From positions 24,144 to 88,143 of the forward strand of contig CAZUKV010000001.1 of NCBI GenBank assembly GCA_964621075.1: a stretch of DNA of 64,000 bases. Direction: 5' to 3'. The translations under genes were made by a program, and so were the position numbers. This document shows, one piece after another, positions 1 to 64,000 of this stretch (position 1 is the stretch's first letter; the number at the start of each line of letters is the position of its first letter). The DNA is from an uncultured bacterium. GTDB lineage: Bacteria > Macinerneyibacteriota > Macinerneyibacteria > Macinerneyibacteriales > Macinerneyibacteriaceae. The notes beneath the pieces are model-generated. The model was not told the origin of the DNA. It saw only the letters and a list, made by a program, of their open reading frames with translations, and did not search any database.

Positions 1-68
1 AAGAAATTGTACTGATAAAGATTATCTTCTTCTACAATTTTTTTCAATTCAATTAATAACTTTTCCAT
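1..68 (-). CDS. 5' portion of a minus-strand CDS running off the window start (N-terminus MEKLLIELKKIVEEDNLYQYNF...); function unknown
   Basis: ATG at 66-68 (reverse complement) is preceded by a G-rich RBS (GGGGGGA). The frame stays open to the window edge. Confidence 0.3.
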   Translation of the reverse strand, partial: MEKLLIELKKIVEEDNLYQYNF

Positions 69-86
69 TTATTTCCCCCCTATCTT

Positions 87-971
87 TTAAAGCTGTTCTA
101 TATTATACCCTTCAGATTCTAATAAATTAAGAATTCCATTTTCTCCAACCAAATGTCCCGCTCCTACGACAATAAAATGTATTTTATCATCTTCAAAATA
201 TCCTTTAATTTTTCCTACCATTTTTATATTTCTTTCATCAAACAGTTTCATATACACATCTTTTAATTCAGGATTTTCAGATCTCTCCTCAAATATGAAA
301 TTTTTAAATTCTTCTCTTTTACCCTGTTTCCATAATTCAACCATTTTTTTAAATTTATCTTTCTTATCTGTTTCTTTAAGGGAAGATTTTAAAAATTCTA
401 TTCCTGTTTCTCCTGTAAAACTGCTGAGTAATTCCATTTGTAAATCTACAGATTCCAGCTCTTTAATCTCCATGTTTTCTTCTTGAGCTTTAGTTAAGAA
501 ATGAGAATCAATTCCCAGATTAGCTTTAGCTCCTGATTGCATAATATTCAGCTGTTCAATTGTTATTGAAGCCAACCAGGGTTTCATCTGATTAATTTTT
601 GAAAATGGAATATTATATTTAGATATTTTGTTTTTTAACTTATTTAAAAGATCTTTATCTAAAATATCTTCAAGTTTTTTTTCTTTAAAATATCCTTTTT
701 CCAGTGTTAATTTCTGAGCCCTCATTAAATTATCCATTTTTGTTATATCAGCCTCTACAACAAGGAAATCAGATTTCTTAAATGCATCTGTAATACTGCT
801 ATTTAGAGGATAGCTATCTTCACTCATCATATGAACAGAACCAAGAATATAATTAACATTCCCTTCTTTTTCAATTTTCCATAAAAAATTATTAGAATTT
901 ACACTGAATATACAACCAAAAATAAAGATTAAAACAAATAATATACCAAATATTTTTTTTATAATCCTCAT
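87..971 (-). CDS. TraB/GumN family secreted protein
   Basis: N-terminal signal peptide. GSVHMM (G-x-x-H) motif and overall layout are typical of TraB/GumN/PrgY family proteins. Confidence 0.5.
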   Translation of the reverse strand: MRIIKKIFGILFVLIFIFGCIFSVNSNNFLWKIEKEGNVNYILGSVHMMSEDSYPLNSSITDAFKKSDFLVVEADITKMDNLMRAQKLTLEKGYFKEKKLEDILDKDLLNKLKNKISKYNIPFSKINQMKPWLASITIEQLNIMQSGAKANLGIDSHFLTKAQEENMEIKELESVDLQMELLSSFTGETGIEFLKSSLKETDKKDKFKKMVELWKQGKREEFKNFIFEERSENPELKDVYMKLFDERNIKMVGKIKGYFEDDKIHFIVVGAGHLVGENGILNLLESEGYNIEQL

Positions 972-1051
972 ACATTCTCCTTTTTTTTAAAACATTTACA
1001 TTTAAAATTATATAGAATAATCGGGTAATATCAAAGATTATTTTAATTATT

Positions 1052-1705
1052 TCATAAATCTAATTTTTTACTAAAATCTTTTTTTAAAGGTTTAAAACTC
1101 ATTCTGTGATGTGGGGTTGGCCCAAATTTTTCTATTGCTGCGATATGTTCTTTTGTCCCGTACCCCTTATTTTTATTAAACCCATATTTTGGATATTTTT
1201 TTGATAATTTTTTCATGATTCTATCACGAATTACCTTTGCTATTATTGATGCAGCCCCTATTGTGTATGATTTCAAGTCACCTTTGATAATTTTTATAAA
1301 AGGTATATTCTTTATTTTTAAATCCATTGCGTCAGTTAATACTAAACTTCTCCTGGAAATATCATTAGGAAGTTTTTCTATTAACTTATTCATTCCTCTT
1401 AATGTTGAACTATAAATATCAGTTTCATCGATATCTTTAGGGCATATTTCTAAATAGTCCCAGTAAGTATTTTCAGAATTAGTGATTTTTTTATATAAAA
1501 TTTCTCTTTTATTTTCAGGGATATTTTTTGAATCAGTAATCCCTTTTATATGATTATTTTCAGTTCTTCTTGTAACAAATAAAGCTACAAGTAAAGGCCC
1601 AGCAAGAGGACCTCTACCGGCTTCATCCAGACCAACAAGATATTCAATATTCTCATTCAGTCTAAAATATTTCTTGTCAAACTCTATATTTTTTGGCTGA
1701 GCCAT
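1052..1705 (-). CDS. rnhB: Ribonuclease HII
   Basis: GLDEAGRGPLAGPLLVA active-site motif; size of about 217 aa. Confidence 0.9.
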   Translation of the reverse strand: MAQPKNIEFDKKYFRLNENIEYLVGLDEAGRGPLAGPLLVALFVTRRTENNHIKGITDSKNIPENKREILYKKITNSENTYWDYLEICPKDIDETDIYSSTLRGMNKLIEKLPNDISRRSLVLTDAMDLKIKNIPFIKIIKGDLKSYTIGAASIIAKVIRDRIMKKLSKKYPKYGFNKNKGYGTKEHIAAIEKFGPTPHHRMSFKPLKKDFSKKLDL

Positions 1706-1709
1706 TTTT

Positions 1710-2057
1710 TTATTCTTTTTTTTCTTTTAGCCTGGCTTTTTTACCAAATCTTTTTCTCATATAATACAATTTTGATCTTCTAACTTTAGCGTGCTTTTTC
1801 ACTTCAATTTTCTCTATTAAAGGAGAGTTATATATAAATATTCTTTCCACACCTGTATTCCCTGTAATTCTTCTTACTGTAAATGTTTTTCTTACACCAC
1901 TGCCCTTTTTCTTGATAATCAATCCTTCAAAAGGTTGCACTCTAACCTTATCTCCTTCATGAATACGAACATTTACAACTACCGTATCACCAACTCTTAC
2001 TTCAGGTAAATCATCTCTTAAATTTTCATTTTCAATTTGTTTTATAATTTCATCCAT
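1710..2057 (-). CDS. rplS: 50S ribosomal protein L19
   Basis: Canonical L19 sequence (FEGLIIKKKGSG...RRITGNTGVERIF). Sits in the conserved rpsP-KH-rimM-trmD-rplS cluster. Confidence 0.9.
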   Translation of the reverse strand: MDEIIKQIENENLRDDLPEVRVGDTVVVNVRIHEGDKVRVQPFEGLIIKKKGSGVRKTFTVRRITGNTGVERIFIYNSPLIEKIEVKKHAKVRRSKLYYMRKRFGKKARLKEKKE

Positions 2058-2062
2058 ATTAG

Positions 2063-3289
2063 TTACCTCCTATTTCCAAGTAATCTATCAATTATTATTG
2101 ACACTGCACTTCTAACTGATAAATGATTATAATTTGACCCTGCTATCTTTACAGGTTCAAGTTTTATATCAGCTCTGTCAATTACATCCTCAGTTAAGCC
2201 CCATCCTGTACCAAATAGAATTATAATAGGTCTATCATCTTTTTTAACAATTCTCTTCTGTGCTTGTTCATAAGATATATAACCCTTTTCAAACCTGGCA
2301 CTTGTAACCCAAATTTCAGGTTTTTTATTCTCTATAGTTTCAACTCTTTTAATTAATGAATCAATATTTTCTTCTACGCTAACTAAAGATAAAGCCTCTT
2401 TTCTATTTTCATTAAACTCTTTCCCGTAACCTTCTTCCCAATAATTAAGCATTTCTTTTACTATAGCATTTTGTTTAGGAAGAGGTGATACTATTACATA
2501 TTTTTTTAAATTATATGTTTTACATGTTCTTGAAATATCATGTATATCTATTGGTGTAATGGAAGATGATACAATTTCACCACTTTTATCATAAACAGGA
2601 TAATGAACCAATCCCAGATAGATATTATTTTTTAAATCTGGACGTCTTTTTTCGGTAATATTTTTTGATTGATGCTGACGCCATTCTTTAATCTTTTTGT
2701 GATCTCCCGATAGCAATATTTCAGGTACTTCCAAACCTCTAAATTTTCTCGGGCGGGTATACTGTGGATACTCCAAAAAATCATTTTCAAAACTTTCTTC
2801 CTTTTTTGAATTTTGATTCCCCAAAACATCCGGTAATAATCTTGAAATACCATCAATTAAAACCATAGAAGGAATTTCGCCTCCGGAGAGAACATAATCT
2901 CCAATAGATATCTCTCTATCAACTACCATTTGATTCACTCTGTTATCAATTCCTTCATATCTTCCACATATAAGCATTATTTTATCTTTTTCAGATAGCT
3001 CTTTTAATATTTTTTGATTTAACCTCTCACCTTTTGGTGTTAATAATATTTTAAAATGACCCCTGTCAAAGTTATCTACAGCCCTTACAATAGGCCCTGG
3101 TTTCATTATCATGCCCGGACCTCCACCATAAGGATAATCATCAACTCTATTATGTTTATCATTGGCAAAATTTCTAATATCATGGATATCTATATTCAAA
3201 GCTCCTTTTTCTACAGCTCTATTAGGTATGGAATAGCTTAAAGGTGTCTCAAAAATTTCAGGAAAAATAGTTAAAACATCAATTCTCAT
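2063..3289 (-). CDS. trmD: tRNA (guanine37-N1)-methyltransferase TrmD with a C-terminal extension of about 160 aa (SPOUT-like signature)
   Basis: The N-terminal roughly 240 aa is canonical TrmD (MRIDVLTIFPE...YPYGGGPGMIMKPGP). The C-terminal roughly 160 aa is additional and ends with ...NHLSVRSAVSIIIDRLLG, which resembles the C-terminal knot motif of SPOUT methyltransferases. Confidence 0.8.
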   Translation of the reverse strand: MRIDVLTIFPEIFETPLSYSIPNRAVEKGALNIDIHDIRNFANDKHNRVDDYPYGGGPGMIMKPGPIVRAVDNFDRGHFKILLTPKGERLNQKILKELSEKDKIMLICGRYEGIDNRVNQMVVDREISIGDYVLSGGEIPSMVLIDGISRLLPDVLGNQNSKKEESFENDFLEYPQYTRPRKFRGLEVPEILLSGDHKKIKEWRQHQSKNITEKRRPDLKNNIYLGLVHYPVYDKSGEIVSSSITPIDIHDISRTCKTYNLKKYVIVSPLPKQNAIVKEMLNYWEEGYGKEFNENRKEALSLVSVEENIDSLIKRVETIENKKPEIWVTSARFEKGYISYEQAQKRIVKKDDRPIIILFGTGWGLTEDVIDRADIKLEPVKIAGSNYNHLSVRSAVSIIIDRLLGNRR

Positions 3290-3780
3290 AGCATTCCTTC
3301 AATTTTATTAATGGATATTTTATTATCCTTTATACTAACTTTTTCAACAACTTTTTTTATAAAAGGTATTAAAATTTCTTTCCCATTTTCTGTTTCCAAA
3401 AACAAAATATCAGAACTTCCATAGTTGGTTACATTTCTAACTTTACCTAAAAACTCATCACCATAATATACTTCACAATCTATCAATTCATAATAATAAA
3501 AAGAGTCTTTAGATAATGTTTCTAATTCCTCTTTATCAATATAAATATATGTACCCCTGTATTCTTCTGCTTGTTCAATGGAATTTATATTTTCAAATTT
3601 TATTAATATAAATTTATTGCTAATTTTATAACTTTCTGGAACAATCTTTTTAAATTCATCTTTATTAATAAAAAGATTTTTGCTTCGCAGAAATTTAACG
3701 AACTCTTTATCCATGTCAACTTTTAAATATCCATTAATTCCATGGGGTTTAATTATTTTGCCAATCTTAAAATAATTCAT
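3286..3780 (-). CDS. rimM: 16S rRNA processing protein RimM
   Basis: GKIIKPHGINGYLKV N-terminal motif. Conserved position between the KH protein and trmD. Confidence 0.85.
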   Translation of the reverse strand: MNYFKIGKIIKPHGINGYLKVDMDKEFVKFLRSKNLFINKDEFKKIVPESYKISNKFILIKFENINSIEQAEEYRGTYIYIDKEELETLSKDSFYYYELIDCEVYYGDEFLGKVRNVTNYGSSDILFLETENGKEILIPFIKKVVEKVSIKDNKISINKIEGML

Positions 3781-4025
3781 ACAACCTCTAATCTCACTTT
3801 TTTTCCAGTTTTAAATCCTTCCATATGAACTATCTCTTTTAATGCTTTTATCCTTCTTCCTTTAACTCCAATTACAGCACCACGATCATCTTCATTAAGA
3901 GAAATTTTAAATATGATATTGTTTTTATTTTCCTGCATCTCAATATCTACTTCTTCTTCATTTTCTACAAGCTGTTTCACAAAATATTCTACAATATCCT
4001 GCATATTATCTCTTTTTTCTCCCAT
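3777..4025 (-). CDS. KH-domain RNA-binding protein (YlqC-like)
   Basis: IGVKGRRIKALKEIV KH motif. Conserved position between rpsP and rimM. Confidence 0.7.
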   Translation of the reverse strand: MGEKRDNMQDIVEYFVKQLVENEEEVDIEMQENKNNIIFKISLNEDDRGAVIGVKGRRIKALKEIVHMEGFKTGKKVRLEVV

Positions 4026-4027
4026 TG

Positions 4028-4297
4028 TTATTTATTTTTCCTTTCAATGTATTTAGCCCAAATCCCCATCTTCTGTAACAAGTTTTTTGTTGTAGTTGTT
4101 GGTTGGGCGCCATTCTCTAACCACTGCATAACTTTCTCTTCATCAATTTCTACTTTTGATGGATTTGCTTTTGGATCATAAAATCCAATTCTTTCAATCA
4201 TTTTACTATCTCTTGGTTTTCTTGAATCAGAAACTACAACACGATAATAAGGTTGTTTCTTTTTCCCTGTTCTTTTCAATCTAATTTTCACTGCCAT
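4028..4297 (-). CDS. rpsP: 30S ribosomal protein S16
   Basis: [30 protein letters not shown] is canonical S16. Confidence 0.9.
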
Positions 4298-4314
4298 AAA
4301 TACCTCCTGTTAAA

Positions 4315-5628
4315 TTATTTAAACATATTGGGAATATTCATTCCCTTTTTCCCAAATTTTCCACCAATCTGTTTCAACATCTTTTTACTTTTTTTATACC
4401 TTCTCAATAATCTATTTATATCAGCAACTGATCGACCACACCCTTTGGCAATTCTTCTCTTTCTACTGGCCTTAATTATTTTAGGTTTTAATCTCTCTTT
4501 GGGGGTCATCGATTGAATTATTGACTCTACTTTAACAATTTCTTTATCATCTATATCTAAATCCTTGGGCATCCCGGGTATCATTTTCATTATTTTATTT
4601 AAAGGTCCCATTTTTTTTATCATTTTTATTTGGTCTAAAAAATCCTGCAAGGTAAATTGTCCTTTTCTAATTTGATCTTCTAACTTTTTGGCTTCATCTT
4701 CTTTTATAGTTTGTTCTGCTTTTTCAATTAGAGTAAGAACATCTCCCATCCCAAGCATTCTTGAAACAATTCTATCTGGATGGAATTTTTCTATATCTGA
4801 TACTTTTTCTCCTACACCTATATACTTGATGGGTTTTCCAGTTACCATTCTTAAAGAGAGTGCAGATCCTCCTCTTGCATCTCCATCAAGTTTGGTTAAA
4901 ATCACACCATCTATACCAACTTTTTTTTCAAATCCCTCAGCAACATTAACTGCATCCTGTCCTGTCATGGCATCAACTACTAATAATTTTTCATGAGGTT
5001 GAAATTGTTTATTTATCATATCTATTTCTCTCATTAATTCTTCATCAATATGCATTCTTCCAGATGTATCCATTATGATAACATTTGAAAAATACTTTTT
5101 TGCTTCTTTAATTCCATTTCTTATAACTTTTGCAACATCTTTGGTTTTTTTATTAGAATAAACCTGAACATTAATTTCTTCTCCAAGCTGATAAAGCTGT
5201 TCAATAGCTGCAGGTCTTCTCAAATCGGCTCCAATTAAATAAGGTTTCTTGCCTTCATTTTTAAATTTATTTGCCAATTTTGCAGCAGCTGTAGTCTTTC
5301 CAGCACCCTGCAATCCCATTAGCATAATGATAGTGGGACTCGCAGAAAGATCAATTTTTTCCGCCTTACCCATTATATCAATTAATTCATCTTTTACAAT
5401 TTTGATTACCTGTTCAGAAGGTTTTAAACTTTTAAATACTTTTTCTCCCATTGCTTCTTTTTCGACATTTTTAATAAACTTTTTTACAACTCTGTAATTT
5501 ACATCCGCTTCCAAAAGAGCAATTTTGATTTCTCTTAAACTTTTTTTTATGTCATCTTCTTTTAAAACACCTCTTCTACCTAATTTTTTAAAAACCTTCT
5601 CTAACTTGCCGGATAAAGAATCAAACAT
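4315..5628 (-). CDS. ffh: Signal recognition particle protein Ffh
   Basis: N, G and M domains are recognisable (GLQGAGKTT, DTSGR, Met-rich C-terminus). Confidence 0.95.
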   Translation of the reverse strand: MFDSLSGKLEKVFKKLGRRGVLKEDDIKKSLREIKIALLEADVNYRVVKKFIKNVEKEAMGEKVFKSLKPSEQVIKIVKDELIDIMGKAEKIDLSASPTIIMLMGLQGAGKTTAAAKLANKFKNEGKKPYLIGADLRRPAAIEQLYQLGEEINVQVYSNKKTKDVAKVIRNGIKEAKKYFSNVIIMDTSGRMHIDEELMREIDMINKQFQPHEKLLVVDAMTGQDAVNVAEGFEKKVGIDGVILTKLDGDARGGSALSLRMVTGKPIKYIGVGEKVSDIEKFHPDRIVSRMLGMGDVLTLIEKAEQTIKEDEAKKLEDQIRKGQFTLQDFLDQIKMIKKMGPLNKIMKMIPGMPKDLDIDDKEIVKVESIIQSMTPKERLKPKIIKASRKRRIAKGCGRSVADINRLLRRYKKSKKMLKQIGGKFGKKGMNIPNMFK

Positions 5629-5962
5629 AAATACTCCTCAATTTCTTAATTAATTTTTTTACATTTTTTTTATAATTATTATCTTCTTTTAAATTATTAA
5701 TTTGATCCAGAATAGAAAACTGTTGCTTTCTTTTTCTTAATAAGTTAATTTTTTCTTCCAAAGAGATTAGATTGCTTATTGCTGTTTCAATTGCACTTAA
5801 AACAGCCTGTCTCGATATATCAAACTGTTCTGCAATTTCTCCCAGACTCCAATCTTCTAAATAATAAAGTTTAAAATACTCTTTTTGTTTATCAGCTAAA
5901 AGACTGCAGTATATCTCATATAATTCAATCTTATCTTCCCTTGTTAATCCTTCTGATTTCAT
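5621..5962 (-). CDS. ylxM: YlxM/UPF0122 putative HTH protein upstream of ffh
   Basis: About 110 aa with an HTH (LGEIAEQFDISRQAV). Has the conserved 4-8 nt overlap with ffh. Confidence 0.7.
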   Translation of the reverse strand: MKSEGLTREDKIELYEIYCSLLADKQKEYFKLYYLEDWSLGEIAEQFDISRQAVLSAIETAISNLISLEEKINLLRKRKQQFSILDQINNLKEDNNYKKNVKKLIKKLRSIYV

Positions 5963-6019
5963 GGCAAAGAGATAATACCATCTTAGATTAAGGTGTCAAG
6001 GGAAATATCTTAACAGTAC

Positions 6020-6325
6020 TTATTTTCTTCTTAACTCTTTTTTATTATCATGATCCCTTACTATAAAAAACAATATTGCAACTAAACAAAATATAAGAGC
6101 AAAAGGAACCAAAATAGGAATAACTACAGAAAAAACAATTATAACCGGTAAGAAAAGAATGAGCCAGACTAATGAAAAAATTGCCAGTATAAATTTAACT
6201 AAAACATATGCAAGCACTCCAAGAATTAAAAATTTTATAAATCCAACAAATGTGAACGCAATTAAGCCTGGAACTAAAAGATATAAAAAAATAAAACAAA
6301 GTGTTATAATTCCTATTAATCTCAT
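6020..6325 (-). CDS. Small hydrophobic membrane protein, function unknown
   Basis: Three predicted transmembrane segments; no recognisable motif. Confidence 0.35.
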   Translation of the reverse strand: MRLIGIITLCFIFLYLLVPGLIAFTFVGFIKFLILGVLAYVLVKFILAIFSLVWLILFLPVIIVFSVVIPILVPFALIFCLVAILFFIVRDHDNKKELRRK

Positions 6326-6402
6326 AAATCCTCCTTATAATAAAGGACAAATTAGATAAAAAAAATGTTTCAATTCTTTTTTTTTTAATTATAATCAAAT
6401 TC

Positions 6403-7365
6403 ATGAATTTATCAAATATCAAAAAAGAACTGATTAAAGTTTTCAAGGATGGAATTTCGACAACCTACACTCTTTTAAAAATAATGATACCGGTTAGTAT
6501 TATAACAAAAATTCTTAAAATTACAGGAATAATTAATATCATAGGGGCCTTATTATCCCCCCTAATGGAAATTGTTAATCTACCCGGGGAATACGGGCTT
6601 GTATGGGCCACAACTATGATTACTAATATTTATGGTGGTATTATCGTTTTTTTATCACTCTTCAAAAATCACCCTCTTTCGGTTGCTCAGGTTACAATTC
6701 TTTCCTCAATGATGTTAATTGCCCACACTTTTTTAATTGAAAATACAATATGTAAAAAAGCAGGGATTAAATTTTGGGTAATATCTTCCTTTAGATTTAC
6801 AAGTGCTTTTGTTTTAGGGTTTTTACTGAATAATGTATATACCCTCTTTTCTCTCCATGAAAAAAAAGCGAAAGTTCTTTTTGACTCAAATTCTAAAACC
6901 GGAGAAACCACCATAGCCTGGATTCTTAATGAAATTGAAAACTATCTTTATATATTTTTAGTGATATTATCACTTTTATTAATAATATACATATTCAAAA
7001 AAACAGGATTTATTAATATTTTCAATAAGATATTTAATCCTGTATTAAATTTATTTGGAATTAGTAAAAAAGCAACTCCATTGACTGTAATAGGAATGAC
7101 ACTGGGTCTGGCATATGGAGGAGGGTTAATTATTAAAGAGGCAAACTCCGGTCACCTTAGTAAAAAAGATATTTTTTTCTCCCTTATTTTTCTAACCCTC
7201 TCTCACAGTCTTATTGAAGATACTCTTCTGATGCTCACAATAGGAGCTTCAATAACCGGAGTTTTAATCGGAAGACTATTATTTACACTAATTTTAGTTT
7301 CAATAATTGTTAAAATTTTTCAAGGTGTTTCCGAAAAATCTTTTCATAAATATTTTCTCACTTAA
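6403..7365 (+). CDS. Polytopic membrane protein, possibly a nucleoside-recognition (Gate) domain family member (YjiH/SpmA-like)
   Basis: Multiple transmembrane helices. N-terminal region resembles the Gate domain. Weak call. Confidence 0.4.
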   Translation: MNLSNIKKELIKVFKDGISTTYTLLKIMIPVSIITKILKITGIINIIGALLSPLMEIVNLPGEYGLVWATTMITNIYGGIIVFLSLFKNHPLSVAQVTILSSMMLIAHTFLIENTICKKAGIKFWVISSFRFTSAFVLGFLLNNVYTLFSLHEKKAKVLFDSNSKTGETTIAWILNEIENYLYIFLVILSLLLIIYIFKKTGFINIFNKIFNPVLNLFGISKKATPLTVIGMTLGLAYGGGLIIKEANSGHLSKKDIFFSLIFLTLSHSLIEDTLLMLTIGASITGVLIGRLLFTLILVSIIVKIFQGVSEKSFHKYFLT

Positions 7366-7895
7366 CTGATTTTATTATATCCCAATTCAAGTGCCTCAAT
7401 ATTAGTATTATAAGCTTTCTCCGGCAGCACCTCTTTTAAGACTTTTTTAATTGTATCTATAGAAACAACCCCGCTTTTTTTTATTAAAGCACCGATCATA
7501 ATTATATTTGCAAAAAGAGGTTTTTCAAAATTTTCCAAAGATAATTCCGTAGCAGAAATATCAATCATCTCTTTACCTGCTTTTTTTTCAGGCTTAAATA
7601 CAGAACCATCATAGATAACAACCGCGTCTTTAGATAATTTATCCTTGAAAAGCTTTAATCCTGCTTCAGCCATAACAACAAAATAATCCGCTTTTTCTAC
7701 ATGAGGGAAATCTACAAAATCTTTTGCAACAATTACTTCTGCTCTTGTTGTAGTCCCTCTTGATTCAGAGCCATAAGCCTGTGATTGAGCAGAATAAAAA
7801 CCTTCTTTTACAGCACTTCTTGCTAATATATTTGCTGCTAAAATAACTCCCTGGCCACCAATACCTGAAAACATAATTTGTTTCATTTTTCCCAC
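7362..7895 (-). CDS. 2-oxoacid:ferredoxin oxidoreductase gamma subunit (cluster 1)
   Basis: SGIGGQGVILAANILA motif of OFOR gamma subunits. Confidence 0.8.
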   Translation of the reverse strand: MGKMKQIMFSGIGGQGVILAANILARSAVKEGFYSAQSQAYGSESRGTTTRAEVIVAKDFVDFPHVEKADYFVVMAEAGLKLFKDKLSKDAVVIYDGSVFKPEKKAGKEMIDISATELSLENFEKPLFANIIMIGALIKKSGVVSIDTIKKVLKEVLPEKAYNTNIEALELGYNKIS

Positions 7896-7910
7896 TCCCT
7901 TCAGTTCTAC

Positions 7911-8645
7911 TTAAAATTTTCCAATCATTATTTTGTCATTATTGTATTCATCTTTGTAAAATTCACTTTTCTCTTTAAAGTGATCGAGCATTTTCATAGG
8001 GTCTCTCAAATTATTTCTTTTACCATATTGAACAGGACATCCGGTAAGCACATCGAGAAAATAAAACTCGTTACTGTTTATAGCTTCTTTTATAGTTTCT
8101 TTTAATTGTTTTGCATGATACGCAGTATATCTGTAAACATTATCTGCTCCAGCTCCTTTAACAAGTTTTACCAGATCAAAAGGTCTATCTTCATTTCCAA
8201 GAGGTGTTGTCATTGTTTTGGCTCCTTTTGGAGTTGTTGCTGATGCCTGGCCACCTGTCATCCCATAAATATTATTATTACCACAAATAACAGTAATTGG
8301 TAATCTTCTTCTTGCAGCATGAATTAAATGATTTCCTCCAATAGTTGCTAAATCACCATCTCCACTCATTACAACAACCTCAAGATCAGGATTTGCTTTT
8401 TTTACACCAGTAGCATAAGCAATAGCTCTTCCATGAGTGGTATGAAGGGTATCAACATTTAAATGAGGTGAACCAATCCATCCTCCACAACCAATCCCTG
8501 AAACCACTACAAGATTATCCTGATCATAGTTCAGTTCACCTAACGCATTTACAAAAGCATTAAGTAAGATCCCATGTCCACAACCTGGACAAAAAGCAGT
8601 TGGAAAAACTTCTTTTCTTATATATTTTAAATATTCAGTTTTCAT
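7911..8645 (-). CDS. 2-oxoacid:ferredoxin oxidoreductase beta subunit (TPP-binding), cluster 1
   Basis: CPGCGHG...GDGD...GGNH...NNxIYGMTGGQ motifs. Confidence 0.85.
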   Translation of the reverse strand: MKTEYLKYIRKEVFPTAFCPGCGHGILLNAFVNALGELNYDQDNLVVVSGIGCGGWIGSPHLNVDTLHTTHGRAIAYATGVKKANPDLEVVVMSGDGDLATIGGNHLIHAARRRLPITVICGNNNIYGMTGGQASATTPKGAKTMTTPLGNEDRPFDLVKLVKGAGADNVYRYTAYHAKQLKETIKEAINSNEFYFLDVLTGCPVQYGKRNNLRDPMKMLDHFKEKSEFYKDEYNNDKIMIGKF

Positions 8646-8658
8646 TTTTCCTCCTTAA

Positions 8659-9792
8659 TTATATTTTATTAATTATCTCTTCAGGCTCTATAACTTCACC
8701 ATCAGCCCTGTTTACACCAACAACCTGACATTTTACAAATCGTTCAACTTCTCTTCTCAGCTGTCCCAGATTCATTTCGGGAACTACAACTTTTTTAACT
8801 TTTTCTCCAAGTTCCTTTATTTTGTTTACAGGCATTGGCCAAACAGTTTTAAGTCTCAACATCCCTACTTTCTCACCATTATTTCTGGCTCTTTTAACAG
8901 CCTGCAAGCCAGCCCTTGCTGCGAATCCAAAAGAAATAATTAATTTATCCATATCATCGGTATAATATTCTTCATATTCTAATATATCATCAAGATTTTC
9001 GCTTATTTTTAATCTTAAATGATCTACGAGTTTTTCCTGAACTTCTCTATCCTGAGTTTTTCTATATCCATTAGGATCATGTGTGGAACCTGTAACAAGT
9101 AACCTTTCTCCATCTCCGAAAGATGGCATGCTGGGAACTCTTTCTAATGGCTCAAATCCTCCAAATGGAGGAGTATCATTTCCTTTTTTCCTATTGTAAA
9201 CTTCAACTTCTTTTTTTACATTAACAACTTCCCTTAAATGACCGGTTGCCTCTTCCAAAAGAACAATAACCGGTGTTCTATATTTTTCAGCTAAATTAAA
9301 AGCTCTTATAGTTTCATAATAGATCTCTTCTACTCCCCAGGGAGATATAGCTATCATTTCATGTTCGCCATGTGTTCCCCATCTGGCTTGCATTAAATCT
9401 CCCTGTGCTGTTCTTGTTGCCTGTCCGGTAGAAGGACCTGTTCTCTGTACATCAACAACTACAGCAGGCGTTTCTGTCATAATACCAAGTCCCAGATTTT
9501 CCATTTTTAGAGACATCCCAGGCCCTGATGTTGCTGTCATGCTTTTTGCTCCTGTCCATGACGCCCCAATAACAGCACCCATAGCTCCTATTTCATCTTC
9601 CATCTGTACAAAAGTTCTATCTAAATCATTAAATCTTTCAACTATTGTTTCCATAATTTCACTTGCGGGAGTAATAGGATATCCTGCAAAAAAAGTACAG
9701 CCAGCTGCAATAGCACCTCTTGCACAGGCTTCATCTCCCTGCATGAAATATTTACCTTCTTTTAATGGTACTTTATTTATTTCTGTTGCCAT
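8659..9792 (-). CDS. 2-oxoacid:ferredoxin oxidoreductase alpha subunit, cluster 1
   Basis: Length and motifs (GYPITPASE, TATSGPG) of the OFOR alpha subunit. Confidence 0.85.
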   Translation of the reverse strand: MATEINKVPLKEGKYFMQGDEACARGAIAAGCTFFAGYPITPASEIMETIVERFNDLDRTFVQMEDEIGAMGAVIGASWTGAKSMTATSGPGMSLKMENLGLGIMTETPAVVVDVQRTGPSTGQATRTAQGDLMQARWGTHGEHEMIAISPWGVEEIYYETIRAFNLAEKYRTPVIVLLEEATGHLREVVNVKKEVEVYNRKKGNDTPPFGGFEPLERVPSMPSFGDGERLLVTGSTHDPNGYRKTQDREVQEKLVDHLRLKISENLDDILEYEEYYTDDMDKLIISFGFAARAGLQAVKRARNNGEKVGMLRLKTVWPMPVNKIKELGEKVKKVVVPEMNLGQLRREVERFVKCQVVGVNRADGEVIEPEEIINKI

Positions 9793-9793
9793 A

Positions 9794-10024
9794 TTATTCC
9801 TCCTTGCTCTTTATCGTAATTGCAAGATCGGGACAGTGTGTTGAACACTGCATGCACCCAATGCAATCATCTTCTCTAACAGCTTTTACTATTACAGTTC
9901 CTTTATCATTAATCTTGTCAGCTTTTTCAAAAACATTCTTGGGACAAATTTTCTGACAAATATAACATCCCTTGCACCAATCTTCACGTATGATAACCTC
10001 ATAAGACATTTTAACTCCTTTCAT
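9794..10024 (-). CDS. 2-oxoacid:ferredoxin oxidoreductase delta subunit (2x[4Fe-4S] ferredoxin), cluster 1
   Basis: Two CxxCxxCxxxCP motifs in 76 aa. Immediately precedes the alpha subunit (OorD-like position). Confidence 0.8.
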   Translation of the reverse strand: MKGVKMSYEVIIREDWCKGCYICQKICPKNVFEKADKINDKGTVIVKAVREDDCIGCMQCSTHCPDLAITIKSKEE

Positions 10025-10025
10025 A

Positions 10026-11210
10026 CTATATTTTACCTTCTTCTTTAAATTTTTTAATATCCTCCTTAGAATAACCCATTTCTTTCATTATCTCTTCTGT
10101 ATGTTCTCCTAAGAGTGGAGGGTGTCTATCAAATTTAACCGGCGTTTTGCTCATCTTTATTGGACTCCCAACAAGTTTAACTTTATCAGCAGTAGGATGA
10201 TCTACCTCTACAACCATATTTCTGTGTTTGGTCTGAGGGTCGCCGAAAACATCACTAAACTTATTTATTGCTCCTCCAGGTACATCATATTCTTCCATTT
10301 TGTCAATCCAATATTCTTTATCGTTCTGCTTCAAGATCTTTTCAATAGAAGATATTACTTCCTCTCTATTTTCAACTCTTGCACTATTTGTTTTATATTT
10401 TTCATCTGTTTTCCATTCAGGTTTATCAACCATATCACAAAAGCTCAACCATTGTTTATGTGATCCAACAGCAACAATAATATATCCATCTTCAACTTTA
10501 AAAGCCTGATAAGGAACTATTGTTTGATGCTGATTCCCTCTTCGTTTGGGGTTTTCTCCTGTTACCAAATAACTGGAAGCAAGATTTACCAACCAGGAAA
10601 TTTGACTATCTACAAGCGCAACATCTATCATTTGTCCTTCTCCTGTTTTTTCCCTATGGTGTAGGGCTGATAAGATACCAATAACAAGATACAGGGCTGA
10701 AGTTATATCATCTATGGCTACAGGTACTTTCATTGGAGGGCCGTCAGGCTCTCCATTTATACTCATAATTCCGCCCATTGCCTGTGCAAGAACATCAAAC
10801 CCGGGCTTTTCTGATTTCGGTCCAGAAGTTCCAAATCCTGTTATCAACCCATATATTATTTTAGGATTGATTTCTTTTACATCTTCATATGTTAAATTTA
10901 ATTTTTTCAGCGTTTTCATTCTAAAATTGAAAAGAATTATATCCGCCCATTTAATTAATTTTTCTAAAATATCTCTTCCTTTTTTTAGATTTAATGTAAA
11001 ACTTTTTTTGTTTCTGTTAGCGGTGAAATAATATGCTGATTCACCACCTTTAAATGGAGGTCCCCATGCTCTTGTGGTATCTCCAGTCTTGGGCATTTCA
11101 ATTTTTATAATTTCAGCACCCAAATCTCCAAGAATCTGTGATGCAAAAGGACCTGCTAAAACTCTTGATATATCAAGAACCTTTATACCCTCTAAAGATT
11201 TTTTATTCAT
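10026..11210 (-). CDS. Family III CoA-transferase (CaiB/BaiF-type)
   Basis: N-terminal GIKVLDISRVLAGPFASQILGDLGAEIIKIE is diagnostic of family III CoA transferases. Confidence 0.8.
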   Translation of the reverse strand: MNKKSLEGIKVLDISRVLAGPFASQILGDLGAEIIKIEMPKTGDTTRAWGPPFKGGESAYYFTANRNKKSFTLNLKKGRDILEKLIKWADIILFNFRMKTLKKLNLTYEDVKEINPKIIYGLITGFGTSGPKSEKPGFDVLAQAMGGIMSINGEPDGPPMKVPVAIDDITSALYLVIGILSALHHREKTGEGQMIDVALVDSQISWLVNLASSYLVTGENPKRRGNQHQTIVPYQAFKVEDGYIIVAVGSHKQWLSFCDMVDKPEWKTDEKYKTNSARVENREEVISSIEKILKQNDKEYWIDKMEEYDVPGGAINKFSDVFGDPQTKHRNMVVEVDHPTADKVKLVGSPIKMSKTPVKFDRHPPLLGEHTEEIMKEMGYSKEDIKKFKEEGKI

Positions 11211-11211
11211 C

Positions 11212-12771
11212 TTAACCCTCCTTTTTTTTGGTAAGAGGAGTTACAATAACTATTGATAATATACTCAATACCAGTGCCACGTATACTTTATCAATATTCA
11301 TGCCTATAAAATTTGTTATTGCTTCTTTATTTAATACAAAAATTAAAATTCCTAATGTTGAAACAACCAGGGCTGTAATTGCTGCCTGTGGTGTTACCCA
11401 GGTTCCTTTAATTTTTTTATATCCTAAAACAATCCCTAATATCACGACAATTGCTGCTGCCCCTCTAATTCCATAAGTAATATATGCTGCCTCAAGAATT
11501 CCTCCTCTTATAAAAATTGCCATTGGAATTGAAATAATACCAACTGTAATTGTCATTGCTTTAGAAAAACTCAATAATTTTTTATCAGAAGCATTTTTAT
11601 TTATTAATAAATGATAAAAATCCTTAACAAGAATAGTGCTCACTGCAAACATAACCGGAGCAACCGTTGATAAAATTGCAGCTAATATTCCTGCAGCTGC
11701 TAATCCACTTAACCAATCCGGAAGAAACTCTGCATTCATAAGAAGAAAAGGTAGTGTTTCTTTAGCAGATGTCAATTTCTCTAAATTGCCTATTGTTCCT
11801 GTTCTAACTGCTATTCCAAGGGTTGCAACGATAATTCCAAGTGGTGCTATTAAAAGAGCACTTAACATTGCTCCTCTTTTTGCAGTATTTATATCTTTAG
11901 CCGCAAAAACAGGTTGAATTGAAGCCTGAGAAGCAAAACCAGCAAGAATACCTCCTAATAACCATGCAATCATTTTCCCAAACCCCAGAGAAAAAGGATC
12001 CTTATAACTTTTAATCATTTCGCCTGCTTCTTTAATCGTATTTCCTTCTGCGACAAATTGAGAATTCAAATTTTCAAATAATCCTGAAAATCCTCCTACA
12101 TGATTCAATGTAAGAATAAAGACAACAATAATAGTTGAAAACAGTAAAATAATATGCATCAAATTTGTAAATGCTATTGATTTCATTCCACCCTCATATA
12201 CATAGAAAATAACAAATATACCTGAAACAATAATTGCTATGCTGTAAGGACTAAATAAAATAGATTCAAATCCAAACATGGATGATAACACTCCAGAAAA
12301 ACTTCTCAAAAAGGATCCAAATAATTGAGAAACAAGACTTCCAATTGCCTGTAATTGCAAATATGATAAAATTATAAAAGCAACTACAAATGCAAGGGAA
12401 GCAACTATCCTTACATTTTTATTAAATAATTTTTCTAACATTTCTCCTACTGTGTGAACATTATTTTCTCTATAAATTTTTGCTATTGTTAATCCAAATA
12501 AAAACATCCCCAAAGCTGTAGAAACATTATACCAGAGTGGAAATAATCCAGAATTGAATGCTTTTTCAGAAGTTCCAATTGTACTCATTCCACCAAGCCA
12601 TTCACCTACAACAGTAACAGTTACAAGCAGAACACCCATATTCCTTCCAGCAATTAAGAAATCTGAAGAAGATTCTTTTGCTGCAAACTTTTTTACAATT
12701 TTACCTGCAATAGCTAATAAAACAAAATATCCAATAATCACCAATAATTGCACCCAATGCATAATAATCAA
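11212..12771 (-). CDS. Sodium:solute symporter family (SSF) transporter
   Basis: About 13 transmembrane segments. N-terminal ...FLIAGRNMG... is a typical SSF signature. Confidence 0.7.
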   Translation of the reverse strand: MIIMHWVQLLVIIGYFVLLAIAGKIVKKFAAKESSSDFLIAGRNMGVLLVTVTVVGEWLGGMSTIGTSEKAFNSGLFPLWYNVSTALGMFLFGLTIAKIYRENNVHTVGEMLEKLFNKNVRIVASLAFVVAFIILSYLQLQAIGSLVSQLFGSFLRSFSGVLSSMFGFESILFSPYSIAIIVSGIFVIFYVYEGGMKSIAFTNLMHIILLFSTIIVVFILTLNHVGGFSGLFENLNSQFVAEGNTIKEAGEMIKSYKDPFSLGFGKMIAWLLGGILAGFASQASIQPVFAAKDINTAKRGAMLSALLIAPLGIIVATLGIAVRTGTIGNLEKLTSAKETLPFLLMNAEFLPDWLSGLAAAGILAAILSTVAPVMFAVSTILVKDFYHLLINKNASDKKLLSFSKAMTITVGIISIPMAIFIRGGILEAAYITYGIRGAAAIVVILGIVLGYKKIKGTWVTPQAAITALVVSTLGILIFVLNKEAITNFIGMNIDKVYVALVLSILSIVIVTPLTKKKEG

Positions 12772-14105
12772 CCTCCAATTTTACTGATAATAGATGCTGA
12801 AGCTTTTTTTGCTTCGCCCATTGCTTTAATTACAGTAGCTGCACCACTTACAATATCACCTGCAGCCCAAACTTTTTTTAAGCTTGTTTGCATCTTATTA
12901 TCCACAACTATTCTACCCCACCTATCAAATTTTAAATCATTTTCTTTGTTGCTAATCATTTTATTGGGTCTTTGCCCAATAGCTTCTATAAAAATATCTG
13001 TTTTTATTCTAATAAATTCATCTGTGCTATCAATTGCATTTCTCCCATCTTCAGTTTTCCCGACAGTTTTCATCTTTCTAAAAAGAATCTCTTTTATTTT
13101 TCCATTCTTATTTGAAATTATCTCCAAAGGATTTAATAATGTTTTTATATCTATACCTTCTTCTATTGCATGCTTGATCTCTTCATTTCTTGCAGGCATA
13201 TCCTCTCTAAGTCGCCTGTAAACTATTGAAACTTTAGAACCTAATCTTCTTGCAACCCTTGCTGAATCAACAGCCACATTCCCTCCACCAACAATTAAAG
13301 TTCTTTTCCCCTTTTTAATTGGGGTATGATATTCCGGAAACCTGTATGCTTTCATCAAATTAACTCTGGTCAAAAATTCATTAGCAAAATATACCCCTAT
13401 AGCATTCTCACCTTTAATATTTAATTGTCTTGGAAGGCCTGCTCCTACAGATATAAAAATACCATCAAATTTTTCCTGAAGTTCCTCCAAATAGAGCGTT
13501 TTCCCGATTAGATAATTTTTTTTAAATTTAACTCCCATTTTTTTTAACTTATCTATCTCTCTATTAATAATCTCATCGGGAAGTCTAAAATTTGGAATAC
13601 CATATCTTAACACCCCGCCAAATTTATGAAGTGCTTCGAAAATAACTACATCAAACCCATTTTTTATGAGCTCATTAGAAGCTGTAAGTCCAGCAGGGCC
13701 CGATCCCACTACCGCAACTTTTTTATTATTTTTCTTAATTATTCTATTTAATTCTACCGAATAATTATCTGCAACAAACCGTTCCAGCTTTCCAATATTG
13801 ATTGGTGGTTCCAAAATACATTCGGCCTCGCACTGATTTTCCTGTGGACAAACTCTTCCACATATTGCAGGTAAAATATTCTCCTCATTTATAATTTTAT
13901 AAGCTTTTTTGAATTTTTCTTCTTTTATAGCCCTGATAAATCCCGGGATATCCACTTCAACCGGACAACCCTTAATACATAAACCACATTCTTTACATCT
14001 ATTGGCTTCTTTGATAGCTTCTTCTATTCTATATCCTTTATTAACTTCTTTAAAATCTTTAATTCTTATTTTAGGAGATCTTTCTTCAGGCTCTATTCTC
14101 ATCAT
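12768..14105 (-). CDS. NfnB/SudA/GltD-like NADPH-dependent oxidoreductase large subunit (2x[4Fe-4S] + FAD/NAD(P) domains)
   Basis: CKECGLC...CP and CGRVCPQENQCEAEC clusters followed by VAVVGSGPAGL dinucleotide fold. Paired with an NfnA-like subunit upstream. Confidence 0.75.
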   Translation of the reverse strand: MMRIEPEERSPKIRIKDFKEVNKGYRIEEAIKEANRCKECGLCIKGCPVEVDIPGFIRAIKEEKFKKAYKIINEENILPAICGRVCPQENQCEAECILEPPINIGKLERFVADNYSVELNRIIKKNNKKVAVVGSGPAGLTASNELIKNGFDVVIFEALHKFGGVLRYGIPNFRLPDEIINREIDKLKKMGVKFKKNYLIGKTLYLEELQEKFDGIFISVGAGLPRQLNIKGENAIGVYFANEFLTRVNLMKAYRFPEYHTPIKKGKRTLIVGGGNVAVDSARVARRLGSKVSIVYRRLREDMPARNEEIKHAIEEGIDIKTLLNPLEIISNKNGKIKEILFRKMKTVGKTEDGRNAIDSTDEFIRIKTDIFIEAIGQRPNKMISNKENDLKFDRWGRIVVDNKMQTSLKKVWAAGDIVSGAATVIKAMGEAKKASASIISKIGG

Positions 14106-14940
14106 TCATCTCTTTTTCTATTTTTTTTTCTAACTTGCATTCTGAGTTTTCATATTGCCGATTTCTTTTTATTAACTCATCAAAATTAACTTTATAACCA
14201 TCAAAAATAGGACCATCCACACATGTATATTTAATTTCACCGTTATATGACAATCTACACCCTCCGCACATACCCGTACCATCAATCATAATTGTATTCA
14301 AGCTTACAAGAGTTTTTAATTTATATTTTTTTGTATTTTCTACTACTTTTTTCATCATAATTAAAGGACCAACTGCAATGCAGAGATCATATTTTTTTTC
14401 TCTCAACAATTTTTTTAACCTTTTTGTAACAAAACCTTTCTCACCGTATGAACCATCATCTGTCATGCAGTAAAGATTATCTACATACCGTTCTATTTCA
14501 TCTATTAAAATTAAAGAATCTTTATTCTTTGCTCCAATAATTGAATCAATATGCTTTATTTTTTTATTCATAGAAAATTCTTTTATTTTTGGGAATATAG
14601 GTGCAATACCAATCCCGCCGCCAATAAAAAGAATATTTTTAAAATTTTCTTCAGTTTTTACATTATTTCCAAGAGGTCCCAAAATATCGGGAATGATCTC
14701 TTTAGTTTTCATCTCTGATAAAATTTTTGTAGTTAAGCCAACAACCTGAAATATTATTCGGATATTTCCTTTTTTTGGATTTATATCGGCTATAGTCAGA
14801 GGAATTCTTTCTCCCACTTTTTTCACCTTCAATATCAAAAATTGCCCTGCTGAATAGTGGTTTGCTATTTCCGGATTATGAACCCAAAAAGAATATATAT
14901 TTTTACCTAATTTATCTTTAGAAACTATCTGATTTCTCAT
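14086..14940 (-). CDS. NfnA/SudB/PyrK-like FAD + [2Fe-2S] electron-transfer subunit
   Basis: Ferredoxin-NADP reductase-like fold. C-terminal GTGMCGGCR...C cluster. 20-nt overlap with the downstream large subunit. Confidence 0.7.
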   Translation of the reverse strand: MRNQIVSKDKLGKNIYSFWVHNPEIANHYSAGQFLILKVKKVGERIPLTIADINPKKGNIRIIFQVVGLTTKILSEMKTKEIIPDILGPLGNNVKTEENFKNILFIGGGIGIAPIFPKIKEFSMNKKIKHIDSIIGAKNKDSLILIDEIERYVDNLYCMTDDGSYGEKGFVTKRLKKLLREKKYDLCIAVGPLIMMKKVVENTKKYKLKTLVSLNTIMIDGTGMCGGCRLSYNGEIKYTCVDGPIFDGYKVNFDELIKRNRQYENSECKLEKKIEKEMNDENRA

Positions 14941-15000
14941 GGGTTAATAATAATAGAGTTAATATTTATGTCAATTATAATTCATATAGAAAATAAAAAC

Positions 15001-15255
15001 TTAATTTTTTAAAAGATCTAATACTTTTTTCTTAATAATATTTCTTTTCTCGGGAAGTCTAATAACATTTGTACCAAAATAATCCCATCTATCTGTTAAA
15101 TATATGACTGCTCTTTTTTGTTTTGATTTATAATTTAAATCATCTGTTATGCAGAATTTTTTCTCTATTTTTTTAGATATTTTAATATTAGAAAAATATT
15201 TTTTTATATATTTTTTTAAATATTTACTTTCTATTCTAAAATCAATTTCTGCCAT
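15001..15255 (-). CDS. Small hypothetical protein (84 aa)
   Basis: ORF overlapping the end of the IMPase gene by 14 nt (possible coupling). No recognisable motif. Confidence 0.3.
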   Translation of the reverse strand: MAEIDFRIESKYLKKYIKKYFSNIKISKKIEKKFCITDDLNYKSKQKRAVIYLTDRWDYFGTNVIRLPEKRNIIKKKVLDLLKN

Positions 15256-16042
15256 TATATTTCTCCAGATTTGAAATTACTTTTTCATGAATAATGCCAT
15301 TACTTGCAATAATATTATTTGTATTAAAAAGCCATTTTTTCCCATTGAGATCTGTTATCGTTCCTCCTGCCTCTTCAACAAATAATTTTCCTGCAGCCAT
15401 ATCCCATATTTTCAATCCTTCTTCCCAGTAAACATCATATCTCCCCGCTCCTACATAAGCCAAATCCAAAGCAGCAGAACCCAGTCTTCTTATTCCCCTT
15501 GCTTTTAAAGCAAGTTTTTTAAAATTACTTATATTATTATACCCATTTTTCTCTCCTCGATTATAAGAAAATCCAGTTGCAACCATTGCTTTACTTAATT
15601 GTTTCCTTGAAGATACTTTTACCTTCTTTTCATTTAAGAAAGCACCTTGATTTTTTATTGAATGAAAAATTTCGTTCTTTACTGGGTCATAGATAATACC
15701 AAAAACAATTTCATTATCCCATATTAAAGCAATAACAACAGAAAAATGAGGTATTCCAAAAGCGAAGTTATTAGTACCATCAATAGGGTCAATTACCCAG
15801 TACTTACTTATCTCCATAGAATGATTCTTTTTAGTTTCCTCTGCAATGATTGGAATATCATACTGTTTAAGTTGATTTATTATATATTTTTCAGATTTAT
15901 AGTCATAATTTGTCACAAGTTCTCTTGATTTTTTTTCATCAATTTTCTTATTGCCATTATAGAACCCGTCTCTTAATATTTCTCCAGCATTTCTTATTAT
16001 ACCTTTTAATTTATTGAAAACTATTCCTTCAACAATTTCCAT
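15242..16042 (-). CDS. Inositol monophosphatase family protein (SuhB-like)
   Basis: WVIDPIDGTNNF metal-binding motif and a GAAALD-like C-terminal motif. Confidence 0.8.
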   Translation of the reverse strand: MEIVEGIVFNKLKGIIRNAGEILRDGFYNGNKKIDEKKSRELVTNYDYKSEKYIINQLKQYDIPIIAEETKKNHSMEISKYWVIDPIDGTNNFAFGIPHFSVVIALIWDNEIVFGIIYDPVKNEIFHSIKNQGAFLNEKKVKVSSRKQLSKAMVATGFSYNRGEKNGYNNISNFKKLALKARGIRRLGSAALDLAYVGAGRYDVYWEEGLKIWDMAAGKLFVEEAGGTITDLNGKKWLFNTNNIIASNGIIHEKVISNLEKYNGRN

Positions 16043-16149
16043 ACTTCTCCTTTTTTCAATTATAACATTCAGATTTATTATATAAAGTTATATCTAAATA
16101 CTTGCAATATTTAGTATAAATATTATTATTAATTAAGGAGGGATATTTT

Positions 16150-17379
16150 ATGAAAAAAAACTATAGAGGAACTGTAGCAATTTTAACCGGAGGGGGCGAT
16201 ACCTGCGCATTAAATAGAAGCATAGAGGTAATCAAAAATGTTGCATATCTATTAGATTATAAAATTTATGGCATTTATGAAGGCTGGAAAGGTCTTCTGG
16301 ATGATGGTTATATAGTGGATATTTCGGAACAGGATATAAATGGTACAGTTGGCGGATCAATACTTGGTTCCTCCAGAACAAACCCATTCAAAAAAGAAAA
16401 AAATGGAGAAAATCGTATTGATGAACTTTTAAACAATGTGAAAAAGTATGATATAGATATAATAATATCGATAGGTGGAGATGATACCAATGGAGTTTCT
16501 CAAAAATTATATAAAAATTATGGTATTCCTGTAATTGGATTTCCTAAAACTATAGATAATGATGTAAAAACAAAAACAATTTTTACAAACAAAAACGGTA
16601 AAGAGCATGAAGTTTCCCTTTGTCCCGGATTCCCAACTGCAGCTCAAAAAATAATTAAACTTATAAGCAATTTAAGAACTACTGCAATGACCCACAATCG
16701 AATATTTGTTGTAGAAATTATGGGTCGTGATGCCGGATGGCTTCCCTCTGCAGCTGCTTATGGTGGAGCTGACATGGTTCTTATTCCTGAACTTAAAATG
16801 ACAAAAGAAAGAATTGACGATTTTTTGAATAAAGTTGTTGATAAATATCAGGAAAAAGGAGATCTTATAATTGGAGTCTCTGAAGGTGTTAGGTGGTGGA
16901 ATAAAAAAAACAAAAAATGTGACGTAGTGAAAGAGAATTCTATACTTGACGAGTTTGGACATCCCAAACTGGGTGGAATTGCCAGCAAAATTGCTAATAT
17001 TCTTAGAGAGAAGGGTATTGATAACCCCCGATCTCAGGTGGCTGGATATATACCGCGAAGTGGTTTTATATCAGAATATGATAGTCAATTTGCCACAGCA
17101 CTTGGTCAGCAGGTATTAAAAATGATTTTAAATGAAAATTTTGGATATATGCCTACACTTGAAAATGTTCCCTACTACAGAGAAGTAGAGGCTTACAACA
17201 CAAAAATTATTCCTTTATCAGCTATAGAAAATTATGATTTACCCTGTAATTTTTTCTATGATGTGGAAAAATATAATTTAAATGATAACTACATTCAATT
17301 TATTGAAAAAATGATACCGGAAAAACCTTTTATACCTAAAAGAATTGATTATAAAAAAATAAAACCAAAAAATAATTAA
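16150..17379 (+). CDS. pfk: 6-phosphofructokinase, probably pyrophosphate-dependent
   Basis: PFK motifs TGGGDTCALN, GGDDT and PKTIDND. GGDDT (Asp in place of the Gly of the ATP-PFK GGDGS motif) is characteristic of PPi-PFKs. Confidence 0.75.
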   Translation: MKKNYRGTVAILTGGGDTCALNRSIEVIKNVAYLLDYKIYGIYEGWKGLLDDGYIVDISEQDINGTVGGSILGSSRTNPFKKEKNGENRIDELLNNVKKYDIDIIISIGGDDTNGVSQKLYKNYGIPVIGFPKTIDNDVKTKTIFTNKNGKEHEVSLCPGFPTAAQKIIKLISNLRTTAMTHNRIFVVEIMGRDAGWLPSAAAYGGADMVLIPELKMTKERIDDFLNKVVDKYQEKGDLIIGVSEGVRWWNKKNKKCDVVKENSILDEFGHPKLGGIASKIANILREKGIDNPRSQVAGYIPRSGFISEYDSQFATALGQQVLKMILNENFGYMPTLENVPYYREVEAYNTKIIPLSAIENYDLPCNFFYDVEKYNLNDNYIQFIEKMIPEKPFIPKRIDYKKIKPKNN

Positions 17380-18419
17380 TTTGAAGATTGAATTTTAATA
17401 ATTTCGTTTTTTGAATTAACAAGAATATTTTTTCCATTTTTTAAAAAACTTGAATAAATAGAATAGTTACTACCACTTTCAGCATAATTAAAGATTATAT
17501 ATATATTTCCAGGAGTAATATCTTCAAGATTAGATAATTTTTTTAAAAATATAATATCAACAGGTTTCTCGTACCATCCCTTCATCAGGCTTGATTCCAG
17601 AAGATTACTATTAATATTATCCTTTATAAAATTCCTGAGGTTTCCGCCATTATTTACTAAATGCTTCTCAATCTGAAACTTAATTTTTATTAGATTATTA
17701 TACATCTCATTTCTATTATCATGTTTTTGTTCAATTAGGATAAAATGAAGAGCAAATACAATAACAAATATTACAACTGTTCTATAATAAGCAAGATTAA
17801 AATAACGTTTCCTCAATAGGTTAATTAAATATATTAAAAGAATAATAGAAAAAAAACCAAAAAGAAGCCATAAAAAAGTGTTATCATAAATATAGAAATT
17901 TCCTTTTAGAGCATTGTTAAAAAACAAAATTAATTCTTTTATCCCCTGATAAAATACATAAATTATTTTTATTGTTAAAATACCCATTAAGAAAAATAAA
18001 AAGAATGATTTTTCATGTTTTTTTCTTTTAATATCAACCCCACTATCTCTCAAGTATGAAACAAATGAATATATATTATCATATTTATAAGAGGAAAGTG
18101 TTGTTTTTTTAGTTTTATTATTTGTTTTATAAAAAACCTGATAATAATCTCTTCCCCTGCCGCTATATGAAACAAACAAAATATTTTCAATATTATTAAT
18201 CTTGATAACTTTATTGGAGAATAGTTTAGAAACATAGAGATAGTTGCCTAAAATATAAACTTTATGTAAAATTTCTTTTATAAATATTGTAATAAGAATA
18301 ACTGAAATAATTAAAAAAATATGAAAATCAAAGATTATATAAAATGAAATTAGGGAGATTAAAATCAATAAAGCAAACAAAATGAGATATGCTTTATTTA
18401 ATTTTAATCTCCTGTCCAT
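17376..18419 (-). CDS. Polytopic membrane protein, function unknown
   Basis: Several hydrophobic helices; extremely K/N/I/Y-rich; no motif recognised. Confidence 0.35.
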   Translation of the reverse strand: MDRRLKLNKAYLILFALLILISLISFYIIFDFHIFLIISVILITIFIKEILHKVYILGNYLYVSKLFSNKVIKINNIENILFVSYSGRGRDYYQVFYKTNNKTKKTTLSSYKYDNIYSFVSYLRDSGVDIKRKKHEKSFFLFFLMGILTIKIIYVFYQGIKELILFFNNALKGNFYIYDNTFLWLLFGFFSIILLIYLINLLRKRYFNLAYYRTVVIFVIVFALHFILIEQKHDNRNEMYNNLIKIKFQIEKHLVNNGGNLRNFIKDNINSNLLESSLMKGWYEKPVDIIFLKKLSNLEDITPGNIYIIFNYAESGSNYSIYSSFLKNGKNILVNSKNEIIKIQSSN

Positions 18420-18949
18420 TACTTACCTAAATCAAAACCTTTATTAAAGGCTTTTTCATTTAAATCTTCTGTTCCACTTGGAACACTTTTTTTTACTGTT
18501 TTCAGCATCCCTTTTTTAGAAACTTTTTCTGTTACAGCAGTAATATAACCAAGAGAAACAATATTTGCAGATATTTCACTGTCCATAATATCTCTTGATA
18601 TTTTTCCAAAAGAAATTTTATGTAAATTTTTTATATCATAATCTGAAGCATCGACATAATTATCATCAACTAAAACAATTGTATTATCATCAATATGCTT
18701 GATTTGCCTTTCCAAGCCGGACTGACTCATTGCTACTACTAAATTGGCTGTAGTTATCTCGGGATAATCAATTGGATCATTAGATATAATAACATACGCT
18801 TCAGTCATTCCACCTCTTGATTCTGGACCATAGCTCTGAGTCTGGGTGCTATATTTTTTGTCTTCTATTGCAGCCGCTTCAGCTAATATTTTCCCGCTCA
18901 GAATCATTCCCTGACCGCCTGCTCCACTGAAAACTACTTCATAACGCAT
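18419..18949 (-). CDS. korC: 2-oxoglutarate(-type):ferredoxin oxidoreductase gamma subunit (cluster 2)
   Basis: SGAGGQGMILSGKILA gamma-subunit motif. Cluster is adjacent to sucCD. Confidence 0.75.
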   Translation of the reverse strand: MRYEVVFSGAGGQGMILSGKILAEAAAIEDKKYSTQTQSYGPESRGGMTEAYVIISNDPIDYPEITTANLVVAMSQSGLERQIKHIDDNTIVLVDDNYVDASDYDIKNLHKISFGKISRDIMDSEISANIVSLGYITAVTEKVSKKGMLKTVKKSVPSGTEDLNEKAFNKGFDLGK

Positions 18950-18950
18950 A

Positions 18951-19766
18951 TTATTCCTCCTTAGCTTTAGCCATTATTTTTTTATCATATTCTTCAACAT
19001 ATTCAGGTTTAGTTACATTTTTAAATATTCCGGTTATTACTTTATCTTCTAATTCTTCTTCAGATAATTTTTCTGCCTGTTTTTTAGTTATTACACTTTC
19101 CTTAATCCATTCAAACATATCAACAGGAGTTTTCATTTTATTTCTTCTGCCAAATTGAATATGACAGTTCGTAGCTACTTCCACAATAGAAAACCCTTTA
19201 TTAGAAAATGCTTTGAAAATATAATTTTCCATCTGTTTAGGATTAGTTACCGACGCTCTTGCAGCAAATGTAGCACCGGCCCCAATTGCAAGATCCATAA
19301 AATTAAATGAATTATCAATATGACCATATTGAGCAGTTGAAGCAAAATAAGATTTGGGTGTTGTTGGAGAATACTGGCCTCCAGTCATGCCATAAATATT
19401 ATTATTAAATACTATAGCAGTAACGTCAATATTTCTTCTTGCTGCATGAATTAAATGATTTCCTCCAATTGCTCCTGCATCACCATCACCTGTATATACA
19501 ACAACATTTAGTTTTGGTTTTGCCATTTTTATTCCTGTTGCAAAGGCAAGAGCCCTACCATGTAATGTGTGAAGGCTGTTAAAATCGAGATATCCGGTAG
19601 CTCTACTTGAACAACCAATTCCAGATATTGCCATTACATCATCTTTTTTCCATCCCATTTTATCAATAGCCCTAATGGAGCTCTTCAAAATAATACCATT
19701 CCCACATCCAGCACACCATATATGAGGAAATTTATCCTGTCTAATATATTTATTATAATCAAACAT
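18951..19766 (-). CDS. korB: 2-oxoglutarate(-type):ferredoxin oxidoreductase beta subunit (cluster 2)
   Basis: WCAGCGNG...GDGD...GGNH...NNNIYGMTGGQ TPP-binding motifs. Confidence 0.8.
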   Translation of the reverse strand: MFDYNKYIRQDKFPHIWCAGCGNGIILKSSIRAIDKMGWKKDDVMAISGIGCSSRATGYLDFNSLHTLHGRALAFATGIKMAKPKLNVVVYTGDGDAGAIGGNHLIHAARRNIDVTAIVFNNNIYGMTGGQYSPTTPKSYFASTAQYGHIDNSFNFMDLAIGAGATFAARASVTNPKQMENYIFKAFSNKGFSIVEVATNCHIQFGRRNKMKTPVDMFEWIKESVITKKQAEKLSEEELEDKVITGIFKNVTKPEYVEEYDKKIMAKAKEE

Positions 19767-19767
19767 A

Positions 19768-20892
19768 TTACAACACTCCTTTTACTTTCTCAATTATTTC
19801 ATCAGGAGATATTAGTTCACTATTTAACTTATTCAATGAAACAATTTTTTCTTTGTCTACATACTTTTTAGCTTCATCTGCAAGCTGTCCCTTGTTCATT
19901 TCAACTACAACAATATTATCAACTTTATTACCTAATTCTTCTATTCTCTTTCCAGGGAAAGGCCACAATGTAACCGGTCTTAAAAGTCCAGCTTTTACAT
20001 TTTCTTCATTTAGCTTTTTAATTGCCATTTTTGCACTTCTTGCCTGAGTCCCCACAGAAAGAAGTAAGACATCCATATCTTCAGTATTAATTTCTTCATT
20101 TTTTTGGATATCATCAAGATTCTTTTCTATTTTTCTATACATTCTATCAATATTTTTTTGAATATTCTCTCCGCTTACATCAGGAAATCCAGTTTCGTCA
20201 TGAAACAATCCTGTAATATGAAATCTATATCCCTCACCATAATTTGCTGTTATAGGGATATCATTTTCAATATAAAAAGGCTCATAATTATTTTGATCTC
20301 TTTTGATTTTTCTTCTTTCAACAATATTTATTTTTTTATCATCTACAAAAACAGATTCTTTCATGTGCCCGAGTATTTCATCCATCAAAAAAACCACAGG
20401 TTGTCTGTATTTTTCAGCCAAGTTAAAAGCACGTATTACTTCATAATAAATTTCATTTACAGATTCTGGATAGATGGAAATAATAGGATGGTCTCCATGG
20501 GTTCCCCATCTTGCCTGCATCAAATCTCCCTGTGATGGTCCTGTAGGATGACCTGTAGAAGGCCCACCCCTCATAACACTAACTACAACAATAGGGACTT
20601 CTCCCATTATTGCCATACCTAAAGCTTCCTGCATTAATGAAAATCCTGGACCTGAAGTAGCGGTCATTGATTTGGCTCCTGCAAGGGATGCCCCTATAAT
20701 TGAAGCAATAGAAGCTATTTCATCTTCCATTTGAACAAAACGACCTCCAACTTTTGGAAGCTCTACCGAGCATACTTCTGCAACTTCAGATGAAGGTGTA
20801 ATAGGATATCCACCAAAAAATTTCAAGCCAGCTTTAACTGCCCCCAAAGCACATGCTTCATTTCCCTGTAAAAACTTTACTTTTTCAGCCAT
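19768..20892 (-). CDS. korA: 2-oxoglutarate(-type):ferredoxin oxidoreductase alpha subunit (cluster 2)
   Basis: Paralogue of the 8659-9792 alpha subunit (GYPITPSSE, TATSGPG). Confidence 0.8.
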   Translation of the reverse strand: MAEKVKFLQGNEACALGAVKAGLKFFGGYPITPSSEVAEVCSVELPKVGGRFVQMEDEIASIASIIGASLAGAKSMTATSGPGFSLMQEALGMAIMGEVPIVVVSVMRGGPSTGHPTGPSQGDLMQARWGTHGDHPIISIYPESVNEIYYEVIRAFNLAEKYRQPVVFLMDEILGHMKESVFVDDKKINIVERRKIKRDQNNYEPFYIENDIPITANYGEGYRFHITGLFHDETGFPDVSGENIQKNIDRMYRKIEKNLDDIQKNEEINTEDMDVLLLSVGTQARSAKMAIKKLNEENVKAGLLRPVTLWPFPGKRIEELGNKVDNIVVVEMNKGQLADEAKKYVDKEKIVSLNKLNSELISPDEIIEKVKGVL

Positions 20893-20906
20893 TTCAAACC
20901 TCTTTT

Positions 20907-21116
20907 CTATTTTTTTTCTTCAATTTCAATTGCAAAATCCGGACAGATATTTTCACATATCAAACATCCGATACATTTATCTTCAGAGTTAATTTCAACT
21001 TTAAAATTTTCTTCATTTGCCCTAATCGCACCTGTTGGACAATTATTATAACATAGTTTGCAGGACTTACAGTAGTCCGGTTTTATAATAATTTTAAATT
21101 TTTTCTTTCCAGCCAC
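20907..21116 (-). CDS. korD: 2-oxoacid:ferredoxin oxidoreductase delta subunit (ferredoxin), cluster 2
   Basis: Two CxxCxxCxxxCP motifs in 69 aa. Confidence 0.75.
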   Translation of the reverse strand: MAGKKKFKIIIKPDYCKSCKLCYNNCPTGAIRANEENFKVEINSEDKCIGCLICENICPDFAIEIEEKK

Positions 21117-21178
21117 AATTTCCTCCTTATCTCTTTTTACTCAAGTATAGAAATATTTAATTTCATGTAAAGATATTT

Positions 21179-22045
21179 CTATAATTTTTCTTTTAAAATA
21201 TCAGCAATTTGTGTTGGCAATTCTGCTACTTCCACTTTATTATTTTTTAACACTTTAATTTTTTCTGATGCACTTCCTCCGCTTCCTGAAATGATAGCTC
21301 CGGCATGTCCCATTCGCTTACCTTTTGGGGCTGTTTTCCCAGAAATAAATGCAATTACAGGTTTTTGCATATTGTTTTTAATATACTCTGCAGCAATCTG
21401 TTCATCATTTCCTCCAATTTCACCTATCAAAACTACAGCATCAGTTTCATTATCTTTTTCAAATTCTTTTAAACAATCTATAAATTTTGTTCCTATATAA
21501 GGATCTCCTCCTATACCAATTGCAGTAGATTGCCCAAATCCATTAGAAGTTAAATTATAAACAACTTCATAGGTGAGTGTTCCGCTTCTTGAAATAACAC
21601 CAATATTACCTTTCTTGAATATTTTAGCTGGCATGATTCCAAGCTTTGTTTCTCCTGGAGTAATAATGCCAGGACAGTTTGGACCAATCAATCTAACATT
21701 ATTATTTTTTGCATAATTAACTGCCTGTAGCATATCCTTAAATGGTATTCCTTCTGTAATTGTCACAATTGTTTTTATACCAGCATCAACAGCTTCACAT
21801 ATAGCATCTGCTGCAAATTTTGGAGGAATATATAAAATGGAAGCATCTGCACCTGTTTCTTTTACTGCTTTTTTTACAGTACTAAAAACTGGAACATCTT
21901 CTACTTTTTCTCCTTCTTTAAAAGGCGTAACCCCTCCAACAATATTTGTTCCATATTCTATCATTTTTTTTGTATGAAAACTGCCATCCCTACCGGTTAT
22001 ACCCTGCACTATTACTTTTGTATTTTTATCAACAAAGATAGACAT
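21179..22045 (-). CDS. sucD: Succinyl-CoA synthetase alpha subunit
   Basis: VIVQGITG...GxxGxxHT, CoA-binding and His-loop (GHAGAIISG) motifs. Confidence 0.9.
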
Positions 22046-22059
22046 ATATCCTCCTTATT

Positions 22060-23220
22060 TTATTTAATTTTTTCATATACTGATTTTAATTTTTCAACAG
22101 ATTTTTTTAAATCTGTAAAAACTTCATATCCCAGTTTCTTTAATATCTTTTTTCCTTCATCTTCATTGGTTCCTGTTAATCTTATAATTATTGGAACATC
22201 TATCTCTAATTCTTTTAATGCAGTTTTAAATCCATTTGCCACATCATCACATCTTGTAATTCCTCCGAAAACATTTATAAAAATTGCTTTTAATTTTTTA
22301 TTTCTCTTTATATATTTCAATGCATCTATAACTTTTTTAGGGCTGGAGGACCCTCCTATATCTAGAAAATTAGCAGGATTCATTCCATAATGCTTAACAA
22401 TATCCATTGTGGCCATTGCCAGTCCAGCACCATTAACCATACATCCCACATCTCCATCAAGCTGTACAAAACTTAACCCTTTTTCTTTGGCTTCTACTTC
22501 ATATTTCTCATCTTCTGTGATCACTCTATTTTTTTTTATTTCTTCATGTCTAAAAAGAGAATTATCATCAATTTTTATTTTTGCATCCAAAGCTAAAAAA
22601 TCATTTTTTGAGGTAAAAACAAGTGGATTAATTTCAATAAGAGACGTGTCATATTTTTTATATATTGAATAAATTTTGTTAATAAAATCATAGAAATTTT
22701 TATAAAACTTCTTTGCCATATTTAAATGAAGAAATAATTCTCTTACATGGTACTCTTTCAAACCACAGAGGGGATCAACCCATACTTTTTTTATCGCTTC
22801 AGGTTTTTTCTCTGCAATCTCTTCAATTTCAGTTCCTCCTTCAGAAGATATTATAAAAATTAATTTCTGTTTTTCTCTATCTGTTAATAAACTAAAATAA
22901 ATTTCTTTAGAATAATCAACCTGTTCTTCAAAAAGGATGGAATTAATCATCTCTCCTTTATCATCTGTTTGATGAGTTATAAGACGTTTACCCAGTAAAC
23001 TTTTTACAGCTTTTCTGGCACGTTCAACAGAATTTGTTAGTTGAACCCCGCCAGCTTTACCTCTACCTCCAGCTAAAACCTGTGCTTTGGCAACTCCCTT
23101 ACCTTCAAACTTTTCTGCCTGTTTTTTTAATCCTTCTAAATTATAGAAAAGTTTTCCTTTAGGGGTGTTAACACCTTCTTTTTGAAAAATATTTTTTGCT
23201 TGATATTCCATTAATTTCAT
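22060..23220 (-). CDS. sucC: Succinyl-CoA synthetase beta subunit (ATP-grasp)
   Basis: MKLMEYQAK N-terminus and an ATP-grasp domain. Precedes sucD. Confidence 0.9.
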   Translation of the reverse strand: MKLMEYQAKNIFQKEGVNTPKGKLFYNLEGLKKQAEKFEGKGVAKAQVLAGGRGKAGGVQLTNSVERARKAVKSLLGKRLITHQTDDKGEMINSILFEEQVDYSKEIYFSLLTDREKQKLIFIISSEGGTEIEEIAEKKPEAIKKVWVDPLCGLKEYHVRELFLHLNMAKKFYKNFYDFINKIYSIYKKYDTSLIEINPLVFTSKNDFLALDAKIKIDDNSLFRHEEIKKNRVITEDEKYEVEAKEKGLSFVQLDGDVGCMVNGAGLAMATMDIVKHYGMNPANFLDIGGSSSPKKVIDALKYIKRNKKLKAIFINVFGGITRCDDVANGFKTALKELEIDVPIIIRLTGTNEDEGKKILKKLGYEVFTDLKKSVEKLKSVYEKIK

Positions 23221-23223
23221 TAC

Positions 23224-23757
23224 TTACCCTCCCATTTTATAAATATCGTTACCACAAGAATCAACAGCGACTATACTAGGAAAATCTTTTACTTCAATTT
23301 TATAAACAGCTTCTGGACCCAAATCTCGAAAATCAAATTTTTCAATATTAATAATTTTTGATGAAAGATATGCAGCTATCCCGCCAACTGTTATTAAATA
23401 AGTAGATTTATTTTTTTTAAAAGACCTGATAACTTTTTCGCTTCTTTTCCCCTTGCCAATTACACATCTCAACCCTTTAGATAGTAAATACGGGGTATAG
23501 TTATCCATTCTATAACTTGTAGTCGGACCAATAGCAACAGCTCCCGTTTTAGGATTTTTAGGTGAAGGTCCTGCATAAAAAATACAATTTTTTTGAATAT
23601 TAAAAGGAAGCTCTTCTCCCTTTTTTAATTTTTTGACTATTCTTTTATGTGCCTGATCTCTTGCTGTATAAAGCGTACCGCTAATTAAAACCTCTTCTTT
23701 AACCGATAATTTTTCTAATTTATCAATATCTTTTGGTAAAATAATTTTTTTACTCAT
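23224..23757 (-). CDS. Class I fumarate hydratase (Fe-S hydro-lyase) beta subunit; start chosen at the internal Met (MSKKIIL...) that gives an ATGA overlap with the alpha subunit
   Basis: TtdB/FumB C-terminal-domain homology (GTLYTARD, AGPSP, GKGKRS). The annotated longer ORF (to 23829) would overlap the alpha gene by 76 nt. Confidence 0.75.
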   Translation of the reverse strand: MSKKIILPKDIDKLEKLSVKEEVLISGTLYTARDQAHKRIVKKLKKGEELPFNIQKNCIFYAGPSPKNPKTGAVAIGPTTSYRMDNYTPYLLSKGLRCVIGKGKRSEKVIRSFKKNKSTYLITVGGIAAYLSSKIINIEKFDFRDLGPEAVYKIEVKDFPSIVAVDSCGNDIYKMGG

Positions 23758-24593
23758 ATTTTTATCCGACCATGTCTTGCTGAATGACAGTTTATATTCA
23801 ATGCTACTGGCATACTTGCAATGTGACATGGATAAGTTTCAACAAATACATCAAGAACTGTAGTTTTCCCCCCCAGCCCCTGTATCCCAACATAACTTTT
23901 ATTTACTTCATTTTTTATTTTTTTCTCGAATTTTGCAATATTTCTATCCGGGTGTCTTGAACCAACATCTCTTATCAAAGCTTTTTTTGATAAAACAGCA
24001 GAATAATCAAAAGACCCTCCAATTCCAATCCCCAGTATTAGTGGTGGACAGGGATTAGGTCCTGCTTTTTCAACAGAATTAACAATAAATTTAATTATAT
24101 CATTTTTTGAAGCAGAAGGATTAAACATTTTGATCCTACTCATATTTTCACTGCCTCCGCCTTTAGGTAAAAAAACTATTTCAAGTTCATCCCCATCAAC
24201 ATAGTCATAATGAATTATAGCAGGAGTATTTGTTCCCGTATTTTCCCTTTTAAAAGGATCTTTTACAACTGATTTCCTTAAATAATATTTTTCATATACA
24301 TTTTCAACAGCATTATTTAAAGCTTGTTTTAAGCTTCCACCCTGAACAAAAACACCATTTCCAATTTTAACAAAAAAAACACCTATCCCGCTGTCCTGAC
24401 ATAATGGAATTTCCTTTTCTTCAGCTATTTTGCAATTTTTTATTATTAGATTTAATATATTTTTCTGGATACCATCTTCATTTTGCGAACATTTTTTTAT
24501 TTCTTTTTTCAGTTTCTCCGGCAATATAAAATTAGCTTTATATACAATTTTTTCTACTTCATCCTGGATTTTGGAGATACTAATTTTTCTCAT
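23754..24593 (-). CDS. Class I fumarate hydratase (Fe-S hydro-lyase) alpha subunit
   Basis: TtdA/FumA N-terminal-domain homology with Cys ligands (CQDSG, CPP). Confidence 0.8.
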   Translation of the reverse strand: MRKISISKIQDEVEKIVYKANFILPEKLKKEIKKCSQNEDGIQKNILNLIIKNCKIAEEKEIPLCQDSGIGVFFVKIGNGVFVQGGSLKQALNNAVENVYEKYYLRKSVVKDPFKRENTGTNTPAIIHYDYVDGDELEIVFLPKGGGSENMSRIKMFNPSASKNDIIKFIVNSVEKAGPNPCPPLILGIGIGGSFDYSAVLSKKALIRDVGSRHPDRNIAKFEKKIKNEVNKSYVGIQGLGGKTTVLDVFVETYPCHIASMPVALNINCHSARHGRIKI

Positions 24594-24595
24594 AG

Positions 24596-25993
24596 TTAAT
24601 CTTCTCTAAAACTAAGTTTATCAAATCTTCCATATTCTTTATGAAAATGCAATTTTACCTTTCCTGTTGGTCCATTTCTATTCTTGGCAATAATAATATC
24701 AGTTTCATTTCCATCTTCATCTTCATTATAATATCCCTTTCTATAAAGGAATAAAACTATATCAGCATCCTGTTCAATTGCACCCGATTCCCTTAAATCC
24801 GATAATCTTGGTATTTTTTTATCTCTCTGTTCGGTTTTTCTTGAAAGCTGCGAAAGAGCAATAACTGGAACCTTGAATTCCTTGGCTATCTCTTTTAAAT
24901 ATCTTGATATTACCGTAATTTTAGCATTCATTGTATTATAATTTTCACTGGTATTCATTAACTGAAGATAGTCCACGATAACAAGATCTACCGATTTTTT
25001 TGAAATCAATCTTCGTAGTTTAGCTTTCATCTGTATAGGAGTTAATCCTGCAGTATCATCAACAAATATAGGTAATTTATCAAACTGCTTTTCAGTTTCA
25101 TATAATTTATCAAACTCAGATGCTGCTAAAAAACCCTGAAGCGCATCATGCCCTCTTATACTGGAATGCATGAAAAGAAGCCTTTGAGCTATTTCTTCAT
25201 CTGCCATTTCCAGGCTGAAAAAAACAACCCCTTTATTATGATTTAAGGCAACATTTTTTGCAATATTAATAGCAAAAGCAGTCTTTCCCATTGCCGGTCT
25301 TGCTGCTAATATTATCAGCTGCCCCGGTTTGAACCCTCCTGTTTGAGTATCCAGTAAATCATAATCAGTTTTTACATAAGTATCTAAATCGCCGCCTTTT
25401 TCTTTTATTAATTGAATATATTTAACCTGTTCTTGAATAAGTTCATTAATTTGTGCAAAACTTTTTTTTACCTTTTTTTCCTGTGCTATTTCAAATATTT
25501 TCCTTTCTGCATTTTCAAGAACGAAATCAATATCATTAGGATTTGAAACAGTTTTATCATACACTTCATTTAAAGCTTGGAGCAACCTTCTTAAAAGAAA
25601 TTTATTTCTTATTATCTTAATATATTCATCATAATTTATAAAAGTAGTTGCATTTTCCTGTATTTCCTGAATATATTTCATTCCGCCAGCTACTTCCAAT
25701 AAATCTTTGTCTTTTAAAGTATATCCCTCAGGTGTTTCTTTTAACCCTTTTAAAAAATCTTTTACTACTATAGCATCTATTCCATCACTTTGATTATTGA
25801 TTAGTTTTTTTATAGCATAAAAAATAATCTGATGTTCTCGTTTTTTAAAAATTTTTATATTATTGGATAACTCTGCAAGCACCCGATTAATTTCTTCATT
25901 ATTAAGGAAAAGTGCTCCCAGAAGAGCACTTTCCGCTTCTAAATCATAAAGCTCAATATTAGATAAATTGGTTTTATTTTTATAACCACTCAT
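24596..25993 (-). CDS. dnaB: Replicative DNA helicase DnaB
   Basis: N-terminal DnaB domain (ESALLGALF) and RecA-like domain with Walker A ARPAMGKT. Confidence 0.9.
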   Translation of the reverse strand: MSGYKNKTNLSNIELYDLEAESALLGALFLNNEEINRVLAELSNNIKIFKKREHQIIFYAIKKLINNQSDGIDAIVVKDFLKGLKETPEGYTLKDKDLLEVAGGMKYIQEIQENATTFINYDEYIKIIRNKFLLRRLLQALNEVYDKTVSNPNDIDFVLENAERKIFEIAQEKKVKKSFAQINELIQEQVKYIQLIKEKGGDLDTYVKTDYDLLDTQTGGFKPGQLIILAARPAMGKTAFAINIAKNVALNHNKGVVFFSLEMADEEIAQRLLFMHSSIRGHDALQGFLAASEFDKLYETEKQFDKLPIFVDDTAGLTPIQMKAKLRRLISKKSVDLVIVDYLQLMNTSENYNTMNAKITVISRYLKEIAKEFKVPVIALSQLSRKTEQRDKKIPRLSDLRESGAIEQDADIVLFLYRKGYYNEDEDGNETDIIIAKNRNGPTGKVKLHFHKEYGRFDKLSFRED

Positions 25994-26697
25994 TACTCTT
26001 TTTCTTTATCTTGCTCTTTTTCTTCATCCTTTTTCTTAGATTTCTCCGTTTTTTCTTCTGTTTCTACTTCTTTTTTAGATTCATCATCTTTTTTTTCTTC
26101 TTCATTTTTTTCTACCTTTTCTTCTTCTCTTTTTTCTTTTTCTTCTTTTTCTTCTTTTTCTTCTTTTTCTTTTTTATCTTTTTTTTCTTCTGTTTTATCT
26201 TGTTCTTGAGACTTTTCATTTTCTTTTTCTTCTACTTCATCTTCTTCTGACTCAACAACTAAAGAAAAATTAGCTTCAAATCCCTGTGCAAATTTTATTT
26301 TAACATCATACTCGCCAACGGTACTTATGTGTTTTTCAAGAACAATATATTTCCTGTCAATTTCTACATCTTCCTGTTTTTTTAATGCATCTTCGATATC
26401 CTGTGTAGTAACAGTACCAAAAAGTCTTCCCTGTTCACCTGTTTTTTGTTCAACAACGATCTTTTTTCCTTTAACAGCATCTAATTTCTCCTGGTAAACA
26501 GATTCTTCTCTTTGGATTTTATTTTTCTGTAATTCTAATAAATTTTCCACCATCTTTTTTGTTTTTTTGTTATATGGAAGGGCTAATCCATTTGGAATTA
26601 AATAATTTCTTGCATATCCATCTTTTACTTCTACAATTTCACCCTTCTCTCCAAGATTTGACATATTTTCTTTAAGTACTATTTTCATGATTACCAC
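25993..26697 (-). CDS. rplI: 50S ribosomal protein L9 with a C-terminal K/E-rich low-complexity tail of about 85 aa
   Basis: The N-terminal 150 aa is canonical L9 (MKIVLKENMSNLGEKGEIVEVKDGYARNYLIP). It is followed by EEKKDKKEKEEKEEKEEKEKREEEK... Confidence 0.8.
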   Translation of the reverse strand: MVIMKIVLKENMSNLGEKGEIVEVKDGYARNYLIPNGLALPYNKKTKKMVENLLELQKNKIQREESVYQEKLDAVKGKKIVVEQKTGEQGRLFGTVTTQDIEDALKKQEDVEIDRKYIVLEKHISTVGEYDVKIKFAQGFEANFSLVVESEEDEVEEKENEKSQEQDKTEEKKDKKEKEEKEEKEEKEKREEEKVEKNEEEKKDDESKKEVETEEKTEKSKKKDEEKEQDKEKE

Positions 26698-26948
26698 CTT
26701 CTATTTCTTTTACTTCTGTAATAATCAACTTTAAATGGTAGAAGTCCTATCATTCTTGCTCTTTTAATCTCACGAGTCACTTTTCTCTGATGTTTTGCAC
26801 ATGCCCCTGAACGATTTCTTGATTTTATTTTTCCTCTTTCAGTCATGAAATATTTTAAAACTTCTGGTTTTTTATATGTTACATCCTTAATGTCTATATC
26901 ACCCTTGCAAATTTTGCAGGGTCTTCTTTTATAATATTTAAAAGCCAT
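26691..26948 (-). CDS. rpsR: 30S ribosomal protein S18
   Basis: Canonical S18 (CKICKGDIDIKDVTYKKPEVLKYFMTERGKI). Confidence 0.9.
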   Translation of the reverse strand: MAFKYYKRRPCKICKGDIDIKDVTYKKPEVLKYFMTERGKIKSRNRSGACAKHQRKVTREIKRARMIGLLPFKVDYYRSKRNRRW

Positions 26949-26962
26949 TTATTCCTCCTTCT

Positions 26963-27412
26963 CTAAAATGGAATGTCATCATCCTCATCATATAGTTCTT
27001 CATTTACATCATCAATTTCCTGTTTAATTTGTTTTTTTCTTTCATTTTTGTTAACAAAAGGATTTTCATCATTATCCCTGGAGTAATTTCCGGAAGAACC
27101 ACTGCCTGTAGAAAGGAACTGTACATTAAAAGCAACTATTTCTGTTTTATATCTATTCTCGCCCTTATACTCATATTTACTTTTTTTCAATTTTCCTTCA
27201 ACTAAAACGGGTCTTCCCTTAGATAAGTACTTGCCACAATTTTCTGCTACTTTACCCCAAACAACTACATCAAGATAATTCACATTTTCAGTATAATAAT
27301 CATTTACTGCAACAGTAAAGTTCGCAACAGATTTCCCCGAATTGGTTTGTCTTAATTCAGGATCTCTTACCAGATTACCACCAATTATTACTTTATTAAA
27401 AGATACTGCCAT
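26963..27412 (-). CDS. ssb: Single-stranded DNA-binding protein
   Basis: OB-fold SSB sequence with an acidic C-terminal DDDIPF tail. Confidence 0.9.
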   Translation of the reverse strand: MAVSFNKVIIGGNLVRDPELRQTNSGKSVANFTVAVNDYYTENVNYLDVVVWGKVAENCGKYLSKGRPVLVEGKLKKSKYEYKGENRYKTEIVAFNVQFLSTGSGSSGNYSRDNDENPFVNKNERKKQIKQEIDDVNEELYDEDDDIPF

Positions 27413-27416
27413 AATA

Positions 27417-27707
27417 TTATCCTTTTCTTACTATAATAGTTCTTATGATATCTTCTGATAGATTATAATATTCATTTAAATCATCAAGAATCTTACTATT
27501 TCCGTCAAATTCTATTAAATAGTAGTAAGCTTCTGATTCATTTTTAATATCATAAGCTAATTGTTTTTTTCCCCAATTGTCCTCTTCATTTATTGATCCA
27601 TCATTATTTAAAATTATATCTTTGACTTCGCTGATAATTTTTTCTCTTTCTTCAGAATCAATACTGGGACGCTTAAGAAATACAGTTTCATATTTTTTCA
27701 TAGACAC
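27417..27707 (-). CDS. rpsF: 30S ribosomal protein S6
   Basis: MKKYETVFLKRPSIDSEE... S6 fold. Conserved rpsF-ssb-rpsR-rplI order. Confidence 0.85.
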   Translation of the reverse strand: MSMKKYETVFLKRPSIDSEEREKIISEVKDIILNNDGSINEEDNWGKKQLAYDIKNESEAYYYLIEFDGNSKILDDLNEYYNLSEDIIRTIIVRKG

Positions 27708-27751
27708 CTCCTCTGGCTTAAACAGTTTTCACACCTCAGTGAAAACAGGGG

Positions 27752-28063
27752 TTATTTTTTAGTTTTAAAGACCTTATTATTTATTTCTTTTATTTTTTTA
27801 TTAAACCGATCAGGGTTCTCTTCTAATAATTCTACTCCAATTTCTTCAAATTTTTTTCTGGTAATAATTTTATCTTCAAATATTTTTTTTATTTTTTTAT
27901 CTTTTTTTTGTTTAGAAATATCTTCATCATTATTAATTTTCAATATTTCTTCATAAATCTTAAAATATTTTTCCTTGCTATCTGGTTGTTTTGCATCAGT
28001 TTTACAACCCATCAAAATAAAAAATAATAAAAAAATAACAAAATAATAAAAAATCTTTCTCAT
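27752..28063 (-). CDS. Small lipoprotein, function unknown
   Basis: Signal peptide with lipobox LMGC. K/E-rich mature part. Confidence 0.4.
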   Translation of the reverse strand: MRKIFYYFVIFLLFFILMGCKTDAKQPDSKEKYFKIYEEILKINNDEDISKQKKDKKIKKIFEDKIITRKKFEEIGVELLEENPDRFNKKIKEINNKVFKTKK

Positions 28064-28129
28064 TTCTATGAGATAATCATAATATATTATAAAATAGTGT
28101 CAACATAGAAATAAAAAAAAATATACAGC

Positions 28130-28158
28130 TTGACATTTAATTTTTTTTTTGCTAAATT
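28130..28158 (+). promoter_or_regulatory. Putative sigma70-type promoter of rpsT (TTGACA-N17-TAAATT)
   Basis: TTGACA at 28130-28135, 17-nt spacer, TAAATT at 28153-28158. AAGGAGG RBS lies 6 nt upstream of the ATG. Confidence 0.4.
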
Positions 28159-28184
28159 CAACCACATAAAAAGGAGGTGTTGTT

Positions 28185-28448
28185 ATGCCAAATATAAAAC
28201 AACAAAAAAAGAGGCTTAGAAAAGATAAAGAACTTTATAAAAAAAATAAAAGTATAAAAACCAAAGTAAAAAATGCTAAAAAGAAAGTTTTAAATTCAAA
28301 AAACTACGAAGAAGCTTCTAAAAATTTAAAAAGATTTTACGAAGTAATGGATAAAGCAGTAAAAAAAGGGTACTATCATAAAAATAAAGCTGCAAGAAAC
28401 AAATCACAACTTGCTAAACACGTAAACTCTCTAAAAGAAGAGAAATAA
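28185..28448 (+). CDS. rpsT: 30S ribosomal protein S20
   Basis: Canonical S20 (MPNIKQQKKRLRKDKE...). Confidence 0.9.
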   Translation: MPNIKQQKKRLRKDKELYKKNKSIKTKVKNAKKKVLNSKNYEEASKNLKRFYEVMDKAVKKGYYHKNKAARNKSQLAKHVNSLKEEK

Positions 28449-28450
28449 AT

Positions 28451-28490
28451 AGGAAGAAACATAATCTTCCTTTTCTCTTTTTTTTATTCT
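28451..28490 (+). terminator. Rho-independent terminator after rpsT
   Basis: AGGAAGA-aacataa-TCTTCCT hairpin followed by TTTCTCTTTTTTTTATT. Confidence 0.6.
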
Positions 28491-28541
28491 ATAAGAAATT
28501 GAACGGTGGAAAATAAAGAAGAATTTTATATTTTATTTTAA

Positions 28542-29597
28542 TTATTTTCTTTTAGTTATATATTTTAAACCAAGTGTTGCTTCACCGGAGAAATCCATTT
28601 CTCCAGCTTTTTTAACAATATCTGAATACATTTCATTATAAATACTTTTTACAGTTTCTGCTGAATTGTTTGTTCTTGTAGTTTCAAAAATAAAATCCAA
28701 AATTTCATTCATTCCCTCGAGAATTGATTCAGTTTCGAGTCCCTCTACCCACTCGATCTTGTCTGTATTAACTCTATGACTCTGTTTTGAAAAATAAACA
28801 TCTTCCATGTCAGGGAATATAGCTCTCAATTCATCAATTTTATCTTCAATTTCTGAATAGCTAATTTGAATATTTTCATCTGACAATTCCAAATAATCAA
28901 GAAACATATTTATAGCTTCTGTTACCAGCCCTACTGCATTATGAGGTACAGGATATTTTTTCTTTTTTCTTTTAAAAAAGAAATTTAATATTTTTTTTGT
29001 TCCTTTTATTCCTGATTTTTCTATTTTCTCTTTTCTTTTCTGAATCTTTTCTTCTTCACTCATCTTTATATCAATAAGATTAGCTTTTTTATATGAAACA
29101 AGCATCTTGCTTGCTTCAATTCTATCCAATCCACTTTTTTCAATTACTTCATTTACAGTTCTTTTCCCGTTAATCAAGGATAGCAACTTTAAATCTTCAT
29201 TGCTGAGATTGATTTTATCAATATTACTGTCTTCTTCATTTACAAGTTCTAATATGGCATCATAATCTTCTATGGATTTCTTTATTTCAGTTATTTCATC
29301 AACCCGTCTTGCTGCTTCTAATATTAGATTCTGCCAGTCCAGGTTTATTTGTTTAGAAGGCGGTTCATCTCCAACCAAAAATTCAAATTCTCCTTTTTGC
29401 CAGGAAAACATGCTATAAACTGCATTCTCATTCTTAATATCTTCATTCTTTGCATATACAATAGCACCATTATCAAAATATATTTTACCTTTTCTGCCCG
29501 CGTGATTTATCTGCAGACAACCGGATCTTTTTCCCAAACCTAACAACTGGAATAAATCTGCAAGAGAAAAATCTGAGAGATTCCCTTCCAGGGACAT
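28542..29597 (-). CDS. PATAN (DUF4388) domain protein, last gene of the mglA module
   Basis: N-terminal GNLSDFSLADLFQLLGLGKRSGCL matches the PATAN/DUF4388 signature (G-L-x-x-F-x-L-x-D-L-L-Q-L-L). The remainder is unassigned. Confidence 0.6.
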   Translation of the reverse strand: MSLEGNLSDFSLADLFQLLGLGKRSGCLQINHAGRKGKIYFDNGAIVYAKNEDIKNENAVYSMFSWQKGEFEFLVGDEPPSKQINLDWQNLILEAARRVDEITEIKKSIEDYDAILELVNEEDSNIDKINLSNEDLKLLSLINGKRTVNEVIEKSGLDRIEASKMLVSYKKANLIDIKMSEEEKIQKRKEKIEKSGIKGTKKILNFFFKRKKKKYPVPHNAVGLVTEAINMFLDYLELSDENIQISYSEIEDKIDELRAIFPDMEDVYFSKQSHRVNTDKIEWVEGLETESILEGMNEILDFIFETTRTNNSAETVKSIYNEMYSDIVKKAGEMDFSGEATLGLKYITKRK

Positions 29598-29619
29598 AAT
29601 TCCTCCTTAATTTATAATT

Positions 29620-30099
29620 CTAAAGATCTTTTAACAAATTATTTATTTCTTCGCTCAATGTCTTTTTGACATTATTTATTGGCTTTTCTTCAATTTTACT
29701 GATCTGTTTTAATAATGTTTCAAGTTTATCAATAGTTTTTTTAGTTTCTTTTTGAAGTACTCCCAAGACTGTTTTTTCACCAAAAATAGTTACAAGCAGA
29801 TATTTTTCTCCAACCCTATTTATATCTATACTCTCTTTTTTGCCTTTGTGAAACATTACAGTAAACTTATTATCATTCATCATTCTTGCAAGTGCAGCAG
29901 TAGCAGCAAAATGACTTGCACTTAAAGAAGCAAGATCAACAGTATTAATATCACCTGTATATCCTGCTGCGGATATAAGATTTCCATTTATATCCACCAA
30001 AAAACAACATTTAGAGGAAGTTTCCCATATAAGATGTGATAAGATATCTTCTATTTTACCTTTAATCTTTTCATTAATATTCATATTATCTTCCCTCAC
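29620..30099 (-). CDS. Roadblock/LC7 domain protein, MglB paralogue (MglC-like position)
   Basis: Roadblock fold (CFLVDINGNLISAAG...DLASLSASHFAATAALARMM). Overlaps the mglA 3' end by 14 nt. Confidence 0.7.
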   Translation of the reverse strand: MREDNMNINEKIKGKIEDILSHLIWETSSKCCFLVDINGNLISAAGYTGDINTVDLASLSASHFAATAALARMMNDNKFTVMFHKGKKESIDINRVGEKYLLVTIFGEKTVLGVLQKETKKTIDKLETLLKQISKIEEKPINNVKKTLSEEINNLLKDL

Positions 30100-30673
30100 T
30101 TACCGATTTTAAAACCAATTTGCTTATTGCTTTTAAAGTATCAAACACCCCAATACCTTCAATTGCGATTGATTCAAATGAGAGATAATTATCTTTATTT
30201 AATTTTTCATCTAAAGTATCAGCATCCATCACATTAGGCAAATCCATTTTGTTATATTGAAGAACTAAAGGAATACTATCGGGATCTATATTTTGAGATT
30301 TTAAATTAACATTCAAATTTTTATAACTTTCAATGTTATCCTCAAGTCTTTCTTTCTGTGAATCAGCTACAAAAATTATTCCATCTGCACCTTTTAGAAT
30401 CAAACGCCTACTCGCATCATAATGAACCTGACCAGGAACTGTATATAAATGAAATCTTGTTTTAAAGCCCTGCACCTGCCCCAAATTCAATGGCAAAAAA
30501 TCAAAAAATAATGTCCTATCTGTTTCAGTTGCTAAAGATACCAGTTTGCCACGTGCATCTGCATCAATTTGTTTATAAACATATTTAATATTTGTAGTTT
30601 TACCCCCCAGTCCAGGACCATAATAAACTATTTTGCAATTAATTTCTCTTGATGCATAATTTATTAATGACAT
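30086..30673 (-). CDS. mglA: Ras-like small GTPase MglA
   Basis: Near-colinear with Myxococcus MglA as recalled from memory: INCKIVYYGPGLGGKTTN, TETDRTLFFDFLPL, FHLYTVPGQVHYDASR. Confidence 0.85.
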   Translation of the reverse strand: MSLINYASREINCKIVYYGPGLGGKTTNIKYVYKQIDADARGKLVSLATETDRTLFFDFLPLNLGQVQGFKTRFHLYTVPGQVHYDASRRLILKGADGIIFVADSQKERLEDNIESYKNLNVNLKSQNIDPDSIPLVLQYNKMDLPNVMDADTLDEKLNKDNYLSFESIAIEGIGVFDTLKAISKLVLKSVSEGR

Positions 30674-30693
30674 ACACCCTCCTTAAAGGAATT

Positions 30694-31191
30694 CTATTTA
30701 TCTTTAAAAAGATTATCTATTTCATCATCCAAAGATTTTGAAAAAGATTCATCAAATTTTGCTGTACCTTCTGATTTAGATTTTTCACTAAGTTCTTTTA
30801 ATAGTTTAACAAGTTCTTTTCTGCTTTTTTTCATCTCAAGCCGTACCAGCCCTAAAGAGGTTAGATCGGTTTTAAAAACAATAACCATAATAATATTTTG
30901 AGCAACAATAGATATATGTATGCTCTCTGTATCCCCTTCATGAAAAAGAACTGTAAACTCTTCTTCTCCAATTAATTTTGCCAGTTCACTTGTTGCGGCA
31001 AAATTACCCGCTGAAAGAGAAGCAAATGCAGCAGAATCAACTGTTTCCATATCTCCACGCATTCCTATTAATTGTCCACTTTTATCAACAAGAAAAGCAC
31101 ATTCAGCAGTTGACCTTTCAAGGAGATCATCAAGTACTTCATTGATTTGGTTAAACCCATCTTCAGGAATTATTAATCCATCTTTTGACAT
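30694..31191 (-). CDS. mglB: MglB (Roadblock/LC7 GTPase-activating protein of MglA)
   Basis: CAFLVDKSGQLIG...SLSAGNFAATSELAKLIGEEEF...SLGLVRLEMKK and a C-terminal DDEIDNLF tail, as in Myxococcus MglB. Confidence 0.8.
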   Translation of the reverse strand: MSKDGLIIPEDGFNQINEVLDDLLERSTAECAFLVDKSGQLIGMRGDMETVDSAAFASLSAGNFAATSELAKLIGEEEFTVLFHEGDTESIHISIVAQNIIMVIVFKTDLTSLGLVRLEMKKSRKELVKLLKELSEKSKSEGTAKFDESFSKSLDDEIDNLFKDK

Positions 31192-31208
31192 ATAAACCTC
31201 CTAATTAC

Positions 31209-31250
31209 TCTAATTATTATATAATTTAAACCCCTATATGTCAATTAAAA
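31209..31250 (-). promoter_or_regulatory. Near-consensus sigma70 promoter for the mglB-mglA-mglB2-PATAN operon (TTGACA-N17-TATAAT on the minus strand)
   Basis: The minus strand reads TTGACA (plus 31244-31239), tataggggtttaaatta, TATAAT (plus 31221-31216), about 25 nt upstream of the mglB ATG at 31191. Confidence 0.55.
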
Positions 31251-31350
31251 ATTATTTTACAAACTAAATGATTGATATTTGCTTTTTAAATTAAATATTC
31301 AGCATAATTTTTGCTTTTAAATTAACAATTTAAACCCATAAATTTTTAAT

Positions 31351-32319
31351 TTAATTGACCTTATTTTCTTTTTTTATATTGTATTTTTTTATTAATTTTG
31401 ATAAATATGAAGGCTCAATTTCCATCTCTTCGGCTGTCTTTTTTTGATTCCAGTTATTTTTATTTAATTTACTCAACAAGTATTCTTTTCTAAATTTTTC
31501 TACTGCTTTTTTATATGACATATTTATAAATTTAGTTTTTTCTTCTTCTGTATATATATTTAAATTTCTCACATGTGGTTTAACATCGCCAATAGTTATT
31601 TCTTTACTATTTTTTAAAAATATACTAATTCTTTTTAAATTATTTATTAGTTCTCTAACATTTCCATACCAGGGTTGTTCTTTAAGAAAATTATATACCT
31701 TTTTATCAATTTCAGGTAGAAAACCAAATTCTTTTTTAAAAAAATAATCAACTAATTCGGGAATATCTTTTTTTCTTTCCCTGAGAGGTGGAATAAATAT
31801 TGAAATAACATTCAACCTATAGAACAAATCTTCTCTGAATTTCTTTTTTCTTATCATTTTTTTTAAATCACGATTTGTTGAGGTAATAAACCTAACATCT
31901 ATATCAATCTGTTTATTTCCTCCCAATCTATGAAAAGATTTTTCCTGTATTACTCTTAACAATTTTACCTGTAAATTTAATGATAACTCTCCAATTTCAT
32001 CAAGGAAAAGACTCCCATTGTTTGCAGCTTCCAGTTTGCCAGGTTTTTGCTTTTTAGCTCCTGTAAAGGCTCCTTGTTCATAACCAAATAATTCTGATTC
32101 CATTAAATTAGCGGGAATTGCTCCTGCATTAATTGGCACGAATTTTTCATTTTTCCTTCTACTCAAATAATGAATCCAATGCGCTACTACCTCTTTACCA
32201 ACACCTGTTTCGCCCTGAATTAGAACTGTAACATCATATTTTGAAATTTTAGCAATCTTCTTTCTAATTTCTTTAACCGAAGTAGAAACTCCACTCAAAG
32301 GAATAGGTTCTTTTTTCAT
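31351..32319 (-). CDS. Sigma54-dependent transcriptional activator (AAA+ plus C-terminal HTH) lacking an N-terminal regulatory domain (PspF/HrpR-like layout)
   Basis: Walker A GETGVGKE, the sigma54-contact GAFTGA motif (ESELFGYEQGAFTGA), an arginine finger, and a Fis-type HTH at the C-terminus. The protein begins directly with the AAA+ domain. Confidence 0.8.
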   Translation of the reverse strand: MKKEPIPLSGVSTSVKEIRKKIAKISKYDVTVLIQGETGVGKEVVAHWIHYLSRRKNEKFVPINAGAIPANLMESELFGYEQGAFTGAKKQKPGKLEAANNGSLFLDEIGELSLNLQVKLLRVIQEKSFHRLGGNKQIDIDVRFITSTNRDLKKMIRKKKFREDLFYRLNVISIFIPPLRERKKDIPELVDYFFKKEFGFLPEIDKKVYNFLKEQPWYGNVRELINNLKRISIFLKNSKEITIGDVKPHVRNLNIYTEEEKTKFINMSYKKAVEKFRKEYLLSKLNKNNWNQKKTAEEMEIEPSYLSKLIKKYNIKKENKVN

Positions 32320-32370
32320 TGTATTACTCCAGGGAGGGTTTAAAACCCTCCCGTAATTTAATTTAAAAAT

Positions 32371-33366
32371 TTATATTATTTTTGAAATATCACTTTCAAG
32401 AATTTTTGTTAGCAGGTCAATTGTATTTTGCACATCATCTTTTGATAATACTTCTGAAACAGAATGAATATATCTTGTTGGTATGGATAAAACACCAGCT
32501 AAAATACCGGATTTTGTAAGATTAATAGCACCAGCATCTGTACCACCGTACTGTAAAACTTCTAATTGATATTTTATTTTATTTTTTTCTGCTACTTTAA
32601 TAAAAAAATCTTTAACCTTCTTGGGAACAAGAACAGATCTATCTTTTACTTTTATAGCAACTCCATTCCTCAATTTCATGGGCATTTTCTTTGCTTCAGG
32701 GGTATCTGCACTTCCAGTAACATCTATTGCTATACCCAGATCAGGATCAAGATTATATGCTGATGCTTTTGCTCCTCTTAAACCTACTTCTTCCTGGGAT
32801 GTAAAAACAAAATATATTTCGTTATCCGTTTTTTTAAGCTTCTCTGCTGCTTTTATAGCTACAGCACAACCCACCCTATCATCCATGGATTTAGCTACAT
32901 AAAGATCATTTAATTCATCAAAATTATTAACAAAAGCACCAAAAAATCCTTCTCCAAGCATTTCTCTTGCTTCTTTTTTACTTTTAGCACCAATATCAAT
33001 ATATAATTTATCAAACTCAATTTCAGATAATTTTTTTACCGGCTCAATTCCTACAACTCCTTTAACTCCATTTTCAAAAATTACCCTCTGATAAATACAT
33101 CTTACAGGGGATACTCCTCCAACAGGAGAAAAACGCAAAAATCCATTTTTTGTTACATGTGTAGTTATTATACCAATCTCATCCATATGAGAAGCTACCA
33201 TTATTTTTGGACCTTTACCTTTTTTAATACAAATTAGATTCCCCATGGAGTCTTCTTTTATTTCATCTACGTGATTTTCCATTTTTTTTGTTATAATTTC
33301 TCTAATTTTATCCTCCCGGCCTGAAGGACCAAATGTTTCAACAACTTCTTTAATTAGCTTTTTCAT
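32371..33366 (-). CDS. M42 family (TET/FrvX-like) aminopeptidase, paralogue 3
   Basis: M42 metal ligands (HMDEIG...DDR...EEVG). Third of three tandem paralogues. Confidence 0.8.
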   Translation of the reverse strand: MKKLIKEVVETFGPSGREDKIREIITKKMENHVDEIKEDSMGNLICIKKGKGPKIMVASHMDEIGIITTHVTKNGFLRFSPVGGVSPVRCIYQRVIFENGVKGVVGIEPVKKLSEIEFDKLYIDIGAKSKKEAREMLGEGFFGAFVNNFDELNDLYVAKSMDDRVGCAVAIKAAEKLKKTDNEIYFVFTSQEEVGLRGAKASAYNLDPDLGIAIDVTGSADTPEAKKMPMKLRNGVAIKVKDRSVLVPKKVKDFFIKVAEKNKIKYQLEVLQYGGTDAGAINLTKSGILAGVLSIPTRYIHSVSEVLSKDDVQNTIDLLTKILESDISKII

Positions 33367-34403
33367 AAGACCTCCTTAAAATTTTTCAATCCATTTATTG
33401 CTAAATTTGCTGTATTTTTGTAATCTTCAAGAGCCATAATACCTCTTGGGGCATGAATATATCTAACCGGAGTAGATATTACAATAGATGGGATTCCTCC
33501 TTTAGTATGGATAACACCTATATCGGTCCCACCAGTTACACTCCTCTTATATTGATATGGAATATTATTTTTTTCAGCTGTTCTTTCAAAATGCTCTTTT
33601 AACTTTCTAAAGCCAATGGTTGTTCTATCCATAACTGTTATTGAAGGCCCCTTTCTCATTTGAGTTGATGGTGATTGATCCCTTTTTTCAGGATCAGGAA
33701 CATCCCCAGCAGTAGTTCCCTCAAAAGCAATAACATAATCTGGTTTTTCCCTTTCGGCTAAAACCGAAGCTCCTCTAAGCCCAACTTCTTCCTGCACTGT
33801 AAAAACTGCAATAATATCTACAGGATAATGCTGATCATCTTCAAGCCCCCTCAATATCTCCGTTATAATTCCACAACCAGCACGATCATCGAAAGCTTTA
33901 CCGAAAAGTACATCCTCCTGCATCTCAAATTTAGTATTAAAGGTTGCATAATCCCCTTTACTTATGTAGGATTTTGCTTTTTTTTGATTTTTAGCTCCAA
34001 TATCTATATACAATTTCTGCATGGGAATAGGTTTTTTCCATTCACTCCTGTTCTGCAGATGAATTGGTTTGGCTCCAAGTACTCCTGGAATTTTATCCTT
34101 CCCAATTAAAACTCTTTTGGATACCAGGATTCTTGGATCTATCCCCCCCACTCTTCTAAAATGTAAAAATCCATTTTTGGTAACACCATCTATCATAAAG
34201 CCTATTTCATCCATATGTGCAATGACCATAACTTTTTTTGCATTTTTTTCGCCACACTTTTTATATCCATAGAGATTTCCCATGAAATCTGTTTTTATGC
34301 TATCAACATTATCTTTTAGTGATTCTTTTATTACTTCTCTAATCTCATCTTCATATCCTGAAACACCAAATGCATTTGAATATTTTTCTAATAGATCAAT
34401 CAA
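33363..34403 (-). CDS. M42 family aminopeptidase, paralogue 2
   Basis: HMDEIGFMI, DDRAGC and QEEVGLRG motifs. 4-nt overlaps with its neighbours. Confidence 0.8.
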   Translation of the reverse strand: MIDLLEKYSNAFGVSGYEDEIREVIKESLKDNVDSIKTDFMGNLYGYKKCGEKNAKKVMVIAHMDEIGFMIDGVTKNGFLHFRRVGGIDPRILVSKRVLIGKDKIPGVLGAKPIHLQNRSEWKKPIPMQKLYIDIGAKNQKKAKSYISKGDYATFNTKFEMQEDVLFGKAFDDRAGCGIITEILRGLEDDQHYPVDIIAVFTVQEEVGLRGASVLAEREKPDYVIAFEGTTAGDVPDPEKRDQSPSTQMRKGPSITVMDRTTIGFRKLKEHFERTAEKNNIPYQYKRSVTGGTDIGVIHTKGGIPSIVISTPVRYIHAPRGIMALEDYKNTANLAINGLKNFKEVL

Positions 34404-35443
34404 TGCTCTACCTCCTTATAATATTTGTCCACTTCAGATACAAATAGGGCTAATATCTTCGCCATTCTCTTTATATCCTTTAAGTTAAGAGTTTCAACGG
34501 TAGTATGCATGTATCTTAATGGAATCCCCATCTGTATAACGGGAACACCTTCTCCTGAAATTTGAAATGAATAAGCATCAGTTCCACCGGGTCTTGGTAT
34601 AAAAGTTTCCTGATATTTTATTTCCCAGTTTTCTGCCAGTTTTTTTATCTTATCTGTTAATCCAGGATGGAAGTTAGGTCCCATTGCGATGGTCCCTCCA
34701 TTCCCAAGTTTAACAACTTCATATTTATTTGATCCTGGTGAAAATCCAAATGTTACATCTATAACAACTCCAACATTTGGTTTAATTTCATAAGCCGACA
34801 TTGCTGCACCTCTAACACCAACTTCCTCCTGACATGTTCCAACCATATAAACATCCCAGTTGTGTTTTAAATTACTCAACACTTTCAGTACTTCTATTAA
34901 TACTAAAACACCCGCTCTATTATCCATGGCCTGTGAAGCATAACAATCATCTTTTAATTTAACACAGCTTGTATCAAAAATTATTGAATCCCCGATGGAT
35001 ACATTCTCTTTTATAAAATCTGCCTTGAGTCCTGTATCAATATATAAATCATCCAGAGGTGTAACTTTCTTTCTATCTTTAGGTTTTTGCAAATGAGGAG
35101 GAACACTTCCAATGATTCCTTTGATCTTCTCTTTCCCCTGAATTTCTACATTTTGCCCCAGCAAAACTCTGGGATCATGTCCCCCAATTGGAACAAAATA
35201 AATAAATCCATTTTTATCAATTTTATTTACCATTAAACCAATTTGATCAAGATGAGATGCAAACATGATTTTTCCGTTAGATTTTGCACCCTTTTTAATT
35301 CCATACACATTATTAAACTTGTCAATATATGCTTCATCAGAATATTGTGAAAAAAATTTTCTTATGACCTCCGCAGCTTCAAATTCATCACCTGAAATGC
35401 CAGATGACTCAGTTAACGATCTTAATATCTCTCTTGTGCTCAA
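34400..35443 (-). CDS. M42 family aminopeptidase, paralogue 1
   Basis: HLDQIGLMV, DNRAG and QEEVGVRG motifs. Confidence 0.8.
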   Translation of the reverse strand: MSTREILRSLTESSGISGDEFEAAEVIRKFFSQYSDEAYIDKFNNVYGIKKGAKSNGKIMFASHLDQIGLMVNKIDKNGFIYFVPIGGHDPRVLLGQNVEIQGKEKIKGIIGSVPPHLQKPKDRKKVTPLDDLYIDTGLKADFIKENVSIGDSIIFDTSCVKLKDDCYASQAMDNRAGVLVLIEVLKVLSNLKHNWDVYMVGTCQEEVGVRGAAMSAYEIKPNVGVVIDVTFGFSPGSNKYEVVKLGNGGTIAMGPNFHPGLTDKIKKLAENWEIKYQETFIPRPGGTDAYSFQISGEGVPVIQMGIPLRYMHTTVETLNLKDIKRMAKILALFVSEVDKYYKEVEH

Positions 35444-35473
35444 TTAGTTACCTCCTTTCAAAACAATAACAAC

Positions 35474-35501
35474 TTGACACTTAATATATTTTATTTATAA
35501 T
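35474..35501 (+). promoter_or_regulatory. Putative sigma70 promoter of the TPR gene (TTGACA-N16-TATAAT)
   Basis: TTGACA at 35474-35479 and TATAAT at 35496-35501. GGGGAGG RBS precedes the ATG at 35551. The -35 context AACTTGACACTTAAT also occurs in the 61-bp repeat. Confidence 0.45.
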
Positions 35502-35550
35502 ATTCAACATGTCAAGATTATAAACTTTAATTATTAAGGGGAGGTCTTAA

Positions 35551-36486
35551 ATGTTAAAAAATTTTTGGGTTATAGTTATAATATTTACACTCACTTTTGC
35601 TGCAGTAGCTAATGATGCATCAAAACTATTTAATGAAGGAAAAAAATTGTTTGAACAAAAAAAATATCAGGAAGCTGCTAATAAATTTGTAAAAGCTTCT
35701 TTAGCTGATAAGAAACACGTAAAATCACGGATAGCACTTGCAAAAAGTTATATGGCAATGAATAAGTTTCAGAAAGCAGTTGCACCTTTAAAAGAAATTA
35801 TAAATATCGAACCTAACAACGAAACTGCTCTTGAATTACTGATTCAAACTTACTACAATTTGAAAAATTATACAGAAGTTGTTAATTATGGAAAAAAATA
35901 TAAACAGATTGCTAAAAACCCAACAAATACTGCATATTATCTTCTGGGAAATAGCTATTACAATTTAAAATCCTGGGCACAATCTTTAAATGCTTATAAA
36001 AAAGCTGTATCATTAGATGGCAAGGATTACAAGTCTTTATATAAAATAGGAAAAATTAATTATATGGCTAAAAAATATCCTAAAGCTTTAGAATATTTTG
36101 AAAAATCAGGAAAAATAAACAGCAATTATATTTATACCTTTTACTACAAAGGACTTGCTTACTATAAACAAAAAAATTATTCAGAGGCAGCTAAAGCTTT
36201 TGAACAGACAACAAAAATCAAACCTAATTTCACCAAAGGATATTACTTTCTAATGATAACAAATATTAAAAGAGAAAATTATCAGGATACTGTAAAATAT
36301 GGAACACAGTTATTAAAATATCAAAAAAATGCTAAGAACTACTATTATATTGGAATTGCTTATGACAAATTGAATCAGCCTAAAACAGCTTATAATTATT
36401 TCAATAAAGGGGCTGCTTATTCCGGTAAATTTGCTGAAAGATGCGCAAAATACGCTAAATATTTAAAAAGTTCTAAACTTAAGTAA
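35551..36486 (+). CDS. Secreted TPR-repeat protein
   Basis: Signal peptide plus about 8 TPR-like repeats (recurrent A-x-x-Y/F...G-x-Y...A periodicity). Confidence 0.6.
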   Translation: MLKNFWVIVIIFTLTFAAVANDASKLFNEGKKLFEQKKYQEAANKFVKASLADKKHVKSRIALAKSYMAMNKFQKAVAPLKEIINIEPNNETALELLIQTYYNLKNYTEVVNYGKKYKQIAKNPTNTAYYLLGNSYYNLKSWAQSLNAYKKAVSLDGKDYKSLYKIGKINYMAKKYPKALEYFEKSGKINSNYIYTFYYKGLAYYKQKNYSEAAKAFEQTTKIKPNFTKGYYFLMITNIKRENYQDTVKYGTQLLKYQKNAKNYYYIGIAYDKLNQPKTAYNYFNKGAAYSGKFAERCAKYAKYLKSSKLK

Positions 36487-36499
36487 TCTTTATTTAAAT

Positions 36500-36537
36500 G
36501 GGTAAATAGATATATCTATTTACCCAATCTTTTTTTT
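36500..36537. terminator. Rho-independent terminator (possibly bidirectional) between the TPR gene and the convergent sigma-factor gene
   Basis: GGGTAAATAG-atatat-CTATTTACCC hairpin followed by a T run. Confidence 0.55.
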
Positions 36538-36809
36538 ATAATTCTAAAATTAGAAGAATAACTTTATCTAATTTATTATAATAATTCAGACAAATATTAT
36601 CTATTTTTAACAAAATATTACTAAAAAAAAACATAAAATTTTTGAAAAATTAATTTTTAAAGAAATCTATTATCTTTTAATATTTAATTATTTTAAACAA
36701 TCCTTAAAAAAATCAAATTTCACTAATATCCAAATCATCAATCACGTTTTCCTAAAAGAAAATATTCAGAAAAATTTTGTGAAATTATATTCTGACAAGA
36801 AAGTATCCT

Positions 36810-37415
36810 TTAATACCTGGTATATTTAATATATTTATCAATCATTTTTTTTAATTTTTTTCTGGCACGGTATAATCTACTCTTAACCTGAGAGATTGTT
36901 AGATTTAATTCAGATGCTACCTCTTTATATTTTTTCCCTTCAAAAGCCACTTTTTCAAGAATATTTTGATAATGATCCGGGAGCTCATCAATTGCCATTT
37001 TTACTTTTCTTTTAAGCTCCTTTAATTCGACTTTTTCATCCATAGTTTTTTTATCTGCTTTTTCAAATTTATCCATGGGATTTTCAATATTTTTAAATTT
37101 TTTCCTCTTTTCCTTTTCCCTAAGGTACATCCTTCCTTCATTTTTAACAATTACATACAACCATGATGTAAATTTAGAATTCTCTTTAAATTGATCAATC
37201 TTTTTATAAACTTTTAGAAAAGAGTTTTGAACTATTTCTTCAATTATATTTTCTTCTCTTGAAAAACTGTATGCAAGTTTGCGAACAAAGGTACGATATC
37301 TTTCAAAAATAACTTCAAATGCCTTTATATCTCCATCTTTCATAAGATGAATTAATTTAATATCCTCGAATTCTTTATAATTTTTGCCCATATTTATTAA
37401 AAACCCTTTCAACAT
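36810..37415 (-). CDS. ECF-type sigma-70 family RNA polymerase sigma factor (the true start may be the internal Met at about 37391)
   Basis: Region 2 (FLKVYKKIDQF...FTSWLYVIVKN) and region 4 HTH (YKEVASELNLTISQVKSRLYRARKKLK). Confidence 0.7.
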   Translation of the reverse strand: MLKGFLINMGKNYKEFEDIKLIHLMKDGDIKAFEVIFERYRTFVRKLAYSFSREENIIEEIVQNSFLKVYKKIDQFKENSKFTSWLYVIVKNEGRMYLREKEKRKKFKNIENPMDKFEKADKKTMDEKVELKELKRKVKMAIDELPDHYQNILEKVAFEGKKYKEVASELNLTISQVKSRLYRARKKLKKMIDKYIKYTRY

Positions 37416-38682
37416 CTGTCATTAAATAAAAAGAACCATGTATTAAAATTACATCCTCTTTACTGGATTTTTCAAGGGAAAACTTGAAGGCTTCCTCAAA
37501 GTTTTTAAAAGTTCCAAATGGATTACAATATTCTATCATCTCATCAATATTAGCACTTCTAAAAGAACTATTTTCTGTCAGAATAACCTTGGTATTGTAA
37601 TTTTTTTCAATTTGCAGCATTTTTTTTATCTTTTTCCCTGAAGAATATGACACAACAGAGTATATCTTTCTATTCTGAAACTCTCTCTTTAATGTTTTAA
37701 AAAGCGCTTTTACAGATTCAGGTGTATGCGCCACATCCAGTATTACTGTTCTTTCTAGTAATTTTTTTTTCTGAATCCTTCCTTTTAAAACCGTATTATT
37801 TATTGCATTTAATGATTTTTGGATATCTAACTCCGGAAGTATCTGCATCAATCCATAAAAAGCGGATACTGAGTTCAACTTTTGATGTTTTCCCAACATT
37901 TTCATATTTATTTTCCCCAGCTGTTTTTCATTAAAATATATTTTGTTTTCTTTTATATAAAAATCTTTTCCATATATAAAAATAGGAGAGCTTTCACTTT
38001 CAGCTATTTTGTTAAAGATTTCAACTGATACTTTATACCTCTGTTTATTAACAACAACAGGAGTCCTTTTTTTTATTATTCCACCTTTCTCTTTGGAAAT
38101 TGATTCTATTGTAGTCCCTAAAATGTTTGTGTGCTCATAATCAATTAGTGATATAATGGAAAGTTCAGGTGAAATAACATTTGTAGCATCCAGTCGTCCC
38201 CCCAAACCAACTTCATATACTGCAAAGTCTACATTTTTATCATTGAAATAGAGAAAACTTAAAAGTGTTATTAATTCAAAAAAAGTTCTATATTTTTTTT
38301 CCATTTTATTTTTATTAATTTTATTTTTAATCATTTCCGTATAATAGGCAAAATCATTTTTGGATATTTTTTCCCCATTTAAACTAATACGCTCTCTTAC
38401 ATCTACAAGATGTGGAGAAGTAAATGTCCCCACACTATAACCATTAGACATTAAAATATTTTTTATAAATTCTACTGTTGAGCCTTTCCCCTTGCTTCCA
38501 GCTACATGAATAGTTTTAAATTTATTTTGAGGGTTATCAAAATTTTTAAGAAGAGTTTTAAATTTTTTTAAATTGTAATTCTCTTCCGTATAATCAACAT
38601 TTTTTTTCTTCTCATAATTTATAAATGAATTTAAAAATTTATTTGCTTTTTTATAATTAAAATCAATCATAATTTTATCCAA
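37375..38682 (-). CDS. folC: Folylpolyglutamate synthase / dihydrofolate synthase
   Basis: Mur-ligase P-loop HVAGSKGKGST and FTSPHLVDVRERI. Confidence 0.8.
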   Translation of the reverse strand: MDKIMIDFNYKKANKFLNSFINYEKKKNVDYTEENYNLKKFKTLLKNFDNPQNKFKTIHVAGSKGKGSTVEFIKNILMSNGYSVGTFTSPHLVDVRERISLNGEKISKNDFAYYTEMIKNKINKNKMEKKYRTFFELITLLSFLYFNDKNVDFAVYEVGLGGRLDATNVISPELSIISLIDYEHTNILGTTIESISKEKGGIIKKRTPVVVNKQRYKVSVEIFNKIAESESSPIFIYGKDFYIKENKIYFNEKQLGKINMKMLGKHQKLNSVSAFYGLMQILPELDIQKSLNAINNTVLKGRIQKKKLLERTVILDVAHTPESVKALFKTLKREFQNRKIYSVVSYSSGKKIKKMLQIEKNYNTKVILTENSSFRSANIDEMIEYCNPFGTFKNFEEAFKFSLEKSSKEDVILIHGSFYLMTDVERVFNKYGQKL

Positions 38683-39802
38683 ACATTTTTAATATTTTCT
38701 CAATAATACTTGTCATATTATAATATTTGTACTCTGCAAGCCTTCCAATAAAATAGACATTATCCAGATTTTTGATTATATTTAAATACCTATTATACTT
38801 TTTTTCATTTCTCTTTCTTGGAATGGGATAATATGGGATATCTCCTCTTTTAATATCACAACTTGAAGGATATTCTTTAACTATTGTAGTAAAAACATTT
38901 TTTTGTTCTGTTAAATGTTTAAATTCAGTTATCCTGGTAAAATCATAATTATTTGGATAATTAATTACCCCCTTATTTTGATAATATTCTCTATTAAAAT
39001 TAACAAATTTAAATTTCAAAGATCTATAAGGCAATTGTCCAAATTTAAAATCAAAAAAATAATCAACAGGACCTGTATAAAATAATTTCTTTACTTTTTG
39101 ATTTTTAAAGAAAAATTCATCATTTCCATTTTTTCTAATTACTGATTTATAATCAGTATTTAATAACAGTTCAATATTTTTATGGTTTAACATATTATTA
39201 AACATATATGTATATCCTTTATCAGGCATAACCTGATACTTGTCAAAAAAATATCTATTATCTTTTGAAATATTAACAGGAACCCTTGAAGTTACCTCTT
39301 TCTTTAATTCCTCTGGTGATAGTGCCCACTGTTTTTTGGTATAATTCTTGAAAATTTTATTATAGATATACGCTCCAAGTTCATTTAGTCTTTTATCTTT
39401 ACTCTTTTTTAAATCCCAGATTGTTATTTTAGTATTATATCCAAAATTATCTACTAATTTTTTTATATATATTTTTGAAAGATACTCTGGAAATATTTTT
39501 TTTATTGAATTTATATTAAAGGGAACGGGAATGTAATGATTATCAACAAAAGCAAGAACTTCATGATTATAAATATGCCAGTCTGTATATTTACTCAAAA
39601 AATTAAAAACTTTCTTTGAATTAGTATGAAAAATATGGGGGCCATATTTATGTATTAATATACCATTTATATCATAAAAATCATGAGCCTGCCCTCCAAT
39701 ATGGTCTCTTTTTTCTATGACCAAAACTTTCTCATCTTCCTCTGCAAGTAATCGGGCAATTGTGCATCCTGCAACTCCAGCCCCTACTACAATATTTTTC
39801 AT
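38675..39802 (-). CDS. glf: UDP-galactopyranose mutase
   Basis: N-terminal FAD fold IVVGAGVAGCTIA and Glf-typical motifs (IHKYGPHIFHT, YNxKQW, YYPI). Confidence 0.8.
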   Translation of the reverse strand: MKNIVVGAGVAGCTIARLLAEEDEKVLVIEKRDHIGGQAHDFYDINGILIHKYGPHIFHTNSKKVFNFLSKYTDWHIYNHEVLAFVDNHYIPVPFNINSIKKIFPEYLSKIYIKKLVDNFGYNTKITIWDLKKSKDKRLNELGAYIYNKIFKNYTKKQWALSPEELKKEVTSRVPVNISKDNRYFFDKYQVMPDKGYTYMFNNMLNHKNIELLLNTDYKSVIRKNGNDEFFFKNQKVKKLFYTGPVDYFFDFKFGQLPYRSLKFKFVNFNREYYQNKGVINYPNNYDFTRITEFKHLTEQKNVFTTIVKEYPSSCDIKRGDIPYYPIPRKRNEKKYNRYLNIIKNLDNVYFIGRLAEYKYYNMTSIIEKILKMFG

Positions 39803-39830
39803 TTTTTAATTTGTCTCCTTTATTATAGTG

Positions 39831-41519
39831 TTAATTAATTTTAATTGACAATAACGTCATGTCATCATCACGTGGAGTTTCTTTTGCAAATTTTTGCAAG
39901 TTTTTTAAACTATTTTTAACTATCTGTGTTGAATTTCTTTTTTTAGATTTATAGATATTATTTAACAATCTTTTCTCTCCATACTCTTCATTTGATTCAT
40001 TCATTCGTTCAACTACTCCATCCGTGTACATGAAAAATAAATCCCCTTTATCAAAATCAATGGTTCTTATTTCCAAAGATTTCTTAAAATCGTTTCCCCC
40101 ACTCAAATTCAAACCAATACCTCTGCTCTTAACATATTTAACTTCATCCATACTGGAATTATAATATATTGGTTCATTATGGCCACATCTTATCCATTTA
40201 AATTTCTTCTTTTTAATATCTAATATTCCAATAATTGCAGTAACAAAGAGAGATCTTTCCTTGGTTGTTCTTAAATAATTATTGATTGATAAAACTATAT
40301 CCATTAAATTTTCATTTTTGGAAAATGTTGAATTTAAAAATCCTTTCAATTCACTTACTATTAATGCTGAAGGTAAACCCTTACCACTAATATCACCAAT
40401 TATCACACCCAATTTATTTTTGTTCTTAAATTTAAGAAGATCATAATAATCTCCGCCAACCTCTCTTGCGGCTAAATATGCTGCTTTAATATCAATATTT
40501 TCAATAGGATAATGTCTTTTAGGAAGCAACTTCATTTGAATTCTTTTAGCAATATCTAAATCTCTCTTTAACTTTTCTTTTTCAAGTGTGTCTGAAATAT
40601 TTTGAAAAGATATCAAAGCACTAATAAGTGATTTCCTTTTTTTATCATCATAAAATTTTTGTAAACTTTCCTCCATTAAAACAAATGGAACAATATTAAA
40701 TCTTATATATTTTTTATTATACCAGAATTGAACAACCTGTGATTCAAAATTCTTGAAAGCTTTTTTTAAAGCTCCCTGCATTATTTTTAATTGTTTTTTT
40801 GATAAATATTTTTTTATATCAATTAAATATTCATTTCTGTGTTCACAATCTTTCTTGTTACAGTAAAAACATAACCCCATTCTTGAACAAACCATTGAAC
40901 TTTTAGCTGGCATATCAAGCAATTTTCTTCCTGAAGAATTAACATTCGCAAGCAATTTTTCATCTACTACCATTAATCCAAAAGGAGTTTCTTCATAAAT
41001 AGCTGAACTTATATTTACATAAGATTTCAGTTCTTTAATTGCCTGAAATCTTATTAAATATTGATTTAACAATAACCCCATTAAAACAATTTTTTCTTCA
41101 CCAATAGCATTTTTCGTATTGAAATTAATATTTATTAAATCCTGTACTTCTGTAAAAACTTTTCTATTTCCTATCCCGGGTTCAATTTTTAATATAGCTT
41201 TCAATGGAATAAAAATCGAAGTATCAGCATTCAATTTTTGATATAATTCTTTACATTGTTTATCTTTACTGCAGTTTAAAGAATAAAAGATTTCTTTGCT
41301 GGAAACATAAGTATTTATGTATTTTTCCATCCACTTTTCAATTTCAAAATCATCTTTTTTGATACCATAAGAAAGACATTTGCTATGATCCATATCAAAT
41401 AATATCATTGAATCAATATGAAAAATTTTTTTTAAAACTTCATACACATCCTTAAAATAATAATATGCTTCATCATTATAAACAATTTTAAATCTTGAAA
41501 AAAACTCAAGTTTCTTCAT
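39831..41519 (-). CDS. PP2C-family (SpoIIE/RsbU-like) Ser/Thr phosphatase with an N-terminal GAF-like sensor region and a Cys/His cluster
   Basis: C-terminal PP2C motifs EVGGDYYD, GDISGKG and YTDGVVE. The N-terminal roughly 330 aa includes CSRMGLCFYCNKKDCEH. Confidence 0.7.
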   Translation of the reverse strand: MKKLEFFSRFKIVYNDEAYYYFKDVYEVLKKIFHIDSMILFDMDHSKCLSYGIKKDDFEIEKWMEKYINTYVSSKEIFYSLNCSKDKQCKELYQKLNADTSIFIPLKAILKIEPGIGNRKVFTEVQDLININFNTKNAIGEEKIVLMGLLLNQYLIRFQAIKELKSYVNISSAIYEETPFGLMVVDEKLLANVNSSGRKLLDMPAKSSMVCSRMGLCFYCNKKDCEHRNEYLIDIKKYLSKKQLKIMQGALKKAFKNFESQVVQFWYNKKYIRFNIVPFVLMEESLQKFYDDKKRKSLISALISFQNISDTLEKEKLKRDLDIAKRIQMKLLPKRHYPIENIDIKAAYLAAREVGGDYYDLLKFKNKNKLGVIIGDISGKGLPSALIVSELKGFLNSTFSKNENLMDIVLSINNYLRTTKERSLFVTAIIGILDIKKKKFKWIRCGHNEPIYYNSSMDEVKYVKSRGIGLNLSGGNDFKKSLEIRTIDFDKGDLFFMYTDGVVERMNESNEEYGEKRLLNNIYKSKKRNSTQIVKNSLKNLQKFAKETPRDDDMTLLSIKIN

Positions 41520-41977
41520 TAAGAATCCTTCAAGGTTTCTTTGAAAAATTCTCTAATTCTATTATCCGCTAATCTTAACCGTCCTATCATTTCATAGAGA
41601 AATGATTTATAAATTTTATATTCAATTTCTTTATTTTCTTTTATAATCCTGTTAAAGTCAGATTTAAGTAGAACTAAAACTTCTACATCTGTAACAGCAA
41701 TAGCTGATGCGAATCTTTTAGAATCCTTGTTTTCTAAAACTCCTACCTCCCCAAAAAAATCACCTCTGTGAAGATTTAATACATTTTGCTTTTTGTCTTC
41801 TTTAACATTTTTGTATATTTCTACATCTCCTTTATCAATAAAAAATATTGCATCAATACTATCTCCTTCTTCAAATATCAATGTGTCTTTAGCAATTTTT
41901 TTTAAAAATATTCTTTCTTTAACAATATCCACCTCTTTTTCATTTAAATCAGAAAAAAGATAATAATCTCTAATCAT
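41519..41977 (-). CDS. Single-domain cyclic-nucleotide-binding (CAP effector domain) protein
   Basis: cNMP-binding signature FGEVGVL...RFASAIA. No DNA-binding domain. Confidence 0.7.
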   Translation of the reverse strand: MIRDYYLFSDLNEKEVDIVKERIFLKKIAKDTLIFEEGDSIDAIFFIDKGDVEIYKNVKEDKKQNVLNLHRGDFFGEVGVLENKDSKRFASAIAVTDVEVLVLLKSDFNRIIKENKEIEYKIYKSFLYEMIGRLRLADNRIREFFKETLKDS

Positions 41978-41978
41978 A

Positions 41979-42443
41979 TCAACCTTCCATACCCATTAAA
42001 TAAAAAGAATTTAACTTGCTGCTTGTATCTTTAATTCGCAAATTTATTTTTTTTACAATATTTTTTAAAATAATGTTTGAATATTCAGATTTTTTATCTA
42101 TTAATTTTTTAAAATTTCTTTCTTTAATTTTTAATAAAATTGCACCTTTTCTTGCTTTTGCAGTTGCACTTCTTGTCCCCTTATCAAGCACGGACATCTC
42201 TCCAAAAAAATCACTCTTTTTCAGTACAGCGATTCCTTCCTGTCCTATGGAATCTATCTCTAAAATTATACTTACAATCCCATCTCCTATTAGATAAAGA
42301 CTATCTCCATATGAACCTTCTTTAAATAAAATCTCATCTTCCTCAAAATTTAATTTTTGAAAATATTCAATTATCTTGGGCAAATAAGAAATCGGAACAT
42401 TTTTGAAAAGAGAATTTTGTTTTAATATTTGAATTTTTTCCAT
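41979..42443 (-). CDS. Single-domain cyclic-nucleotide-binding protein (paralogue)
   Basis: FGEMSVLDKGTRSATAKA cNMP-binding signature. Confidence 0.7.
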   Translation of the reverse strand: MEKIQILKQNSLFKNVPISYLPKIIEYFQKLNFEEDEILFKEGSYGDSLYLIGDGIVSIILEIDSIGQEGIAVLKKSDFFGEMSVLDKGTRSATAKARKGAILLKIKERNFKKLIDKKSEYSNIILKNIVKKINLRIKDTSSKLNSFYLMGMEG

Positions 42444-43198
42444 ATACTCTCCTTATGCCTTTTAATATTAGATAATGTATTATAATCTGTCAAATCAAAC
42501 TTAAGAGGTGTTATAGAAATATAGTTCTCATATAATGCTCTGTCATCACTATTAGGATTTTTATCCATTGAAAAATCACCTTTATACCAGTAATAACTTT
42601 TTCCCATTGGATCCTTTCTTTCATCAAGCTCGGTATCATAGAAACTTTTACCCTGTTGGGTGAATTTTACACCTTCAATTTTAGATTTTTCAACATTGGG
42701 ATAATTGATATTTAAAAGATACTTTGGTTTATCAAAATTTGACATTTCCCATTTTTTTAAAAATTCAACTATGAAATCTCCAATATCCTCAAGAAATTCT
42801 CCTTCAAAAGATGTGGAAACAGCTATAGAAGGAATTCCTGCTAAATAGCCTTCTGCTGCTGCAGAGACAGTTCCAGAATATAATATATTGTTAGATGTAT
42901 TGTAACCCTTATTTATTCCAGAAAGAACACAATCAAATGTTGTATCTTTTTCCAGGTATGAAAGAGCAACTTTAACCGAATCCGCTGGGGTCCCCTCAAC
43001 AGCCCATCCCGAAAATCCATCTTTTCTCTTTATTTTGACAAATCTGAAAGGTTGAAATAATGTAATTGAATGGCTAACTGCTGATTGTTCATTTAATGGA
43101 GCAACAATTTTAACATTGTGTTCTGTTTTTAATTTCTCCCAAAGAACAAAAATACCCTCTGAAAATATACCATCATCATTGGCAAGAAGAAGATTCAT
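42422..43198 (-). CDS. surE: 5'/3'-nucleotidase SurE
   Basis: MNLLLANDDGI N-terminal motif and the SurE fold. Confidence 0.85.
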   Translation of the reverse strand: MNLLLANDDGIFSEGIFVLWEKLKTEHNVKIVAPLNEQSAVSHSITLFQPFRFVKIKRKDGFSGWAVEGTPADSVKVALSYLEKDTTFDCVLSGINKGYNTSNNILYSGTVSAAAEGYLAGIPSIAVSTSFEGEFLEDIGDFIVEFLKKWEMSNFDKPKYLLNINYPNVEKSKIEGVKFTQQGKSFYDTELDERKDPMGKSYYWYKGDFSMDKNPNSDDRALYENYISITPLKFDLTDYNTLSNIKRHKESIWKKFKY

Positions 43199-43200
43199 AA

Positions 43201-43956
43201 TTATTCAATCAATCCATCTTTCTTCTTATTCCAAATAACCCAGTTACTCTTTTCATCTTCTGCTTTTTCATCTATCTCTTCTAAACTTACAACTTCTCCA
43301 TCCTCCACCCTAAGAGCCATCATTTGATCAACAATAACTACCCACTCTTCCATTGAAACTTCTTTTGGTCCCTCAACTTCTCTTGGACCTTCAACTTCAG
43401 TTGGTTTTTTAATCATTGGTTTATCTTCTTTTCCCTCGCCTTTTTTCTTTCGATTTTTCACTTTCACATTTCCTTTATAAACTTTTATAAGAGCACCATT
43501 TTCTAAAGAGTTTATCCGAAATATTGTTCCAACAACTGAAGTAGAAACAGAAGTGGAGCCAAACTCAAAAACTTCAGATTCATTTTCTTTATTAACATTT
43601 CCCCATATTTCTCCTTCTTCAACCTCTATTTCAGTAATTAGTTGGTTTTCCTTTTCTTCGTACAGTTTAACCATATTAACCATAGTTTTAGGAGCAAGTC
43701 TGATTTTTGTTCCTCTTAACAGAGAGATTTCAGCAAAAGACTCAGGGAGGGTTCTTAAAACATCATTGCTCTTTACATCCATTTGTAATTTTGCTTTCAA
43801 CCAATTAAAATTTTCAACATTTCTTTTTTGAGCACTGCCTTCAAGAGCAGAAATCACTCCCTTTTTCTCAATTTCTCCACCTATATTAAAAAAAATAGTT
43901 ATTATAAAATAGAACACTAAAAATTTTTTCACAATTACCTCCAATTTTTTTATCAA
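43201..43956 (-). CDS. Secreted or membrane-anchored protein with a FecR-like domain and a Glu/Lys/Pro-rich C-terminal region; function unknown
   Basis: N-terminal hydrophobic segment. Middle region resembles the FecR sensor fold. Weak call. Confidence 0.3.
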   Translation of the reverse strand: MIKKLEVIVKKFLVFYFIITIFFNIGGEIEKKGVISALEGSAQKRNVENFNWLKAKLQMDVKSNDVLRTLPESFAEISLLRGTKIRLAPKTMVNMVKLYEEKENQLITEIEVEEGEIWGNVNKENESEVFEFGSTSVSTSVVGTIFRINSLENGALIKVYKGNVKVKNRKKKGEGKEDKPMIKKPTEVEGPREVEGPKEVSMEEWVVIVDQMMALRVEDGEVVSLEEIDEKAEDEKSNWVIWNKKKDGLIE

Positions 43957-44196
43957 TAATATTAATTATAAATTAATAAAAAGAATTTTTCAAGTATATA
44001 TACCTATATATACTATTTGTATCAACTTATTTGACATATTGATAAAAACAAAATACAATTTCCAGCTTAATATTCTCATCTTACCCTCTAAATAGATATT
44101 ATCATCAAAAGAGAACTTGTATTAACATTTTTTAGATATTTAACGATAATTTTGATTTATTATCGTTATCTTTTAGATTAAAACATCAATTTAAGA

Positions 44197-45111
44197 TTAA
44201 TAATATTCTTTTATCTTATGAGCTAAATCATATATATAAGAGATATTTTGAAACATTTCTTCCTTATATCCTGATATAAATAGCGGAACAGGATTTTTCG
44301 TATGTCCGGGAATACTTAAATCTTCTATATTTCCGTGGTCAGAAACTAATATAAGGGTATCCTTATTAAAATGGAAGTTGTCAAGAAGGGTTTTAAAAAA
44401 TTCTTCTAAATCACTTAAAACTTCTAAGGCTTTATCTTCATCTTTTTTATGTCCTATCATATCTGTCTTAAAATATTCAAAAAGTGTAAAGTCATTCTTT
44501 CCTGAAATTTCCAATAAATTATGTGCCCCATCAGAGGGTGTAATCAATGGGATTTTCTCTAATAAATTTTTATTATAGTAGGCTTCATATTCAGGAATAA
44601 ATTTTTCAATTTTCTTAAGAAATTTATTATCTTTCCTATCTATTAAACTGAGGTTTGTTATATCATGATACACTGCTTTTCCTTTTATTATTTTATCCAA
44701 CCCACGAACCTTTTTTTCTATTTCTATGGTCATATATGATGTTGCGGATAAAAATCTGCTTTTTTTTAATATTTCTAAATTATCTATTATATAACCATTT
44801 GCAAAGGTGAATTTCTTATTATTATCTCTCAAATATTTGAATATTGATTTTTCTTTTAGCAGCTTTTTCAGAAGTTTATTTGGAAAACCTTCTTTGTGAG
44901 AGCCATTAATCGCCGAAGCATTCAATCCTGTAAAAATTGAAGTCTGTCCCGTAGCACTTTGAGGAACTCCTTTTATGCCCATTACAGGATCAACAGGTTC
45001 AGCTTCTTCAAATAATAATTTTCTTAAAACTGGTAAATTTTCAGCAAAAAAAGGATTGTTTTCTTTTTTACTTCTAATGCCCATTCCATCCACGAATATA
45101 AATAAAATCAT
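44197..45111 (-). CDS. Alkaline-phosphatase-superfamily metalloenzyme (cofactor-independent phosphoglycerate mutase / phosphopentomutase-like)
   Basis: N-terminal FVDGMG and C-terminal LVSDHGN metal-binding motifs of the 'metalloenzyme' domain. Confidence 0.55.
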   Translation of the reverse strand: MILFIFVDGMGIRSKKENNPFFAENLPVLRKLLFEEAEPVDPVMGIKGVPQSATGQTSIFTGLNASAINGSHKEGFPNKLLKKLLKEKSIFKYLRDNNKKFTFANGYIIDNLEILKKSRFLSATSYMTIEIEKKVRGLDKIIKGKAVYHDITNLSLIDRKDNKFLKKIEKFIPEYEAYYNKNLLEKIPLITPSDGAHNLLEISGKNDFTLFEYFKTDMIGHKKDEDKALEVLSDLEEFFKTLLDNFHFNKDTLILVSDHGNIEDLSIPGHTKNPVPLFISGYKEEMFQNISYIYDLAHKIKEYY

Positions 45112-45115
45112 TTGC

Positions 45116-45703
45116 CTACCCTTTAATTATAAAATAAAAAAACCCCCATTTATTAAAAGTAAGTGTAGGAGCTAAAAAATATTTTTTAAATTTTCTTAAA
45201 CTAACCATTATTATTTTATTATTCCATCGTGGATCATATATATATAATTTATTTTTTGAATATCCAACTATTAAACTAAAATGCCCTTGAAATGTTCGGT
45301 CTATTTTTTTTTCAGGATACCAATTAAAAAAAACCGGATATCCATCGTTTAAATAACTTTTGATTAGATTAATATTTTTCTTATACAAATTATTACTGAG
45401 GATAGCTCTACTTTTATATCCATAGTTGTATCTATATTCAATATTATAGCCTTTTTCTTTTAATTTTCTTAAAATTTCAAGGCTGTATGCTCCTCTTTTT
45501 ACTTTTTTTAAATCAAATATTTTATTGTGAACATAATCCTGGTTATATTTTTCCCCAATTTTTTCAAGCATAATAGCAACTACAGTTTCTCCGCAAAAAT
45601 CTTTTTTCTGTTTTATTGGATTATAGTCTAAAAATAAAGAAAGTGAAAAAATGTTGCTAATCAAAATTAGAAAATATAAAATTAATATTAATTTCTTTTG
45701 CAT
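45116..45703 (-). CDS. Secreted papain-like (C39-like) cysteine peptidase domain protein
   Basis: Signal peptide. Candidate catalytic Cys (FCGETV) and His (GHFSLIVGY) at the spacing seen in C39-like domains. Weak call. Confidence 0.35.
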   Translation of the reverse strand: MQKKLILILYFLILISNIFSLSLFLDYNPIKQKKDFCGETVVAIMLEKIGEKYNQDYVHNKIFDLKKVKRGAYSLEILRKLKEKGYNIEYRYNYGYKSRAILSNNLYKKNINLIKSYLNDGYPVFFNWYPEKKIDRTFQGHFSLIVGYSKNKLYIYDPRWNNKIIMVSLRKFKKYFLAPTLTFNKWGFFYFIIKG

Positions 45704-46584
45704 ACGAGACTTTTTTTATCAACCCCAATTTTATCAGCAATAACAGAACATTTAGCCATTAGTAAAAAAAACAAGTTTTTATTTTTTTCTTCGCTAAGAG
45801 ATTCAAAATTGCCCTGTCCTTTTGCAATAATAACATCAGAATCATTAAAAATTTCTTGATATTTTTCGGTTACATTATCCATTATAGTACCGGGAGCATT
45901 ATCCCCATTAGAGATAAGTTCTGCATAATTATCCATTCCAACCTGTAAGCCATCTTCCATTGTTATATCATTTATTACTGGATATCCTCTAACACCATAG
46001 TAGTATTTATTTATTTGTGGAAATCTTTTTTTTAAAACCCTAATAAAAATTTTGTCAAAAACAATCTCCCCACAATTATCTCCAATAATCATAACAGAGG
46101 AACTTTCTCTCAAATACTTTTTCAATAAATTACTATCATCAACTTTTAATGATTTTTTTTCAATATCATCTATTGTATTAAAAACTTCTTCTTCTTTTAA
46201 AGAGTGCTTTACTCCAAAATCAATTATATTTCCTGAAATTACCATCTTGACTAAATATTTAAAATTTTTTTTATCCAATTTTTTATAGAGATCTTTCTCC
46301 ATTTCAAGAATTTTCTCGTTGTAATATTTTTTTTTCTTTTTGTAGGGATCTTCGGTATTAATTAATTTATATATTACAGGATATATTCTTTTTGCAAGAT
46401 GTGGCGGGGTGTTTTTATTATAATCAATATCTTTTAAAATGGTTAAAATTTTTTTTATCATTTCTTCAATATCCTTGTTTTTCAAATTGCTATCTTCAGC
46501 TAAATTTAAAGCCTGGTTGATAAAACATGGAACACACTTAAAAGTTGTTTTCATTTTCACTCCTATCCTTTTATTATTACTCAC
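45688..46584 (-). CDS. DUF89 family protein (ARMT1-like damage-control phosphatase)
   Basis: N-terminal CVPCF motif plus GDNCGE and KGQGNFE motifs characteristic of DUF89. Confidence 0.65.
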   Translation of the reverse strand: MSNNKRIGVKMKTTFKCVPCFINQALNLAEDSNLKNKDIEEMIKKILTILKDIDYNKNTPPHLAKRIYPVIYKLINTEDPYKKKKKYYNEKILEMEKDLYKKLDKKNFKYLVKMVISGNIIDFGVKHSLKEEEVFNTIDDIEKKSLKVDDSNLLKKYLRESSSVMIIGDNCGEIVFDKIFIRVLKKRFPQINKYYYGVRGYPVINDITMEDGLQVGMDNYAELISNGDNAPGTIMDNVTEKYQEIFNDSDVIIAKGQGNFESLSEEKNKNLFFLLMAKCSVIADKIGVDKKSLVCKRN

Positions 46585-46594
46585 CAGGTAAATA

Positions 46595-47362
46595 TTATAT
46601 AATTTTTTTCAGAAAGGCAAGAACTCCATCAATATTTTGAAAACTATATGAACTAAAAGAAGATTCTTTACCCTTAGGAGATATATAAATTGATTTAAAT
46701 CCTCTTTTGGATAATGGTATAATATCATTATCCTCATCATTCCCAATTATTAAACAATTTTTGTTTTTTACCGACAAATAATTTAATTTTTTTTCAAGTA
46801 ACTCATATATTTGAGGGTCGGGTTTTGAAATGCCAATTTTATAAGAAAAAAAAACCAAATCAGAATTAAAATAATAATCAAAAGAACGTTCTAAAAAATC
46901 ATTTAATATTCGTTTTGTATAAAATTGAGCATTTGACATTATTCCCTGGTATAAATTTTTTGACCTTATATAGTTTAAAATCTTTTCTACATTCTTTCCA
47001 ATCTCTACGGGATTGACTGCTTTTTCAAAAATAATTGCTATTTTTTCCAGCGTAGCTCTTCTAAAATTTTTTTGAAACTTTTTTTTCATAAATATATCCC
47101 ATAGTTTAATTATATTAATTTCTGGACTTATTATATTTTCATTCTTTTTTTTCTTTCTTTTTTGTAATTCTTTAACAAGATTTCTGTATAATTTTTCGCC
47201 CTTATCGGGGTCAATTTCAAGATTTAAAAAATCACCAATCCGCTGAAACCCTTTTTTAAATTTTGAATATTTCCCAGGATCAACAGGAATCTCCATATTA
47301 GCAGAATAGAGAATAGTACCATAAATATCCCAGATAACAGCTTCAACCTTCATATTATCCAA
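46595..47362 (-). CDS. HAD-superfamily hydrolase (candidate glycosyl-3-phosphoglycerate phosphatase)
   Basis: HAD motif I AVIWDIYGTIL and a C-terminal GNDEDND motif IV-like segment. Confidence 0.65.
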   Translation of the reverse strand: MDNMKVEAVIWDIYGTILYSANMEIPVDPGKYSKFKKGFQRIGDFLNLEIDPDKGEKLYRNLVKELQKRKKKKNENIISPEINIIKLWDIFMKKKFQKNFRRATLEKIAIIFEKAVNPVEIGKNVEKILNYIRSKNLYQGIMSNAQFYTKRILNDFLERSFDYYFNSDLVFFSYKIGISKPDPQIYELLEKKLNYLSVKNKNCLIIGNDEDNDIIPLSKRGFKSIYISPKGKESSFSSYSFQNIDGVLAFLKKII

Positions 47363-48608
47363 AAATAGTTCTTATTATCTGTTTTAAATTATATTTTAAT
47401 ACATCATAAGAAAAATATTTTTTACCAATCCTGTAATTATTTTCAACCATCTTTTTTCTGTAATTTTTATCTTCTAAAACCTTTTTTACTTTTTCAACAT
47501 TTTTATCCGTCAGATAATCATTCATTGAAATTGTGTTAAATCCCTTGGGTTCAATATCCTTTATATATATACTGTATCGATTAACAAGTATTGGTTTTTT
47601 GAACAATATTGCTTCTAAAAAAGCATTTCCAAAACCTTCAAAAGATGAAGGATAGGTAACAAAATCAGCATGAGGATAAACATCCCATAGAGTATATATT
47701 CTTTCCCAATTTTTTCTATACTTGTTTGGTTTATGAAGTTTGTTATTAATATAATAAACATCAATACCTTCCCTTTTTGCATAATCAATTATCCAGTTAT
47801 AATAATCCAAACCTTCATCTGAAGAGGAATGTGTAATCACCAGTTTAATCTTATCATTATCCAATCTTCGAACAAGATCAATTGAGTGTTCTATTCCTTT
47901 ACGAGCCACAATTCTTGTTGGTTGTAAAAAAATAATATCATCATCTTTAAAATCAAAATCTTTTTTAAAATTGGCTCTTTTTTCTTTATCAATATTAATC
48001 TCTCTATCAAAATTTATAACATTAGGAATAATTTTAGAAGCTATCCCTCTTCTGGCAGCAAGCTGCTGCTGGGCGATAGAATTAATAACTACATGATGAA
48101 TAAAAGGGAGATTTGGAGGAAATGACATTGATAGATAATCCTGGAAAGCATTAATTAGATAACGCCTTCTCTCCCAGGCAAAATCGTGATGGTGCCCTAT
48201 TGTTGGAATTCCTCTTTCAATAATAACTTCTGTTAACGCTAACCCCAGAGGTATATTCATTGGAATACTCAGAGCATTTTCCACAATAACTAAATCAATT
48301 TTATACTTATCCAAAAAAATATTTAATCTAATTTTTAATAATTCTTTTATCTCATCTATTTTTTTTGTCATTTCAGGAGGTCTAATTTTAGTTGACTGTA
48401 ATTTATCATTAATACTTTTTATTTCAGGATGCTTAAAAAAAGCTTTTTCACATAAATAGCTTTTTGATGAAGGCTTTTCCAGCTCTCCTGCAAACCAGTA
48501 TATCCTATGCCCGAACTGTTTTAAAACATCAGCCCATTTATCAGCCTCAAGTGAAACACCATCAAGTCCTGCAAATCGCGTACCAATAAAACCAATATTT
48601 AATTCCAA
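47355..48608 (-). CDS. GT4-type glycosyltransferase (GT-B fold)
   Basis: C-terminal GT4 hallmark EGFGNAFLEA (E-x7-E region) and the N-terminal domain of GT-B glycosyltransferases. Confidence 0.6.
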   Translation of the reverse strand: MELNIGFIGTRFAGLDGVSLEADKWADVLKQFGHRIYWFAGELEKPSSKSYLCEKAFFKHPEIKSINDKLQSTKIRPPEMTKKIDEIKELLKIRLNIFLDKYKIDLVIVENALSIPMNIPLGLALTEVIIERGIPTIGHHHDFAWERRRYLINAFQDYLSMSFPPNLPFIHHVVINSIAQQQLAARRGIASKIIPNVINFDREINIDKEKRANFKKDFDFKDDDIIFLQPTRIVARKGIEHSIDLVRRLDNDKIKLVITHSSSDEGLDYYNWIIDYAKREGIDVYYINNKLHKPNKYRKNWERIYTLWDVYPHADFVTYPSSFEGFGNAFLEAILFKKPILVNRYSIYIKDIEPKGFNTISMNDYLTDKNVEKVKKVLEDKNYRKKMVENNYRIGKKYFSYDVLKYNLKQIIRTIFG

Positions 48609-48621
48609 AATACCCTCCTAA

Positions 48622-50106
48622 TTAATAATTTAACAATAATCTATAATATTCTATTTTTAAAAAAGATTTCAAAATTGATTTATCAATTTTTTTATCACGT
48701 TGTTTCTTAACAGCTTCATTATCTTCTTTTATTTTCATGACTATATCCTTAATTCTTTGGGTGTTTTTTTTCAATGAAAAATTGTCTAATTCAACTCCCT
48801 GTTTTAAGTATCCACTTGATAATTTTCGAATGTTTTTTTCTATTTCGCTATTTAATTCTTTAATTTCTGCGAAATTTTCCTTATTTAAAATTTTCCACTG
48901 GTTTTCAACATCAAGGTAGGAGAAATCAACTATATTTTTATCAATTTTTTTATATATGTCTTCTTTTAGGATCTCTTTTCCTCTTTTGTTTAAATCAATC
49001 ATATTGAGATAATTTTTATATTTTTTAATTACATCATCTTTCATCCTATCATCTAATTTAATATTTAAAGAACTGTAATAACTGTATTTGGGAATATTTT
49101 TGAAATCTTGAACGATATCAATCTCTCTAACATAAAAATTTTTATTATATTTTTTTGATTCTAAAAATATCAGGCCAAAACCCTCCAGAACGGATGAAGA
49201 AAAAAACAAATCACAACCACGAATAAGATTATTATAAATTCCTTTATATTTTTTTGATACTGACCAGATACCCCTGATTTTATTTTTTTTGAAAACATCT
49301 TTTACAATTTTTTCATATTTTTTTTCTTTTCGAGAATTCGAAGGAAGCGTAACAAAAAGAAAACTTTTTTCTACAATAATATTTATTAATGCCGCTTCGA
49401 GGATATTTTTCCTTCTTATAGTTCGAACAGGATATAGCAGTAATAAATCATCGTTTCTTATTAAACATCTATCTTCAATTTTATTGATAATTTTTTTTCT
49501 TTCTTCCTGTTTTTTAAAATTTTCTTTTTTTGTATTAATGGCATTTGGAAGATAAAATATTTTTGTCTCAGGAATTCCAGCCTGTAATAATCTTTTTAAA
49601 TCCCCTTTATTAATTGTAATATAGTAAATATTTTTATCTACTGGATATAAAGAATTGGAAATATATTTATTTAAAAATGAAAGATTGTTAATTCTACCAC
49701 ATTCGGGAAAATCATGAATTTGAAACAATATTTTCATATTTTGTTCAAGAGCAAGTTCAATAATTGCCTCTGTAAATGGAGGATTTTTACCCAGATTATA
49801 GTTATGAACCCAAATAATAGAATCAAAATCAATATAATTCAACAAATAGTTTTTTATTTCTGATTTATAAGAATAAAAACTTTCTTGCGTAAGCTCATTT
49901 TTATATAAATATTTTAATTCAGGTACATCATGAAATTTAATATTTTCTTTATTTAGAAGATCTTGAATACCTTCTATCCCCATTTTTTTTGATCCATAAA
50001 GATGGATTTCATATTCACTAAATAATGAATTAGAAATATTTTTAATTACACTCGTAACCCCACCTTTTATATAATGATAGTGTATAATTGAAACTTTCTT
50101 TTTCAT
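48622..50106 (-). CDS. Large GT-B glycosyltransferase-like protein (GT4-like core, EGFGLIFLES)
   Basis: HYHYIKGGV N-terminus and a C-terminal EGFG motif. The roughly 200-aa C-terminal extension is uncharacterised. Confidence 0.5.
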   Translation of the reverse strand: MKKKVSIIHYHYIKGGVTSVIKNISNSLFSEYEIHLYGSKKMGIEGIQDLLNKENIKFHDVPELKYLYKNELTQESFYSYKSEIKNYLLNYIDFDSIIWVHNYNLGKNPPFTEAIIELALEQNMKILFQIHDFPECGRINNLSFLNKYISNSLYPVDKNIYYITINKGDLKRLLQAGIPETKIFYLPNAINTKKENFKKQEERKKIINKIEDRCLIRNDDLLLLYPVRTIRRKNILEAALINIIVEKSFLFVTLPSNSRKEKKYEKIVKDVFKKNKIRGIWSVSKKYKGIYNNLIRGCDLFFSSSVLEGFGLIFLESKKYNKNFYVREIDIVQDFKNIPKYSYYSSLNIKLDDRMKDDVIKKYKNYLNMIDLNKRGKEILKEDIYKKIDKNIVDFSYLDVENQWKILNKENFAEIKELNSEIEKNIRKLSSGYLKQGVELDNFSLKKNTQRIKDIVMKIKEDNEAVKKQRDKKIDKSILKSFLKIEYYRLLLNY

Positions 50107-50112
50107 TTATTT

Positions 50113-51090
50113 TTACCTTTTTTCCCTGTTAAATTTTAATCTATATTCTGGAATCTTTATCATTGGAGGCCTTTCTATTTTCATAATTTTTGTTTTTTTC
50201 ATAATATGATCGCCTTCTCTTAATTCAATACTTACATGATCCTCATTCATATCAGTTTTTAATTTAATTTTATTATTTTTATCCAATCTATCCAAAGCTG
50301 TTTTTAATAAAGCAAAAGCCATTTTGCTTAAAGCCTGGATATTCTGATTGCGATGGATCCTCATGTCAAGATCCACCTGCCCGATTTTATCTATACCATA
50401 ATTTTCATAAATATCAATTAAATGAGCCGTTTCAACCCCATATCCAACAGCAAAAGATAATTTTTCAAGCAAATCTCTTCTTCCTGCATATTCTCCGCTC
50501 AAAGGCTGAATTATTGTTGCTAATTCAGGATAAAAAGTTGAAAACATCGGCCTGGTCTGAATTTCAGTAACCCTTCCTCCACCGGACGGCTGAAATGATT
50601 TTTTGCCGGTTATTGGTCTTTCATAAAAAGCCTTTACATAAGATAAATTATCATTTGTGAGAAGCGCTCCTACAAGACCATAAACAAATTTAGGATGTAT
50701 GTTGTCTATATCAGCATCTATCCAAACTATTATATCTCCATCAAGAACATAAAGACTTTTCCATAAATTTTCCCCCTTACCCTTATAAAATCCATATTTG
50801 GGGAGGATATTTTTTGAAGTATAAACTTTTGCCCCGTATTCATTTGCTATTTCTCTGGTTTTATCTTTGGAGCCTGAATCAATAACTACAATTTCATCAA
50901 GCAAGGGAAATTTATCCATTAATTCATTCTTTATAATTAAAACTTCTTTTCCTATTGTTTTTTCTTCATTGAGTGTTGGGAAAGCAAGTGAAATTTTCAA
51001 ATTCTTTTTCTCTTTTAATTTTACAAGTTTGTTTATATCCTTGAATTTTTCATGATGGAATGTTGATTTTAAAATTTTTTTACTGCTCAT
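50113..51090 (-). CDS. gpgS: Glucosyl-3-phosphoglycerate synthase family (GpgS/MpgS-like, GT81) glycosyltransferase
   Basis: Colinear similarity to mycobacterial GpgS as recalled from memory: GKGENLWKSL, WIDADIDNIHPKFVYGLVGALL, VKAFYERP, GGGRVTE, QPLSGEYAG, GYGVE, QVDLDMRIHRNQ. Confidence 0.8.
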   Translation of the reverse strand: MSSKKILKSTFHHEKFKDINKLVKLKEKKNLKISLAFPTLNEEKTIGKEVLIIKNELMDKFPLLDEIVVIDSGSKDKTREIANEYGAKVYTSKNILPKYGFYKGKGENLWKSLYVLDGDIIVWIDADIDNIHPKFVYGLVGALLTNDNLSYVKAFYERPITGKKSFQPSGGGRVTEIQTRPMFSTFYPELATIIQPLSGEYAGRRDLLEKLSFAVGYGVETAHLIDIYENYGIDKIGQVDLDMRIHRNQNIQALSKMAFALLKTALDRLDKNNKIKLKTDMNEDHVSIELREGDHIMKKTKIMKIERPPMIKIPEYRLKFNREKR

Positions 51091-52250
51091 TCTTCCTCTT
51101 TCTTTTCAAAAAAAGATATTCCTTTTTTTAAAACCTTTAATACCTGTTTAATGCCAACAATTATTGAATCTTTAGTTATATACTCATCATCTATCTTAAT
51201 TTGTCCTTCTGCTATACCCAAAGATACTGTTGGTATATTTTTCTGAAGTAAAACAGCTGCTTCATCTCTTATAACTTTTAAAGAAGACTCAATAGAATAT
51301 TGCTTATGAATTTTAATAATTTCATCAATGAAAGGATGATTTGCCATAAAATAATTTGCTGAAGAATGTCCGACTAATTCCAGCTGTATTTTTGTATCCA
51401 GTTCCCTTGACATTTTATTAATTGTAGAAGTTAATATTTGATTTTCATATTCAAGATACTGGCTTTTTCTGCTCAAAAGTTCCAGCTTCATAACCCCTTC
51501 ACTGGGAACTGCTTCAACTTTAGATTTTGATTTAATATCAATGATATTAATGAAAGTACATGATTTTTCAGGCCACCCAATGCTTTTTAAGCGAGCTCCA
51601 ATCTCTGTTAAAATATCCATTGCAGATAATTTATTTGGACAATCACAAATATTTATCAAATCAATAGGTTTGGTTTTTACCCAGATCTTATAAAGATATT
51701 TTCCAAGCGATTTGTACCCAATATCTCCAAGAGATATACTATCAATATCAAGTGCAAAAACAATATCATCATTACAATTAGATAAAAAATAATTTAAGGT
51801 TTTAAAATTTTCTTCGATGTTAGAAAAATCCAAAAATAAGAAAATAATATTATATTTAAATTCAATTTTATACTTAAATAAAAAATCAATTAAATTTAAA
51901 ACAGCAGTTACTTTTAAAGAATTATCAATTATCCCCCTTCCATGCATCTTATCCTTATCCAGCTGTATTAACCTGTCAACCCTGGAAATCTTTTTTAAAT
52001 TCATAGGGACCATTACCAGGACTGATTTCTTTGTTAAACTGGGAGAGTGAAAATATTCTACCATGATATTTCCCACATCATCTCTTTCTATCTTGGGAAC
52101 CTCCATTTCATGCAGCCTATTAATTATAAATTCCTTATGAGAATCAGGATTATCGCTCGAAAATGGTAGCTGGTTATAAAGTATTGTATCTGTTAGAATA
52201 TTTTCTTTTAAATCTTTAATATCATTTATCTTGCTTTCAAAATCATCCAT
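51087..52250 (-). CDS. Divergent M20/M28-like zinc-peptidase homologue (possibly non-catalytic), first gene of the operon
   Basis: HGRGIIDN resembles the M20 GRGxxDxKG motif. The other metal ligands are not obvious. AGGAGA RBS. Confidence 0.4.
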   Translation of the reverse strand: MDDFESKINDIKDLKENILTDTILYNQLPFSSDNPDSHKEFIINRLHEMEVPKIERDDVGNIMVEYFHSPSLTKKSVLVMVPMNLKKISRVDRLIQLDKDKMHGRGIIDNSLKVTAVLNLIDFLFKYKIEFKYNIIFLFLDFSNIEENFKTLNYFLSNCNDDIVFALDIDSISLGDIGYKSLGKYLYKIWVKTKPIDLINICDCPNKLSAMDILTEIGARLKSIGWPEKSCTFINIIDIKSKSKVEAVPSEGVMKLELLSRKSQYLEYENQILTSTINKMSRELDTKIQLELVGHSSANYFMANHPFIDEIIKIHKQYSIESSLKVIRDEAAVLLQKNIPTVSLGIAEGQIKIDDEYITKDSIIVGIKQVLKVLKKGISFFEKKEEE

Positions 52251-52279
52251 TATTTCTCCTAACCTATTTATATATAATA

Positions 52280-52307
52280 ATTATATAATTCTCAATTGAT
52301 ATTTCAA
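52280..52307 (-). promoter_or_regulatory. Putative sigma70 promoter (TTGAAA-N16-TATAAT on the minus strand) for the 52250 to 44197 operon; -35 lies inside repeat copy 1
   Basis: Minus strand: TTGAAA (plus 52307-52302), 16-nt spacer, TATAAT (plus 52285-52280). The ATG is at 52250. Confidence 0.5.
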
Positions 52308-52359
52308 CACTTTATATACCAGGTTTTTAGATTAAAAACTTGACACTTAATTAGAATAT
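52299..52359. repeat. 61-bp perfect repeat, copy 1 (contains palindrome GTTTTTA-N3-TAAAAAC at 52323-52339)
   Basis: Identical to 55067-55127: ATATTTCAACACTTTATATACCAGGTTTTTAGATTAAAAACTTGACACTTAATTAGAATAT. Confidence 0.9.
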
Positions 52360-52382
52360 AAGAAATTATCTTCTATCATTTG

Positions 52383-53000
52383 TTATAATTGTTTAATAAA
52401 ATCAAAAAAATCATCAATAGGATTCACTTGATAGTTATCTTTTTTATATAAATTAATAATTTTTTTAGATTTGTTATCAACTAGTAAGAGAATAGGACCA
52501 GTGTAAATTTTATTTTTTTTGAACCATTTGTACCTATCACAGTAATATACTTCTTTTTTTATGAAATATTTATTTTTCTTTATTTTCATATTTATTTTAT
52601 TATAACCAATTATTAAAACCTTAACATTTTTAAAATCTAAAATATTTAAATACTTTACCATTTCATGAATACACTGTCCGCAATAAGATTTAGGAATTAC
52701 CATTACTAATAAATACTGATAGATAGGTCTCTCACAATAAATGAAAGTATCATCTTTTAGTCTTTTAAACTTAGAAAAGTTTAATTTTCTCCCTAATAAC
52801 TGATATCTATCTTTTTGATACTTATATCTTTTTTTGTAAAAATTTTTATAAATTTTTAGTTTTTTATTCTTTTTGTAAAAATAAAGTAATAGCATAAATA
52901 AACAAAGAACAATTACAACCTTTGATAAATTACTCATGCATAAATATTTTCCGCTTGATATTTTCAACAAATAAATCGAGCTCAAAATTATAAAATTCAT
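52383..53000 (-). CDS. Membrane-anchored/secreted protein with a CxxC motif (thioredoxin-like?), function unknown
   Basis: N-terminal hydrophobic segment. YCGQCIHEM CxxC. Paralogous in layout to 52930-53508. Confidence 0.3.
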   Translation of the reverse strand: MNFIILSSIYLLKISSGKYLCMSNLSKVVIVLCLFMLLLYFYKKNKKLKIYKNFYKKRYKYQKDRYQLLGRKLNFSKFKRLKDDTFIYCERPIYQYLLVMVIPKSYCGQCIHEMVKYLNILDFKNVKVLIIGYNKINMKIKKNKYFIKKEVYYCDRYKWFKKNKIYTGPILLLVDNKSKKIINLYKKDNYQVNPIDDFFDFIKQL

Positions 53001-53508
53001 TATTTTCCCTAATTACTAAATCTATAACATTATTTGATAATTTATCATACAATAAAAATACTGGACCTGTTTTTATGCCATTATTTTTTAGCAATCCATT
53101 CTTCTTTAACAAAAAAGAAGGATACTTTTTTCCTGTTAAAATAAAAGATTCTCCAACATTTTCTCGAAACTTAATTATTGCAACTTCTTTTGAAATAATA
53201 CTACTGATTTTTTGTCTAAAATCAAAAAGACATGAATTGCAATTTAATTTTGATAATAATACAAATAAAATATACCTTTTATTTATATTAGAATAACAAA
53301 AATGATCACTTCTTTTTTCAGGAGTATATCTTATATAATTAAATTTTTTTCTGGTTTCAAAAATTTTAACTAATTTAAACTCTTTCAATATTAAATTTTT
53401 ATAATCAGCAGTAAGATTTTGTGTTTTTTGTTTTTTACAACCCCCAATAAATAAAATACCAAAAACTATAGACATAAAAAATGTTTTTACATATATTTTT
53501 TTTTTCAT
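52930..53508 (-). CDS. Lipoprotein with a CxxC motif (thioredoxin-like?), function unknown
   Basis: Signal peptide with lipobox (IGGC). NCNSCLF CxxC. Similar size and layout to the downstream gene. Confidence 0.3.
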   Translation of the reverse strand: MKKKIYVKTFFMSIVFGILFIGGCKKQKTQNLTADYKNLILKEFKLVKIFETRKKFNYIRYTPEKRSDHFCYSNINKRYILFVLLSKLNCNSCLFDFRQKISSIISKEVAIIKFRENVGESFILTGKKYPSFLLKKNGLLKNNGIKTGPVFLLYDKLSNNVIDLVIRENNEFYNFELDLFVENIKRKIFMHE

Positions 53509-54572
53509 TGTTTATCCTTGAGAAATTCATATGTTTTTATAACGACTGTATTATCATTTTTTGTTAATCTATCAGGAATAAAAGTTTTCAATATCCCATC
53601 TAAATTATAACTTACCTCTACTTCCCTATAAAACTTTTCGTTTTCTTTAAAAGATTTTTTTTCTTTTAACTTTTTAATTAATTTACCATTTATATCCACT
53701 ATTATTTTTTTATCTATCAACATCAAACTTCCCTCTTTGTTAAAATATATTGGAGTTTTGTAGTAATTTTTTTCTATATGAGAATTGATTTCTCTTAAAA
53801 AATTACCATTAAGATCATATACATCTATAGATTTTTCACATTTTGCATTTTTGAAAGGATCTTTGCTTAACGCTTTAGAACTTGTATGCCATACTTCATT
53901 TGCAATATAGATCCTATCATTTTTCAACACTGATGGTTCCCAGGCAACATATGAAGTATGTTTAAATTTATCATATTTATTAATTATCTTGAAATTTTTA
54001 TCAAGAATAAAATTCTTATAATTCCCTTTATAATTACTATTGTTAAAAGTATAAATTCTATTATTAACAAAAGTCATTTGACTTAAACCAGACATACTCT
54101 CATACATTAGCAAAAACGACTTCAAATGTTTGATTTTTTTGCTTTCTATTTTGTAAATATTAAATCTATTTAAAACAATATCATAAGTTAAAATTTTATT
54201 TTTACTCAAAAACAAAAAATCTGAAATAGACAGAAAATCTCCTGGTCCTTTTCCTCTATCCCCAGCTTTTCCAATAAATTTACCGTTTTGTTTATTAAAA
54301 ATATACACTGATGTATAATTACCTCTTGCTAATAGTCCAATATACTTGTTATTTATTTTCAAACTAATGATATTCCCTAATCCAAACTCTAAGTATAGAA
54401 TATACTTATTTTGTAATGTAAAAAGATTCGTAAAATTTTCTGATTTTTTTATTCTTTTCAAATCTTTTTTTCTTATTGATACTCGATCTAACAATTTTTT
54501 TTCTTTCCTACAACTAAAATTAAAACCAAGAATTGCAACAAGACAACATAATAGAAAAATTTTTTTGTACAT
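53505..54572 (-). CDS. Lipoprotein, possibly a beta-propeller, function unknown
   Basis: Lipobox (FSC). Repeated ...Y...D/N...G... segments suggestive of beta-propeller blades. Weak call. Confidence 0.3.
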   Translation of the reverse strand: MYKKIFLLCCLVAILGFNFSCRKEKKLLDRVSIRKKDLKRIKKSENFTNLFTLQNKYILYLEFGLGNIISLKINNKYIGLLARGNYTSVYIFNKQNGKFIGKAGDRGKGPGDFLSISDFLFLSKNKILTYDIVLNRFNIYKIESKKIKHLKSFLLMYESMSGLSQMTFVNNRIYTFNNSNYKGNYKNFILDKNFKIINKYDKFKHTSYVAWEPSVLKNDRIYIANEVWHTSSKALSKDPFKNAKCEKSIDVYDLNGNFLREINSHIEKNYYKTPIYFNKEGSLMLIDKKIIVDINGKLIKKLKEKKSFKENEKFYREVEVSYNLDGILKTFIPDRLTKNDNTVVIKTYEFLKDKQ

Positions 54573-54630
54573 AAGAAATCCTTTTCTGTTAATATATTTA
54601 ATTCAAAGGGGGAATCATTTTACATAATAT

Positions 54631-54939
54631 TTACCAGCACTGGAATGTTACATCACATTCTTTCATGTTTCCTTCATAACAATAATTCATTTTCCCAGTC
54701 CTTATAATTTCACTTCCATCCGGTGTCACTTCGATAACAACACAAGACATATATCCTAATTTATAAAAATCTCCAAATGCATCTCTTATACCCTGCCCAG
54801 AGCTTCCGCCTGGAAGCTCACCAGACACCCCATCTATTATCTCAATAAGTCTTCTGTTAGGAGATGTCTGGGCTTTAATAAGAGATAAACAAAAAAACAT
54901 AAAAAAAATCAATAATATAATAAATATTTTTTTATTCAT
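54631..54939 (-). CDS. Small secreted Cys-rich protein (102-aa precursor, mature form about 80 aa)
   Basis: Signal peptide ending ...LIKA. Five Cys in the mature part (C-terminal ...CYEGNMKECDVTFQCW). Confidence 0.5.
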   Translation of the reverse strand: MNKKIFIILLIFFMFFCLSLIKAQTSPNRRLIEIIDGVSGELPGGSSGQGIRDAFGDFYKLGYMSCVVIEVTPDGSEIIRTGKMNYCYEGNMKECDVTFQCW

Positions 54940-55046
54940 AACAACTCCTTTATAATTAAACTATATATTCACAGAATTCCCCCTACTATAATAATATAAC
55001 AAAAAAAAAAAATACAACATCTATTTTTTTAATTATAATTTTTGGT

Positions 55047-55075
55047 ATTATAAAAAAGTTATTATTATATTTCAA
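55047..55075 (-). promoter_or_regulatory. Putative sigma70 promoter (TTGAAA-N17-TATAAT on the minus strand) for the Cys-rich peptide gene; -35 lies inside repeat copy 2
   Basis: Minus strand: TTGAAA (plus 55075-55070), 17-nt spacer, TATAAT (plus 55052-55047). Same architecture as copy 1. Confidence 0.45.
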
Positions 55076-55127
55076 CACTTTATATACCAGGTTTTTAGAT
55101 TAAAAACTTGACACTTAATTAGAATAT
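55067..55127. repeat. 61-bp perfect repeat, copy 2, in the divergent intergenic region between the Cys-rich peptide gene and HU
   Basis: Identical to 52299-52359, including the 7-3-7 palindrome. Confidence 0.9.
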
Positions 55128-55192
55128 GTTAATCTTTTTTTCAGACATTACTATCTTATTAGTATTTAACAACATAACTTGCAGGAGGAATA

Positions 55193-55468
55193 ATGACAAA
55201 GAATGATTTGAGTGAAAAAATATGGAATAGATATGAAGAACTTACAAAAAAAGAATCAAAGGAAATTATTGACCTTTTGATGAAAGAAATAAAAAATGCT
55301 TTGAAAAATAATGATAGTGTGGAATTGAGGGGATTTGGTACTTTCAAAACAAAAATTAGAAAAGCCCGTACAGCAAGAAACCCGCATACAGGGGAACAAA
55401 TTGAAGTTCCAAGAAAAAAAGTTCCTTATTTTAAACCCTCACCGAAATTTAAAGAAAAAGTGAATTAA
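55193..55468 (+). CDS. HU/IHF family DNA-binding protein
   Basis: ELRGFGTFKTKIRKARTARNPHTGEQIEVP is a canonical HU arm. Confidence 0.85.
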   Translation: MTKNDLSEKIWNRYEELTKKESKEIIDLLMKEIKNALKNNDSVELRGFGTFKTKIRKARTARNPHTGEQIEVPRKKVPYFKPSPKFKEKVN

Positions 55469-55479
55469 GGAGGTGTAGT

Positions 55480-55575
55480 ATGAGCTCTGTAAAGAAAAAA
55501 AGAAAAAAGAAAATGAACAAACATAAAAGGAAAAAAAGATCAAGAAAAAACAGGCATAAGAAAAAGAAAAAATAA
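55480..55575 (+). CDS. 31-aa extremely basic Lys/Arg-rich peptide (MSSVKKKRKKKMNKHKRKKRSRKNRHKKKKK), apparently co-transcribed with HU
   Basis: AAGGAGG RBS 6-7 nt upstream of the ATG and only 11 nt after the HU stop. Followed by a strong terminator. Not in the ORF track because it is short. Confidence 0.45.
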   Translation: MSSVKKKRKKKMNKHKRKKRSRKNRHKKKKK

Positions 55576-55597
55576 ATAATCAACCTTATATAAATAT

Positions 55598-55635
55598 AAA
55601 ACACCCAAAATTTTTTGGGTGTTTTCCTATTTTTG
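55598..55635 (+). terminator. Rho-independent terminator after the HU-basic peptide unit
   Basis: AACACCCAAAA-tt-TTTTGGGTGTT hairpin followed by TTCCTATTTTTG. Confidence 0.7.
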
Positions 55636-55684
55636 TTAATATTCCTTGCAATAACAATTTTTTTGTATTATATTTTACCTGATT

Positions 55685-57085
55685 ATGAATAATTATACTT
55701 TAATTTACAAAGATAATAAAAATAATTATACAATACCCCTTTTACTTTCCAAACATAATTATGATTTTAGTACTACATATTCAGAAGAATATCTAATTGA
55801 AAATGCAAAAAATAACAAATTGGTTATTATGGACCTATCAACTTTCAATCATAAAAAATTATCAATTCTGGAAGAAATAATTAACAATGATATTTCTATA
55901 ATTATAGTCGCTGATAAAATATCAAATGAGAACTTAAAAAAACTTATAAAATACAAAATAAAATACTATTTTGATCGACCATTTAATGAAAAAGAATTTA
56001 TTTCAACAATAAAAAAATCCTTTTCAGAAATAAAATTAAAAAATAAAAATGAACAACTGGTAAATAAATTAAAAGAAAAAATAAACAAGTTTCAACTATT
56101 AAATAAAACTTCTAAAATGATCAATTCAAAACTCGACATAAACATTATTCTGAAAAAATTAATGAAAAATATTGGCGATATTGTAGATGCTGAAGCCTGG
56201 ACATTGTTCAGTTATAATAAAGAAACAAATAAGTTAATATTTAAGTATGTTGTAGGTGAAAAATCAGAACAATTACTCGGAAAATCATTAAATGTAGACC
56301 AGGGAATTGTTGGATGGGCAGCTTCAAATCAAGAAAGTATACTTGTAAAAAATGTTAATAAAGATAGTAGATTTTATAAATATTTTGATAAAAAAACAAA
56401 TTTTAAAACCAAAAGTTTAATCTGTGTACCAATTATTTATAGAAATGAACTTCTTGGAGTAGTTGAAGTTGTAAACAAAAAACACGGACGATCATTTACT
56501 GAGGAAGATCTAAATATTATGGAAATTCTTGTAGATAATGCTGCCATCGCTATAAAAAACTCATATCTACTTGAACAAATTTATCAAATTACCCTTAAAG
56601 ACCATCTTACCGATTTATATAACTTTCGGAAACTAAATAATATAATTGACAAAAACTATAAGAATAAAAAACCCTTCGCTTTAATTTTCATGGATTTAGA
56701 TGACTTTAAAAAAGTTAATGATAACTTCGGTCATGATTATGGTAGCAAAGCTTTAATTGAATTTTCAGAAATATTGAAAACTATTATAGATAATAATGAT
56801 TATGCTTTTAGATATGGTGGGGATGAATTTATTGTCATTTTAGAAGATAGAGATCTAAATTTAGCCATCGATTTCGCCAAAACAATTTTAAAAAAAGTTA
56901 AAAACCATACATTTTTAAAAAAAGATAATCTTCAGGTTAAATTAACTTTAAGTGTAGGAATTTCACATTATCCGCTAATATCTAAAAAGAAAAAAGATAT
57001 CTTAACTCAAGCTGACCAGGCTATGTATAAAGTAAAAAAAAGAAAAAAAGATAATTATGCAATTTTTGGAAAACCAATCAATTAA
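55685..57085 (+). CDS. GGDEF diguanylate cyclase with N-terminal receiver-like and central GAF domains
   Basis: GGDEF domain (RYGGDEFIVIL, FMDLDDFKKVND). GAF-like segment around GIVGWAASNQESILV. Confidence 0.8.
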   Translation: MNNYTLIYKDNKNNYTIPLLLSKHNYDFSTTYSEEYLIENAKNNKLVIMDLSTFNHKKLSILEEIINNDISIIIVADKISNENLKKLIKYKIKYYFDRPFNEKEFISTIKKSFSEIKLKNKNEQLVNKLKEKINKFQLLNKTSKMINSKLDINIILKKLMKNIGDIVDAEAWTLFSYNKETNKLIFKYVVGEKSEQLLGKSLNVDQGIVGWAASNQESILVKNVNKDSRFYKYFDKKTNFKTKSLICVPIIYRNELLGVVEVVNKKHGRSFTEEDLNIMEILVDNAAIAIKNSYLLEQIYQITLKDHLTDLYNFRKLNNIIDKNYKNKKPFALIFMDLDDFKKVNDNFGHDYGSKALIEFSEILKTIIDNNDYAFRYGGDEFIVILEDRDLNLAIDFAKTILKKVKNHTFLKKDNLQVKLTLSVGISHYPLISKKKKDILTQADQAMYKVKKRKKDNYAIFGKPIN

Positions 57086-57133
57086 ACATTGACAAATGGT
57101 ATTGAAAATTTTAAAATCTTTTTTGTCAGTTGA

Positions 57134-57208
57134 ACGGGGTGTAGCGCAGTCCGGCAGCGCACATGCATGGGGTGCATGGTGTCGGAGGTTCAAATCCTCT
57201 CACCCCGA
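57134..57208 (+). tRNA. tRNA-Pro (anticodon GGG); coordinates +/-2 nt
   Basis: Cloverleaf: acceptor CGGGGTG/CACCCCG, D arm GCGC-AGTCCGGCA-GCGC, anticodon arm CATGC-AT GGG GT-GCATG, T arm GGAGG-TTCAAAT-CCTCT, discriminator A. G37 follows anticodon GGG. Confidence 0.8.
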
Positions 57209-57237
57209 TTTTTATAATGAATGCGGGGGTACAATTT

Positions 57238-57417
57238 ATGAAAAAAGAAAAATTGAAAAGAATTGATGAATTATGGCATAAACAAAAAACAGAAGGTCTA
57301 ACGGATGAAGAAAAAAAAGAACAACAAAAATTAAGAAAAGAATATTTGAAATCTATTAAAGGAAATTTAAAGGCTCAGCTGGAAAATATAAAAAATATAA
57401 GAGAATCAAAGAATTAA
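57238..57417 (+). CDS. UPF0291/DUF896 family small protein (YnzC-like), start trimmed to the Met after the tRNA
   Basis: MKKEKLKRIDELWHKQKTEGLTDEEKKEQQKLRKEYLKSIKGNLKAQLENI resembles the Bacillus YnzC family. The longer ORF (57163) overlaps the tRNA. Confidence 0.55.
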   Translation: MKKEKLKRIDELWHKQKTEGLTDEEKKEQQKLRKEYLKSIKGNLKAQLENIKNIRESKN

Positions 57418-57420
57418 GTT

Positions 57421-58179
57421 ATGAAAAAACTTAGGAAATCTTTCATAAAAAAAACACTGGAAGTATATTACAGTCAAACAATAACTTCTATGAAAACAAC
57501 CATATTGCAGGAAGAAGAAAATAAATTTATATATAAAATAAAAATAAAACTTGGCAATAATGATACTAAATATTTAAGATTAAAATATTACGATAAAAAA
57601 CATAAACCTTTTGAATGGAGTTATTATAAAAATAATAGTTTCACCAGTATTTTTTTACCCAAATTCATATTTGGTTCAAGACTAAAAAACAATAATTATC
57701 TTTATTTTTTAGAAGATTTTCCAAAAAGATATCATATAACCAAAATAGATAAAAAAAGATTAAATATCCTGAATAAAGGTTTTAACTTTTTTAGAAATTT
57801 AAAAGAAGAAGAAGAAAACTGCAGCAAATTTGATAATTTCAAATCTCATTTGAAAACTCAAAATCAAACCTCGCTAATTGGATTTTTGGATAATAATGAT
57901 ATTAAGAAATTCTCTGAATTAACTCCAATTTTTTTTAAAAATACTATTTTTTTAAAAAAGGATGCGATAATATTTTTGGATTTAAATTCATCAATCAAAC
58001 ACATTACTGGTTTCACCTACTGGTGGTTAAATGAAAATTATTCTTTCAATGAAATTAGTTTTGAAGATTACATCGCTTCAACATGTGAAGATTTGTTAAA
58101 TGTTAAAGAGATCAATAAAATAAAAAAACTAAGTCATAAAGAATATTTATACCAAAAAAAATATTATGAAAAAAAATAA
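57421..58179 (+). CDS. Hypothetical protein (possibly a kinase-like fold)
   Basis: IIFLDLNSSIKHITGF vaguely resembles the catalytic-loop region of phosphotransferases. Weak call. Confidence 0.3.
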   Translation: MKKLRKSFIKKTLEVYYSQTITSMKTTILQEEENKFIYKIKIKLGNNDTKYLRLKYYDKKHKPFEWSYYKNNSFTSIFLPKFIFGSRLKNNNYLYFLEDFPKRYHITKIDKKRLNILNKGFNFFRNLKEEEENCSKFDNFKSHLKTQNQTSLIGFLDNNDIKKFSELTPIFFKNTIFLKKDAIIFLDLNSSIKHITGFTYWWLNENYSFNEISFEDYIASTCEDLLNVKEINKIKKLSHKEYLYQKKYYEKK

Positions 58180-59323
58180 CTATTTAAATTATAATTTTAA
58201 AAACCCTCTTGTTTCTAAAGTTTTTACAGTGGCAAAAAAAGTGAATATAAAAGTTTATATTGTTGGAGGCGCAGTAAGAGATATTTTTCTTAATACGGAT
58301 TCTTTTAATGATATTGATTTTATTTACAGCGGTAAAATTGAAAAACTTCTAAAAGAACTTAATAAAAAAATCTCTTATAAAAAAGTAGAGTTTGAAAGAG
58401 ATAACCTGCAAATAAAAAGATTATGTTTTAATAATTTTATTCTTGATTTCCAAAATATTTTTAAAAACAATTTAAAAAAAGATCTCTCAAGAAGAGATTT
58501 TACCATTAACTCAATAGCTTTGGAAAAAATAGGAAAAGATAAATTTAAAATCATTGATTATTTCAATGGGCAGAAAGATCTCAAAGACAAAAAAATTCAA
58601 CCTGTTTCGAAAAAAAGTTTTAAAACAGACCCATTAAGAATCCTGAGACTATTTAGATTTGCTCAAAATTTAAATTTAAGGTACTCACAAAAAACACTTA
58701 AACAGGTTAAAGAACAACTCCCTGCATTATCAAAAATTTCAGAAGAAAGAATAAAAGAAGAATTAATAAAAATATTTTCTAATTTTGAAAATTCAATTTT
58801 TAAAGATATGTCAAAATTAAATATCTTTAAACACCTCTTTGGTGAAAAATCAAATATCTCATATTCACCTATTGATTTTGTTCAAAAAAATTATTTAAAT
58901 AACTTAATAAGAATTTTTGACATAAATAAAAAAGTTTTTCGCCTTCCAGATATTTTATCTAAATTAACCTTTTCAAAAAAAGATGTAAAAAAAGTGACAG
59001 TAATTCATAAGATGTTAGAGGATCAAAATAATGAGATCCCCCAGGATGATTTTATAAAAAAATATATGAATTTAAATGAAACTTTTCTTTATAATTCACA
59101 AAAATATTTTTCATTTTATTATAATAGTTCCATAATAGAAAAATGGCTGAATAAGATATTAAAAAATTACAGATTTATATTAGATGGTAATTGGGTTATG
59201 AAAAAATTTAATGTTACTGGAGAAAATCTTGGCAAACTAATCAATCAATTACATTTCTTGCAGATAAAATATAATATAAGAAAGAAAGAAAACCTTATGG
59301 AAAAATACTACCATTTAAACTAA
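58166..59323 (+). CDS. tRNA nucleotidyltransferase / poly(A) polymerase family protein (CCA-adding enzyme-like)
   Basis: Pol-beta-like head domain: VYIVGGAVRD, DIDF, RRDFTINSIAL. Confidence 0.75.
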   Translation: MKKNNYLNYNFKNPLVSKVFTVAKKVNIKVYIVGGAVRDIFLNTDSFNDIDFIYSGKIEKLLKELNKKISYKKVEFERDNLQIKRLCFNNFILDFQNIFKNNLKKDLSRRDFTINSIALEKIGKDKFKIIDYFNGQKDLKDKKIQPVSKKSFKTDPLRILRLFRFAQNLNLRYSQKTLKQVKEQLPALSKISEERIKEELIKIFSNFENSIFKDMSKLNIFKHLFGEKSNISYSPIDFVQKNYLNNLIRIFDINKKVFRLPDILSKLTFSKKDVKKVTVIHKMLEDQNNEIPQDDFIKKYMNLNETFLYNSQKYFSFYYNSSIIEKWLNKILKNYRFILDGNWVMKKFNVTGENLGKLINQLHFLQIKYNIRKKENLMEKYYHLN

Positions 59324-59383
59324 TTTATTGTCTTTGACAAATAATTAAATAATGATAAATTATAAATAAATAGAAAGGATATA

Positions 59384-60271
59384 ATGAATATTAAAAATTA
59401 TTTAAAATCAAAAAAAGATGAAATTGATAAATATTTAGAATCCATTATGCCTTCAGAAAATAAATACCCCTCTGAATTCCACAAAGCAATGAATTATACT
59501 CTTTTTGCAGGTGGAAAACGCATTAGACCTATTCTATGTATAGCAGCCTATTCTATTTTTAAAAAAGATTACAAAAAATGTTTCCCTTATGCTTCTGCAC
59601 TGGAAATCATCCATACATATTCACTTATCCATGATGACTTACCTGCAATGGACAATGATACAGTTAGAAGGGGAAAACCTTCTAACCATATTGTTTTTGG
59701 AGAAGCGAAAGCTATTCTTGCTGCAGATGCTCTTTTAACTTTCGCCTTTGAAACTATGTCAGGTGTTTCTAATATAAAACCTAAAATCGTTCAGAAAGCA
59801 ATTCACAATATCTCAAAAGCCAGCGGCTATTCCGGTATTGTTGGAGGACAATTTGTTGATATTGATAAAGAAGGACAGAATGAAGATATTGATATCCCAA
59901 CTCTTGAATATATACACACTCATAAAACGGGAGAATTGTTAAAAGCATCCGTAACAACAGGAGCAATTCTTGCAGATGCAACAGATGAAGAATATAAACA
60001 CATAAATAATTTCGGAAAATGGCTCGGATTAACCTTTCAAATAATAGATGATATTCTCGATGAAATCGGAGACGAAAATAAATTAGGTAAAAAAATTGGA
60101 CAGGACTCAATTAATAACAAATTTACATATCCTGCTATATATGGAATAAAAAAATCAAAAGAAATTGCAAAAAAATATACTCAAAAAAGTATTTCATTTT
60201 TAGAACAAATTGATAAGGATACTTCAATTTTAGAAAATATATCTAACTTTTTATTAAAAAGAACTTATTAA
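59384..60271 (+). CDS. ispA: Polyprenyl diphosphate synthase (farnesyl/geranylgeranyl diphosphate synthase)
   Basis: First Asp-rich motif LIHDDLPAMDNDTVRRGKP and second Asp-rich motif IIDDILD. Confidence 0.85.
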   Translation: MNIKNYLKSKKDEIDKYLESIMPSENKYPSEFHKAMNYTLFAGGKRIRPILCIAAYSIFKKDYKKCFPYASALEIIHTYSLIHDDLPAMDNDTVRRGKPSNHIVFGEAKAILAADALLTFAFETMSGVSNIKPKIVQKAIHNISKASGYSGIVGGQFVDIDKEGQNEDIDIPTLEYIHTHKTGELLKASVTTGAILADATDEEYKHINNFGKWLGLTFQIIDDILDEIGDENKLGKKIGQDSINNKFTYPAIYGIKKSKEIAKKYTQKSISFLEQIDKDTSILENISNFLLKRTY

Positions 60272-60936
60272 TGGCAAAAAACCGTATTTTAATAATTATT
60301 CCTATTTATAATTGTTACAGCTATTTTTTAAAAATGATACCCCTTTTAAAACAACTTCCATATGACAAATTAATTGTTGATGATGGATCTGAAAAAATCC
60401 CTAAAAAAATTTTTAAATTAACAAATTTTCAAATCATAAAACATACCCGAAATAAAGGTAAAGGAGAAGCTTTAAAAACCGGATTTAGATATGCAAATAA
60501 TAATAATTATTCTGGTGTTTTTACAATCGATGGAGACAATCAGCATGACCCAATGGATATAAGTAATTTTGTTCCACATTTAGATAAATTTGATCTCATT
60601 GTGGGAAAAAGGAATTTTAAATCAAAAAAAATGCCTTTAATCAGAAAAACGTCGAATTATCTTACTTCAAAAATATTATCAAAAATATTAAATTACAAAA
60701 TTGAAGATGCCCAATCAGGTTACAGATATATTAATATTAAAATTTTAAAAAACATTTCTCTTGAAACAAGTAATTATGATTTAGAAAATGAATTATTAAT
60801 AAAAGCAATAAAAAATAATTATAGGGTTGGTTTTATTCCTGTAAAAACAATATATAATAAAAGCAAGAGCAATATTAGAGGTTTTAAAGATACATTTAAA
60901 TTTTTAAAAACTGTGGTGAAATATGGTTTCAAATAA
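60271..60936 (+). CDS. GT2 family glycosyltransferase
   Basis: N-terminal LIIIPIYN...VDDGS and DGD motifs (GT-A fold). Confidence 0.65.
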   Translation: MAKNRILIIIPIYNCYSYFLKMIPLLKQLPYDKLIVDDGSEKIPKKIFKLTNFQIIKHTRNKGKGEALKTGFRYANNNNYSGVFTIDGDNQHDPMDISNFVPHLDKFDLIVGKRNFKSKKMPLIRKTSNYLTSKILSKILNYKIEDAQSGYRYINIKILKNISLETSNYDLENELLIKAIKNNYRVGFIPVKTIYNKSKSNIRGFKDTFKFLKTVVKYGFK

Positions 60937-61576
60937 TTATTCAATTTCCAGAGAAAAAATGGTTGAACAGCAATTAAAAGGAAGAGGAATAAGTAATGAA
61001 TTAATACTTGATGCGTTTAGAAAGATTCCCCGTGAAAAATTTGTTCCGGAATCTATGAAACATAATGCATATAAAGATACTCCTCTTCCAATTGGAAATG
61101 ATCAAACAATATCTCAACCATATATTATAGCTCGCATGATTCAATTATTAAACTTATCCGGAAATGAAAAAGTTCTGGAAATAGGAACAGGCTCGGGCTA
61201 CCAAACTGCAATATTATGTAAATGCGCTCATATTGTATATTCTATAGAAAGAATAAAAAAATTCACAAAAAAAGCACGGAAAATATTAGATAGAATTGGT
61301 TGCTATAAAGCACATTTAATAACAAAAGACGGTACTCTTGGATATCCTGAAAAAGCACCTTTTGATAGAATAATTATTTCTGCCTCCGGGCCGGAAATCC
61401 CTCAACCACTGATAGATCAACTTGCAATGGATGGAGTTATTGTAGGCCCTGTCGGAGGATCTTTTTTTCAAAATCTCATTGTTTTAAAAAAAACAGACAC
61501 CGGAATAAAAAAAGAAAAGAAGGATGGATGCAGATTTGTACCTTTAATAGGCCGAGAGGGTTGGAAAGAAAAATAA
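60923..61576 (+). CDS. pcm: Protein-L-isoaspartate O-methyltransferase
   Basis: Pcm motifs (TISQPYIIARM, LEIGTGSGYQTA, and LxxxGxxVxPVG near the C-terminus). Confidence 0.85.
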   Translation: MVSNNYSISREKMVEQQLKGRGISNELILDAFRKIPREKFVPESMKHNAYKDTPLPIGNDQTISQPYIIARMIQLLNLSGNEKVLEIGTGSGYQTAILCKCAHIVYSIERIKKFTKKARKILDRIGCYKAHLITKDGTLGYPEKAPFDRIIISASGPEIPQPLIDQLAMDGVIVGPVGGSFFQNLIVLKKTDTGIKKEKKDGCRFVPLIGREGWKEK

Positions 61577-61632
61577 ATTGACAAGTATTTATATATTTTA
61601 TATTCTTAAATATATAATTTAAGGAGGCTTCG

Positions 61633-62685
61633 ATGTTAGAAAATAAAAGAAAAACCTTTAAAGATTTTAACAATTTTCATAAATATTATACTTATTTAAG
61701 AAAAGATAAAAATTTAAAAGATTTTAACTACAATACCCTATTAAAACATACCCATCCTATAAACCAAAAAGCACGTAAACAATATCAAACTTATAAGATT
61801 AAGTTACTTGAAAAAATAAAAAATAGATTAAAAAAAGAATTTGATAATTCTTTAGTAGACAGACAAATCAAAAAGGAATATTTTTTTGATGAAGACCCTT
61901 TAGATTTTAAGATTGAAAAGAAACCCGCTTCAATATTTGATTTAAAAGACAAAGCTACTAATTTTTATACTCAAATTTTAAAACTTGCTAAAAATAAATT
62001 TAATATAAGAAATTTCGATAAATGCCCTGTTTGTAAGGGGAAAAATAGAATTTTTCTTAAAGAACAGTATAATAACAGGGAATCTCTTGTACTTTGTCCA
62101 CATCTCTATAATAAAATTATTCCTACAACAAATATAAAAAAACGTTTTAAAGATAAGGGTTATTCTGATTTTATGGTAGAAGAAGAAAATCAAACTGCTT
62201 ACAATGCTTTAAAAGAATATAAAGAAAATTTCGACATCGTTTTAAATAATGGGGAAAGTTTATTATTAATAGGAGATGTGGGGACTGGAAAAACTCATCT
62301 TGCTATAGCAACAATACTGGATTTGACATACAAACCAACTTTTTATTATTATAAACTTATAAGTAAAAAATATATTAGTCTGCCAATATTTTTAAATGAT
62401 TTAAAAACTTCAAAAGATGAAAGATTATTAAAATACTATTCTGAATCTACTTTTCTTGTTATTGATGATTTGGGAATTGAAAATTTAAACAACTGGGCAA
62501 GAGAAAAAGTCTTTACACTTGTAAATAAAAGGTATCAATCAAAATTACCAACTCTTTTTATTTCTGATCTATCTCCTGTAGAACTTGTAGAGAAACTTGA
62601 TAAAAGAATAATGTCAAGATTACATGAAATGGCAAGAGGTGTGGTTATTGGCGGAGAAGATAAAAGAAAACAATTAGAATTTTAA
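61633..62685 (+). CDS. DnaI/DnaC-like AAA+ helicase-loader protein with an N-terminal Cys/His zinc-binding segment
   Basis: Walker A GDVGTGKTHL and Walker B LVIDDLG. N-terminal CPVCKGK...LCPHLY. Confidence 0.65.
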   Translation: MLENKRKTFKDFNNFHKYYTYLRKDKNLKDFNYNTLLKHTHPINQKARKQYQTYKIKLLEKIKNRLKKEFDNSLVDRQIKKEYFFDEDPLDFKIEKKPASIFDLKDKATNFYTQILKLAKNKFNIRNFDKCPVCKGKNRIFLKEQYNNRESLVLCPHLYNKIIPTTNIKKRFKDKGYSDFMVEEENQTAYNALKEYKENFDIVLNNGESLLLIGDVGTGKTHLAIATILDLTYKPTFYYYKLISKKYISLPIFLNDLKTSKDERLLKYYSESTFLVIDDLGIENLNNWAREKVFTLVNKRYQSKLPTLFISDLSPVELVEKLDKRIMSRLHEMARGVVIGGEDKRKQLEF

Positions 62686-63857
62686 GATTGTTTTTTTTGA
62701 TAATATTTTACAATTTCCCAGAAAAAATTTATACCGGTTTCAATTATTGAATCAGGAAAATCATAGTAAGGATTATGAAGATTAGGCTGATTTGCTCCAG
62801 AACCTATTCCAATTAAAACCCCTTTATAATTATTTAAAAAAACACCAAAATCTTCTGACCAGCTAAAACTATTATTCAATTTTTGAAAATCAAAATCCTT
62901 TTTTTTACAAATATATCTCAGATCTCTAATAACCCCCCTATCATTATGAGTTGAAAGAAATTTTTCCTTGTACTCATATTTCACCTGAAACTTCTTGGTA
63001 TTTATAATTTCTGAAACTAATTTTTTAATTTTAGAAATTATCTCTTTTAAAATAAAATCTTTATCAGCTCTTATAGTTAAATATATTTCAGCATTTCCAG
63101 GAGTAATCCCAAAATTTTTATCTCCCATTTGTAAATGAACTAAAGTAATCATCGATGATTTATTATTTTGAATAATTTTTTTTCTCATTTTTTTATATTT
63201 AAATATAAAATCTGTTAATACTTTTTCTGGAGAATTTGCTTTTTCAGGTTCAGCTGCATGTGCTGTTTTACCTGAGAACTTAATAATCATCCCAACAGAA
63301 GCTTTTGCAAAAACTCCTTTTTTTAATAATATTTTTGATTTTTTATACCCGGGGATATTATGATATGCAAAAACATATTCGGGATCCAATTTACTGAAGG
63401 ATGAATCTTTAATAACATTTTTAGCTCCCATACCAATTTCCTCAGCCGGTTGAAATAAAAGAGTAATTTTAGAATAAAACTTTCTTTTGTCAGAGATAAA
63501 AGCACCAAAACCGGATAAAATAGCCATGTGTCCATCATGCCCGCACATATGTGAAATATTTTCTTTTGAAGATTGATATTCAAGATCATTATTTTCAGAA
63601 ATATTTACAGCATCGAGATCTGCCCTAAAGAGTAATTCAGGCCCAGTAGCTTTCCCTTTAAATATTACTATAACTCCGTATCCCCCAACATTATTAATAA
63701 TTTTATCAGGATTATATTTTTTCAAAAAATTTATAATTCGAAGGGCTGTATCTTTCTCATTATTTGATGTATCAGGATATCTGTGAAGAAGATGCCTGAA
63801 ATTTATAACTTGATCTAACAATTCTTCTTTCATCTGCATGTCCAAAAAGTTAGTCAT
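62682..63857 (-). CDS. M20D family amidohydrolase (aminoacylase / hippurate hydrolase-like)
   Basis: MCGHDGH metal-binding motif and M20 dimerisation-domain layout. Confidence 0.8.
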   Translation of the reverse strand: MTNFLDMQMKEELLDQVINFRHLLHRYPDTSNNEKDTALRIINFLKKYNPDKIINNVGGYGVIVIFKGKATGPELLFRADLDAVNISENNDLEYQSSKENISHMCGHDGHMAILSGFGAFISDKRKFYSKITLLFQPAEEIGMGAKNVIKDSSFSKLDPEYVFAYHNIPGYKKSKILLKKGVFAKASVGMIIKFSGKTAHAAEPEKANSPEKVLTDFIFKYKKMRKKIIQNNKSSMITLVHLQMGDKNFGITPGNAEIYLTIRADKDFILKEIISKIKKLVSEIINTKKFQVKYEYKEKFLSTHNDRGVIRDLRYICKKKDFDFQKLNNSFSWSEDFGVFLNNYKGVLIGIGSGANQPNLHNPYYDFPDSIIETGINFFWEIVKYYQKKQS

Positions 63858-64000
63858 ATTTATAAAAAATTAATTTATTATTAAAATCCGGTACCACTAA
63901 AAGCTTTTGGCTATTTATTATACCAAAATCTGCCGATTTATGTGGTAACTTTTTTTTAACTATCTTATCTCCGCTTTTTTTAAATAATTTTCCTCCCCAG

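Follow-up and report, generated by a model that had tools for sequence, protein, structure and literature searches.

Gene organization of the locus

The window analysed here, a 64,000-nt stretch of contig CAZUKV010000001.1 from an uncultured anaerobic bacterium, carries on its minus strand eight co-directional open reading frames (14940-7362), which encode Nfn-like subunits, a symporter, a CoA-transferase and a four-subunit 2-oxoacid:ferredoxin oxidoreductase (OFOR). The first-pass annotation had reported eight co-directional genes; all were recovered at the same positions, and the domain content agreed with its label for every gene. In operon order, the features are:

14947..14974, minus strand: promoter-like site TTGACA-16-TATTAT, consensus match at 11/12 positions
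14086..14940, minus strand: nfnA-like small subunit (FAD/NAD-binding, [2Fe-2S]), 284 aa; NF004862, PF10418, PF00175
12768..14105, minus strand: nfnB-like large subunit (2x[4Fe-4S], FAD, NADPH), 445 aa; TIGR01316, Fer4_20, Pyr_redox_2
11212..12771, minus strand: sodium:solute symporter family (SSF) transporter; PF00474, 120 bits
10026..11210, minus strand: family III (CaiB/BaiF) CoA-transferase, SUGCT-like, 394 aa; PF02515 (CoA_transf_3), 443 bits
9794..10024, minus strand: OFOR delta, 2x[4Fe-4S] ferredoxin-like; Fer4 family matches; likely start ATG 10009
8659..9792, minus strand: OFOR alpha, POR_N and PFOR_II, 377 aa; NF006412, 515 bits (cut-off 411)
7911..8645, minus strand: OFOR beta, TPP and proximal [4Fe-4S], 244 aa; PF02775 (TPP_enzyme_C) cut-off reached
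7362..7895, minus strand: OFOR gamma; PF01558, 124 bits; TIGR02175, 101 (cut-off 81); likely start ATG 7886

With maximal reading frames the junctions were -20, -4, 1, 1, 1, 13 and 15 nt in operon order, the first being the 20-nt overlap of nfnA and nfnB. Every internal gene was found to have a GGAGG ribosome site within the 3' end of the gene before it. When the ATG after each GGAGG was taken as the likely start, SSF began at 12762, delta at 10009 and gamma at 7886, giving revised gaps of 5, 16 and 24 nt, respectively. The SSF start lies 8 nt past a GGAGGT and corresponds to Met4, which is invariant among orthologs; for delta, an AAAGGAG Shine-Dalgarno motif precedes the second ATG. The earlier statement that all overlaps and gaps are 20 nt or less held for the maximal frames (largest gap 15 nt), but not for the gamma junction with its likely start.

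The promoter-like site was the top minus-strand consensus match in 6300-16300 and sits in the sole 60-nt gap ahead of the cluster. It is supported by consensus similarity only; as many matches were counted in total as expected from shuffling. It ends 7 nt ahead of the nfnA ATG and is followed by no Shine-Dalgarno motif, so the nfnA transcript may be leaderless. No minus-strand terminator-like site was found in the cluster interior. The overlaps and small gaps, the nested GGAGG sites and the single upstream promoter-like site predict that the eight genes form one operon, in line with their earlier description as one module. It was also observed that the 3' end of gamma overlaps by 4 nt with a convergent plus-strand gene (6403-7365).

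Nfn-like subunits and symporter

The nfnA-like protein scored 352 bits against NF004862 (cut-off 220), and its top solved relatives were Thermotoga maritima NfnA (4ylf_A, E 2e-77) and Pyrococcus furiosus NfnI (5jca_S, E 5e-71). The nfnB-like protein scored 548 bits against TIGR01316 (cut-off 472), with 5vj7_A, 5jca_L (NfnI) and 4ylf_B as top solved relatives (E 1e-132 to 1e-142). Both subunits thus match the known NfnAB enzymes (4ylf; 5jca) and exceed the NCBIfam cut-offs; unlike those, nfnAB in the window are the first two genes of an OFOR operon, a position which is lineage-specific.

The SSF protein reached the cut-off of none of the NCBIfam equivalogs (PutP, 102 vs cut-off 515). Its nearest named transporter models, which matched weakly, include the monocarboxylate/acetate carriers MctP, MctC and ActP.

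The CoA-transferase is related to SUGCT

The top solved relative of the transferase was human SUGCT (9br6, E 1.5e-106, residues 2-378), an enzyme that prefers succinate and glutarate as substrates. Frc, YfdE and CaiB were more distant, so the nearest characterised enzyme falls outside the clades listed in the first-pass annotation (Frc, CaiB, BaiF, HadA/FldA and YfdW). The catalytic Asp168 aligns to SUGCT Asp212, and two residues lining the acid-binding site of SUGCT, Trp91 and Tyr102, are kept as Trp49 and Tyr60. SUGCT His253 is replaced by Asn209; therefore, the acid-binding site is not identical to that of SUGCT, which counts against the function proposed below. The top NCBIfam matches were the bacterial succinate-glutarate and succinyl-CoA:mesaconate CoA-transferases, at scores below the equivalog cut-offs (394 vs 750; 339 vs 700). 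From this relatedness, the transferase is predicted to use succinate or succinyl-CoA. It differs from SUGCT-type transferases in that its partner is an OFOR rather than glutaryl-CoA dehydrogenase.

The occurrence of a family III transferase beside an OFOR had been called unusual, and this was borne out: among the nearest 80 transferase loci in species-representative genomes, only two, both from Vecturithrix, had an adjacent OFOR. On an Aerophobetes contig, a 55%-identical transferase adjoins genes for thiolase, 3-hydroxyacyl-CoA dehydrogenase, crotonase, acyl-CoA dehydrogenase and ETF, a neighbourhood which resembles a glutarate-degradation cluster.

The OFOR lies in a clade apart from Oor-type 2-oxoglutarate enzymes

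Outside the operon, the window encodes a further OFOR, as claimed previously; its genes run D-A-B-G next to sucCD, and a split class I fumarase lies directly upstream of it:

18419..23220, minus strand: sucC, sucD and second OFOR (family assignments)
21116-20907, minus strand: cluster 2 OFOR delta
20892-19768, minus strand: cluster 2 OFOR alpha; TGLFH
19766-18951, minus strand: cluster 2 OFOR beta; 8ys5_C match, E 7e-92; motif GIGCSSR
18949-18419, minus strand: cluster 2 OFOR gamma

The cluster 2 pocket is of the 2-oxoglutarate type (beta Arg, alpha Leu). The operon OFOR shares with the OorDABC/KorDABG 2-oxoglutarate enzymes (8ys5; Magnetococcus marinus OGOR, 6n2n) the four-subunit architecture, the D-A-B-G gene order, the alpha YPITP motif and carboxylate-binding Arg117, and the beta Cys ligands. 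In contrast to those enzymes, its beta subunit is short (244 aa) and its genes lie beside a symporter and a CoA-transferase, not sucCD. Two pocket positions also differ. Beta Trp56, which is clade-specific, aligns to Lys49 of StOFOR1 beta and is Arg in 8ys5_C, 6n2n_B and cluster 2; alpha Ser236, likewise clade-specific, aligns to Asp468 of StOFOR1 and is Leu in 6n2n_A, 8ys5_A, 1yd7 and cluster 2. The beta motif GIGC[GAS][GAS]W was present in 120/120 best homologs. In StOFOR1, both aligned positions are specificity determinants, and the K49R mutant preferred pyruvate (PMC5020499); therefore, an Arg there does not in itself confer 2-oxoglutarate binding, and the pocket positions name no substrate.

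The module subunits scored below the cut-offs of all four Oor equivalog models, among them OorD (NF007205, 54.7 bits vs 93), OorA (NF007206, 368 vs 579) and OorB (NF007207, 236 vs 364). Annotation pipelines label the clade as korAB. In the beta-subunit tree, the window-type sequences were monophyletic in 100/100 bootstraps, with cluster 2 and 8ys5 as sister. A firm grouping with 2-oxoglutarate enzymes was not observed; the sequences formed their own clade, sister to the Oor-type enzymes. By the beta tree, the two pocket positions, the Oor model scores and the presence of a separate Arg/Leu OFOR, the module enzyme belongs to a distinct 'Trp/Ser' clade and is probably not an ordinary 2-oxoglutarate enzyme. 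The separate clade and the two altered residues are in agreement with the earlier proposal that it likely acts on another 2-oxoacid than the sucCD-linked cluster 2.

Conservation of a six-gene core

It was found that all eight genes recur in loci L001, L005, L006, L097, L098 and L099 with differing flanking genes. The arrangement is not due to chance, because its order recurs in Ca. Mcinerneyibacterium aminivorans and in more distant relatives with other flanking genes. What is conserved is a unit of six genes, which encode the SSF protein, the CoA-transferase and OFOR delta, alpha, beta and gamma. Their order was constant in Mcinerneyibacteriota, in Ca. Vecturithrix (KSB3, L008), in WOR-3 (L088, L089, L101, L103-L105, L108-L110 and L113) and in one further, separate contig (L115). 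Among SSF-ortholog loci of a metagenome scan that held sequence downstream of SSF, 15 of 16 had the module genes in order, through gamma in 10 and interrupted by a contig end in 5.

The nfnAB genes, kept with the OFOR genes at 50-58% identity across Mcinerneyibacteriota-type loci, were present only there among the module loci compared, being absent from the module in WOR-3, KSB3 and L115. On this distribution, nfnAB are a lineage-specific addition to the core in Mcinerneyibacteriota. The eight-gene module proposed previously therefore stands as a six-gene core conserved across candidate phyla, and its nfnAB part is confined to one lineage. No other conserved partner gene was found in the more than 20 loci compared, and sucCD were unlinked to the module at most loci. 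No characterisation of the six-gene core, which joins a family III transferase and an SSF protein to a putatively non-2-oxoglutarate OFOR, was found in the literature.

Possible function of the module

Starting from the observed gene anatomy, conservation and pocket signature, we tentatively favor an oxidative function, to which as a whole we assign slightly less than an even chance. The symporter would take up the substrate or a precursor. The OFOR would convert a 2-oxoacid, not 2-oxoglutarate but probably a small one or one that is not a C5 dicarboxylate, such as 2-oxobutyrate, pyruvate or 2-oxoadipate, to its acyl-CoA by oxidative decarboxylation with reduction of ferredoxin. The transferase may then pass CoA to succinate, yielding the free acid and succinyl-CoA, from which SucCD, encoded ∼6 kb away, could form ATP, and NfnAB would equilibrate reduced ferredoxin with NADH and NADPH as amino acids are fermented. 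Of the fermentation module originally suggested, the operon unit, the unusual pairing and the separation from cluster 2 are retained; the conserved unit is reduced to six genes, and the transferase is SUGCT-like.

The oxidative direction is suggested by analogy with the OFOR clusters of fermenters and by three M42 aminopeptidase genes elsewhere in the window. Clusters that combine OFOR genes with an ATP-conserving acyl-CoA partner occur widely in amino-acid fermenters (PMC13285125; bioRxiv 10.64898/2026.01.29.702580). The module might be a transferase-based analogue of such clusters, in which the OFOR is combined with phosphotransacylase and kinase or with an ADP-forming ligase. As in HpdDEFG-HpdJ-HpdK of Clostridium scatologenes (OFOR, phosphotransacylase and acyl kinase) and the OFOR/ADP-forming acyl-CoA ligase clusters of amino-acid-degrading anaerobes, a four-subunit OFOR is encoded with an acyl-CoA-handling enzyme (PMC13285125). 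Unlike in those clusters, the partner is a family III CoA-transferase, so that ATP would arise only indirectly via succinyl-CoA and SucCD; the unit includes a dedicated Na+ symporter, and the OFOR lies on a KOR-like branch, not with VOR or IOR.

The proposed logic is that of the cycle of acetate:succinate CoA-transferase and succinyl-CoA synthetase (ASCT/SCS) found in some bacteria and in anaerobic eukaryotes, where the CoA of a decarboxylase-made acyl-CoA is passed to succinate and SucCD forms ATP. The ASCTs described so far are, to our knowledge, transferases of the family I type and not of family III, and the likeness would concern working logic rather than family membership.

Several observations count against oxidation. 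The module contains no aminotransferase or dehydrogenase gene to make the 2-oxoacid, SSF proteins are mostly importers and little free 2-oxoacid is available in the environment, and sucCD lie apart from the module at most loci. The order transporter, transferase, OFOR is that of the reverse pathway, in which the symporter would import a carboxylic acid such as propionate, succinate or a branched-chain or aryl-acetic acid, and the transferase would activate it with succinyl-CoA. The OFOR, drawing on reduced ferredoxin, would then carboxylate the acyl-CoA to a 2-oxoacid from which an amino acid is made, with NfnAB supplying the reduced ferredoxin from NADPH in Mcinerneyibacteriota. These three functions make a complete linear route, consistent with the absence of other conserved partners; the weak carrier-model matches of the symporter fit an imported acid, and the pocket Trp would fit a substrate with a hydrophobic side chain. 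In rumen bacteria and methanogens, OFORs are known to carboxylate imported fatty acids reductively. Nevertheless, known assimilatory routes mostly use ATP-dependent ligases instead of transferases, the fermenter OFOR clusters on record are oxidative, the source is related to an organism whose species name denotes an amino-acid consumer, and the window carries several peptidase genes. We consider this assimilatory function unlikely, at roughly one chance in four.

It is more doubtful still that the OFOR is a second 2-oxoglutarate:ferredoxin oxidoreductase, whose succinyl-CoA would donate CoA through the SUGCT-like transferase to an imported acid such as glutarate, the acyl-CoA being handled by genes elsewhere. 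The sister position to Oor-type enzymes, the korAB label, the use of succinyl-CoA as CoA source by SUGCT-type enzymes and the Aerophobetes cluster point in this direction. But the two pocket positions are unlike both structurally characterised 2-oxoglutarate enzymes, an Arg/Leu OFOR already lies beside sucCD in this genome, no acyl-CoA-processing gene accompanied the module at any locus, and stoichiometric use of 2-oxoglutarate merely to activate another acid would make little metabolic sense. Docking of NfnAB on the OFOR to form an NAD(P)+-reducing 2-oxoacid dehydrogenase, comparable to phenylglyoxylate:NAD+ oxidoreductase with its GltD-like PadH, appears highly improbable. OFORs with a GltD-like subunit exist (PadEFGHI), nfnAB and the OFOR genes share a predicted operon and are conserved together in Mcinerneyibacteriota-type loci, and window subunits gave weak matches to the PadG, PadI and PadE models; however, both Nfn-like subunits are canonical by sequence, the transporter and transferase genes lie between nfnAB and the OFOR genes, and the module occurs without nfnAB in the other lineages.

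Organization of the gene cluster

By ORF calling, eight consecutive genes were found on the minus strand of the window, and profile searches assigned them in the following order.

7362-14940, minus strand (cluster 1, read from 14940 to 7362): NfnA-like subunit (FAD/NAD/[2Fe-2S]), NfnB-like subunit of the GltD type, SSF symporter, family III CoA-transferase, and delta, alpha, beta and gamma subunits of a 2-oxoacid:ferredoxin oxidoreductase (OFOR)

These calls confirmed the eight co-directional genes as they had been labelled in the first-pass annotation. The junctions between the maximal ORFs were -20, -4, 1, 1, 1, 13 and 15 nt. A GGAGG-type ribosome-binding site was observed before every internal gene, within the 3' end of the preceding one, and the positions of these sites point to probable later starts for the SSF (12762), delta (10009) and gamma (7886) genes. 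The sole sizeable gap upstream of the cluster was 60 nt long. It contained TTGACA-16-TATTAT, which is a consensus match only; among the sigma-70-like matches on the minus strand of the region it ranked first, and it ended 7 nt ahead of the nfnA ATG, without a Shine-Dalgarno sequence. No terminator-like hairpin was found on the minus strand within the cluster by a consensus-type search, and the OFOR gamma gene ran up against a convergent gene. Judged from the ORF order, the short junctions, the internal ribosome-binding sites and the upstream promoter-like match, the layout is predicted to be that of a single, translationally coupled operon.

Directly upstream of nfnA lay an IMPase-family gene (16042-15242) and an 84-aa ORF without family match (15255-15001), and the identical IMPase / small ORF / nfnA order was present in Ca. 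Mcinerneyibacterium aminivorans (L001). A phosphofructokinase-family gene diverged at 16150. The G+C content of the window ranged from 0.22 to 0.37; horizontal transfer into this genome was rejected as the reason why the cluster is higher in G+C, since an equal rise was seen in further conserved enzyme genes of the window. A riboswitch or RNA leader was sought as a clue to the ligand, and Rfam gave no match at gathering score in the window and seven module loci.

Conservation of the module

A metagenomic protein matched the transferase at 100% identity and the Ca. M. aminivorans transferase matched it at 81%, and the OFOR beta subunit was 90% identical to its counterpart in that organism. By these identities, the window derives from a close relative within this uncultured lineage of low G+C. 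The full eight-gene order was also present, with different flanks, in Ca. M. aminivorans and in the more distant relatives L005, L006 and L097-L099, in which the transferase identity to the window was 65-67%. The series from SSF through transferase, delta, alpha and beta to gamma was found without nfnAB in Ca. Vecturithrix granuli UASB270 (KSB3; L008), in a WOR-3 set with its own shared synteny (L088, L089, L101, L103-L105, L108-L110 and L113), and on a separate contig, L115. The conserved core is these six genes, SSF through gamma. In a metagenome scan anchored on the transporter, 16 of the 19 loci had sequence downstream of the SSF gene, and the module genes followed in order in 15 of the 16; ten of those were complete through gamma and five ended at the contig end.

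The pairing of this transferase with an OFOR had been called unusual, and this holds: of the 80 transferase loci closest to that of the window in species-representative genomes, only two, both of them Vecturithrix, had an adjoining OFOR. The OFOR pairing is a property of one transferase clade. The identities between WOR-3 and window proteins (SSF 48%, transferase 54%, delta 47%, alpha 50%, beta 55%, gamma 29%) are nearly equal, as would be expected of an old, co-inherited unit. The KSB3 copy resembled the window no less than the deeper Mcinerneyibacteriota-type copies did, and a Y1 (IS200-type) transposase gene stood directly downstream of OFOR gamma in L005 (13995-14984), L006 and L007; together these observations suggest that the six genes are mobile as a block.

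Clustering of neighbour ORFs in 14 loci gave nothing beyond the six or eight genes that recurs across lineages, and the further synteny shared by the WOR-3 loci was housekeeping only (purA, queA and a glycerate-kinase-like gene). In Ca. Vecturithrix sp. L002/L009 (8586-5749) the module had no SSF gene and divergently adjoined the genes for a molybdenum hydroxylase of the xanthine dehydrogenase family, an enzyme of three subunits (FAD, 2Fe-2S and MoCo).

The OFOR and its pocket residues

The window contains a second OFOR, which had been reported in the same delta-alpha-beta-gamma order beside sucCD and was found there.

17376-24593, minus strand (cluster 2 region): fumarase, sucC, sucD, OFOR delta-alpha-beta-gamma (Arg/Leu pocket), 347-aa ORF
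24593-23754 and 23829-23224, minus strand: split class I fumarase
18419-17376, minus strand: the 347-aa ORF, without Pfam or NCBIfam match

This region looks like a partial TCA branch.

Cluster 1 encodes a four-subunit enzyme of the OFOR superfamily, with a delta subunit carrying 2x[4Fe-4S], alpha with POR_N and PFOR_II, beta with TPP_enzyme_C and gamma with POR. All four subunits exceeded their Pfam cut-offs, and alpha (NF006412, 515 versus 411) and gamma (TIGR02175, 101 versus 81) also exceeded those of NCBIfam models. The catalytic motifs were intact (YPITP, Arg117, the Cys ligands and Met129), with CPGCGH and GIGC as the Cys motifs of beta, and GYPITPASE and DVQR(117) were kept in the window and in 15 of 15 clade loci examined. 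The roles of the YPITP motif and of the Arg that binds the substrate 1-carboxylate have been described (PMC5020499). The Oor equivalog cut-offs were missed by all four cluster 1 subunits (OorA 368/579, OorB 236/364, OorC 81/216, OorD 55/93), and the cluster 2 beta subunit was essentially at the OorB cut-off (361 versus 364). Identity between the two clusters was 49% for alpha, 43% for beta and 31% for gamma. In a neighbour-joining tree of beta subunits (100 bootstraps), cluster 1 and 19 homologs formed one clade (100/100), sister (95/100) to cluster 2 plus 8ys5, a solved Oor-type 2-oxoglutarate enzyme; MmOGOR and the Sulfolobus enzymes were outside.

In the Sulfolobus enzyme StOFOR1, Lys49-beta and Asp468-alpha' were shown by mutagenesis to be among the residues of 2-oxoacid specificity, K49I and D468A losing 2-oxoglutarate activity and keeping pyruvate activity (PMC5020499). 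The code is not a simple one, because the K49R mutant preferred pyruvate (PMC5020499). The corresponding pocket residues of the 2-oxoglutarate enzymes were taken from sequence alignments. At the Lys49-beta position, Arg was found in 6n2n_B (MmOGOR), 8ys5_C and cluster 2, and Trp56 in cluster 1; at the Asp468-alpha position, Leu was found in 6n2n_A, 8ys5_A, 1yd7 and cluster 2, and Ser236 in cluster 1. The Oor-type pocket, in which the third Cys ligand of beta is followed by Arg and the TGL motif of alpha provides Leu, was absent from cluster 1. The beta Trp was present in 120 of the 120 best beta homologs, and both beta Trp and alpha Ser were invariant across the 15 clade loci. For mapping of the fifth StOFOR1 pocket residue (Ser41 alpha, domain III) to the gamma subunit, StOFOR was absent from the solved gamma-chain matches.

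The cluster 1 OFOR is, by these alignments and the tree, probably not an ordinary 2-oxoglutarate enzyme. The first-pass annotation had proposed that it acts on a different 2-oxoacid than cluster 2, a proposal supported at the level of sequence by the separate clade, the Trp/Ser pocket and the missed Oor cut-offs; firm grouping with 2-oxoglutarate enzymes, the outcome it had named as speaking against this, was not seen.

Seven Trp/Ser-clade members were sampled via beta. Two were in the six-gene module, two came after genes for an acyl-CoA dehydrogenase and for an ETF that carries a ferredoxin domain, one came after a class III aminotransferase gene and two preceded a DUF4438 gene; TCA-cycle genes stood beside none of the seven. 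Acyl-CoA dehydrogenases encoded next to related OFORs or transferases were typed with a glutaryl-CoA link in mind; the score was 264 with the acryloyl-CoA reductase model and 243 with the glutaryl-CoA dehydrogenase model, both far below cut-offs. On contigs L114 (1575-8777) and L116 (1783-8009), Trp/Ser-clade delta-alpha-beta genes, with no gamma gene called, lay near EtfB and ferredoxin-domain EtfA genes. The OFOR genes of L116 directly followed the Etf genes, with an acyl-CoA dehydrogenase gene ahead, and in L114 three other genes stood between. The dehydrogenase gave comparable scores, below cut-off, with the models for acryloyl-CoA reductase and non-decarboxylating glutaryl-CoA dehydrogenase.

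The CoA-transferase

The transferase belongs to family III (PF02515, 443 bits, positions 1-366 of 366). Its catalytic Asp168 aligned with Asp212 of human SUGCT and was invariant in 14 orthologs. SUGCT was also the best solved relative (E 1.5e-106), followed in order by a Brucella CaiB/BaiF protein, a 409-aa formyl-CoA transferase entry, YfdE and Frc/YfdW, and then by benzylsuccinate CoA-transferase, racemases and CaiB. SUGCT acts as a dicarboxyl-CoA:dicarboxylate transferase, and its preferred substrates are succinate and glutarate (PMC10871334). Trp49 and Tyr60 of the window protein correspond to Trp91 and Tyr102 of SUGCT, whereas Asn209 stands where SUGCT has His253. The top NCBIfam models were succinate-glutarate and succinyl-CoA:mesaconate transferases, both well under cut-off. 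The SUGCT/GcoT equivalog NF052585 scored 394.5 bits against a cut-off of 750 and was still the best-scoring named model; scores for Frc (301/504), CoA:oxalate transferase (287/522) and CaiB (162/413) were likewise below their equivalog cut-offs, and the Frc alignment covered residues 4-205 only. No HadA, FldA or BaiF model or structure was among the NCBIfam and solved-structure matches. From SUGCT as best relative, the conserved residues and the top NCBIfam models, we infer that succinate or succinyl-CoA probably belongs to one of the substrate pairs.

Oxalate/formyl-CoA chemistry was set aside: the OFOR has YPITP and not the YPIRP of oxalate oxidoreductase, an oxalyl-CoA decarboxylase was not found, and SUGCT is a closer relative of the transferase than Frc or YfdE. 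On an Aerophobetes contig (L090, 10001-19366), the gene for a 55%-identical transferase came first in a cluster that also encodes thiolase, 3-hydroxyacyl-CoA dehydrogenase, enoyl-CoA hydratase, acyl-CoA dehydrogenase, EtfBA and aldehyde:ferredoxin oxidoreductase and that looks like one for degradation of glutarate or a short-chain acid.

NfnAB and the symporter

The first two genes encode an Nfn pair, a PyrK-like subunit ([2Fe-2S], FAD; NF004862, 352 versus 220) and a GltD-like subunit (2x[4Fe-4S], FAD, NADPH; TIGR01316, 548 versus 472). Their best solved relatives were 4ylf, 5jca and 5vj7, the Nfn enzymes of T. maritima and P. furiosus among them, and by sequence the products look like a normal NfnAB pair.

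The symporter has an SSF domain (PF00474, 120 bits, cut-off 22.8) and fell into no subfamily of known substrate, the PutP, PanF, ActP, MctP and MctC models all scoring far below cut-off (best PutP, 102/515). The only SSF ortholog found without the module (L106, 1-5969; 55% identity) was followed by a methyltransferase gene, an ORF without assignment and HyuA/HyuB hydantoinase/oxoprolinase genes; as a single case, it is too weak for a substrate assignment.

Possible function of the module

The reading that we favour, with a probability approaching even, is an oxidative one. A 2-oxoacid other than 2-oxoglutarate would be converted by the OFOR to an acyl-CoA, CO2 and reduced ferredoxin, and the transferase would move CoA from the acyl-CoA to succinate. 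SucCD, encoded 6 kb away in this genome, would then regenerate succinate with gain of ATP, and NfnAB would link the ferredoxin, NADH and NADPH pools, as it does in peptide-fermenting Thermococcales. This reading is favoured because the window, with its three M42 aminopeptidase genes, is oriented towards peptides in gene content, and because the energy of the thioester is kept by a CoA-transferase, as befits a fermenter. It is favoured also by analogy with amino-acid fermenters, in which clusters of OFOR with phosphotransacylase and kinase, and of OFOR with ADP-forming ligase, are documented (PMC13285125; bioRxiv 10.64898/2026.01.29.702580). Circumstantial support came from Ca. Vecturithrix granuli UASB270, which has four pyruvate-to-acetyl-CoA systems and a complete methylmalonyl-CoA pathway, the latter needing a propionyl-CoA:succinate transferase (PMC4312070).

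The main alternative is reverse flow, in which a carboxylic acid would be taken up, activated by succinyl-CoA and reductively carboxylated, the resulting 2-oxoacid serving to make an amino acid. Such a flow agrees with the order of the genes and requires no enzyme outside the module, and we regard it as somewhat unlikely beside the peptide-oriented gene content and the fermenter clusters. That 2-oxoglutarate stays the substrate of the OFOR, with succinyl-CoA activating an imported acid such as glutarate, appears quite improbable; the Trp/Ser pocket points away from it. Docking of Nfn in a role like that of the PadH subunit is very unlikely for a pair of such normal appearance.

The oxidative reading can be extended to a broader hypothesis, which we put forward as doubtful. 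The OFORs of the Trp/Ser clade would represent a new substrate class (e.g. 2-oxoadipate or 2-oxobutyrate) and, with the symporter and a family III acyl-CoA:succinate CoA-transferase, a previously unrecognised ATP route via succinyl-CoA. This route would be common to, and partly horizontally exchanged among, uncultured anaerobic phyla (Mcinerneyibacteriota, KSB3, WOR-3), with its genes mis-annotated as korAB and caiB.

All four component families are already known, as are operons in which the OFOR genes are joined by one for an enzyme that handles the acyl-CoA formed. New are the family III CoA-transferase as the acyl-CoA partner of the OFOR, the dedicated SSF symporter inside the unit, the OFOR of an uncharacterised clade defined by the Trp/Ser pocket signature, and the keeping of six genes as a block across several candidate phyla. 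No description of the module or mention of Mcinerneyibacterium was found in the searchable literature, whose coverage is incomplete, so that this absence is weak evidence. The OFOR genes of the clade are routinely annotated as 2-oxoglutarate oxidoreductase (korAB) and used to close the TCA cycle in reconstructions of uncultured anaerobes; if the clade uses another 2-oxoacid, such reconstructions are wrong at a central node. Besides the phosphotransacylase/kinase pair and the ADP-forming ligases, the module would add family III CoA transfer as a third handling of OFOR-derived acyl-CoA. The two-residue signature (beta Trp, alpha Ser) is open to a mutagenesis test, and the six-gene unit is compact, portable and suited to heterologous expression. 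The finding matters mostly because the genes are so widely annotated as korAB and the hypothesis is directly testable with recombinant enzymes.

Other features of the window

At about 54600-57200, the gene orientation turned from minus to plus and the GC skew changed from about -0.2 or -0.3 to about 0 or +0.09, with the cumulative minimum near 56 kb. The switch point was flanked by a DUF5128 beta-propeller gene, a GAF-GGDEF gene and tRNA-Pro(GGG). dnaA was absent, and a DnaC/IstB-like ATPase gene was present at 61633-62685. The region could be a replication-related switch point.

The three M42 (glutamyl-aminopeptidase-type) peptidase genes are tandem paralogs at 32371-35443 (minus strand), after which comes a gene for a sigma-54 activator-type ATPase (31351-32319). 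A 408-aa ORF at 2063-3289 (minus strand) combines a TrmD (tRNA m1G methyltransferase) domain and another SAM-dependent RNA methyltransferase domain (PF09936) in a single fusion protein.

Follow-up and report, generated by a model that had tools for sequence, protein, structure and literature searches.

An MglA GTPase operon with two MglB-type Roadblock genes and a PATAN gene in the candidate phylum Mcinerneyibacteriota

The 64-kb stretch of DNA analyzed here (the window) derives from an uncultured member of the candidate phylum Mcinerneyibacteriota. On its minus strand, at positions 28542-31244, a sigma70 promoter is followed by mglB1, mglA, mglB2, a gene for a PATAN (DUF4388) protein, and a hairpin terminator. 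This locus raises the question of which cellular output an MglA GTPase with two Roadblock proteins and a PATAN partner may serve. A preliminary description had recognized a complete MglA module under the control of a consensus sigma70 promoter, in which MglB is joined by another Roadblock paralogue and by a protein with a PATAN domain. Its four open reading frames were all found on the minus strand at the positions assigned to them, and both family matches and individual residues bear the module out.

The operon and its conservation among relatives

The sigma70-type promoter (31216..31244, minus strand) is composed of TTGACA at 31244-31239, a 17-nt spacer, and TATAAT at 31221-31216, with 12/12 matches to the consensus. 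Its -10 hexamer lies 24 nt from the mglB1 ATG, in agreement with the initial placement of a consensus promoter some 25 nt 5' of mglB. Two perfect TTGACA-N17-TATAAT sites were observed in the 64 kb, as compared to 0.17 expected, and TTGACA-N16/17-TATAAT or TATACT was present 52-58 nt 5' of the mglB1 ATG in 10/10 orthologous loci examined. No -24/-12 element was found 5' of mglB1, nor was there, within the cassette, an internal promoter of a quality matching the site at 31216-31244. The Shine-Dalgarno sequence of mglB1, read as AGGAGG (31197..31202, minus strand), corresponds to GGAGG or GGGAGG in the orthologues. The promoter is kept in the orthologous loci despite the divergence of the sequence around it. 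At the other end of the cassette, a hairpin (28451..28471), called as a terminator-like site on each of the two strands, is located 70 nt 3' of the PATAN gene stop codon and is common to this gene and the convergent rpsT. The intergenic distances are 20 nt (mglB1/mglA), 1 nt (mglA/mglB2), and 22 nt (mglB2/PATAN gene). Because of these short gaps, the single perfect promoter, strong and kept in 10 orthologous loci, and the terminator, the region is, as judged from its sequence, a single transcription unit.

The same four-gene order was observed in 19 further loci, corresponding to every relative found (7 GTDB species representatives, 3 contigs, and 9 metagenome contigs); conservation in relatives had been proposed at the outset as a test of the module. 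Since this order persists between differing flanking genes, even where identity is down to 41% in the PATAN protein and 59% in MglB2, the cassette can be seen, at the level of gene order, to behave as an evolutionary unit. The preliminary description considered the setting unusual, as the cassette lies next to a sigma54 activator and M42 peptidases rather than a motility locus. This adjacency is real, but it is shared only by the closest relatives (L001-L006 and L093) and by L010, where a 2.9-kb gap parts these genes from the cassette, and they are absent at L009, L011-L015, L088, and L090. Given the varying flanks, the sigma54 activator and the M42 peptidases are unrelated neighbors, so that little can be read into the contrast with a motility locus. 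The four-gene arrangement itself is also less unusual than initially thought. Both MglA/MglB adjoining PATAN genes and the coupling of a group-1 MglA with two MglB genes have been described (PMC4316618; bioRxiv 10.1101/2021.06.11.447907), and the gene association is known from comparative genomics (Makarova 2006; Wuichet 2014).

MglA and its two MglB-type proteins

The mglA gene (30086..30673, minus strand) encodes a group-1-type MglA small GTPase of 195 amino acids (E=7e-83 against M. xanthus MglA). Residues 1-194 align without gaps to residues 1-194 of the M. xanthus protein at 63% identity, which confirms the near-colinearity noted previously, and identities among orthologues in the phylum are 78-91%. 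The P-loop GxxxxGK[ST] is present as G19-P-G-L-G-G-K25-T26-T27 and the guanine-specificity motif NKxD as N141-K142-M-D144; the residues kept are G19, G21, K25, T26, T27, R53, T54, T78, G81, Q82, and N141-K142-x-D144. Among these, the arginine finger R53 and the catalytic glutamine Q82 occupy the M. xanthus positions in the gap-free alignment, so that the MglA-specific intrinsic Arg/Gln features, named earlier as a further test, were both found. In the motif LYTVPGQV, T78 stands in place of the Asp of DxxGQ, as in group-1 MglA. This group-1 MglA has its own arginine finger and catalytic glutamine, and the region as a whole would encode a self-contained nucleotide switch. The mglA gene is coupled to mglB on both sides, with mglB1 ending 20 nt before it and mglB2 beginning 1 nt after it.

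The upstream gene, mglB1 (30694..31191, minus strand), encodes an MglB-type Roadblock/LC7 protein of 165 amino acids with the C-terminal helix motif DDEIDNLFKD (Robl_LC7 E=9.5e-13; 48 bits against PF03259, cut-off 23). Residues 6-164 match M. xanthus MglB (6izw_B, E=1.9e-36, 45% identity), which upholds its initial assignment as a bona fide MglB with the tail DDEIDNLF; the corresponding M. xanthus sequence is DDDIDNLF, and ExEIDxLF is invariant in 10 orthologues. In M. xanthus numbering, MglB1 possesses S37, A64, E68, and N98, and S37, N/S98, and E68 are found in all orthologues, whereas N37 and R98, which contact Switch I, are absent, as is a small residue at the position of G68. The sole MglB of the Chloroflexia modules discussed below is of this same type (S37/E68/Q98). 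The N37/R98/G68 pattern is therefore not universal for the MglB family, and the residue pattern of MglB1 alone is no proof of divided labor. MglB1 is probably the ancestral partner of MglA, the same type occurring alone in the three-gene Chloroflexia modules.

The second Roadblock gene, mglB2 (29620..30084, minus strand), encodes an MglB-type paralogue of 154 amino acids with the tail EEINNLLKDL (Robl_LC7 E=1.1e-7; 31.9 bits against PF03259, cut-off 23). Its start is the ATG at 30084, located 1 nt past the mglA TAA, which gives the 154 amino acids seen in every orthologue, and its ribosome-binding site GAGGGA sits within the last mglA codons. The 14-nt overlap with the mglA stop reported initially rests on a GTG start and is removed by the conserved ATG. 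The suggested analogy with MglC was not sustained either. MglB2 matched MglB, with the alignment reaching into the tail, at 1e-23 as a single sequence and 1e-26 as a family profile, but neither search retrieved MglC at E<=10. The orphan MglB clade to which MglC belongs is characterized by a D-G signature (D26-G27), whereas MglA-coupled MglB has D-x-x-G (McLoon 2016); MglB2 carries D-I-N-G, which is the D-x-N-G signature of the coupled form. An MglC-like identity was rejected on the basis of the matches to MglB and none to MglC, this signature, the residues N37, A64/A68, and K/R98, and the C-terminal helix motif. Without exception, 10 orthologues have N37, A64, A68, and K/R98, and the tail TLxxEIxxLLKD is invariant across the family (T142, L143, E146, I147, L150, L151, K152, D153), in which LL replaces LF. 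The Ala/Ala interface pair A64/A68 presumably corresponds to A68/A72 of Thermus. Both paralogues remained below the cut-off of 200 for the NCBIfam equivalog NF052242 of Thermus-type MglB (MglB1, 80.1 bits; MglB2, 73.4 bits), a narrow model, so that this shortfall excludes only equivalence to the Thermus protein. MglB2 homologues were found solely within the four-gene cassette, and the protein is thus best viewed as a probable paralogue restricted to the Mcinerneyibacteriota that would also act on MglA.

In M. xanthus MglB, GAP activity involves N37 and R98 of protomer 2, and nucleotide exchange requires no more of protomer 1 than its C-terminal helix (PMC11016934). MglB2 has kept the residues for Switch I contact and GTPase activation of the Myxococcus complex, N37 and K/R98, together with the small interface residues A64 and A68, and the C-terminal helix motif that drives allosteric exchange in Myxococcus is present in MglB1 as well as MglB2. 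Because the contact residues in MglB2 and the helix motif in both proteins are kept, both probably bind MglA; from the same residues we infer their GAP and GEF roles. They may form two homodimers that differ in activity or location or, alternatively, an MglB1/MglB2 heterodimer with divided labor. A related case is that of the group-1 MglA systems with two mglB genes (Wuichet & Sogaard-Andersen 2014; McLoon 2016), which likewise have one mglA flanked by two Roadblock genes, with one Roadblock copy in the clade co-evolving with MglA. Of the MglA-coupled sequences within the MglC (orphan) clade, 7/9 represent two mglB genes beside one mglA, the second being MglC-type (McLoon 2016), whereas in the present operon the second copy has lost neither the signature of coupled MglB nor the C-terminal helix.

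The PATAN protein and comparison with known modules

The last gene (28542-29597, minus strand) encodes a protein of 351 amino acids in which DUF4388 was recognized at residues 4-101 (E=3.2e-29), so that a PATAN protein does close the operon. The PATAN domain proper (amino acids 1-108; 29274..29597, minus strand) scored 101.9 bits against PF14332, cut-off 25, and was modeled with a pLDDT of 73-89. The remaining 240 amino acids, previously left unassigned and proposed as one effector, resolve into three parts on the minus strand: a predicted winged-helix-like domain (amino acids 112-178; 29064..29264; pLDDT 51-69), net acidic with a charge of -5 to 0 in all orthologues; a disordered linker (amino acids 179-215; 28953..29063; pLDDT <50) that ends in FFFKRKKKKY; and a strongly acidic, lineage-restricted C-terminal helical domain of 136 amino acids (216-351; 28545..28952), predicted to be confidently folded. 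The hydrophobic-polybasic motif of the linker is conserved, with a net charge of +4 to +11 in all orthologues, and may mediate binding to a membrane or a partner. The ~55-residue alpha-helical (alpha-clip) insertion of P0010 and P0013 is absent from this PATAN family, and no Response_reg (REC) match was found in the protein, the model showing the winged helix and the helical domain instead.

An N-terminal PATAN/DUF4388 domain is also present in the cyanobacterial PATAN-REC regulators PixG, PixE, LsiR, and PatA, but the protein of this operon differs by its lack of a receiver domain and of the alpha-helical insertion and by its other C-terminal domains. Since there is no receiver domain, its input cannot be phosphorylation, and the adjacent small GTPase takes the place of REC. 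In Synechocystis, PATAN is an output domain and interacts with PilB1 and PilC of the pilus motor (bioRxiv 10.1101/2021.06.11.447907), and in M. xanthus the MglA effector SgmX and PATAN proteins occur together. The fourth protein is most likely an MglA-coupled adaptor or effector, which would relay the GTP state of MglA to a target located at the membrane or at the pole of the cell.

Among the closest counterparts of the operon are the mglB-mglA-PATAN modules of Chloroflexia (7 loci: L037, L040-L044, and L057). These share the gene order, an MglB1-type partner (S37/E68; tail ExxIDxLFKD), a PATAN plus winged-helix part that is 28-33% identical, and an embedding between housekeeping genes. However, they have no second MglB, identity in MglA is no more than 54-57%, and the acidic helical domain is replaced by a lamin-tail domain that is either part of the PATAN protein or follows it. 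The M. xanthus module (MglA, MglB, MglC, RomR/RomX, and RomY) has the same mglB-mglA order and a further Roadblock paralogue, but the latter is MglC-type, whereas that of the operon is MglB-type and encoded inside it, and the PATAN protein is an integral fourth gene here. No RomR-like receiver-domain gene was found in the 64-kb window. Thermus thermophilus MglA/MglB (3T12, 1J3W) form a corresponding GTPase/GAP pair, matched at E=6.6e-69 by MglA and at 1e-8 to 1e-12 by both MglB paralogues, but include a single MglB, with no PATAN gene in the operon.

Possible outputs and meaning of the operon

A Pfam search of all ORFs of the window retrieved no pilus, gliding, or flagellar family, in line with the earlier impression that no pili or gliding genes are visible there. 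Likewise, type IV pilus, gliding, or flagellar genes were not found within 8-10 kb of about 100 related loci; pilus genes were searched for in the window and in these loci by tblastn with E. coli HofB, HofC, PpdD, and YggR and by a prepilin motif scan. As a whole, the locus is best explained, with a probability of about 60%, by a one-operon MglA switch with two MglB-type regulators and a PATAN adaptor or effector that probably acts on a pilus-like target. By analogy with the cyanobacterial PATAN regulators and with the MglA proteins of Myxococcus, Thermus, and Bdellovibrio, we infer a type IV pilus-like machine as the probable target.

Eukaryotic Roadblock proteins (LAMTOR) function as heterodimers, and the MglB2 family profile weakly matches LAMTOR2. 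It is a real possibility, if short of even odds, that MglB1 and MglB2 are an obligate heterodimer in which the asymmetry of the Myxococcus MglB homodimer is fixed genetically and the roles are split between the paralogues. In such a pair, MglB2 would be the protomer that contacts Switch I and supports GAP activity, and allosteric nucleotide exchange would depend on the C-terminal helix and the N-terminal strand of MglB1. The invariant N37, K/R98, and A68 of MglB2 are consistent with this proposal, as are the invariable S37, N/S98, and E68 of MglB1, whose tail (ExEIDxLF) is closer to that of Myxococcus, the position of both genes on either side of mglA with mglB2 translationally coupled to it, and the division of GAP (N37, R98) and exchange (C-terminal helix) roles between the M. 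xanthus protomers (PMC11016934). However, the MglB1 type is competent alone, since it is the only MglB of the Chloroflexia modules, and the C-terminal motif of MglB2 is invariant too, which is unexpected if a single tail is used.

As for the output, the module may steer a non-motility process, such as the placement at the pole of a complex for secretion, adhesion, division, or the envelope, with the lineage-restricted acidic domain at the C-terminus of the PATAN protein as a specific adaptor. No motility genes were seen near the cassette in the 19 loci, and what follows PATAN and the winged helix varies between lineages (helical here, lamin-tail in Chloroflexia), which suggests lineage-specific outputs. 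In addition, Synechocystis PATAN regulators reach the membrane independently of PilB1 or PilC (bioRxiv 10.1101/2021.06.11.447907), implying other PATAN partners. We nevertheless regard such an output as rather unlikely. To our knowledge, all experimentally studied MglA proteins (Myxococcus, Thermus, and Bdellovibrio) and all studied PATAN regulators act on type IV pili or gliding, and the absence of pilus genes from the neighborhood says little, because mglBA of M. xanthus also sits outside any pilus locus. A long shot is the notion of a split MglB (MglB2 for GAP, MglB1 for exchange) with a PATAN protein that is a new class of direct MglA-GTP effector, directing a non-motility polar process through its linker and acidic domain. 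It is very unlikely that MglA regulates gene expression through the PATAN/winged-helix protein as a transcription factor that binds DNA: a receiver-like/wHTH partner was proposed for group-3 MglA (Wuichet 2014, PMC4316618), but the winged helix is net acidic in all orthologues and its pLDDT is low (51-69). Scarcely credible is the view of the PATAN gene as a mere syntenic neighbor with no functional tie to MglA/MglB. No MglA lies within 8 kb of the nearest PATAN homologues outside the phylum, which are 35-39% identical (WOR-3, Stahlbacteria, and TA06), so that PATAN proteins are not always in need of an adjacent MglA. In the cassette, however, the spacing is 22 nt with no comparable internal promoter, and the order is invariant in 19 loci with changing flanks. 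Moreover, the adjacency arose independently in Chloroflexia, in Desulfatiglandales, where divergent mglBA adjoins a PATAN gene, and in Leptolinea, where a PATAN gene is followed by a distant MglA-like GTPase, and the MglA-PATAN linkage recurs in the literature (PMC4316618; bioRxiv 10.1101/2021.06.11.447907).

The operon is a clean new variant of an MglA-PATAN association that was itself previously known, a functional link having been predicted from gene context since 2006 (Makarova 2006). This link is found here in its most compact form, as four small soluble proteins encoded by one operon, with RomR, Frz, and other Myxococcus-specific layers not visible, and is therefore convenient for in vitro reconstitution. 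The operon is suited to asking whether PATAN is an MglA effector, what a second true MglB adds, and whether bacterial Roadblock GAPs form heterodimers as in eukaryotes. Should the split-MglB notion with a direct PATAN effector hold, it would be the first minimal operon-encoded unit of GTPase, heterodimeric Roadblock regulator, and effector in bacteria, and would closely parallel the Rag-Ragulator logic of eukaryotes. For the organisms concerned, the MglA switch forms part of the core equipment of the uncultured candidate phylum Mcinerneyibacteriota.

Layout, promoter and conservation of the operon

The cassette comprises four ORFs separated by narrow gaps on the minus strand (31244-28451). These are mglB1 (30694-31191; 165 aa), mglA (30086-30673; 195 aa, identified by MglA alignment), mglB2 (start ATG at 30084; 154 aa), and the PATAN gene (28542-29597; 351 aa), whose product contains a PATAN/DUF4388 domain at residues 4-101 (101.9 bits); both MglB-type products possess a Roadblock/LC7 domain. 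A TTGACA-N17-TATAAT promoter (31244-31216, minus strand) is located 24 nt ahead of the mglB1 ATG, with an AGGAGG ribosome-binding site read from the sequence in between, and a hairpin terminator (28471-28451, both strands) is common to the PATAN gene and the convergent rpsT. This layout shows four genes between a single promoter and a single terminator, and the four-gene MglA module with a sigma70 promoter proposed in the preliminary description was recovered in its ORFs, domains, and promoter sequence. The 14-nt overlap between mglA and the third gene claimed there was not retained; ATG 30084 is favored by the gene callers applied to public contigs, a GAGGGA site, and all 154-aa orthologs. 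This start yields the junction TAA-T-ATG, implying translational coupling of mglA and mglB2.

Perfect TTGACA/TATAAT sites were observed twice in the 64-kb window, compared to 0.17 expected. The other site (TTGACA-N16-TATAAT, 35474-35501, plus strand) lies about 50 nt 5' of a gene for a TPR-repeat protein (35551-36486), divergent from the M42 peptidase genes. The cassette promoter stands out as a phylogenetic footprint: at 10 of the 10 loci examined, the surroundings have diverged but TTGACA-N16/17-TATAAT or TATACT is kept 52-58 nt 5' of the mglB1 ATG. A sigma54 -24/-12 element was sought 5' of mglB1 and was absent, and window-wide counts were at chance level. The window's closest approach to a sigma54 -24/-12 site (TGGTACGCGATTTGCA, 48570-48585, minus strand, 1 mismatch) falls where a cluster of glycosyltransferase genes begins.

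Several metagenome assemblies and MAG GCA_035312085.1 contain an identical contig; the source metagenomes are of hypersaline or oil-reservoir type, and the GC content of the window (~28%) is in keeping with Mcinerneyibacteriota. Further MAGs with the cassette are Ca. Mcinerneyibacterium aminivorans VSIX01, CAZMFS01, CAZGIO01, JAFGWL01, DSCS01, CAZIJP01, and CAYRFE01. Scanning the PATAN protein alignment against one genome per GTDB species identified seven full-length relatives (41-71% identity), two of which are deposited under the name Mcinerneyibacteriota or Ca. Mcinerneyibacterium aminivorans. The order mglB1-mglA-mglB2-PATAN was detected by tblastn in all seven, with identities of 78-91% for MglA, 62-82% for MglB1, and 59-84% for MglB2. 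Identical gene order in three further contigs and, via an MglB2 alignment, in nine metagenome contigs bears out the earlier expectation that this order is conserved in relatives. Upstream neighbors vary by locus (PHP phosphoesterase, Maf, or sigma54 activator), and those downstream are mostly rpsT and rpsF-ssb-rpsR-rplI-dnaB, the exception being locus L090, which has AdoHcyase and PilZ protein genes. The sigma54 activator and M42 peptidases, to which the preliminary description had attached significance, are shared only by the closest relatives (L001-L006, L093) and by L010, in which 2.9 kb separates them from the cassette; with mglB1 lacking a -24/-12 element, this neighborhood does not appear meaningful. 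Given its conserved order, promoter footprint, and changing flanks, the cassette is a conserved operon of Mcinerneyibacteriota, and its neighbors in the window are incidental.

The sigma54 activator (31351-32319, minus strand; 322 aa) has an AAA+ domain from residue 10 onward, is devoid of an N-terminal sensory or receiver domain (PspF-like), and follows three tandem M42 aminopeptidase paralogs (32371-35443, minus strand). Ribosomal protein L9 (25993-26697, minus strand) is extended at its C terminus by ~80 aa of Glu/Lys-rich low-complexity sequence, resulting in a total of 225-234 aa; its length is 219-228 aa among near-identical contigs and the usual 150 aa in more distant relatives (L088). 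A signaling cluster (39831-42443, minus strand) encodes two tandem cyclic-nucleotide-binding proteins followed by a SpoIIE-type phosphatase (562 aa), and a GAF-GGDEF diguanylate cyclase is encoded at 55685-57085 (plus strand); for neither was a link to the MglA operon established.

MglA and the two Roadblock proteins

The cassette MglA aligns gap-free with M. xanthus MglA, residues 1-194 on 1-194 (E=7e-83), and also matches Thermus MglA (E=6.6e-69). It is 63% identical to the Myxococcus protein and retains the P-loop, R53, T54, T78, G81-Q82, and NKxD. By every sequence criterion tested it is classed as a group-1 MglA, and its predicted catalytic apparatus is complete.

MglB1 matched the solved M. 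xanthus MglB over residues 6-164 (E=1.9e-36), its tail reading DDEIDNLF versus DDDIDNLF. As a single sequence, MglB2 matched MglB structures at 1e-23, and its family profile retrieved M. xanthus MglB (1e-26, with the alignment reaching into the C-terminal tail), Thermus MglB (4e-10), and LAMTOR2 (2e-3); MglC did not match this profile even at E<=10. Pairwise identities are 45% for MglB1 and M. xanthus MglB, 35% for MglB2 and M. xanthus MglB, and 42% for MglB1 and MglB2. Where a known group-1 system has two coupled mglB genes, the second of them belongs to the MglC clade (McLoon et al., PMC4719450), which is characterized by a D-G signature, whereas coupled MglB proteins have D-x-x-G (PMC4719450). 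MglB2 possesses D-I-N-G and, because this is the coupled-MglB type and not D-G, is assigned as a true MglB paralog; the idea that the second Roadblock protein is an MglC analog was consequently abandoned. Searching 5.8 billion proteins by word index, together with a metagenome scan, located homologs of MglB2 only within the four-gene cassette, and both MglB1 and MglB2 were shown to be under purifying selection.

In the asymmetric MglB dimer of Myxococcus, protomer 2 touches Switch I via N37 and R98, contributing to GAP activity (Chakraborty et al., PMC11016934), and nucleotide exchange is driven only by the C-terminal helix of protomer 1 (PMC11016934). In M. xanthus numbering, the invariant residues among 10 orthologs are N37, A64, A68, and K/R98 in MglB2 and S37, A64, E68, and N/S98 in MglB1. 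This division, with N37/A68/K-R98 in one paralog and S37/E68/N-S98 in the other, suggests that the two proteins may split the labor as a B1/B2 heterodimer. However, the sole MglB of the three-gene Chloroflexia modules carries the MglB1 pattern (S37/E68/Q98), indicating that the MglB1 type works alone, and the MglB2 tail is invariant as well (TLxxEIxxLLKD). Judged by these residues, two homodimers or one heterodimer of MglB1 and MglB2 are possible.

The PATAN protein and its association with small GTPases

The PATAN protein was analyzed using a family-based AlphaFold model (mean pLDDT 72). Its PATAN domain (aa 1-108) is without the alpha-helical insertion of PatA-type proteins, as seen in the family comparison and the model, and is followed in the model by a three-helix plus wing unit (aa 112-178; pLDDT 51-69), a disordered linker (aa 179-215) that in the orthologs has a conserved hydrophobic-polybasic end (FFFKRKKKKY, net charge +4 to +11), and a helical domain (aa 216-351). 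The winged helix is acidic, with a net charge of -5 to 0, which argues against DNA binding and for protein binding. A Foldseek search of the PDB with the full model gave no match below E=0.3, and querying 1.84 billion representatives with the C-terminal domain (phmmer) returned only its own family and two repetitive proteins. PATAN plus winged helix is the part conserved widely: the 214-aa proteins of WOR-3, Stahlbacteria, and TA06 (35-39% identity, MglA not nearby) consist of nothing else, and in Chloroflexia it is the N-terminal part of the protein, to which a lamin-tail domain is fused (633 aa) unless that domain comes from the following gene. Within the cassette, the PATAN protein was shown to be always co-inherited with MglA, MglB1, and MglB2.

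In the 79 loci that best match the cassette PATAN protein, a PATAN gene is found beside a small GTPase gene at 7 Mcinerneyibacteriota and 7 Chloroflexia loci (the latter mglB-mglA-PATAN), beside divergent mglBA at one Desulfatiglandales locus, and ahead of an MglA-like GTPase gene (26-28% identity) at several Leptolinea loci. At Leptolinea loci L045, L052, L054, L056, L058, and L059 (~8850-9307), the GTPase gene is within ~130 nt of the PATAN gene, and MglB was not detected there at E<1e-5. These adjacencies agree with earlier comparative genomics: the MglB-PATAN context is credited to Makarova et al. 2006 (in PMC4316618), MglA/MglB are regularly encoded near PATAN proteins (Synechocystis study, bioRxiv 10.1101/2021.06.11.447907), and two uncharacterized PATAN proteins of M. 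xanthus co-occur with the MglA effector SgmX (PMC11580455).

In Chloroflexia, the mglB-mglA-PATAN module of L040 (8001-9902) and L042 (3973-5839) is inserted between purM and purH. An MglA-PATAN fusion ORF considered for Chloroflexia locus L044 was ruled out, as the translation has one stop within mglA and another between the genes; the former, in mglA at 3659-4243, is in frame at the expected ETDR motif (SIAT*TERT), reflecting a pseudogene or an assembly error. L039 (6281-12077), from the MAG CAZIJP01 that is also the source of L014, adds another PATAN locus from a relative in Mcinerneyibacteriota; it encodes a TPR protein, a 340-aa PATAN protein (46% identity across residues 1-126), a 553-aa protein without Pfam match, and a 402-aa PATAN protein. 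The surroundings of L039 and of L031, a WOR-3 PATAN homolog, contain housekeeping, TPR, and unknown genes and no motility genes.

Possible target and relation to known systems

In the proposed mechanism, MglB1 and MglB2 would govern the switching of MglA between GTP and GDP states. The PATAN protein would read or localize the MglA state, coupling it to a membrane-proximal target; binding may occur through the PATAN and winged-helix part and membrane contact through the polybasic motif. By analogy, this target would be a type IV pilus-like motor. A T2SS-E/PilT-type ATPase, a PilC-type platform protein, and a prepilin were absent from the window, from the 8-10-kb flanks of related loci, and from 314 kb of Mcinerneyibacteriota DNA, in agreement with the earlier observation that no pilus genes are visible. 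Searches of the window and all loci by tblastn with the E. coli pilus-type proteins HofB, HofC, PpdD, and YggR and a prepilin motif scan of the 314 kb were equally negative, and no accessible description of motility was found in the literature on Ca. Mcinerneyibacterium. At L090, the PilZ-domain protein encoded two genes 3' of the cassette (12138-12524, minus strand) has the only c-di-GMP/pilus-associated domain near any cassette copy.

The cassette would work like the MglA/MglB switch of Myxococcus and Thermus. In contrast to those systems, it has a second paralog of MglB type, not MglC type, inside the operon, as well as an integral PATAN/winged-helix protein without receiver domain that ends in a lineage-restricted C-terminal domain. 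The arrangement had been considered unusual, but genome surveys had already recorded both PATAN neighbors and the coupling of MglA to two MglB genes; new is the variant of these associations in a candidate phylum outside the sampling of those surveys. The cassette provides a compact and tractable way into the predicted MglA-PATAN connection and an entry to possible heterodimeric Roadblock regulators in bacteria.

Follow-up and report, generated by a model that had tools for sequence, protein, structure and literature searches.

A conserved gpgS-linked gene cluster in an uncultured bacterium, probably directing mannosylglucosylglycerate synthesis

Background

Among described systems, one of the closest to the locus analysed here is the phosphorylating pathway for mannosylglucosylglycerate (MGG) in Petrotoga mobilis, which is encoded by gpgS (Pmob_1142) and mggA (Pmob_1143) (Fernandes et al. 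2010, summarised in PMC3736172). The activities of the recombinant GpgS and MggA enzymes are set out, together with the MGG pathway, in PMC3736172, Table 1 of which gives the kinetics of Pmob_1142 as a glucosyl-3-phosphoglycerate (GPG) synthase. The M20-like gene upstream goes unmentioned in the published accounts of the P. mobilis pathway that were consulted. Rhodopirellula baltica encodes GpgS, MggA and an operon-like set comprising an mggS homologue, mggB (of the HAD type) and a sucrose phosphorylase (PMC3736172); no activity was seen for its MggS homologue in published assays. As described in PMC3240985, the GPG phosphatase of mycobacteria is a phosphoglycerate-mutase-like protein, a precedent for the recruitment of such folds to this reaction.

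Results and discussion

Organisation of the locus

The window, meaning the whole 64,000 nt stretch of DNA that was analysed, was found to contain all eight of the minus-strand ORFs listed in the first-pass annotation, at the same coordinates (Table 1). The tight packing reported there, with gaps or overlaps of no more than 16 nt, is reproduced by the recomputed junctions, which in gene order from the M20-like to the iPGM-like gene are -4, +6, +13, -8, +10, -16 and +4 nt; likewise, the family assignments hold in Pfam and NCBIfam profile searches. A sister contig (L085), 97% identical, carries all eight genes in unchanged order; there, DUF89 is called from an ATG ten codons further in, and with that start the gap between HAD and DUF89 would be approximately 40 nt. 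This spacing suggests that the eight genes form a single operon, transcribed as one unit, and no convincing internal terminator was detected within the eight-gene run. An AGGAG ribosome-binding site precedes the first ATG of the operon. The sigma-70-type promoter in Table 1 is regarded as a candidate only, because promoter-like sites are not found in this AT-rich DNA above the shuffled expectation.

Table 1. Features of the gpgS-linked locus
Feature	Coordinates	Strand	Length	Remarks
M20-like	51087-52250	minus	387 aa	
GpgS	50113-51090	minus	325 aa	
MggA homologue ('large GT-B')	48622-50106	minus	494 aa	
GT4 glycosyltransferase, MggS-like	47355-48608	minus	417 aa	
HAD hydrolase	46595-47362	minus	255 aa	
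DUF89/ARMT1-like	45688-46584	minus	298 aa	
C39_2-like peptidase	45116-45703	minus	195 aa	
iPGM-like alkaline-phosphatase-superfamily protein	44197-45111	minus	304 aa	
Candidate sigma-70-type promoter, TTGAAA-16-TATAAT	52280..52307	minus		Consensus match 11/12; AGGAG downstream

Proposed pathway

The locus is probably an operon for the synthesis of the compatible solute MGG, or of a compound very closely derived from it, through the phosphorylating pathway known in P. mobilis and R. baltica. From homology, gene order and conservation between loci we infer each of the enzymatic steps. GpgS would combine NDP-glucose and D-3-phosphoglycerate to give GPG, to which the 494-aa MggA homologue would add mannose from GDP-mannose, forming MGPG. 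A phosphatase would then free MGG from MGPG, the conserved candidate being the HAD protein; the iPGM-like and DUF89 proteins might supplement or replace it in this role. The MggS-like GT4 would probably mannosylate unphosphorylated glucosylglycerate, or else extend the product.

The identification of the second gene as a GT81 GpgS is well founded. Its product scores 377.1 bits against the NCBIfam equivalog NF010496 over residues 5-314 (cut-off 262), and shares 66% identity with Pmob_1142 across 320 aa. Matches to solved GpgS structures in the PDB reach 1e-57; in the alignment to 4y6n, the segments GGGRVTE, QPLSGEYA, GYGVE and HRN are identical and DAD stands opposite DSD. The protein therefore has the GT-A motifs common to solved GpgS, namely DxD, the GGGRVTE acceptor loop and RxHRN, the residues of which we take to be catalytic as in those structures. 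The mannosyl-3-phosphoglycerate synthase of Rubrobacter (3f1y) scores equally with the GpgS structures against this protein, and the sugar specificity of GT81 enzymes (NDP-glucose versus GDP-mannose) cannot be read from homology.

The third gene had been described as encoding a large GT-B protein and counted among the unusual companions of gpgS, a view that does not survive its comparison with MggA. Residues 7-494 align with residues 6-505 of Pmob_1143 (A9BHJ0) at 46% identity, end to end, with an E value of 1e-141, and the MggA family has 44 invariant columns. Pfam gives a weak Glycos_transf_1 match only, and NCBIfam holds no model for the family. The gene lies 6 nt downstream of gpgS, the same order as in P. 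mobilis, and MggA directly adjoins gpgS in 17 of the 39 metagenomic loci with enough downstream sequence. Judged by its sequence, the protein is related at the orthologue level to MggA, the characterised MGPG synthase; hence GpgS and MggA together correspond to the known Petrotoga pathway. The original proposal of a glycosylglycerate-type solute, for which MGG had been named as a precedent, is supported.

The GT4 glycosyltransferase and the HAD hydrolase

The GT4 protein matches Glycos_transf_1 in Pfam with 56 bits. Its best NCBIfam match is MggS (NF041101), to which it aligns end to end (residues 4-411 on profile positions 2-430 of 431), at 253.9 bits (cut-off 640). Homologues with more than 50% identity are spread across phyla, some being labelled MGG synthase by JGI, and in 47 of 81 genome loci the gene is no more than a few kb away from MggA. 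Its neighbour in Spirochaetota is a GH13 gene of the glucosylglycerate phosphorylase type, and it is also found on its own beside osmoregulation genes, with neither gpgS nor mggA nearby. The protein can be considered MggS-like, of the same type as the R. baltica 'MggS homologue'.

The HAD and GT4 genes overlap by 8 nt, and homologues of the former follow GT4, MggA or GpgS in 37 loci. The HAD protein is assigned to PF00702 by Pfam, with further matches in NCBIfam, and retains motifs II (S-N), III (K) and IV (GNDxxxD). All ten aligned members, and 37 of the 38 family members found, read D-x-Y-G-T at motif I; this sequence lacks the Asp+2 general acid seen in canonical HAD phosphatases, where motif I is DxD. 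Its position likens it to MggB and makes it a candidate MGPG/GPG phosphatase. Both the score of the GT4 protein, far below the MggS cut-off, and the loss of Asp+2 from the HAD protein count against the MGG reading.

Lineage-restricted genes

The DUF89/ARMT1-like protein matches PF01937 with 221 bits over residues 16-293; its score of 216 bits against NF040824 is below the cut-off of 440, and no NCBIfam equivalog threshold is reached. Beyond the window, DUF89 was found only in the sister contig and near a single metagenomic locus (L145). The C39_2-like protein matches PF13529 (Peptidase_C39_2) with 49.8 bits (cut-off 24), carries a hydrophobic signal or anchor at its N-terminus (MQKKLILILYFLILISNIFS) and retains Cys37 (FCGET) and His151 (QGHFS). 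No bacteriocin or ABC-transporter partner for it is present at the locus, and among related loci it occurs in L085 only. As both genes are confined to this lineage they are probably add-ons, the secreted peptidase most likely being a passenger. Since no related locus but that of the sister strain has them, a pathway centred on these two genes is less likely, as is the exported or processed glycoconjugate envisaged in the first-pass annotation.

The final gene encodes a protein matching PF01676 (Metalloenzyme) with 69.7 bits, in which D8, S52, D217, H221, D258, H259 and H270 are invariant across 29 family members and the DxxGH, DHGN and HT segments align with those of iPGM. The matches span only the C-terminal ~100 residues, those in the PDB being to the C-terminal part of iPGM, and the score against TIGR01307 is 44 bits versus a cut-off of 330. 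Nearly every member of the family is 280-320 aa long, as against ~400-510 aa for iPGM, and the phosphotransferase (substrate-binding) domain of the latter is absent. Of the earlier description as an alkaline-phosphatase-superfamily, mutase-like enzyme, the superfamily stands; at ~300 aa only the phosphatase domain of iPGM is represented, and the protein is more likely to be a phosphatase than a mutase. In this genomic context it was observed only in Candidatus Mcinerneyibacterium aminivorans and the sister strain. The three phosphatase-like genes of the operon exceed the needs of the pathway, which is a further point against the MGG reading.

An M20-like partner of GpgS

The least expected result is that a catalytically degenerate M20-like gene accompanies gpgS across many bacterial phyla. 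The match of the window protein to Peptidase_M20 in Pfam is marginal (24.9 bits, cut-off 24.6). When its AF2 model (pLDDT 88, pTM 0.86) was compared with the PDB using Foldseek, all of the top 50 matches were M20-family enzymes, including PahZ2, a tripeptidase, DapE and CPG2. It has the same two domains, catalytic and dimerisation, as the M20 metallopeptidases DapE, ArgE, PepT, CPG2 and PahZ2 (E values of 6e-26 to 1e-16, TM ~0.6-0.74), but is just 12-15% identical to them. In place of the Glu-Glu general-base/ligand pair, members of the family linked to gpgS have Arg-Ser, with S143 found in 41 of 42 sequences, and they share no conserved C-terminal His. The clade of the window protein has lost His-x-Asp as well: P82 and N84 occupy these ligand positions, and its C-terminal His is absent. 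The ligands are presumably those of DapE and CPG2, from which the mapping was made. Their loss agrees with the previous description of the gene as degenerate.

It is not, as had been supposed, an oddity of this locus. The M20-like gene immediately precedes gpgS in Petrotoga, Mcinerneyibacteriota, Spirochaetota and Rhodohalobacter; the same holds for 52 of 72 metagenomic loci. Counting P. mobilis, the arrangement with this type of gpgS spans at least four named phyla. The window protein is 30% identical to Pmob_1141, and the stop codon of its gene overlaps the gpgS start by 4 nt. Most likely, this M20-fold protein is a non-catalytic partner of GpgS, to which it is translationally coupled. A bolder proposal, which we consider doubtful, is that the M20-fold protein is an unrecognised and widespread accessory subunit or regulator of GT81 GpgS. 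As a pseudo-peptidase with a retained carboxylate- or amino-acid-binding pocket, it would tune glucosylglycerate or MGG synthesis, for instance to nitrogen or glutamate status. Equally doubtful, as a separate part of this proposal, is that the iPGM-like protein represents a new class of glycosyl-3-phosphoglycerate phosphatase, a counterpart to the dPGM-like GpgP of mycobacteria.

Conservation and alternative products

The locus is syntenic with that of Ca. M. aminivorans, which originates from a high-salinity oil reservoir. Across the comparison set of approximately 160 loci, a module of five genes (M20-like, GpgS, MggA, GT4 and HAD) recurs in Mcinerneyibacteriota, a Bacillota-labelled MAG, Spirochaetota and many metagenomic contigs. 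Many loci hold the M20-like, GpgS and HAD genes without MggA, which implies that a version of the module for glucosylglycerate only exists. In other phyla, the neighbours of the module genes include osmoregulation genes, among them MscS, CdaA, TrkA and a Na/H exchanger, and a GH13 of the glucosylglycerate phosphorylase type (PMC7178133).

Were GpgS, MggA and GT4 to act serially on phosphorylated intermediates, with HAD acting last, the product would be a longer glycerate-primed oligosaccharide such as a trisaccharide-glycerate. This would account for MggA and an MggS-type enzyme, otherwise redundant, being encoded in one operon, and for the conservation of the GT4-HAD pair, which resembles the classic pairing of a sugar-phosphate synthase with a phosphatase; the R. 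baltica GT4 homologue, moreover, showed no MggS activity. However, it appears unlikely, given that Petrotoga and R. baltica both produce MGG, that MggS is the best curated match of the GT4 protein, and that GT4 genes also stand alone beside osmoregulation genes or, in Spirochaetota, beside GH13. We know of no solute of the trisaccharide-glycerate type. It is more improbable still that the sole product is glucosylglycerate, or another glycosylglycerate such as mannosylglycerate, with the MggA-like and GT4 proteins having diverged to other acceptors. Although GT81 spans GpgS and MpgS activities at similar scores, and loci without MggA point to a glucosylglycerate-only module, the GpgS here shares 66% identity with that of a known MGG producer, the 46% match to MggA is full-length within a family of 44 invariant columns, and the adjacency of gpgS and mggA is conserved.

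The 'undescribed variant' of the first-pass annotation corresponds to a glycerate-primed polysaccharide, or an exported and processed glycoconjugate, for which the C39-like and DUF89 proteins would provide dedicated processing or proofreading steps. GpgS does prime methylglucose lipopolysaccharide (MGLP) in mycobacteria, according to PMC3240985 and PMC4555173, and a peptidase bearing a signal peptide lies inside the operon with a 16-nt overlap. Against this, Pfam and NCBIfam reveal no methyltransferase, acyltransferase, polymerising glucosyltransferase, flippase or transporter in the operon, Ca. M. aminivorans has neither DUF89 nor C39, and the second glycosyltransferase is an MggA homologue, leaving such a product very improbable. 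MGG or a very close derivative is the preferred product.

Comparison with described systems

The mycobacterial GpgS (Rv1208) is of the same GT81 type as that in the window (1e-57, with the catalytic motifs aligned), and acts with GpgP (Rv2419c) in the priming step of MGLP synthesis, whereas MGLP-type tailoring genes are absent from the window operon. GpgP is dPGM-like, from the histidine-phosphatase superfamily, while the PGM-like protein of the window belongs to the alkaline-phosphatase/iPGM superfamily. To our knowledge, GpgS has no M20-like partner in mycobacteria. R. baltica and the window share a GT4 'MggS homologue' directly beside a HAD-type hydrolase, and an MggA of the ~500-aa type; the mggA-mggB order of the R. 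baltica paper is matched in related Spirochaetota and metagenomic loci, where HAD follows mggA. By contrast, the R. baltica genes are scattered, its GpgS is a different, Persephonella-like protein of 398 aa, its MggB (RB12347) has 324 aa rather than the 255 aa of the window HAD, to which it is likened by position, and its cluster includes a sucrose phosphorylase where the window has no GH13 phosphorylase.

In P. mobilis, the M20-like, gpgS and mggA genes occur in the same order as in the window, with identities of 30%, 66% and 46%, respectively. The P. mobilis cluster ends after mggA, with MggS and a tentative MggB elsewhere in the genome, whereas in the window the GT4, HAD, DUF89, C39-like and iPGM-like genes are added in the same operon. 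Apart from its degenerate M20-like gene, which accompanies gpgS in many phyla, the locus seems largely ordinary: probably a salt-stress operon for a rare protective sugar-acid, the pathway to which has already been worked out in Petrotoga.

Organisation and surroundings of the operon

Eight consecutive ORFs lie on the minus strand at exactly the coordinates of the operon proposed in the first-pass annotation, with the tight junctions it described (-4, +6, +13, -8, +10, -16 and +4 nt between successive ORFs); the protein families it assigned were also recovered with Pfam and NCBIfam. A candidate promoter and ribosome-binding site precede the first gene, and a 240-nt gap downstream of the operon is followed by a second promoter-like site ahead of a gene for a FecR-domain protein. 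As the 26%-GC DNA around the operon shows no excess of promoter-like matches over shuffled sequence, it is from gene spacing that we infer transcription as one unit. Terminator scans found nothing convincing past 44197 or on the coding strand within the operon, where the single weak match falls inside gpgS, and an Rfam search of the window detected neither a riboswitch nor a leader upstream of the first gene, and no RNA element near the operon.

In the flanking DNA, synteny with contig VSIX01000004 of Ca. Mcinerneyibacterium aminivorans extends across more than 15 genes, the encoded proteins being 41-80% identical, which places the window in Mcinerneyibacteriota. The common genes include those for FecR, SurE, two cNMP-binding proteins, a SpoIIE phosphatase, UDP-galactopyranose mutase and a Mur ligase, with HU and a GAF-GGDEF protein on the other side. 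Immediately upstream of the operon lie four small or unknown ORFs that the 97% identical sister contig shares and Ca. M. aminivorans lacks. Among their products, the 355-aa protein alone has a Pfam match (DUF5128, a six-bladed beta-propeller); as listed, the 205-aa and 192-aa ORFs have about 70 nt in common.

Features of the operon, its surroundings and the comparison loci (L-numbers)
Feature	Position	Strand	Remark
M20-like gene	51087-52250	minus	first gene
gpgS	50113-51090	minus	
mggA homologue	48622-50106	minus	494 aa
GT4 gene	47355-48608	minus	
HAD gene	46595-47362	minus	D-x-Y-G-T motif I
DUF89 gene	45688-46584	minus	
C39-like gene	45116-45703	minus	
iPGM-like gene	44197-45111	minus	last gene
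Candidate promoter	52307-52280	minus	TTGAAA-16-TATAAT; consensus match, inside 132-nt upstream gap
Ribosome-binding site	ahead of operon's first ATG	minus	AGGAG; sequence match
Four upstream ORFs	52383-54939	minus	205, 192, 355, 102 aa
Synteny with VSIX01000004 (L004)	39831-43956; 55685-57085		
tRNA gene	57135-57208	plus	sole Rfam match in the 64-kb window
478-aa protein	L024:8562-9998		weak MGS_GT match
HAD homologues, examples	L035:11460-12359; L088:9337-10236		D-x-Y-G-T motif I
Split M20-like gene	L087:7935-9036		309 + 68 aa
DUF89 homologue	L145:6-710		37% identity
GT4 homologue followed by CdaA gene	L091/L092:7001-9729; L093		Desulfobacterota

Correspondence of the operon core to mannosylglucosylglycerate synthesis

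The GpgS protein exceeds the cut-off of the curated NCBIfam equivalog NF010496 (377 bits against 262) and aligns with the solved mycobacterial GpgS structures (1e-57) through the DxD, GGGRVTE, QPLSGEYA and HRN segments. The 494-aa GT-B protein encoded next matches no Pfam or NCBIfam family model, and a PDB search with its profile gave only one marginal match, TreT. Its homologues are hypothetical proteins of about 500 aa from Petrotoga (45% identity), Ca. Mcinerneyibacterium (44%) and many Spirochaetota (around 30%). The Petrotoga cluster includes Pmob_1143 (UniProt A9BHJ0), which is named mannosylglucosyl-3-phosphoglycerate synthase (MggA) and is 46% identical to the window protein over the full length. 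The P. mobilis SJ95 locus encodes, in order, a 380-aa protein, GpgS (325 aa) and MggA (505 aa), all of which have counterparts in the window, at 30%, 66% and 46% identity respectively.

In the established route to mannosylglucosylglycerate (MGG), GpgS forms glucosyl-3-phosphoglycerate (GPG), MggA converts this with GDP-mannose to mannosylglucosyl-3-phosphoglycerate (MGPG), and the phosphatase MggB releases MGG (PMC3736172); recombinant GpgS and MggA from P. mobilis and R. baltica were each active alone (PMC3736172). On the strength of the MggA and GpgS homology, the shared gene order with P. mobilis and this published biochemistry, the operon core is predicted to be the known phosphorylating MGG pathway.

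Distribution of the companion genes

Searches with all eight window proteins covered 80 genome loci centred on homologues of MggA and 80 metagenomic loci centred on homologues of the M20-like protein. A GT4 homologue (42-79% identity) is no more than a few kb from MggA in 47 of 81 genome loci, and the M20-like and GpgS genes, where found there (12-14 loci), are invariably an adjacent pair. GpgS is immediately 3' of the M20-like gene in 52 of the 72 metagenomic contigs with downstream room. When at least 1.5 kb remains after GpgS (39 contigs), the next gene is MggA in 17, 15 of which also carry the HAD gene, and directly the HAD gene in eight. Across both locus sets the HAD gene has three placements: after GT4, as in Mcinerneyibacteriota, a Bacillota-labelled MAG and others; after MggA, as in Spirochaetota and numerous metagenomic contigs; or, where MggA is absent, directly after GpgS. 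Genomes chosen solely via the M20-like protein (Rhodohalobacter, a Spirochaetaceae chromosome and a 680-kb contig) have an overlapping pair of this gene and one for a GT2 protein of about 325 aa, followed in Rhodohalobacter by the HAD gene and a GH13 enzyme.

The remaining genes are distributed much more narrowly. The sister contig carries all eight genes, and is the only one of about 160 related loci with a C39-like gene or, apart from the L145 case below, a DUF89 gene. The iPGM-like gene occurs in a gpgS/mggA setting only in Ca. M. aminivorans, whose synteny with the window excludes DUF89 and C39, and in the sister strain. From this recurrence, the module comprises five genes, M20-like, GpgS, MggA, GT4 and HAD; the iPGM-like gene joined recently, and DUF89 and C39 later still. 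A conserved association of DUF89, C39 and iPGM-like genes with GpgS was rejected given their restriction, among the loci compared, to this lineage or its closest relatives, and the first-pass annotation had given these non-conserved genes too much weight.

One locus has a DUF89 homologue two genes from a GT4/M20-like/GpgS/MggA/HAD module (L145); as one case in about 160, this may be chance. In a more distant relative (L087, MggA 39% identical) the M20-like gene upstream of gpgS is called in two pieces, which could reflect a frameshift, a pseudogene or an assembly error.

The M20-like protein

The M20-like protein has a marginal match to Pfam M20, and sequence searches of the PDB returned nothing useful. 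Its AlphaFold model is confident (pLDDT 88, from a 42-sequence alignment), and the structures it matches, at 12-15% identity, are all M20 enzymes (PahZ2, tripeptidases, DapE and CPG2). At what we take to be the canonical ligand positions, placed by motif from DapE and CPG2, most family members retain His-x-Asp, the bridging Asp and one Glu. The Glu-Glu pair is replaced by Arg-Ser (Ser in 41 of 42) and there is no conserved C-terminal His. In the clade to which the window protein and those of Ca. Mcinerneyibacterium and Petrotoga belong, His-x-Asp is gone too; the window residues are P82 and N84. Across the same genomes the M20-like protein diverges far more rapidly than GpgS (20-30% against 52-68% identity), and its gene usually overlaps the start of gpgS. 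The most economical reading of these sequences is that it would have a non-catalytic role coupled to GpgS. Literature searches for M20 proteins linked to glucosylglycerate genes, and for Mcinerneyibacterium osmolytes, found nothing relevant.

In a single MAG (L024), a 478-aa protein stands in for the M20-like/GpgS pair, with the same MggA, GT4 and HAD genes downstream. It probably represents the alternative GpgS type, that of Persephonella and R. baltica, and this replacement means that the M20-like gene seems tied to the GT81 type only.

Candidates for the phosphatase step

The operon offers several candidates for the poorly defined phosphatase step. Published mggB adjoins mggA, and adjoins an MggS homologue (Cunha et al.), and the HAD gene corresponds to it by position. 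R. baltica MggB itself has a very low specific activity, 0.013 U/mg. HAD motif I reads D-x-Y-G-T in 37 of 38 family members, found in the window and 37 related loci; motifs II to IV are intact, and the Asp+2 general acid typical of HAD phosphatases is missing. This is the dehalogenase-like form, unusual for a presumed phosphatase.

The iPGM-like protein matches PF01676 ('Metalloenzyme', Pfam), and its family, for which there is no curated model, spans roughly 200 or more clusters at 50% identity made up of proteins of about 280-320 aa. Its invariant residues (Asp8, Ser52, Asp217, His221, Asp258, His259 and His270) are the ligands and nucleophile of the iPGM phosphatase domain, and the iPGM transferase domain is absent; a single-sequence AlphaFold model has a pLDDT of 37.5. 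The protein may act as a phosphatase on GPG or MGPG: in both, the 3-phosphoglycerate moiety is blocked at the 2-position, so that phosphate taken up by the Ser could not be handed back. The dPGM-like GpgP of M. tuberculosis, as outlined in PMC3240985, is a precedent for a PGM-like GPG phosphatase. DUF89/ARMT1 (221 bits, Pfam) would be the third metal-dependent phosphatase fold in the operon, and the C39_2 peptidase has an N-terminal hydrophobic segment.

The GT4 protein and the nature of the product

The best curated match of the GT4 protein is MggS (NF041101), aligned end to end at 254 bits, well under the cut-off of 640; sequence searches of the PDB yielded nothing useful. Homologues are more than 50% identical across phyla, and some are named MGG synthase by JGI. 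In Spirochaetota, GT4 and MggA lie on either side of a roughly 580-aa GH13 protein (42 loci), often with an MscS channel (17 loci); this GH13 clade holds the characterised glucosylglycerate phosphorylase of Spirochaeta thermophila (PMC7178133). Genes for pyruvate:ferredoxin oxidoreductase, EF-P and aminoacyl-tRNA synthetases also recur near mggA in Spirochaetota, but were rejected as functional partners, lineage synteny being the simplest account. In Desulfobacterota and Planctomycetota, GT4 adjoins MscS, the c-di-AMP cyclase CdaA, TrkA and an Na/H exchanger. In Desulfobacterota the CdaA gene is immediately 3' of GT4, amid MscS, TrkA, CBS/CNNM and Na/H-exchanger genes. The neighbourhoods in all three phyla fit an osmolyte role, and the Desulfobacterota setting suggests an osmolyte product for the GT4 family even at loci with no gpgS or mggA in the vicinity.

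The three glycosyltransferases might act in series to give a trisaccharide-glycerate, although we consider this improbable. A polysaccharide or exported glycoconjugate, the latter raised in the first-pass annotation alongside a glycosylglycerate-type solute, is unlikely: tailoring, polymerising and export genes are absent from the operon, and the secreted peptidase is lineage-specific. A product limited to glucosylglycerate (GG) or mannosylglycerate is likewise unlikely, as the MggA homology speaks against it. The earlier interpretation was right in outline, while underestimating how closely the core matches the MGG pathway.

To our knowledge, MGG is a rare compatible solute, tied so far to Petrotoga and Rhodopirellula. 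The approximately 160 relatives indicate that uncultured lineages from halophilic and marine groups, among them Mcinerneyibacteriota, Spirochaetota and Balneolota-like bacteria, commonly carry the gpgS-mggA pathway, usually accompanied by genes for the M20-like pseudo-enzyme, the MggS-like GT4 and the DxYGT HAD. The leads worth following are the gpgS-linked pseudo-enzyme, a candidate for a possible regulator of glucosylglycerate synthesis, and the atypical phosphatase candidates, the DxYGT HAD and the iPGM-domain-only protein. Rather than a new kind of system, what this relative of Ca. Mcinerneyibacterium carries is a variant form of the known cluster for MGG/GG biosynthesis.
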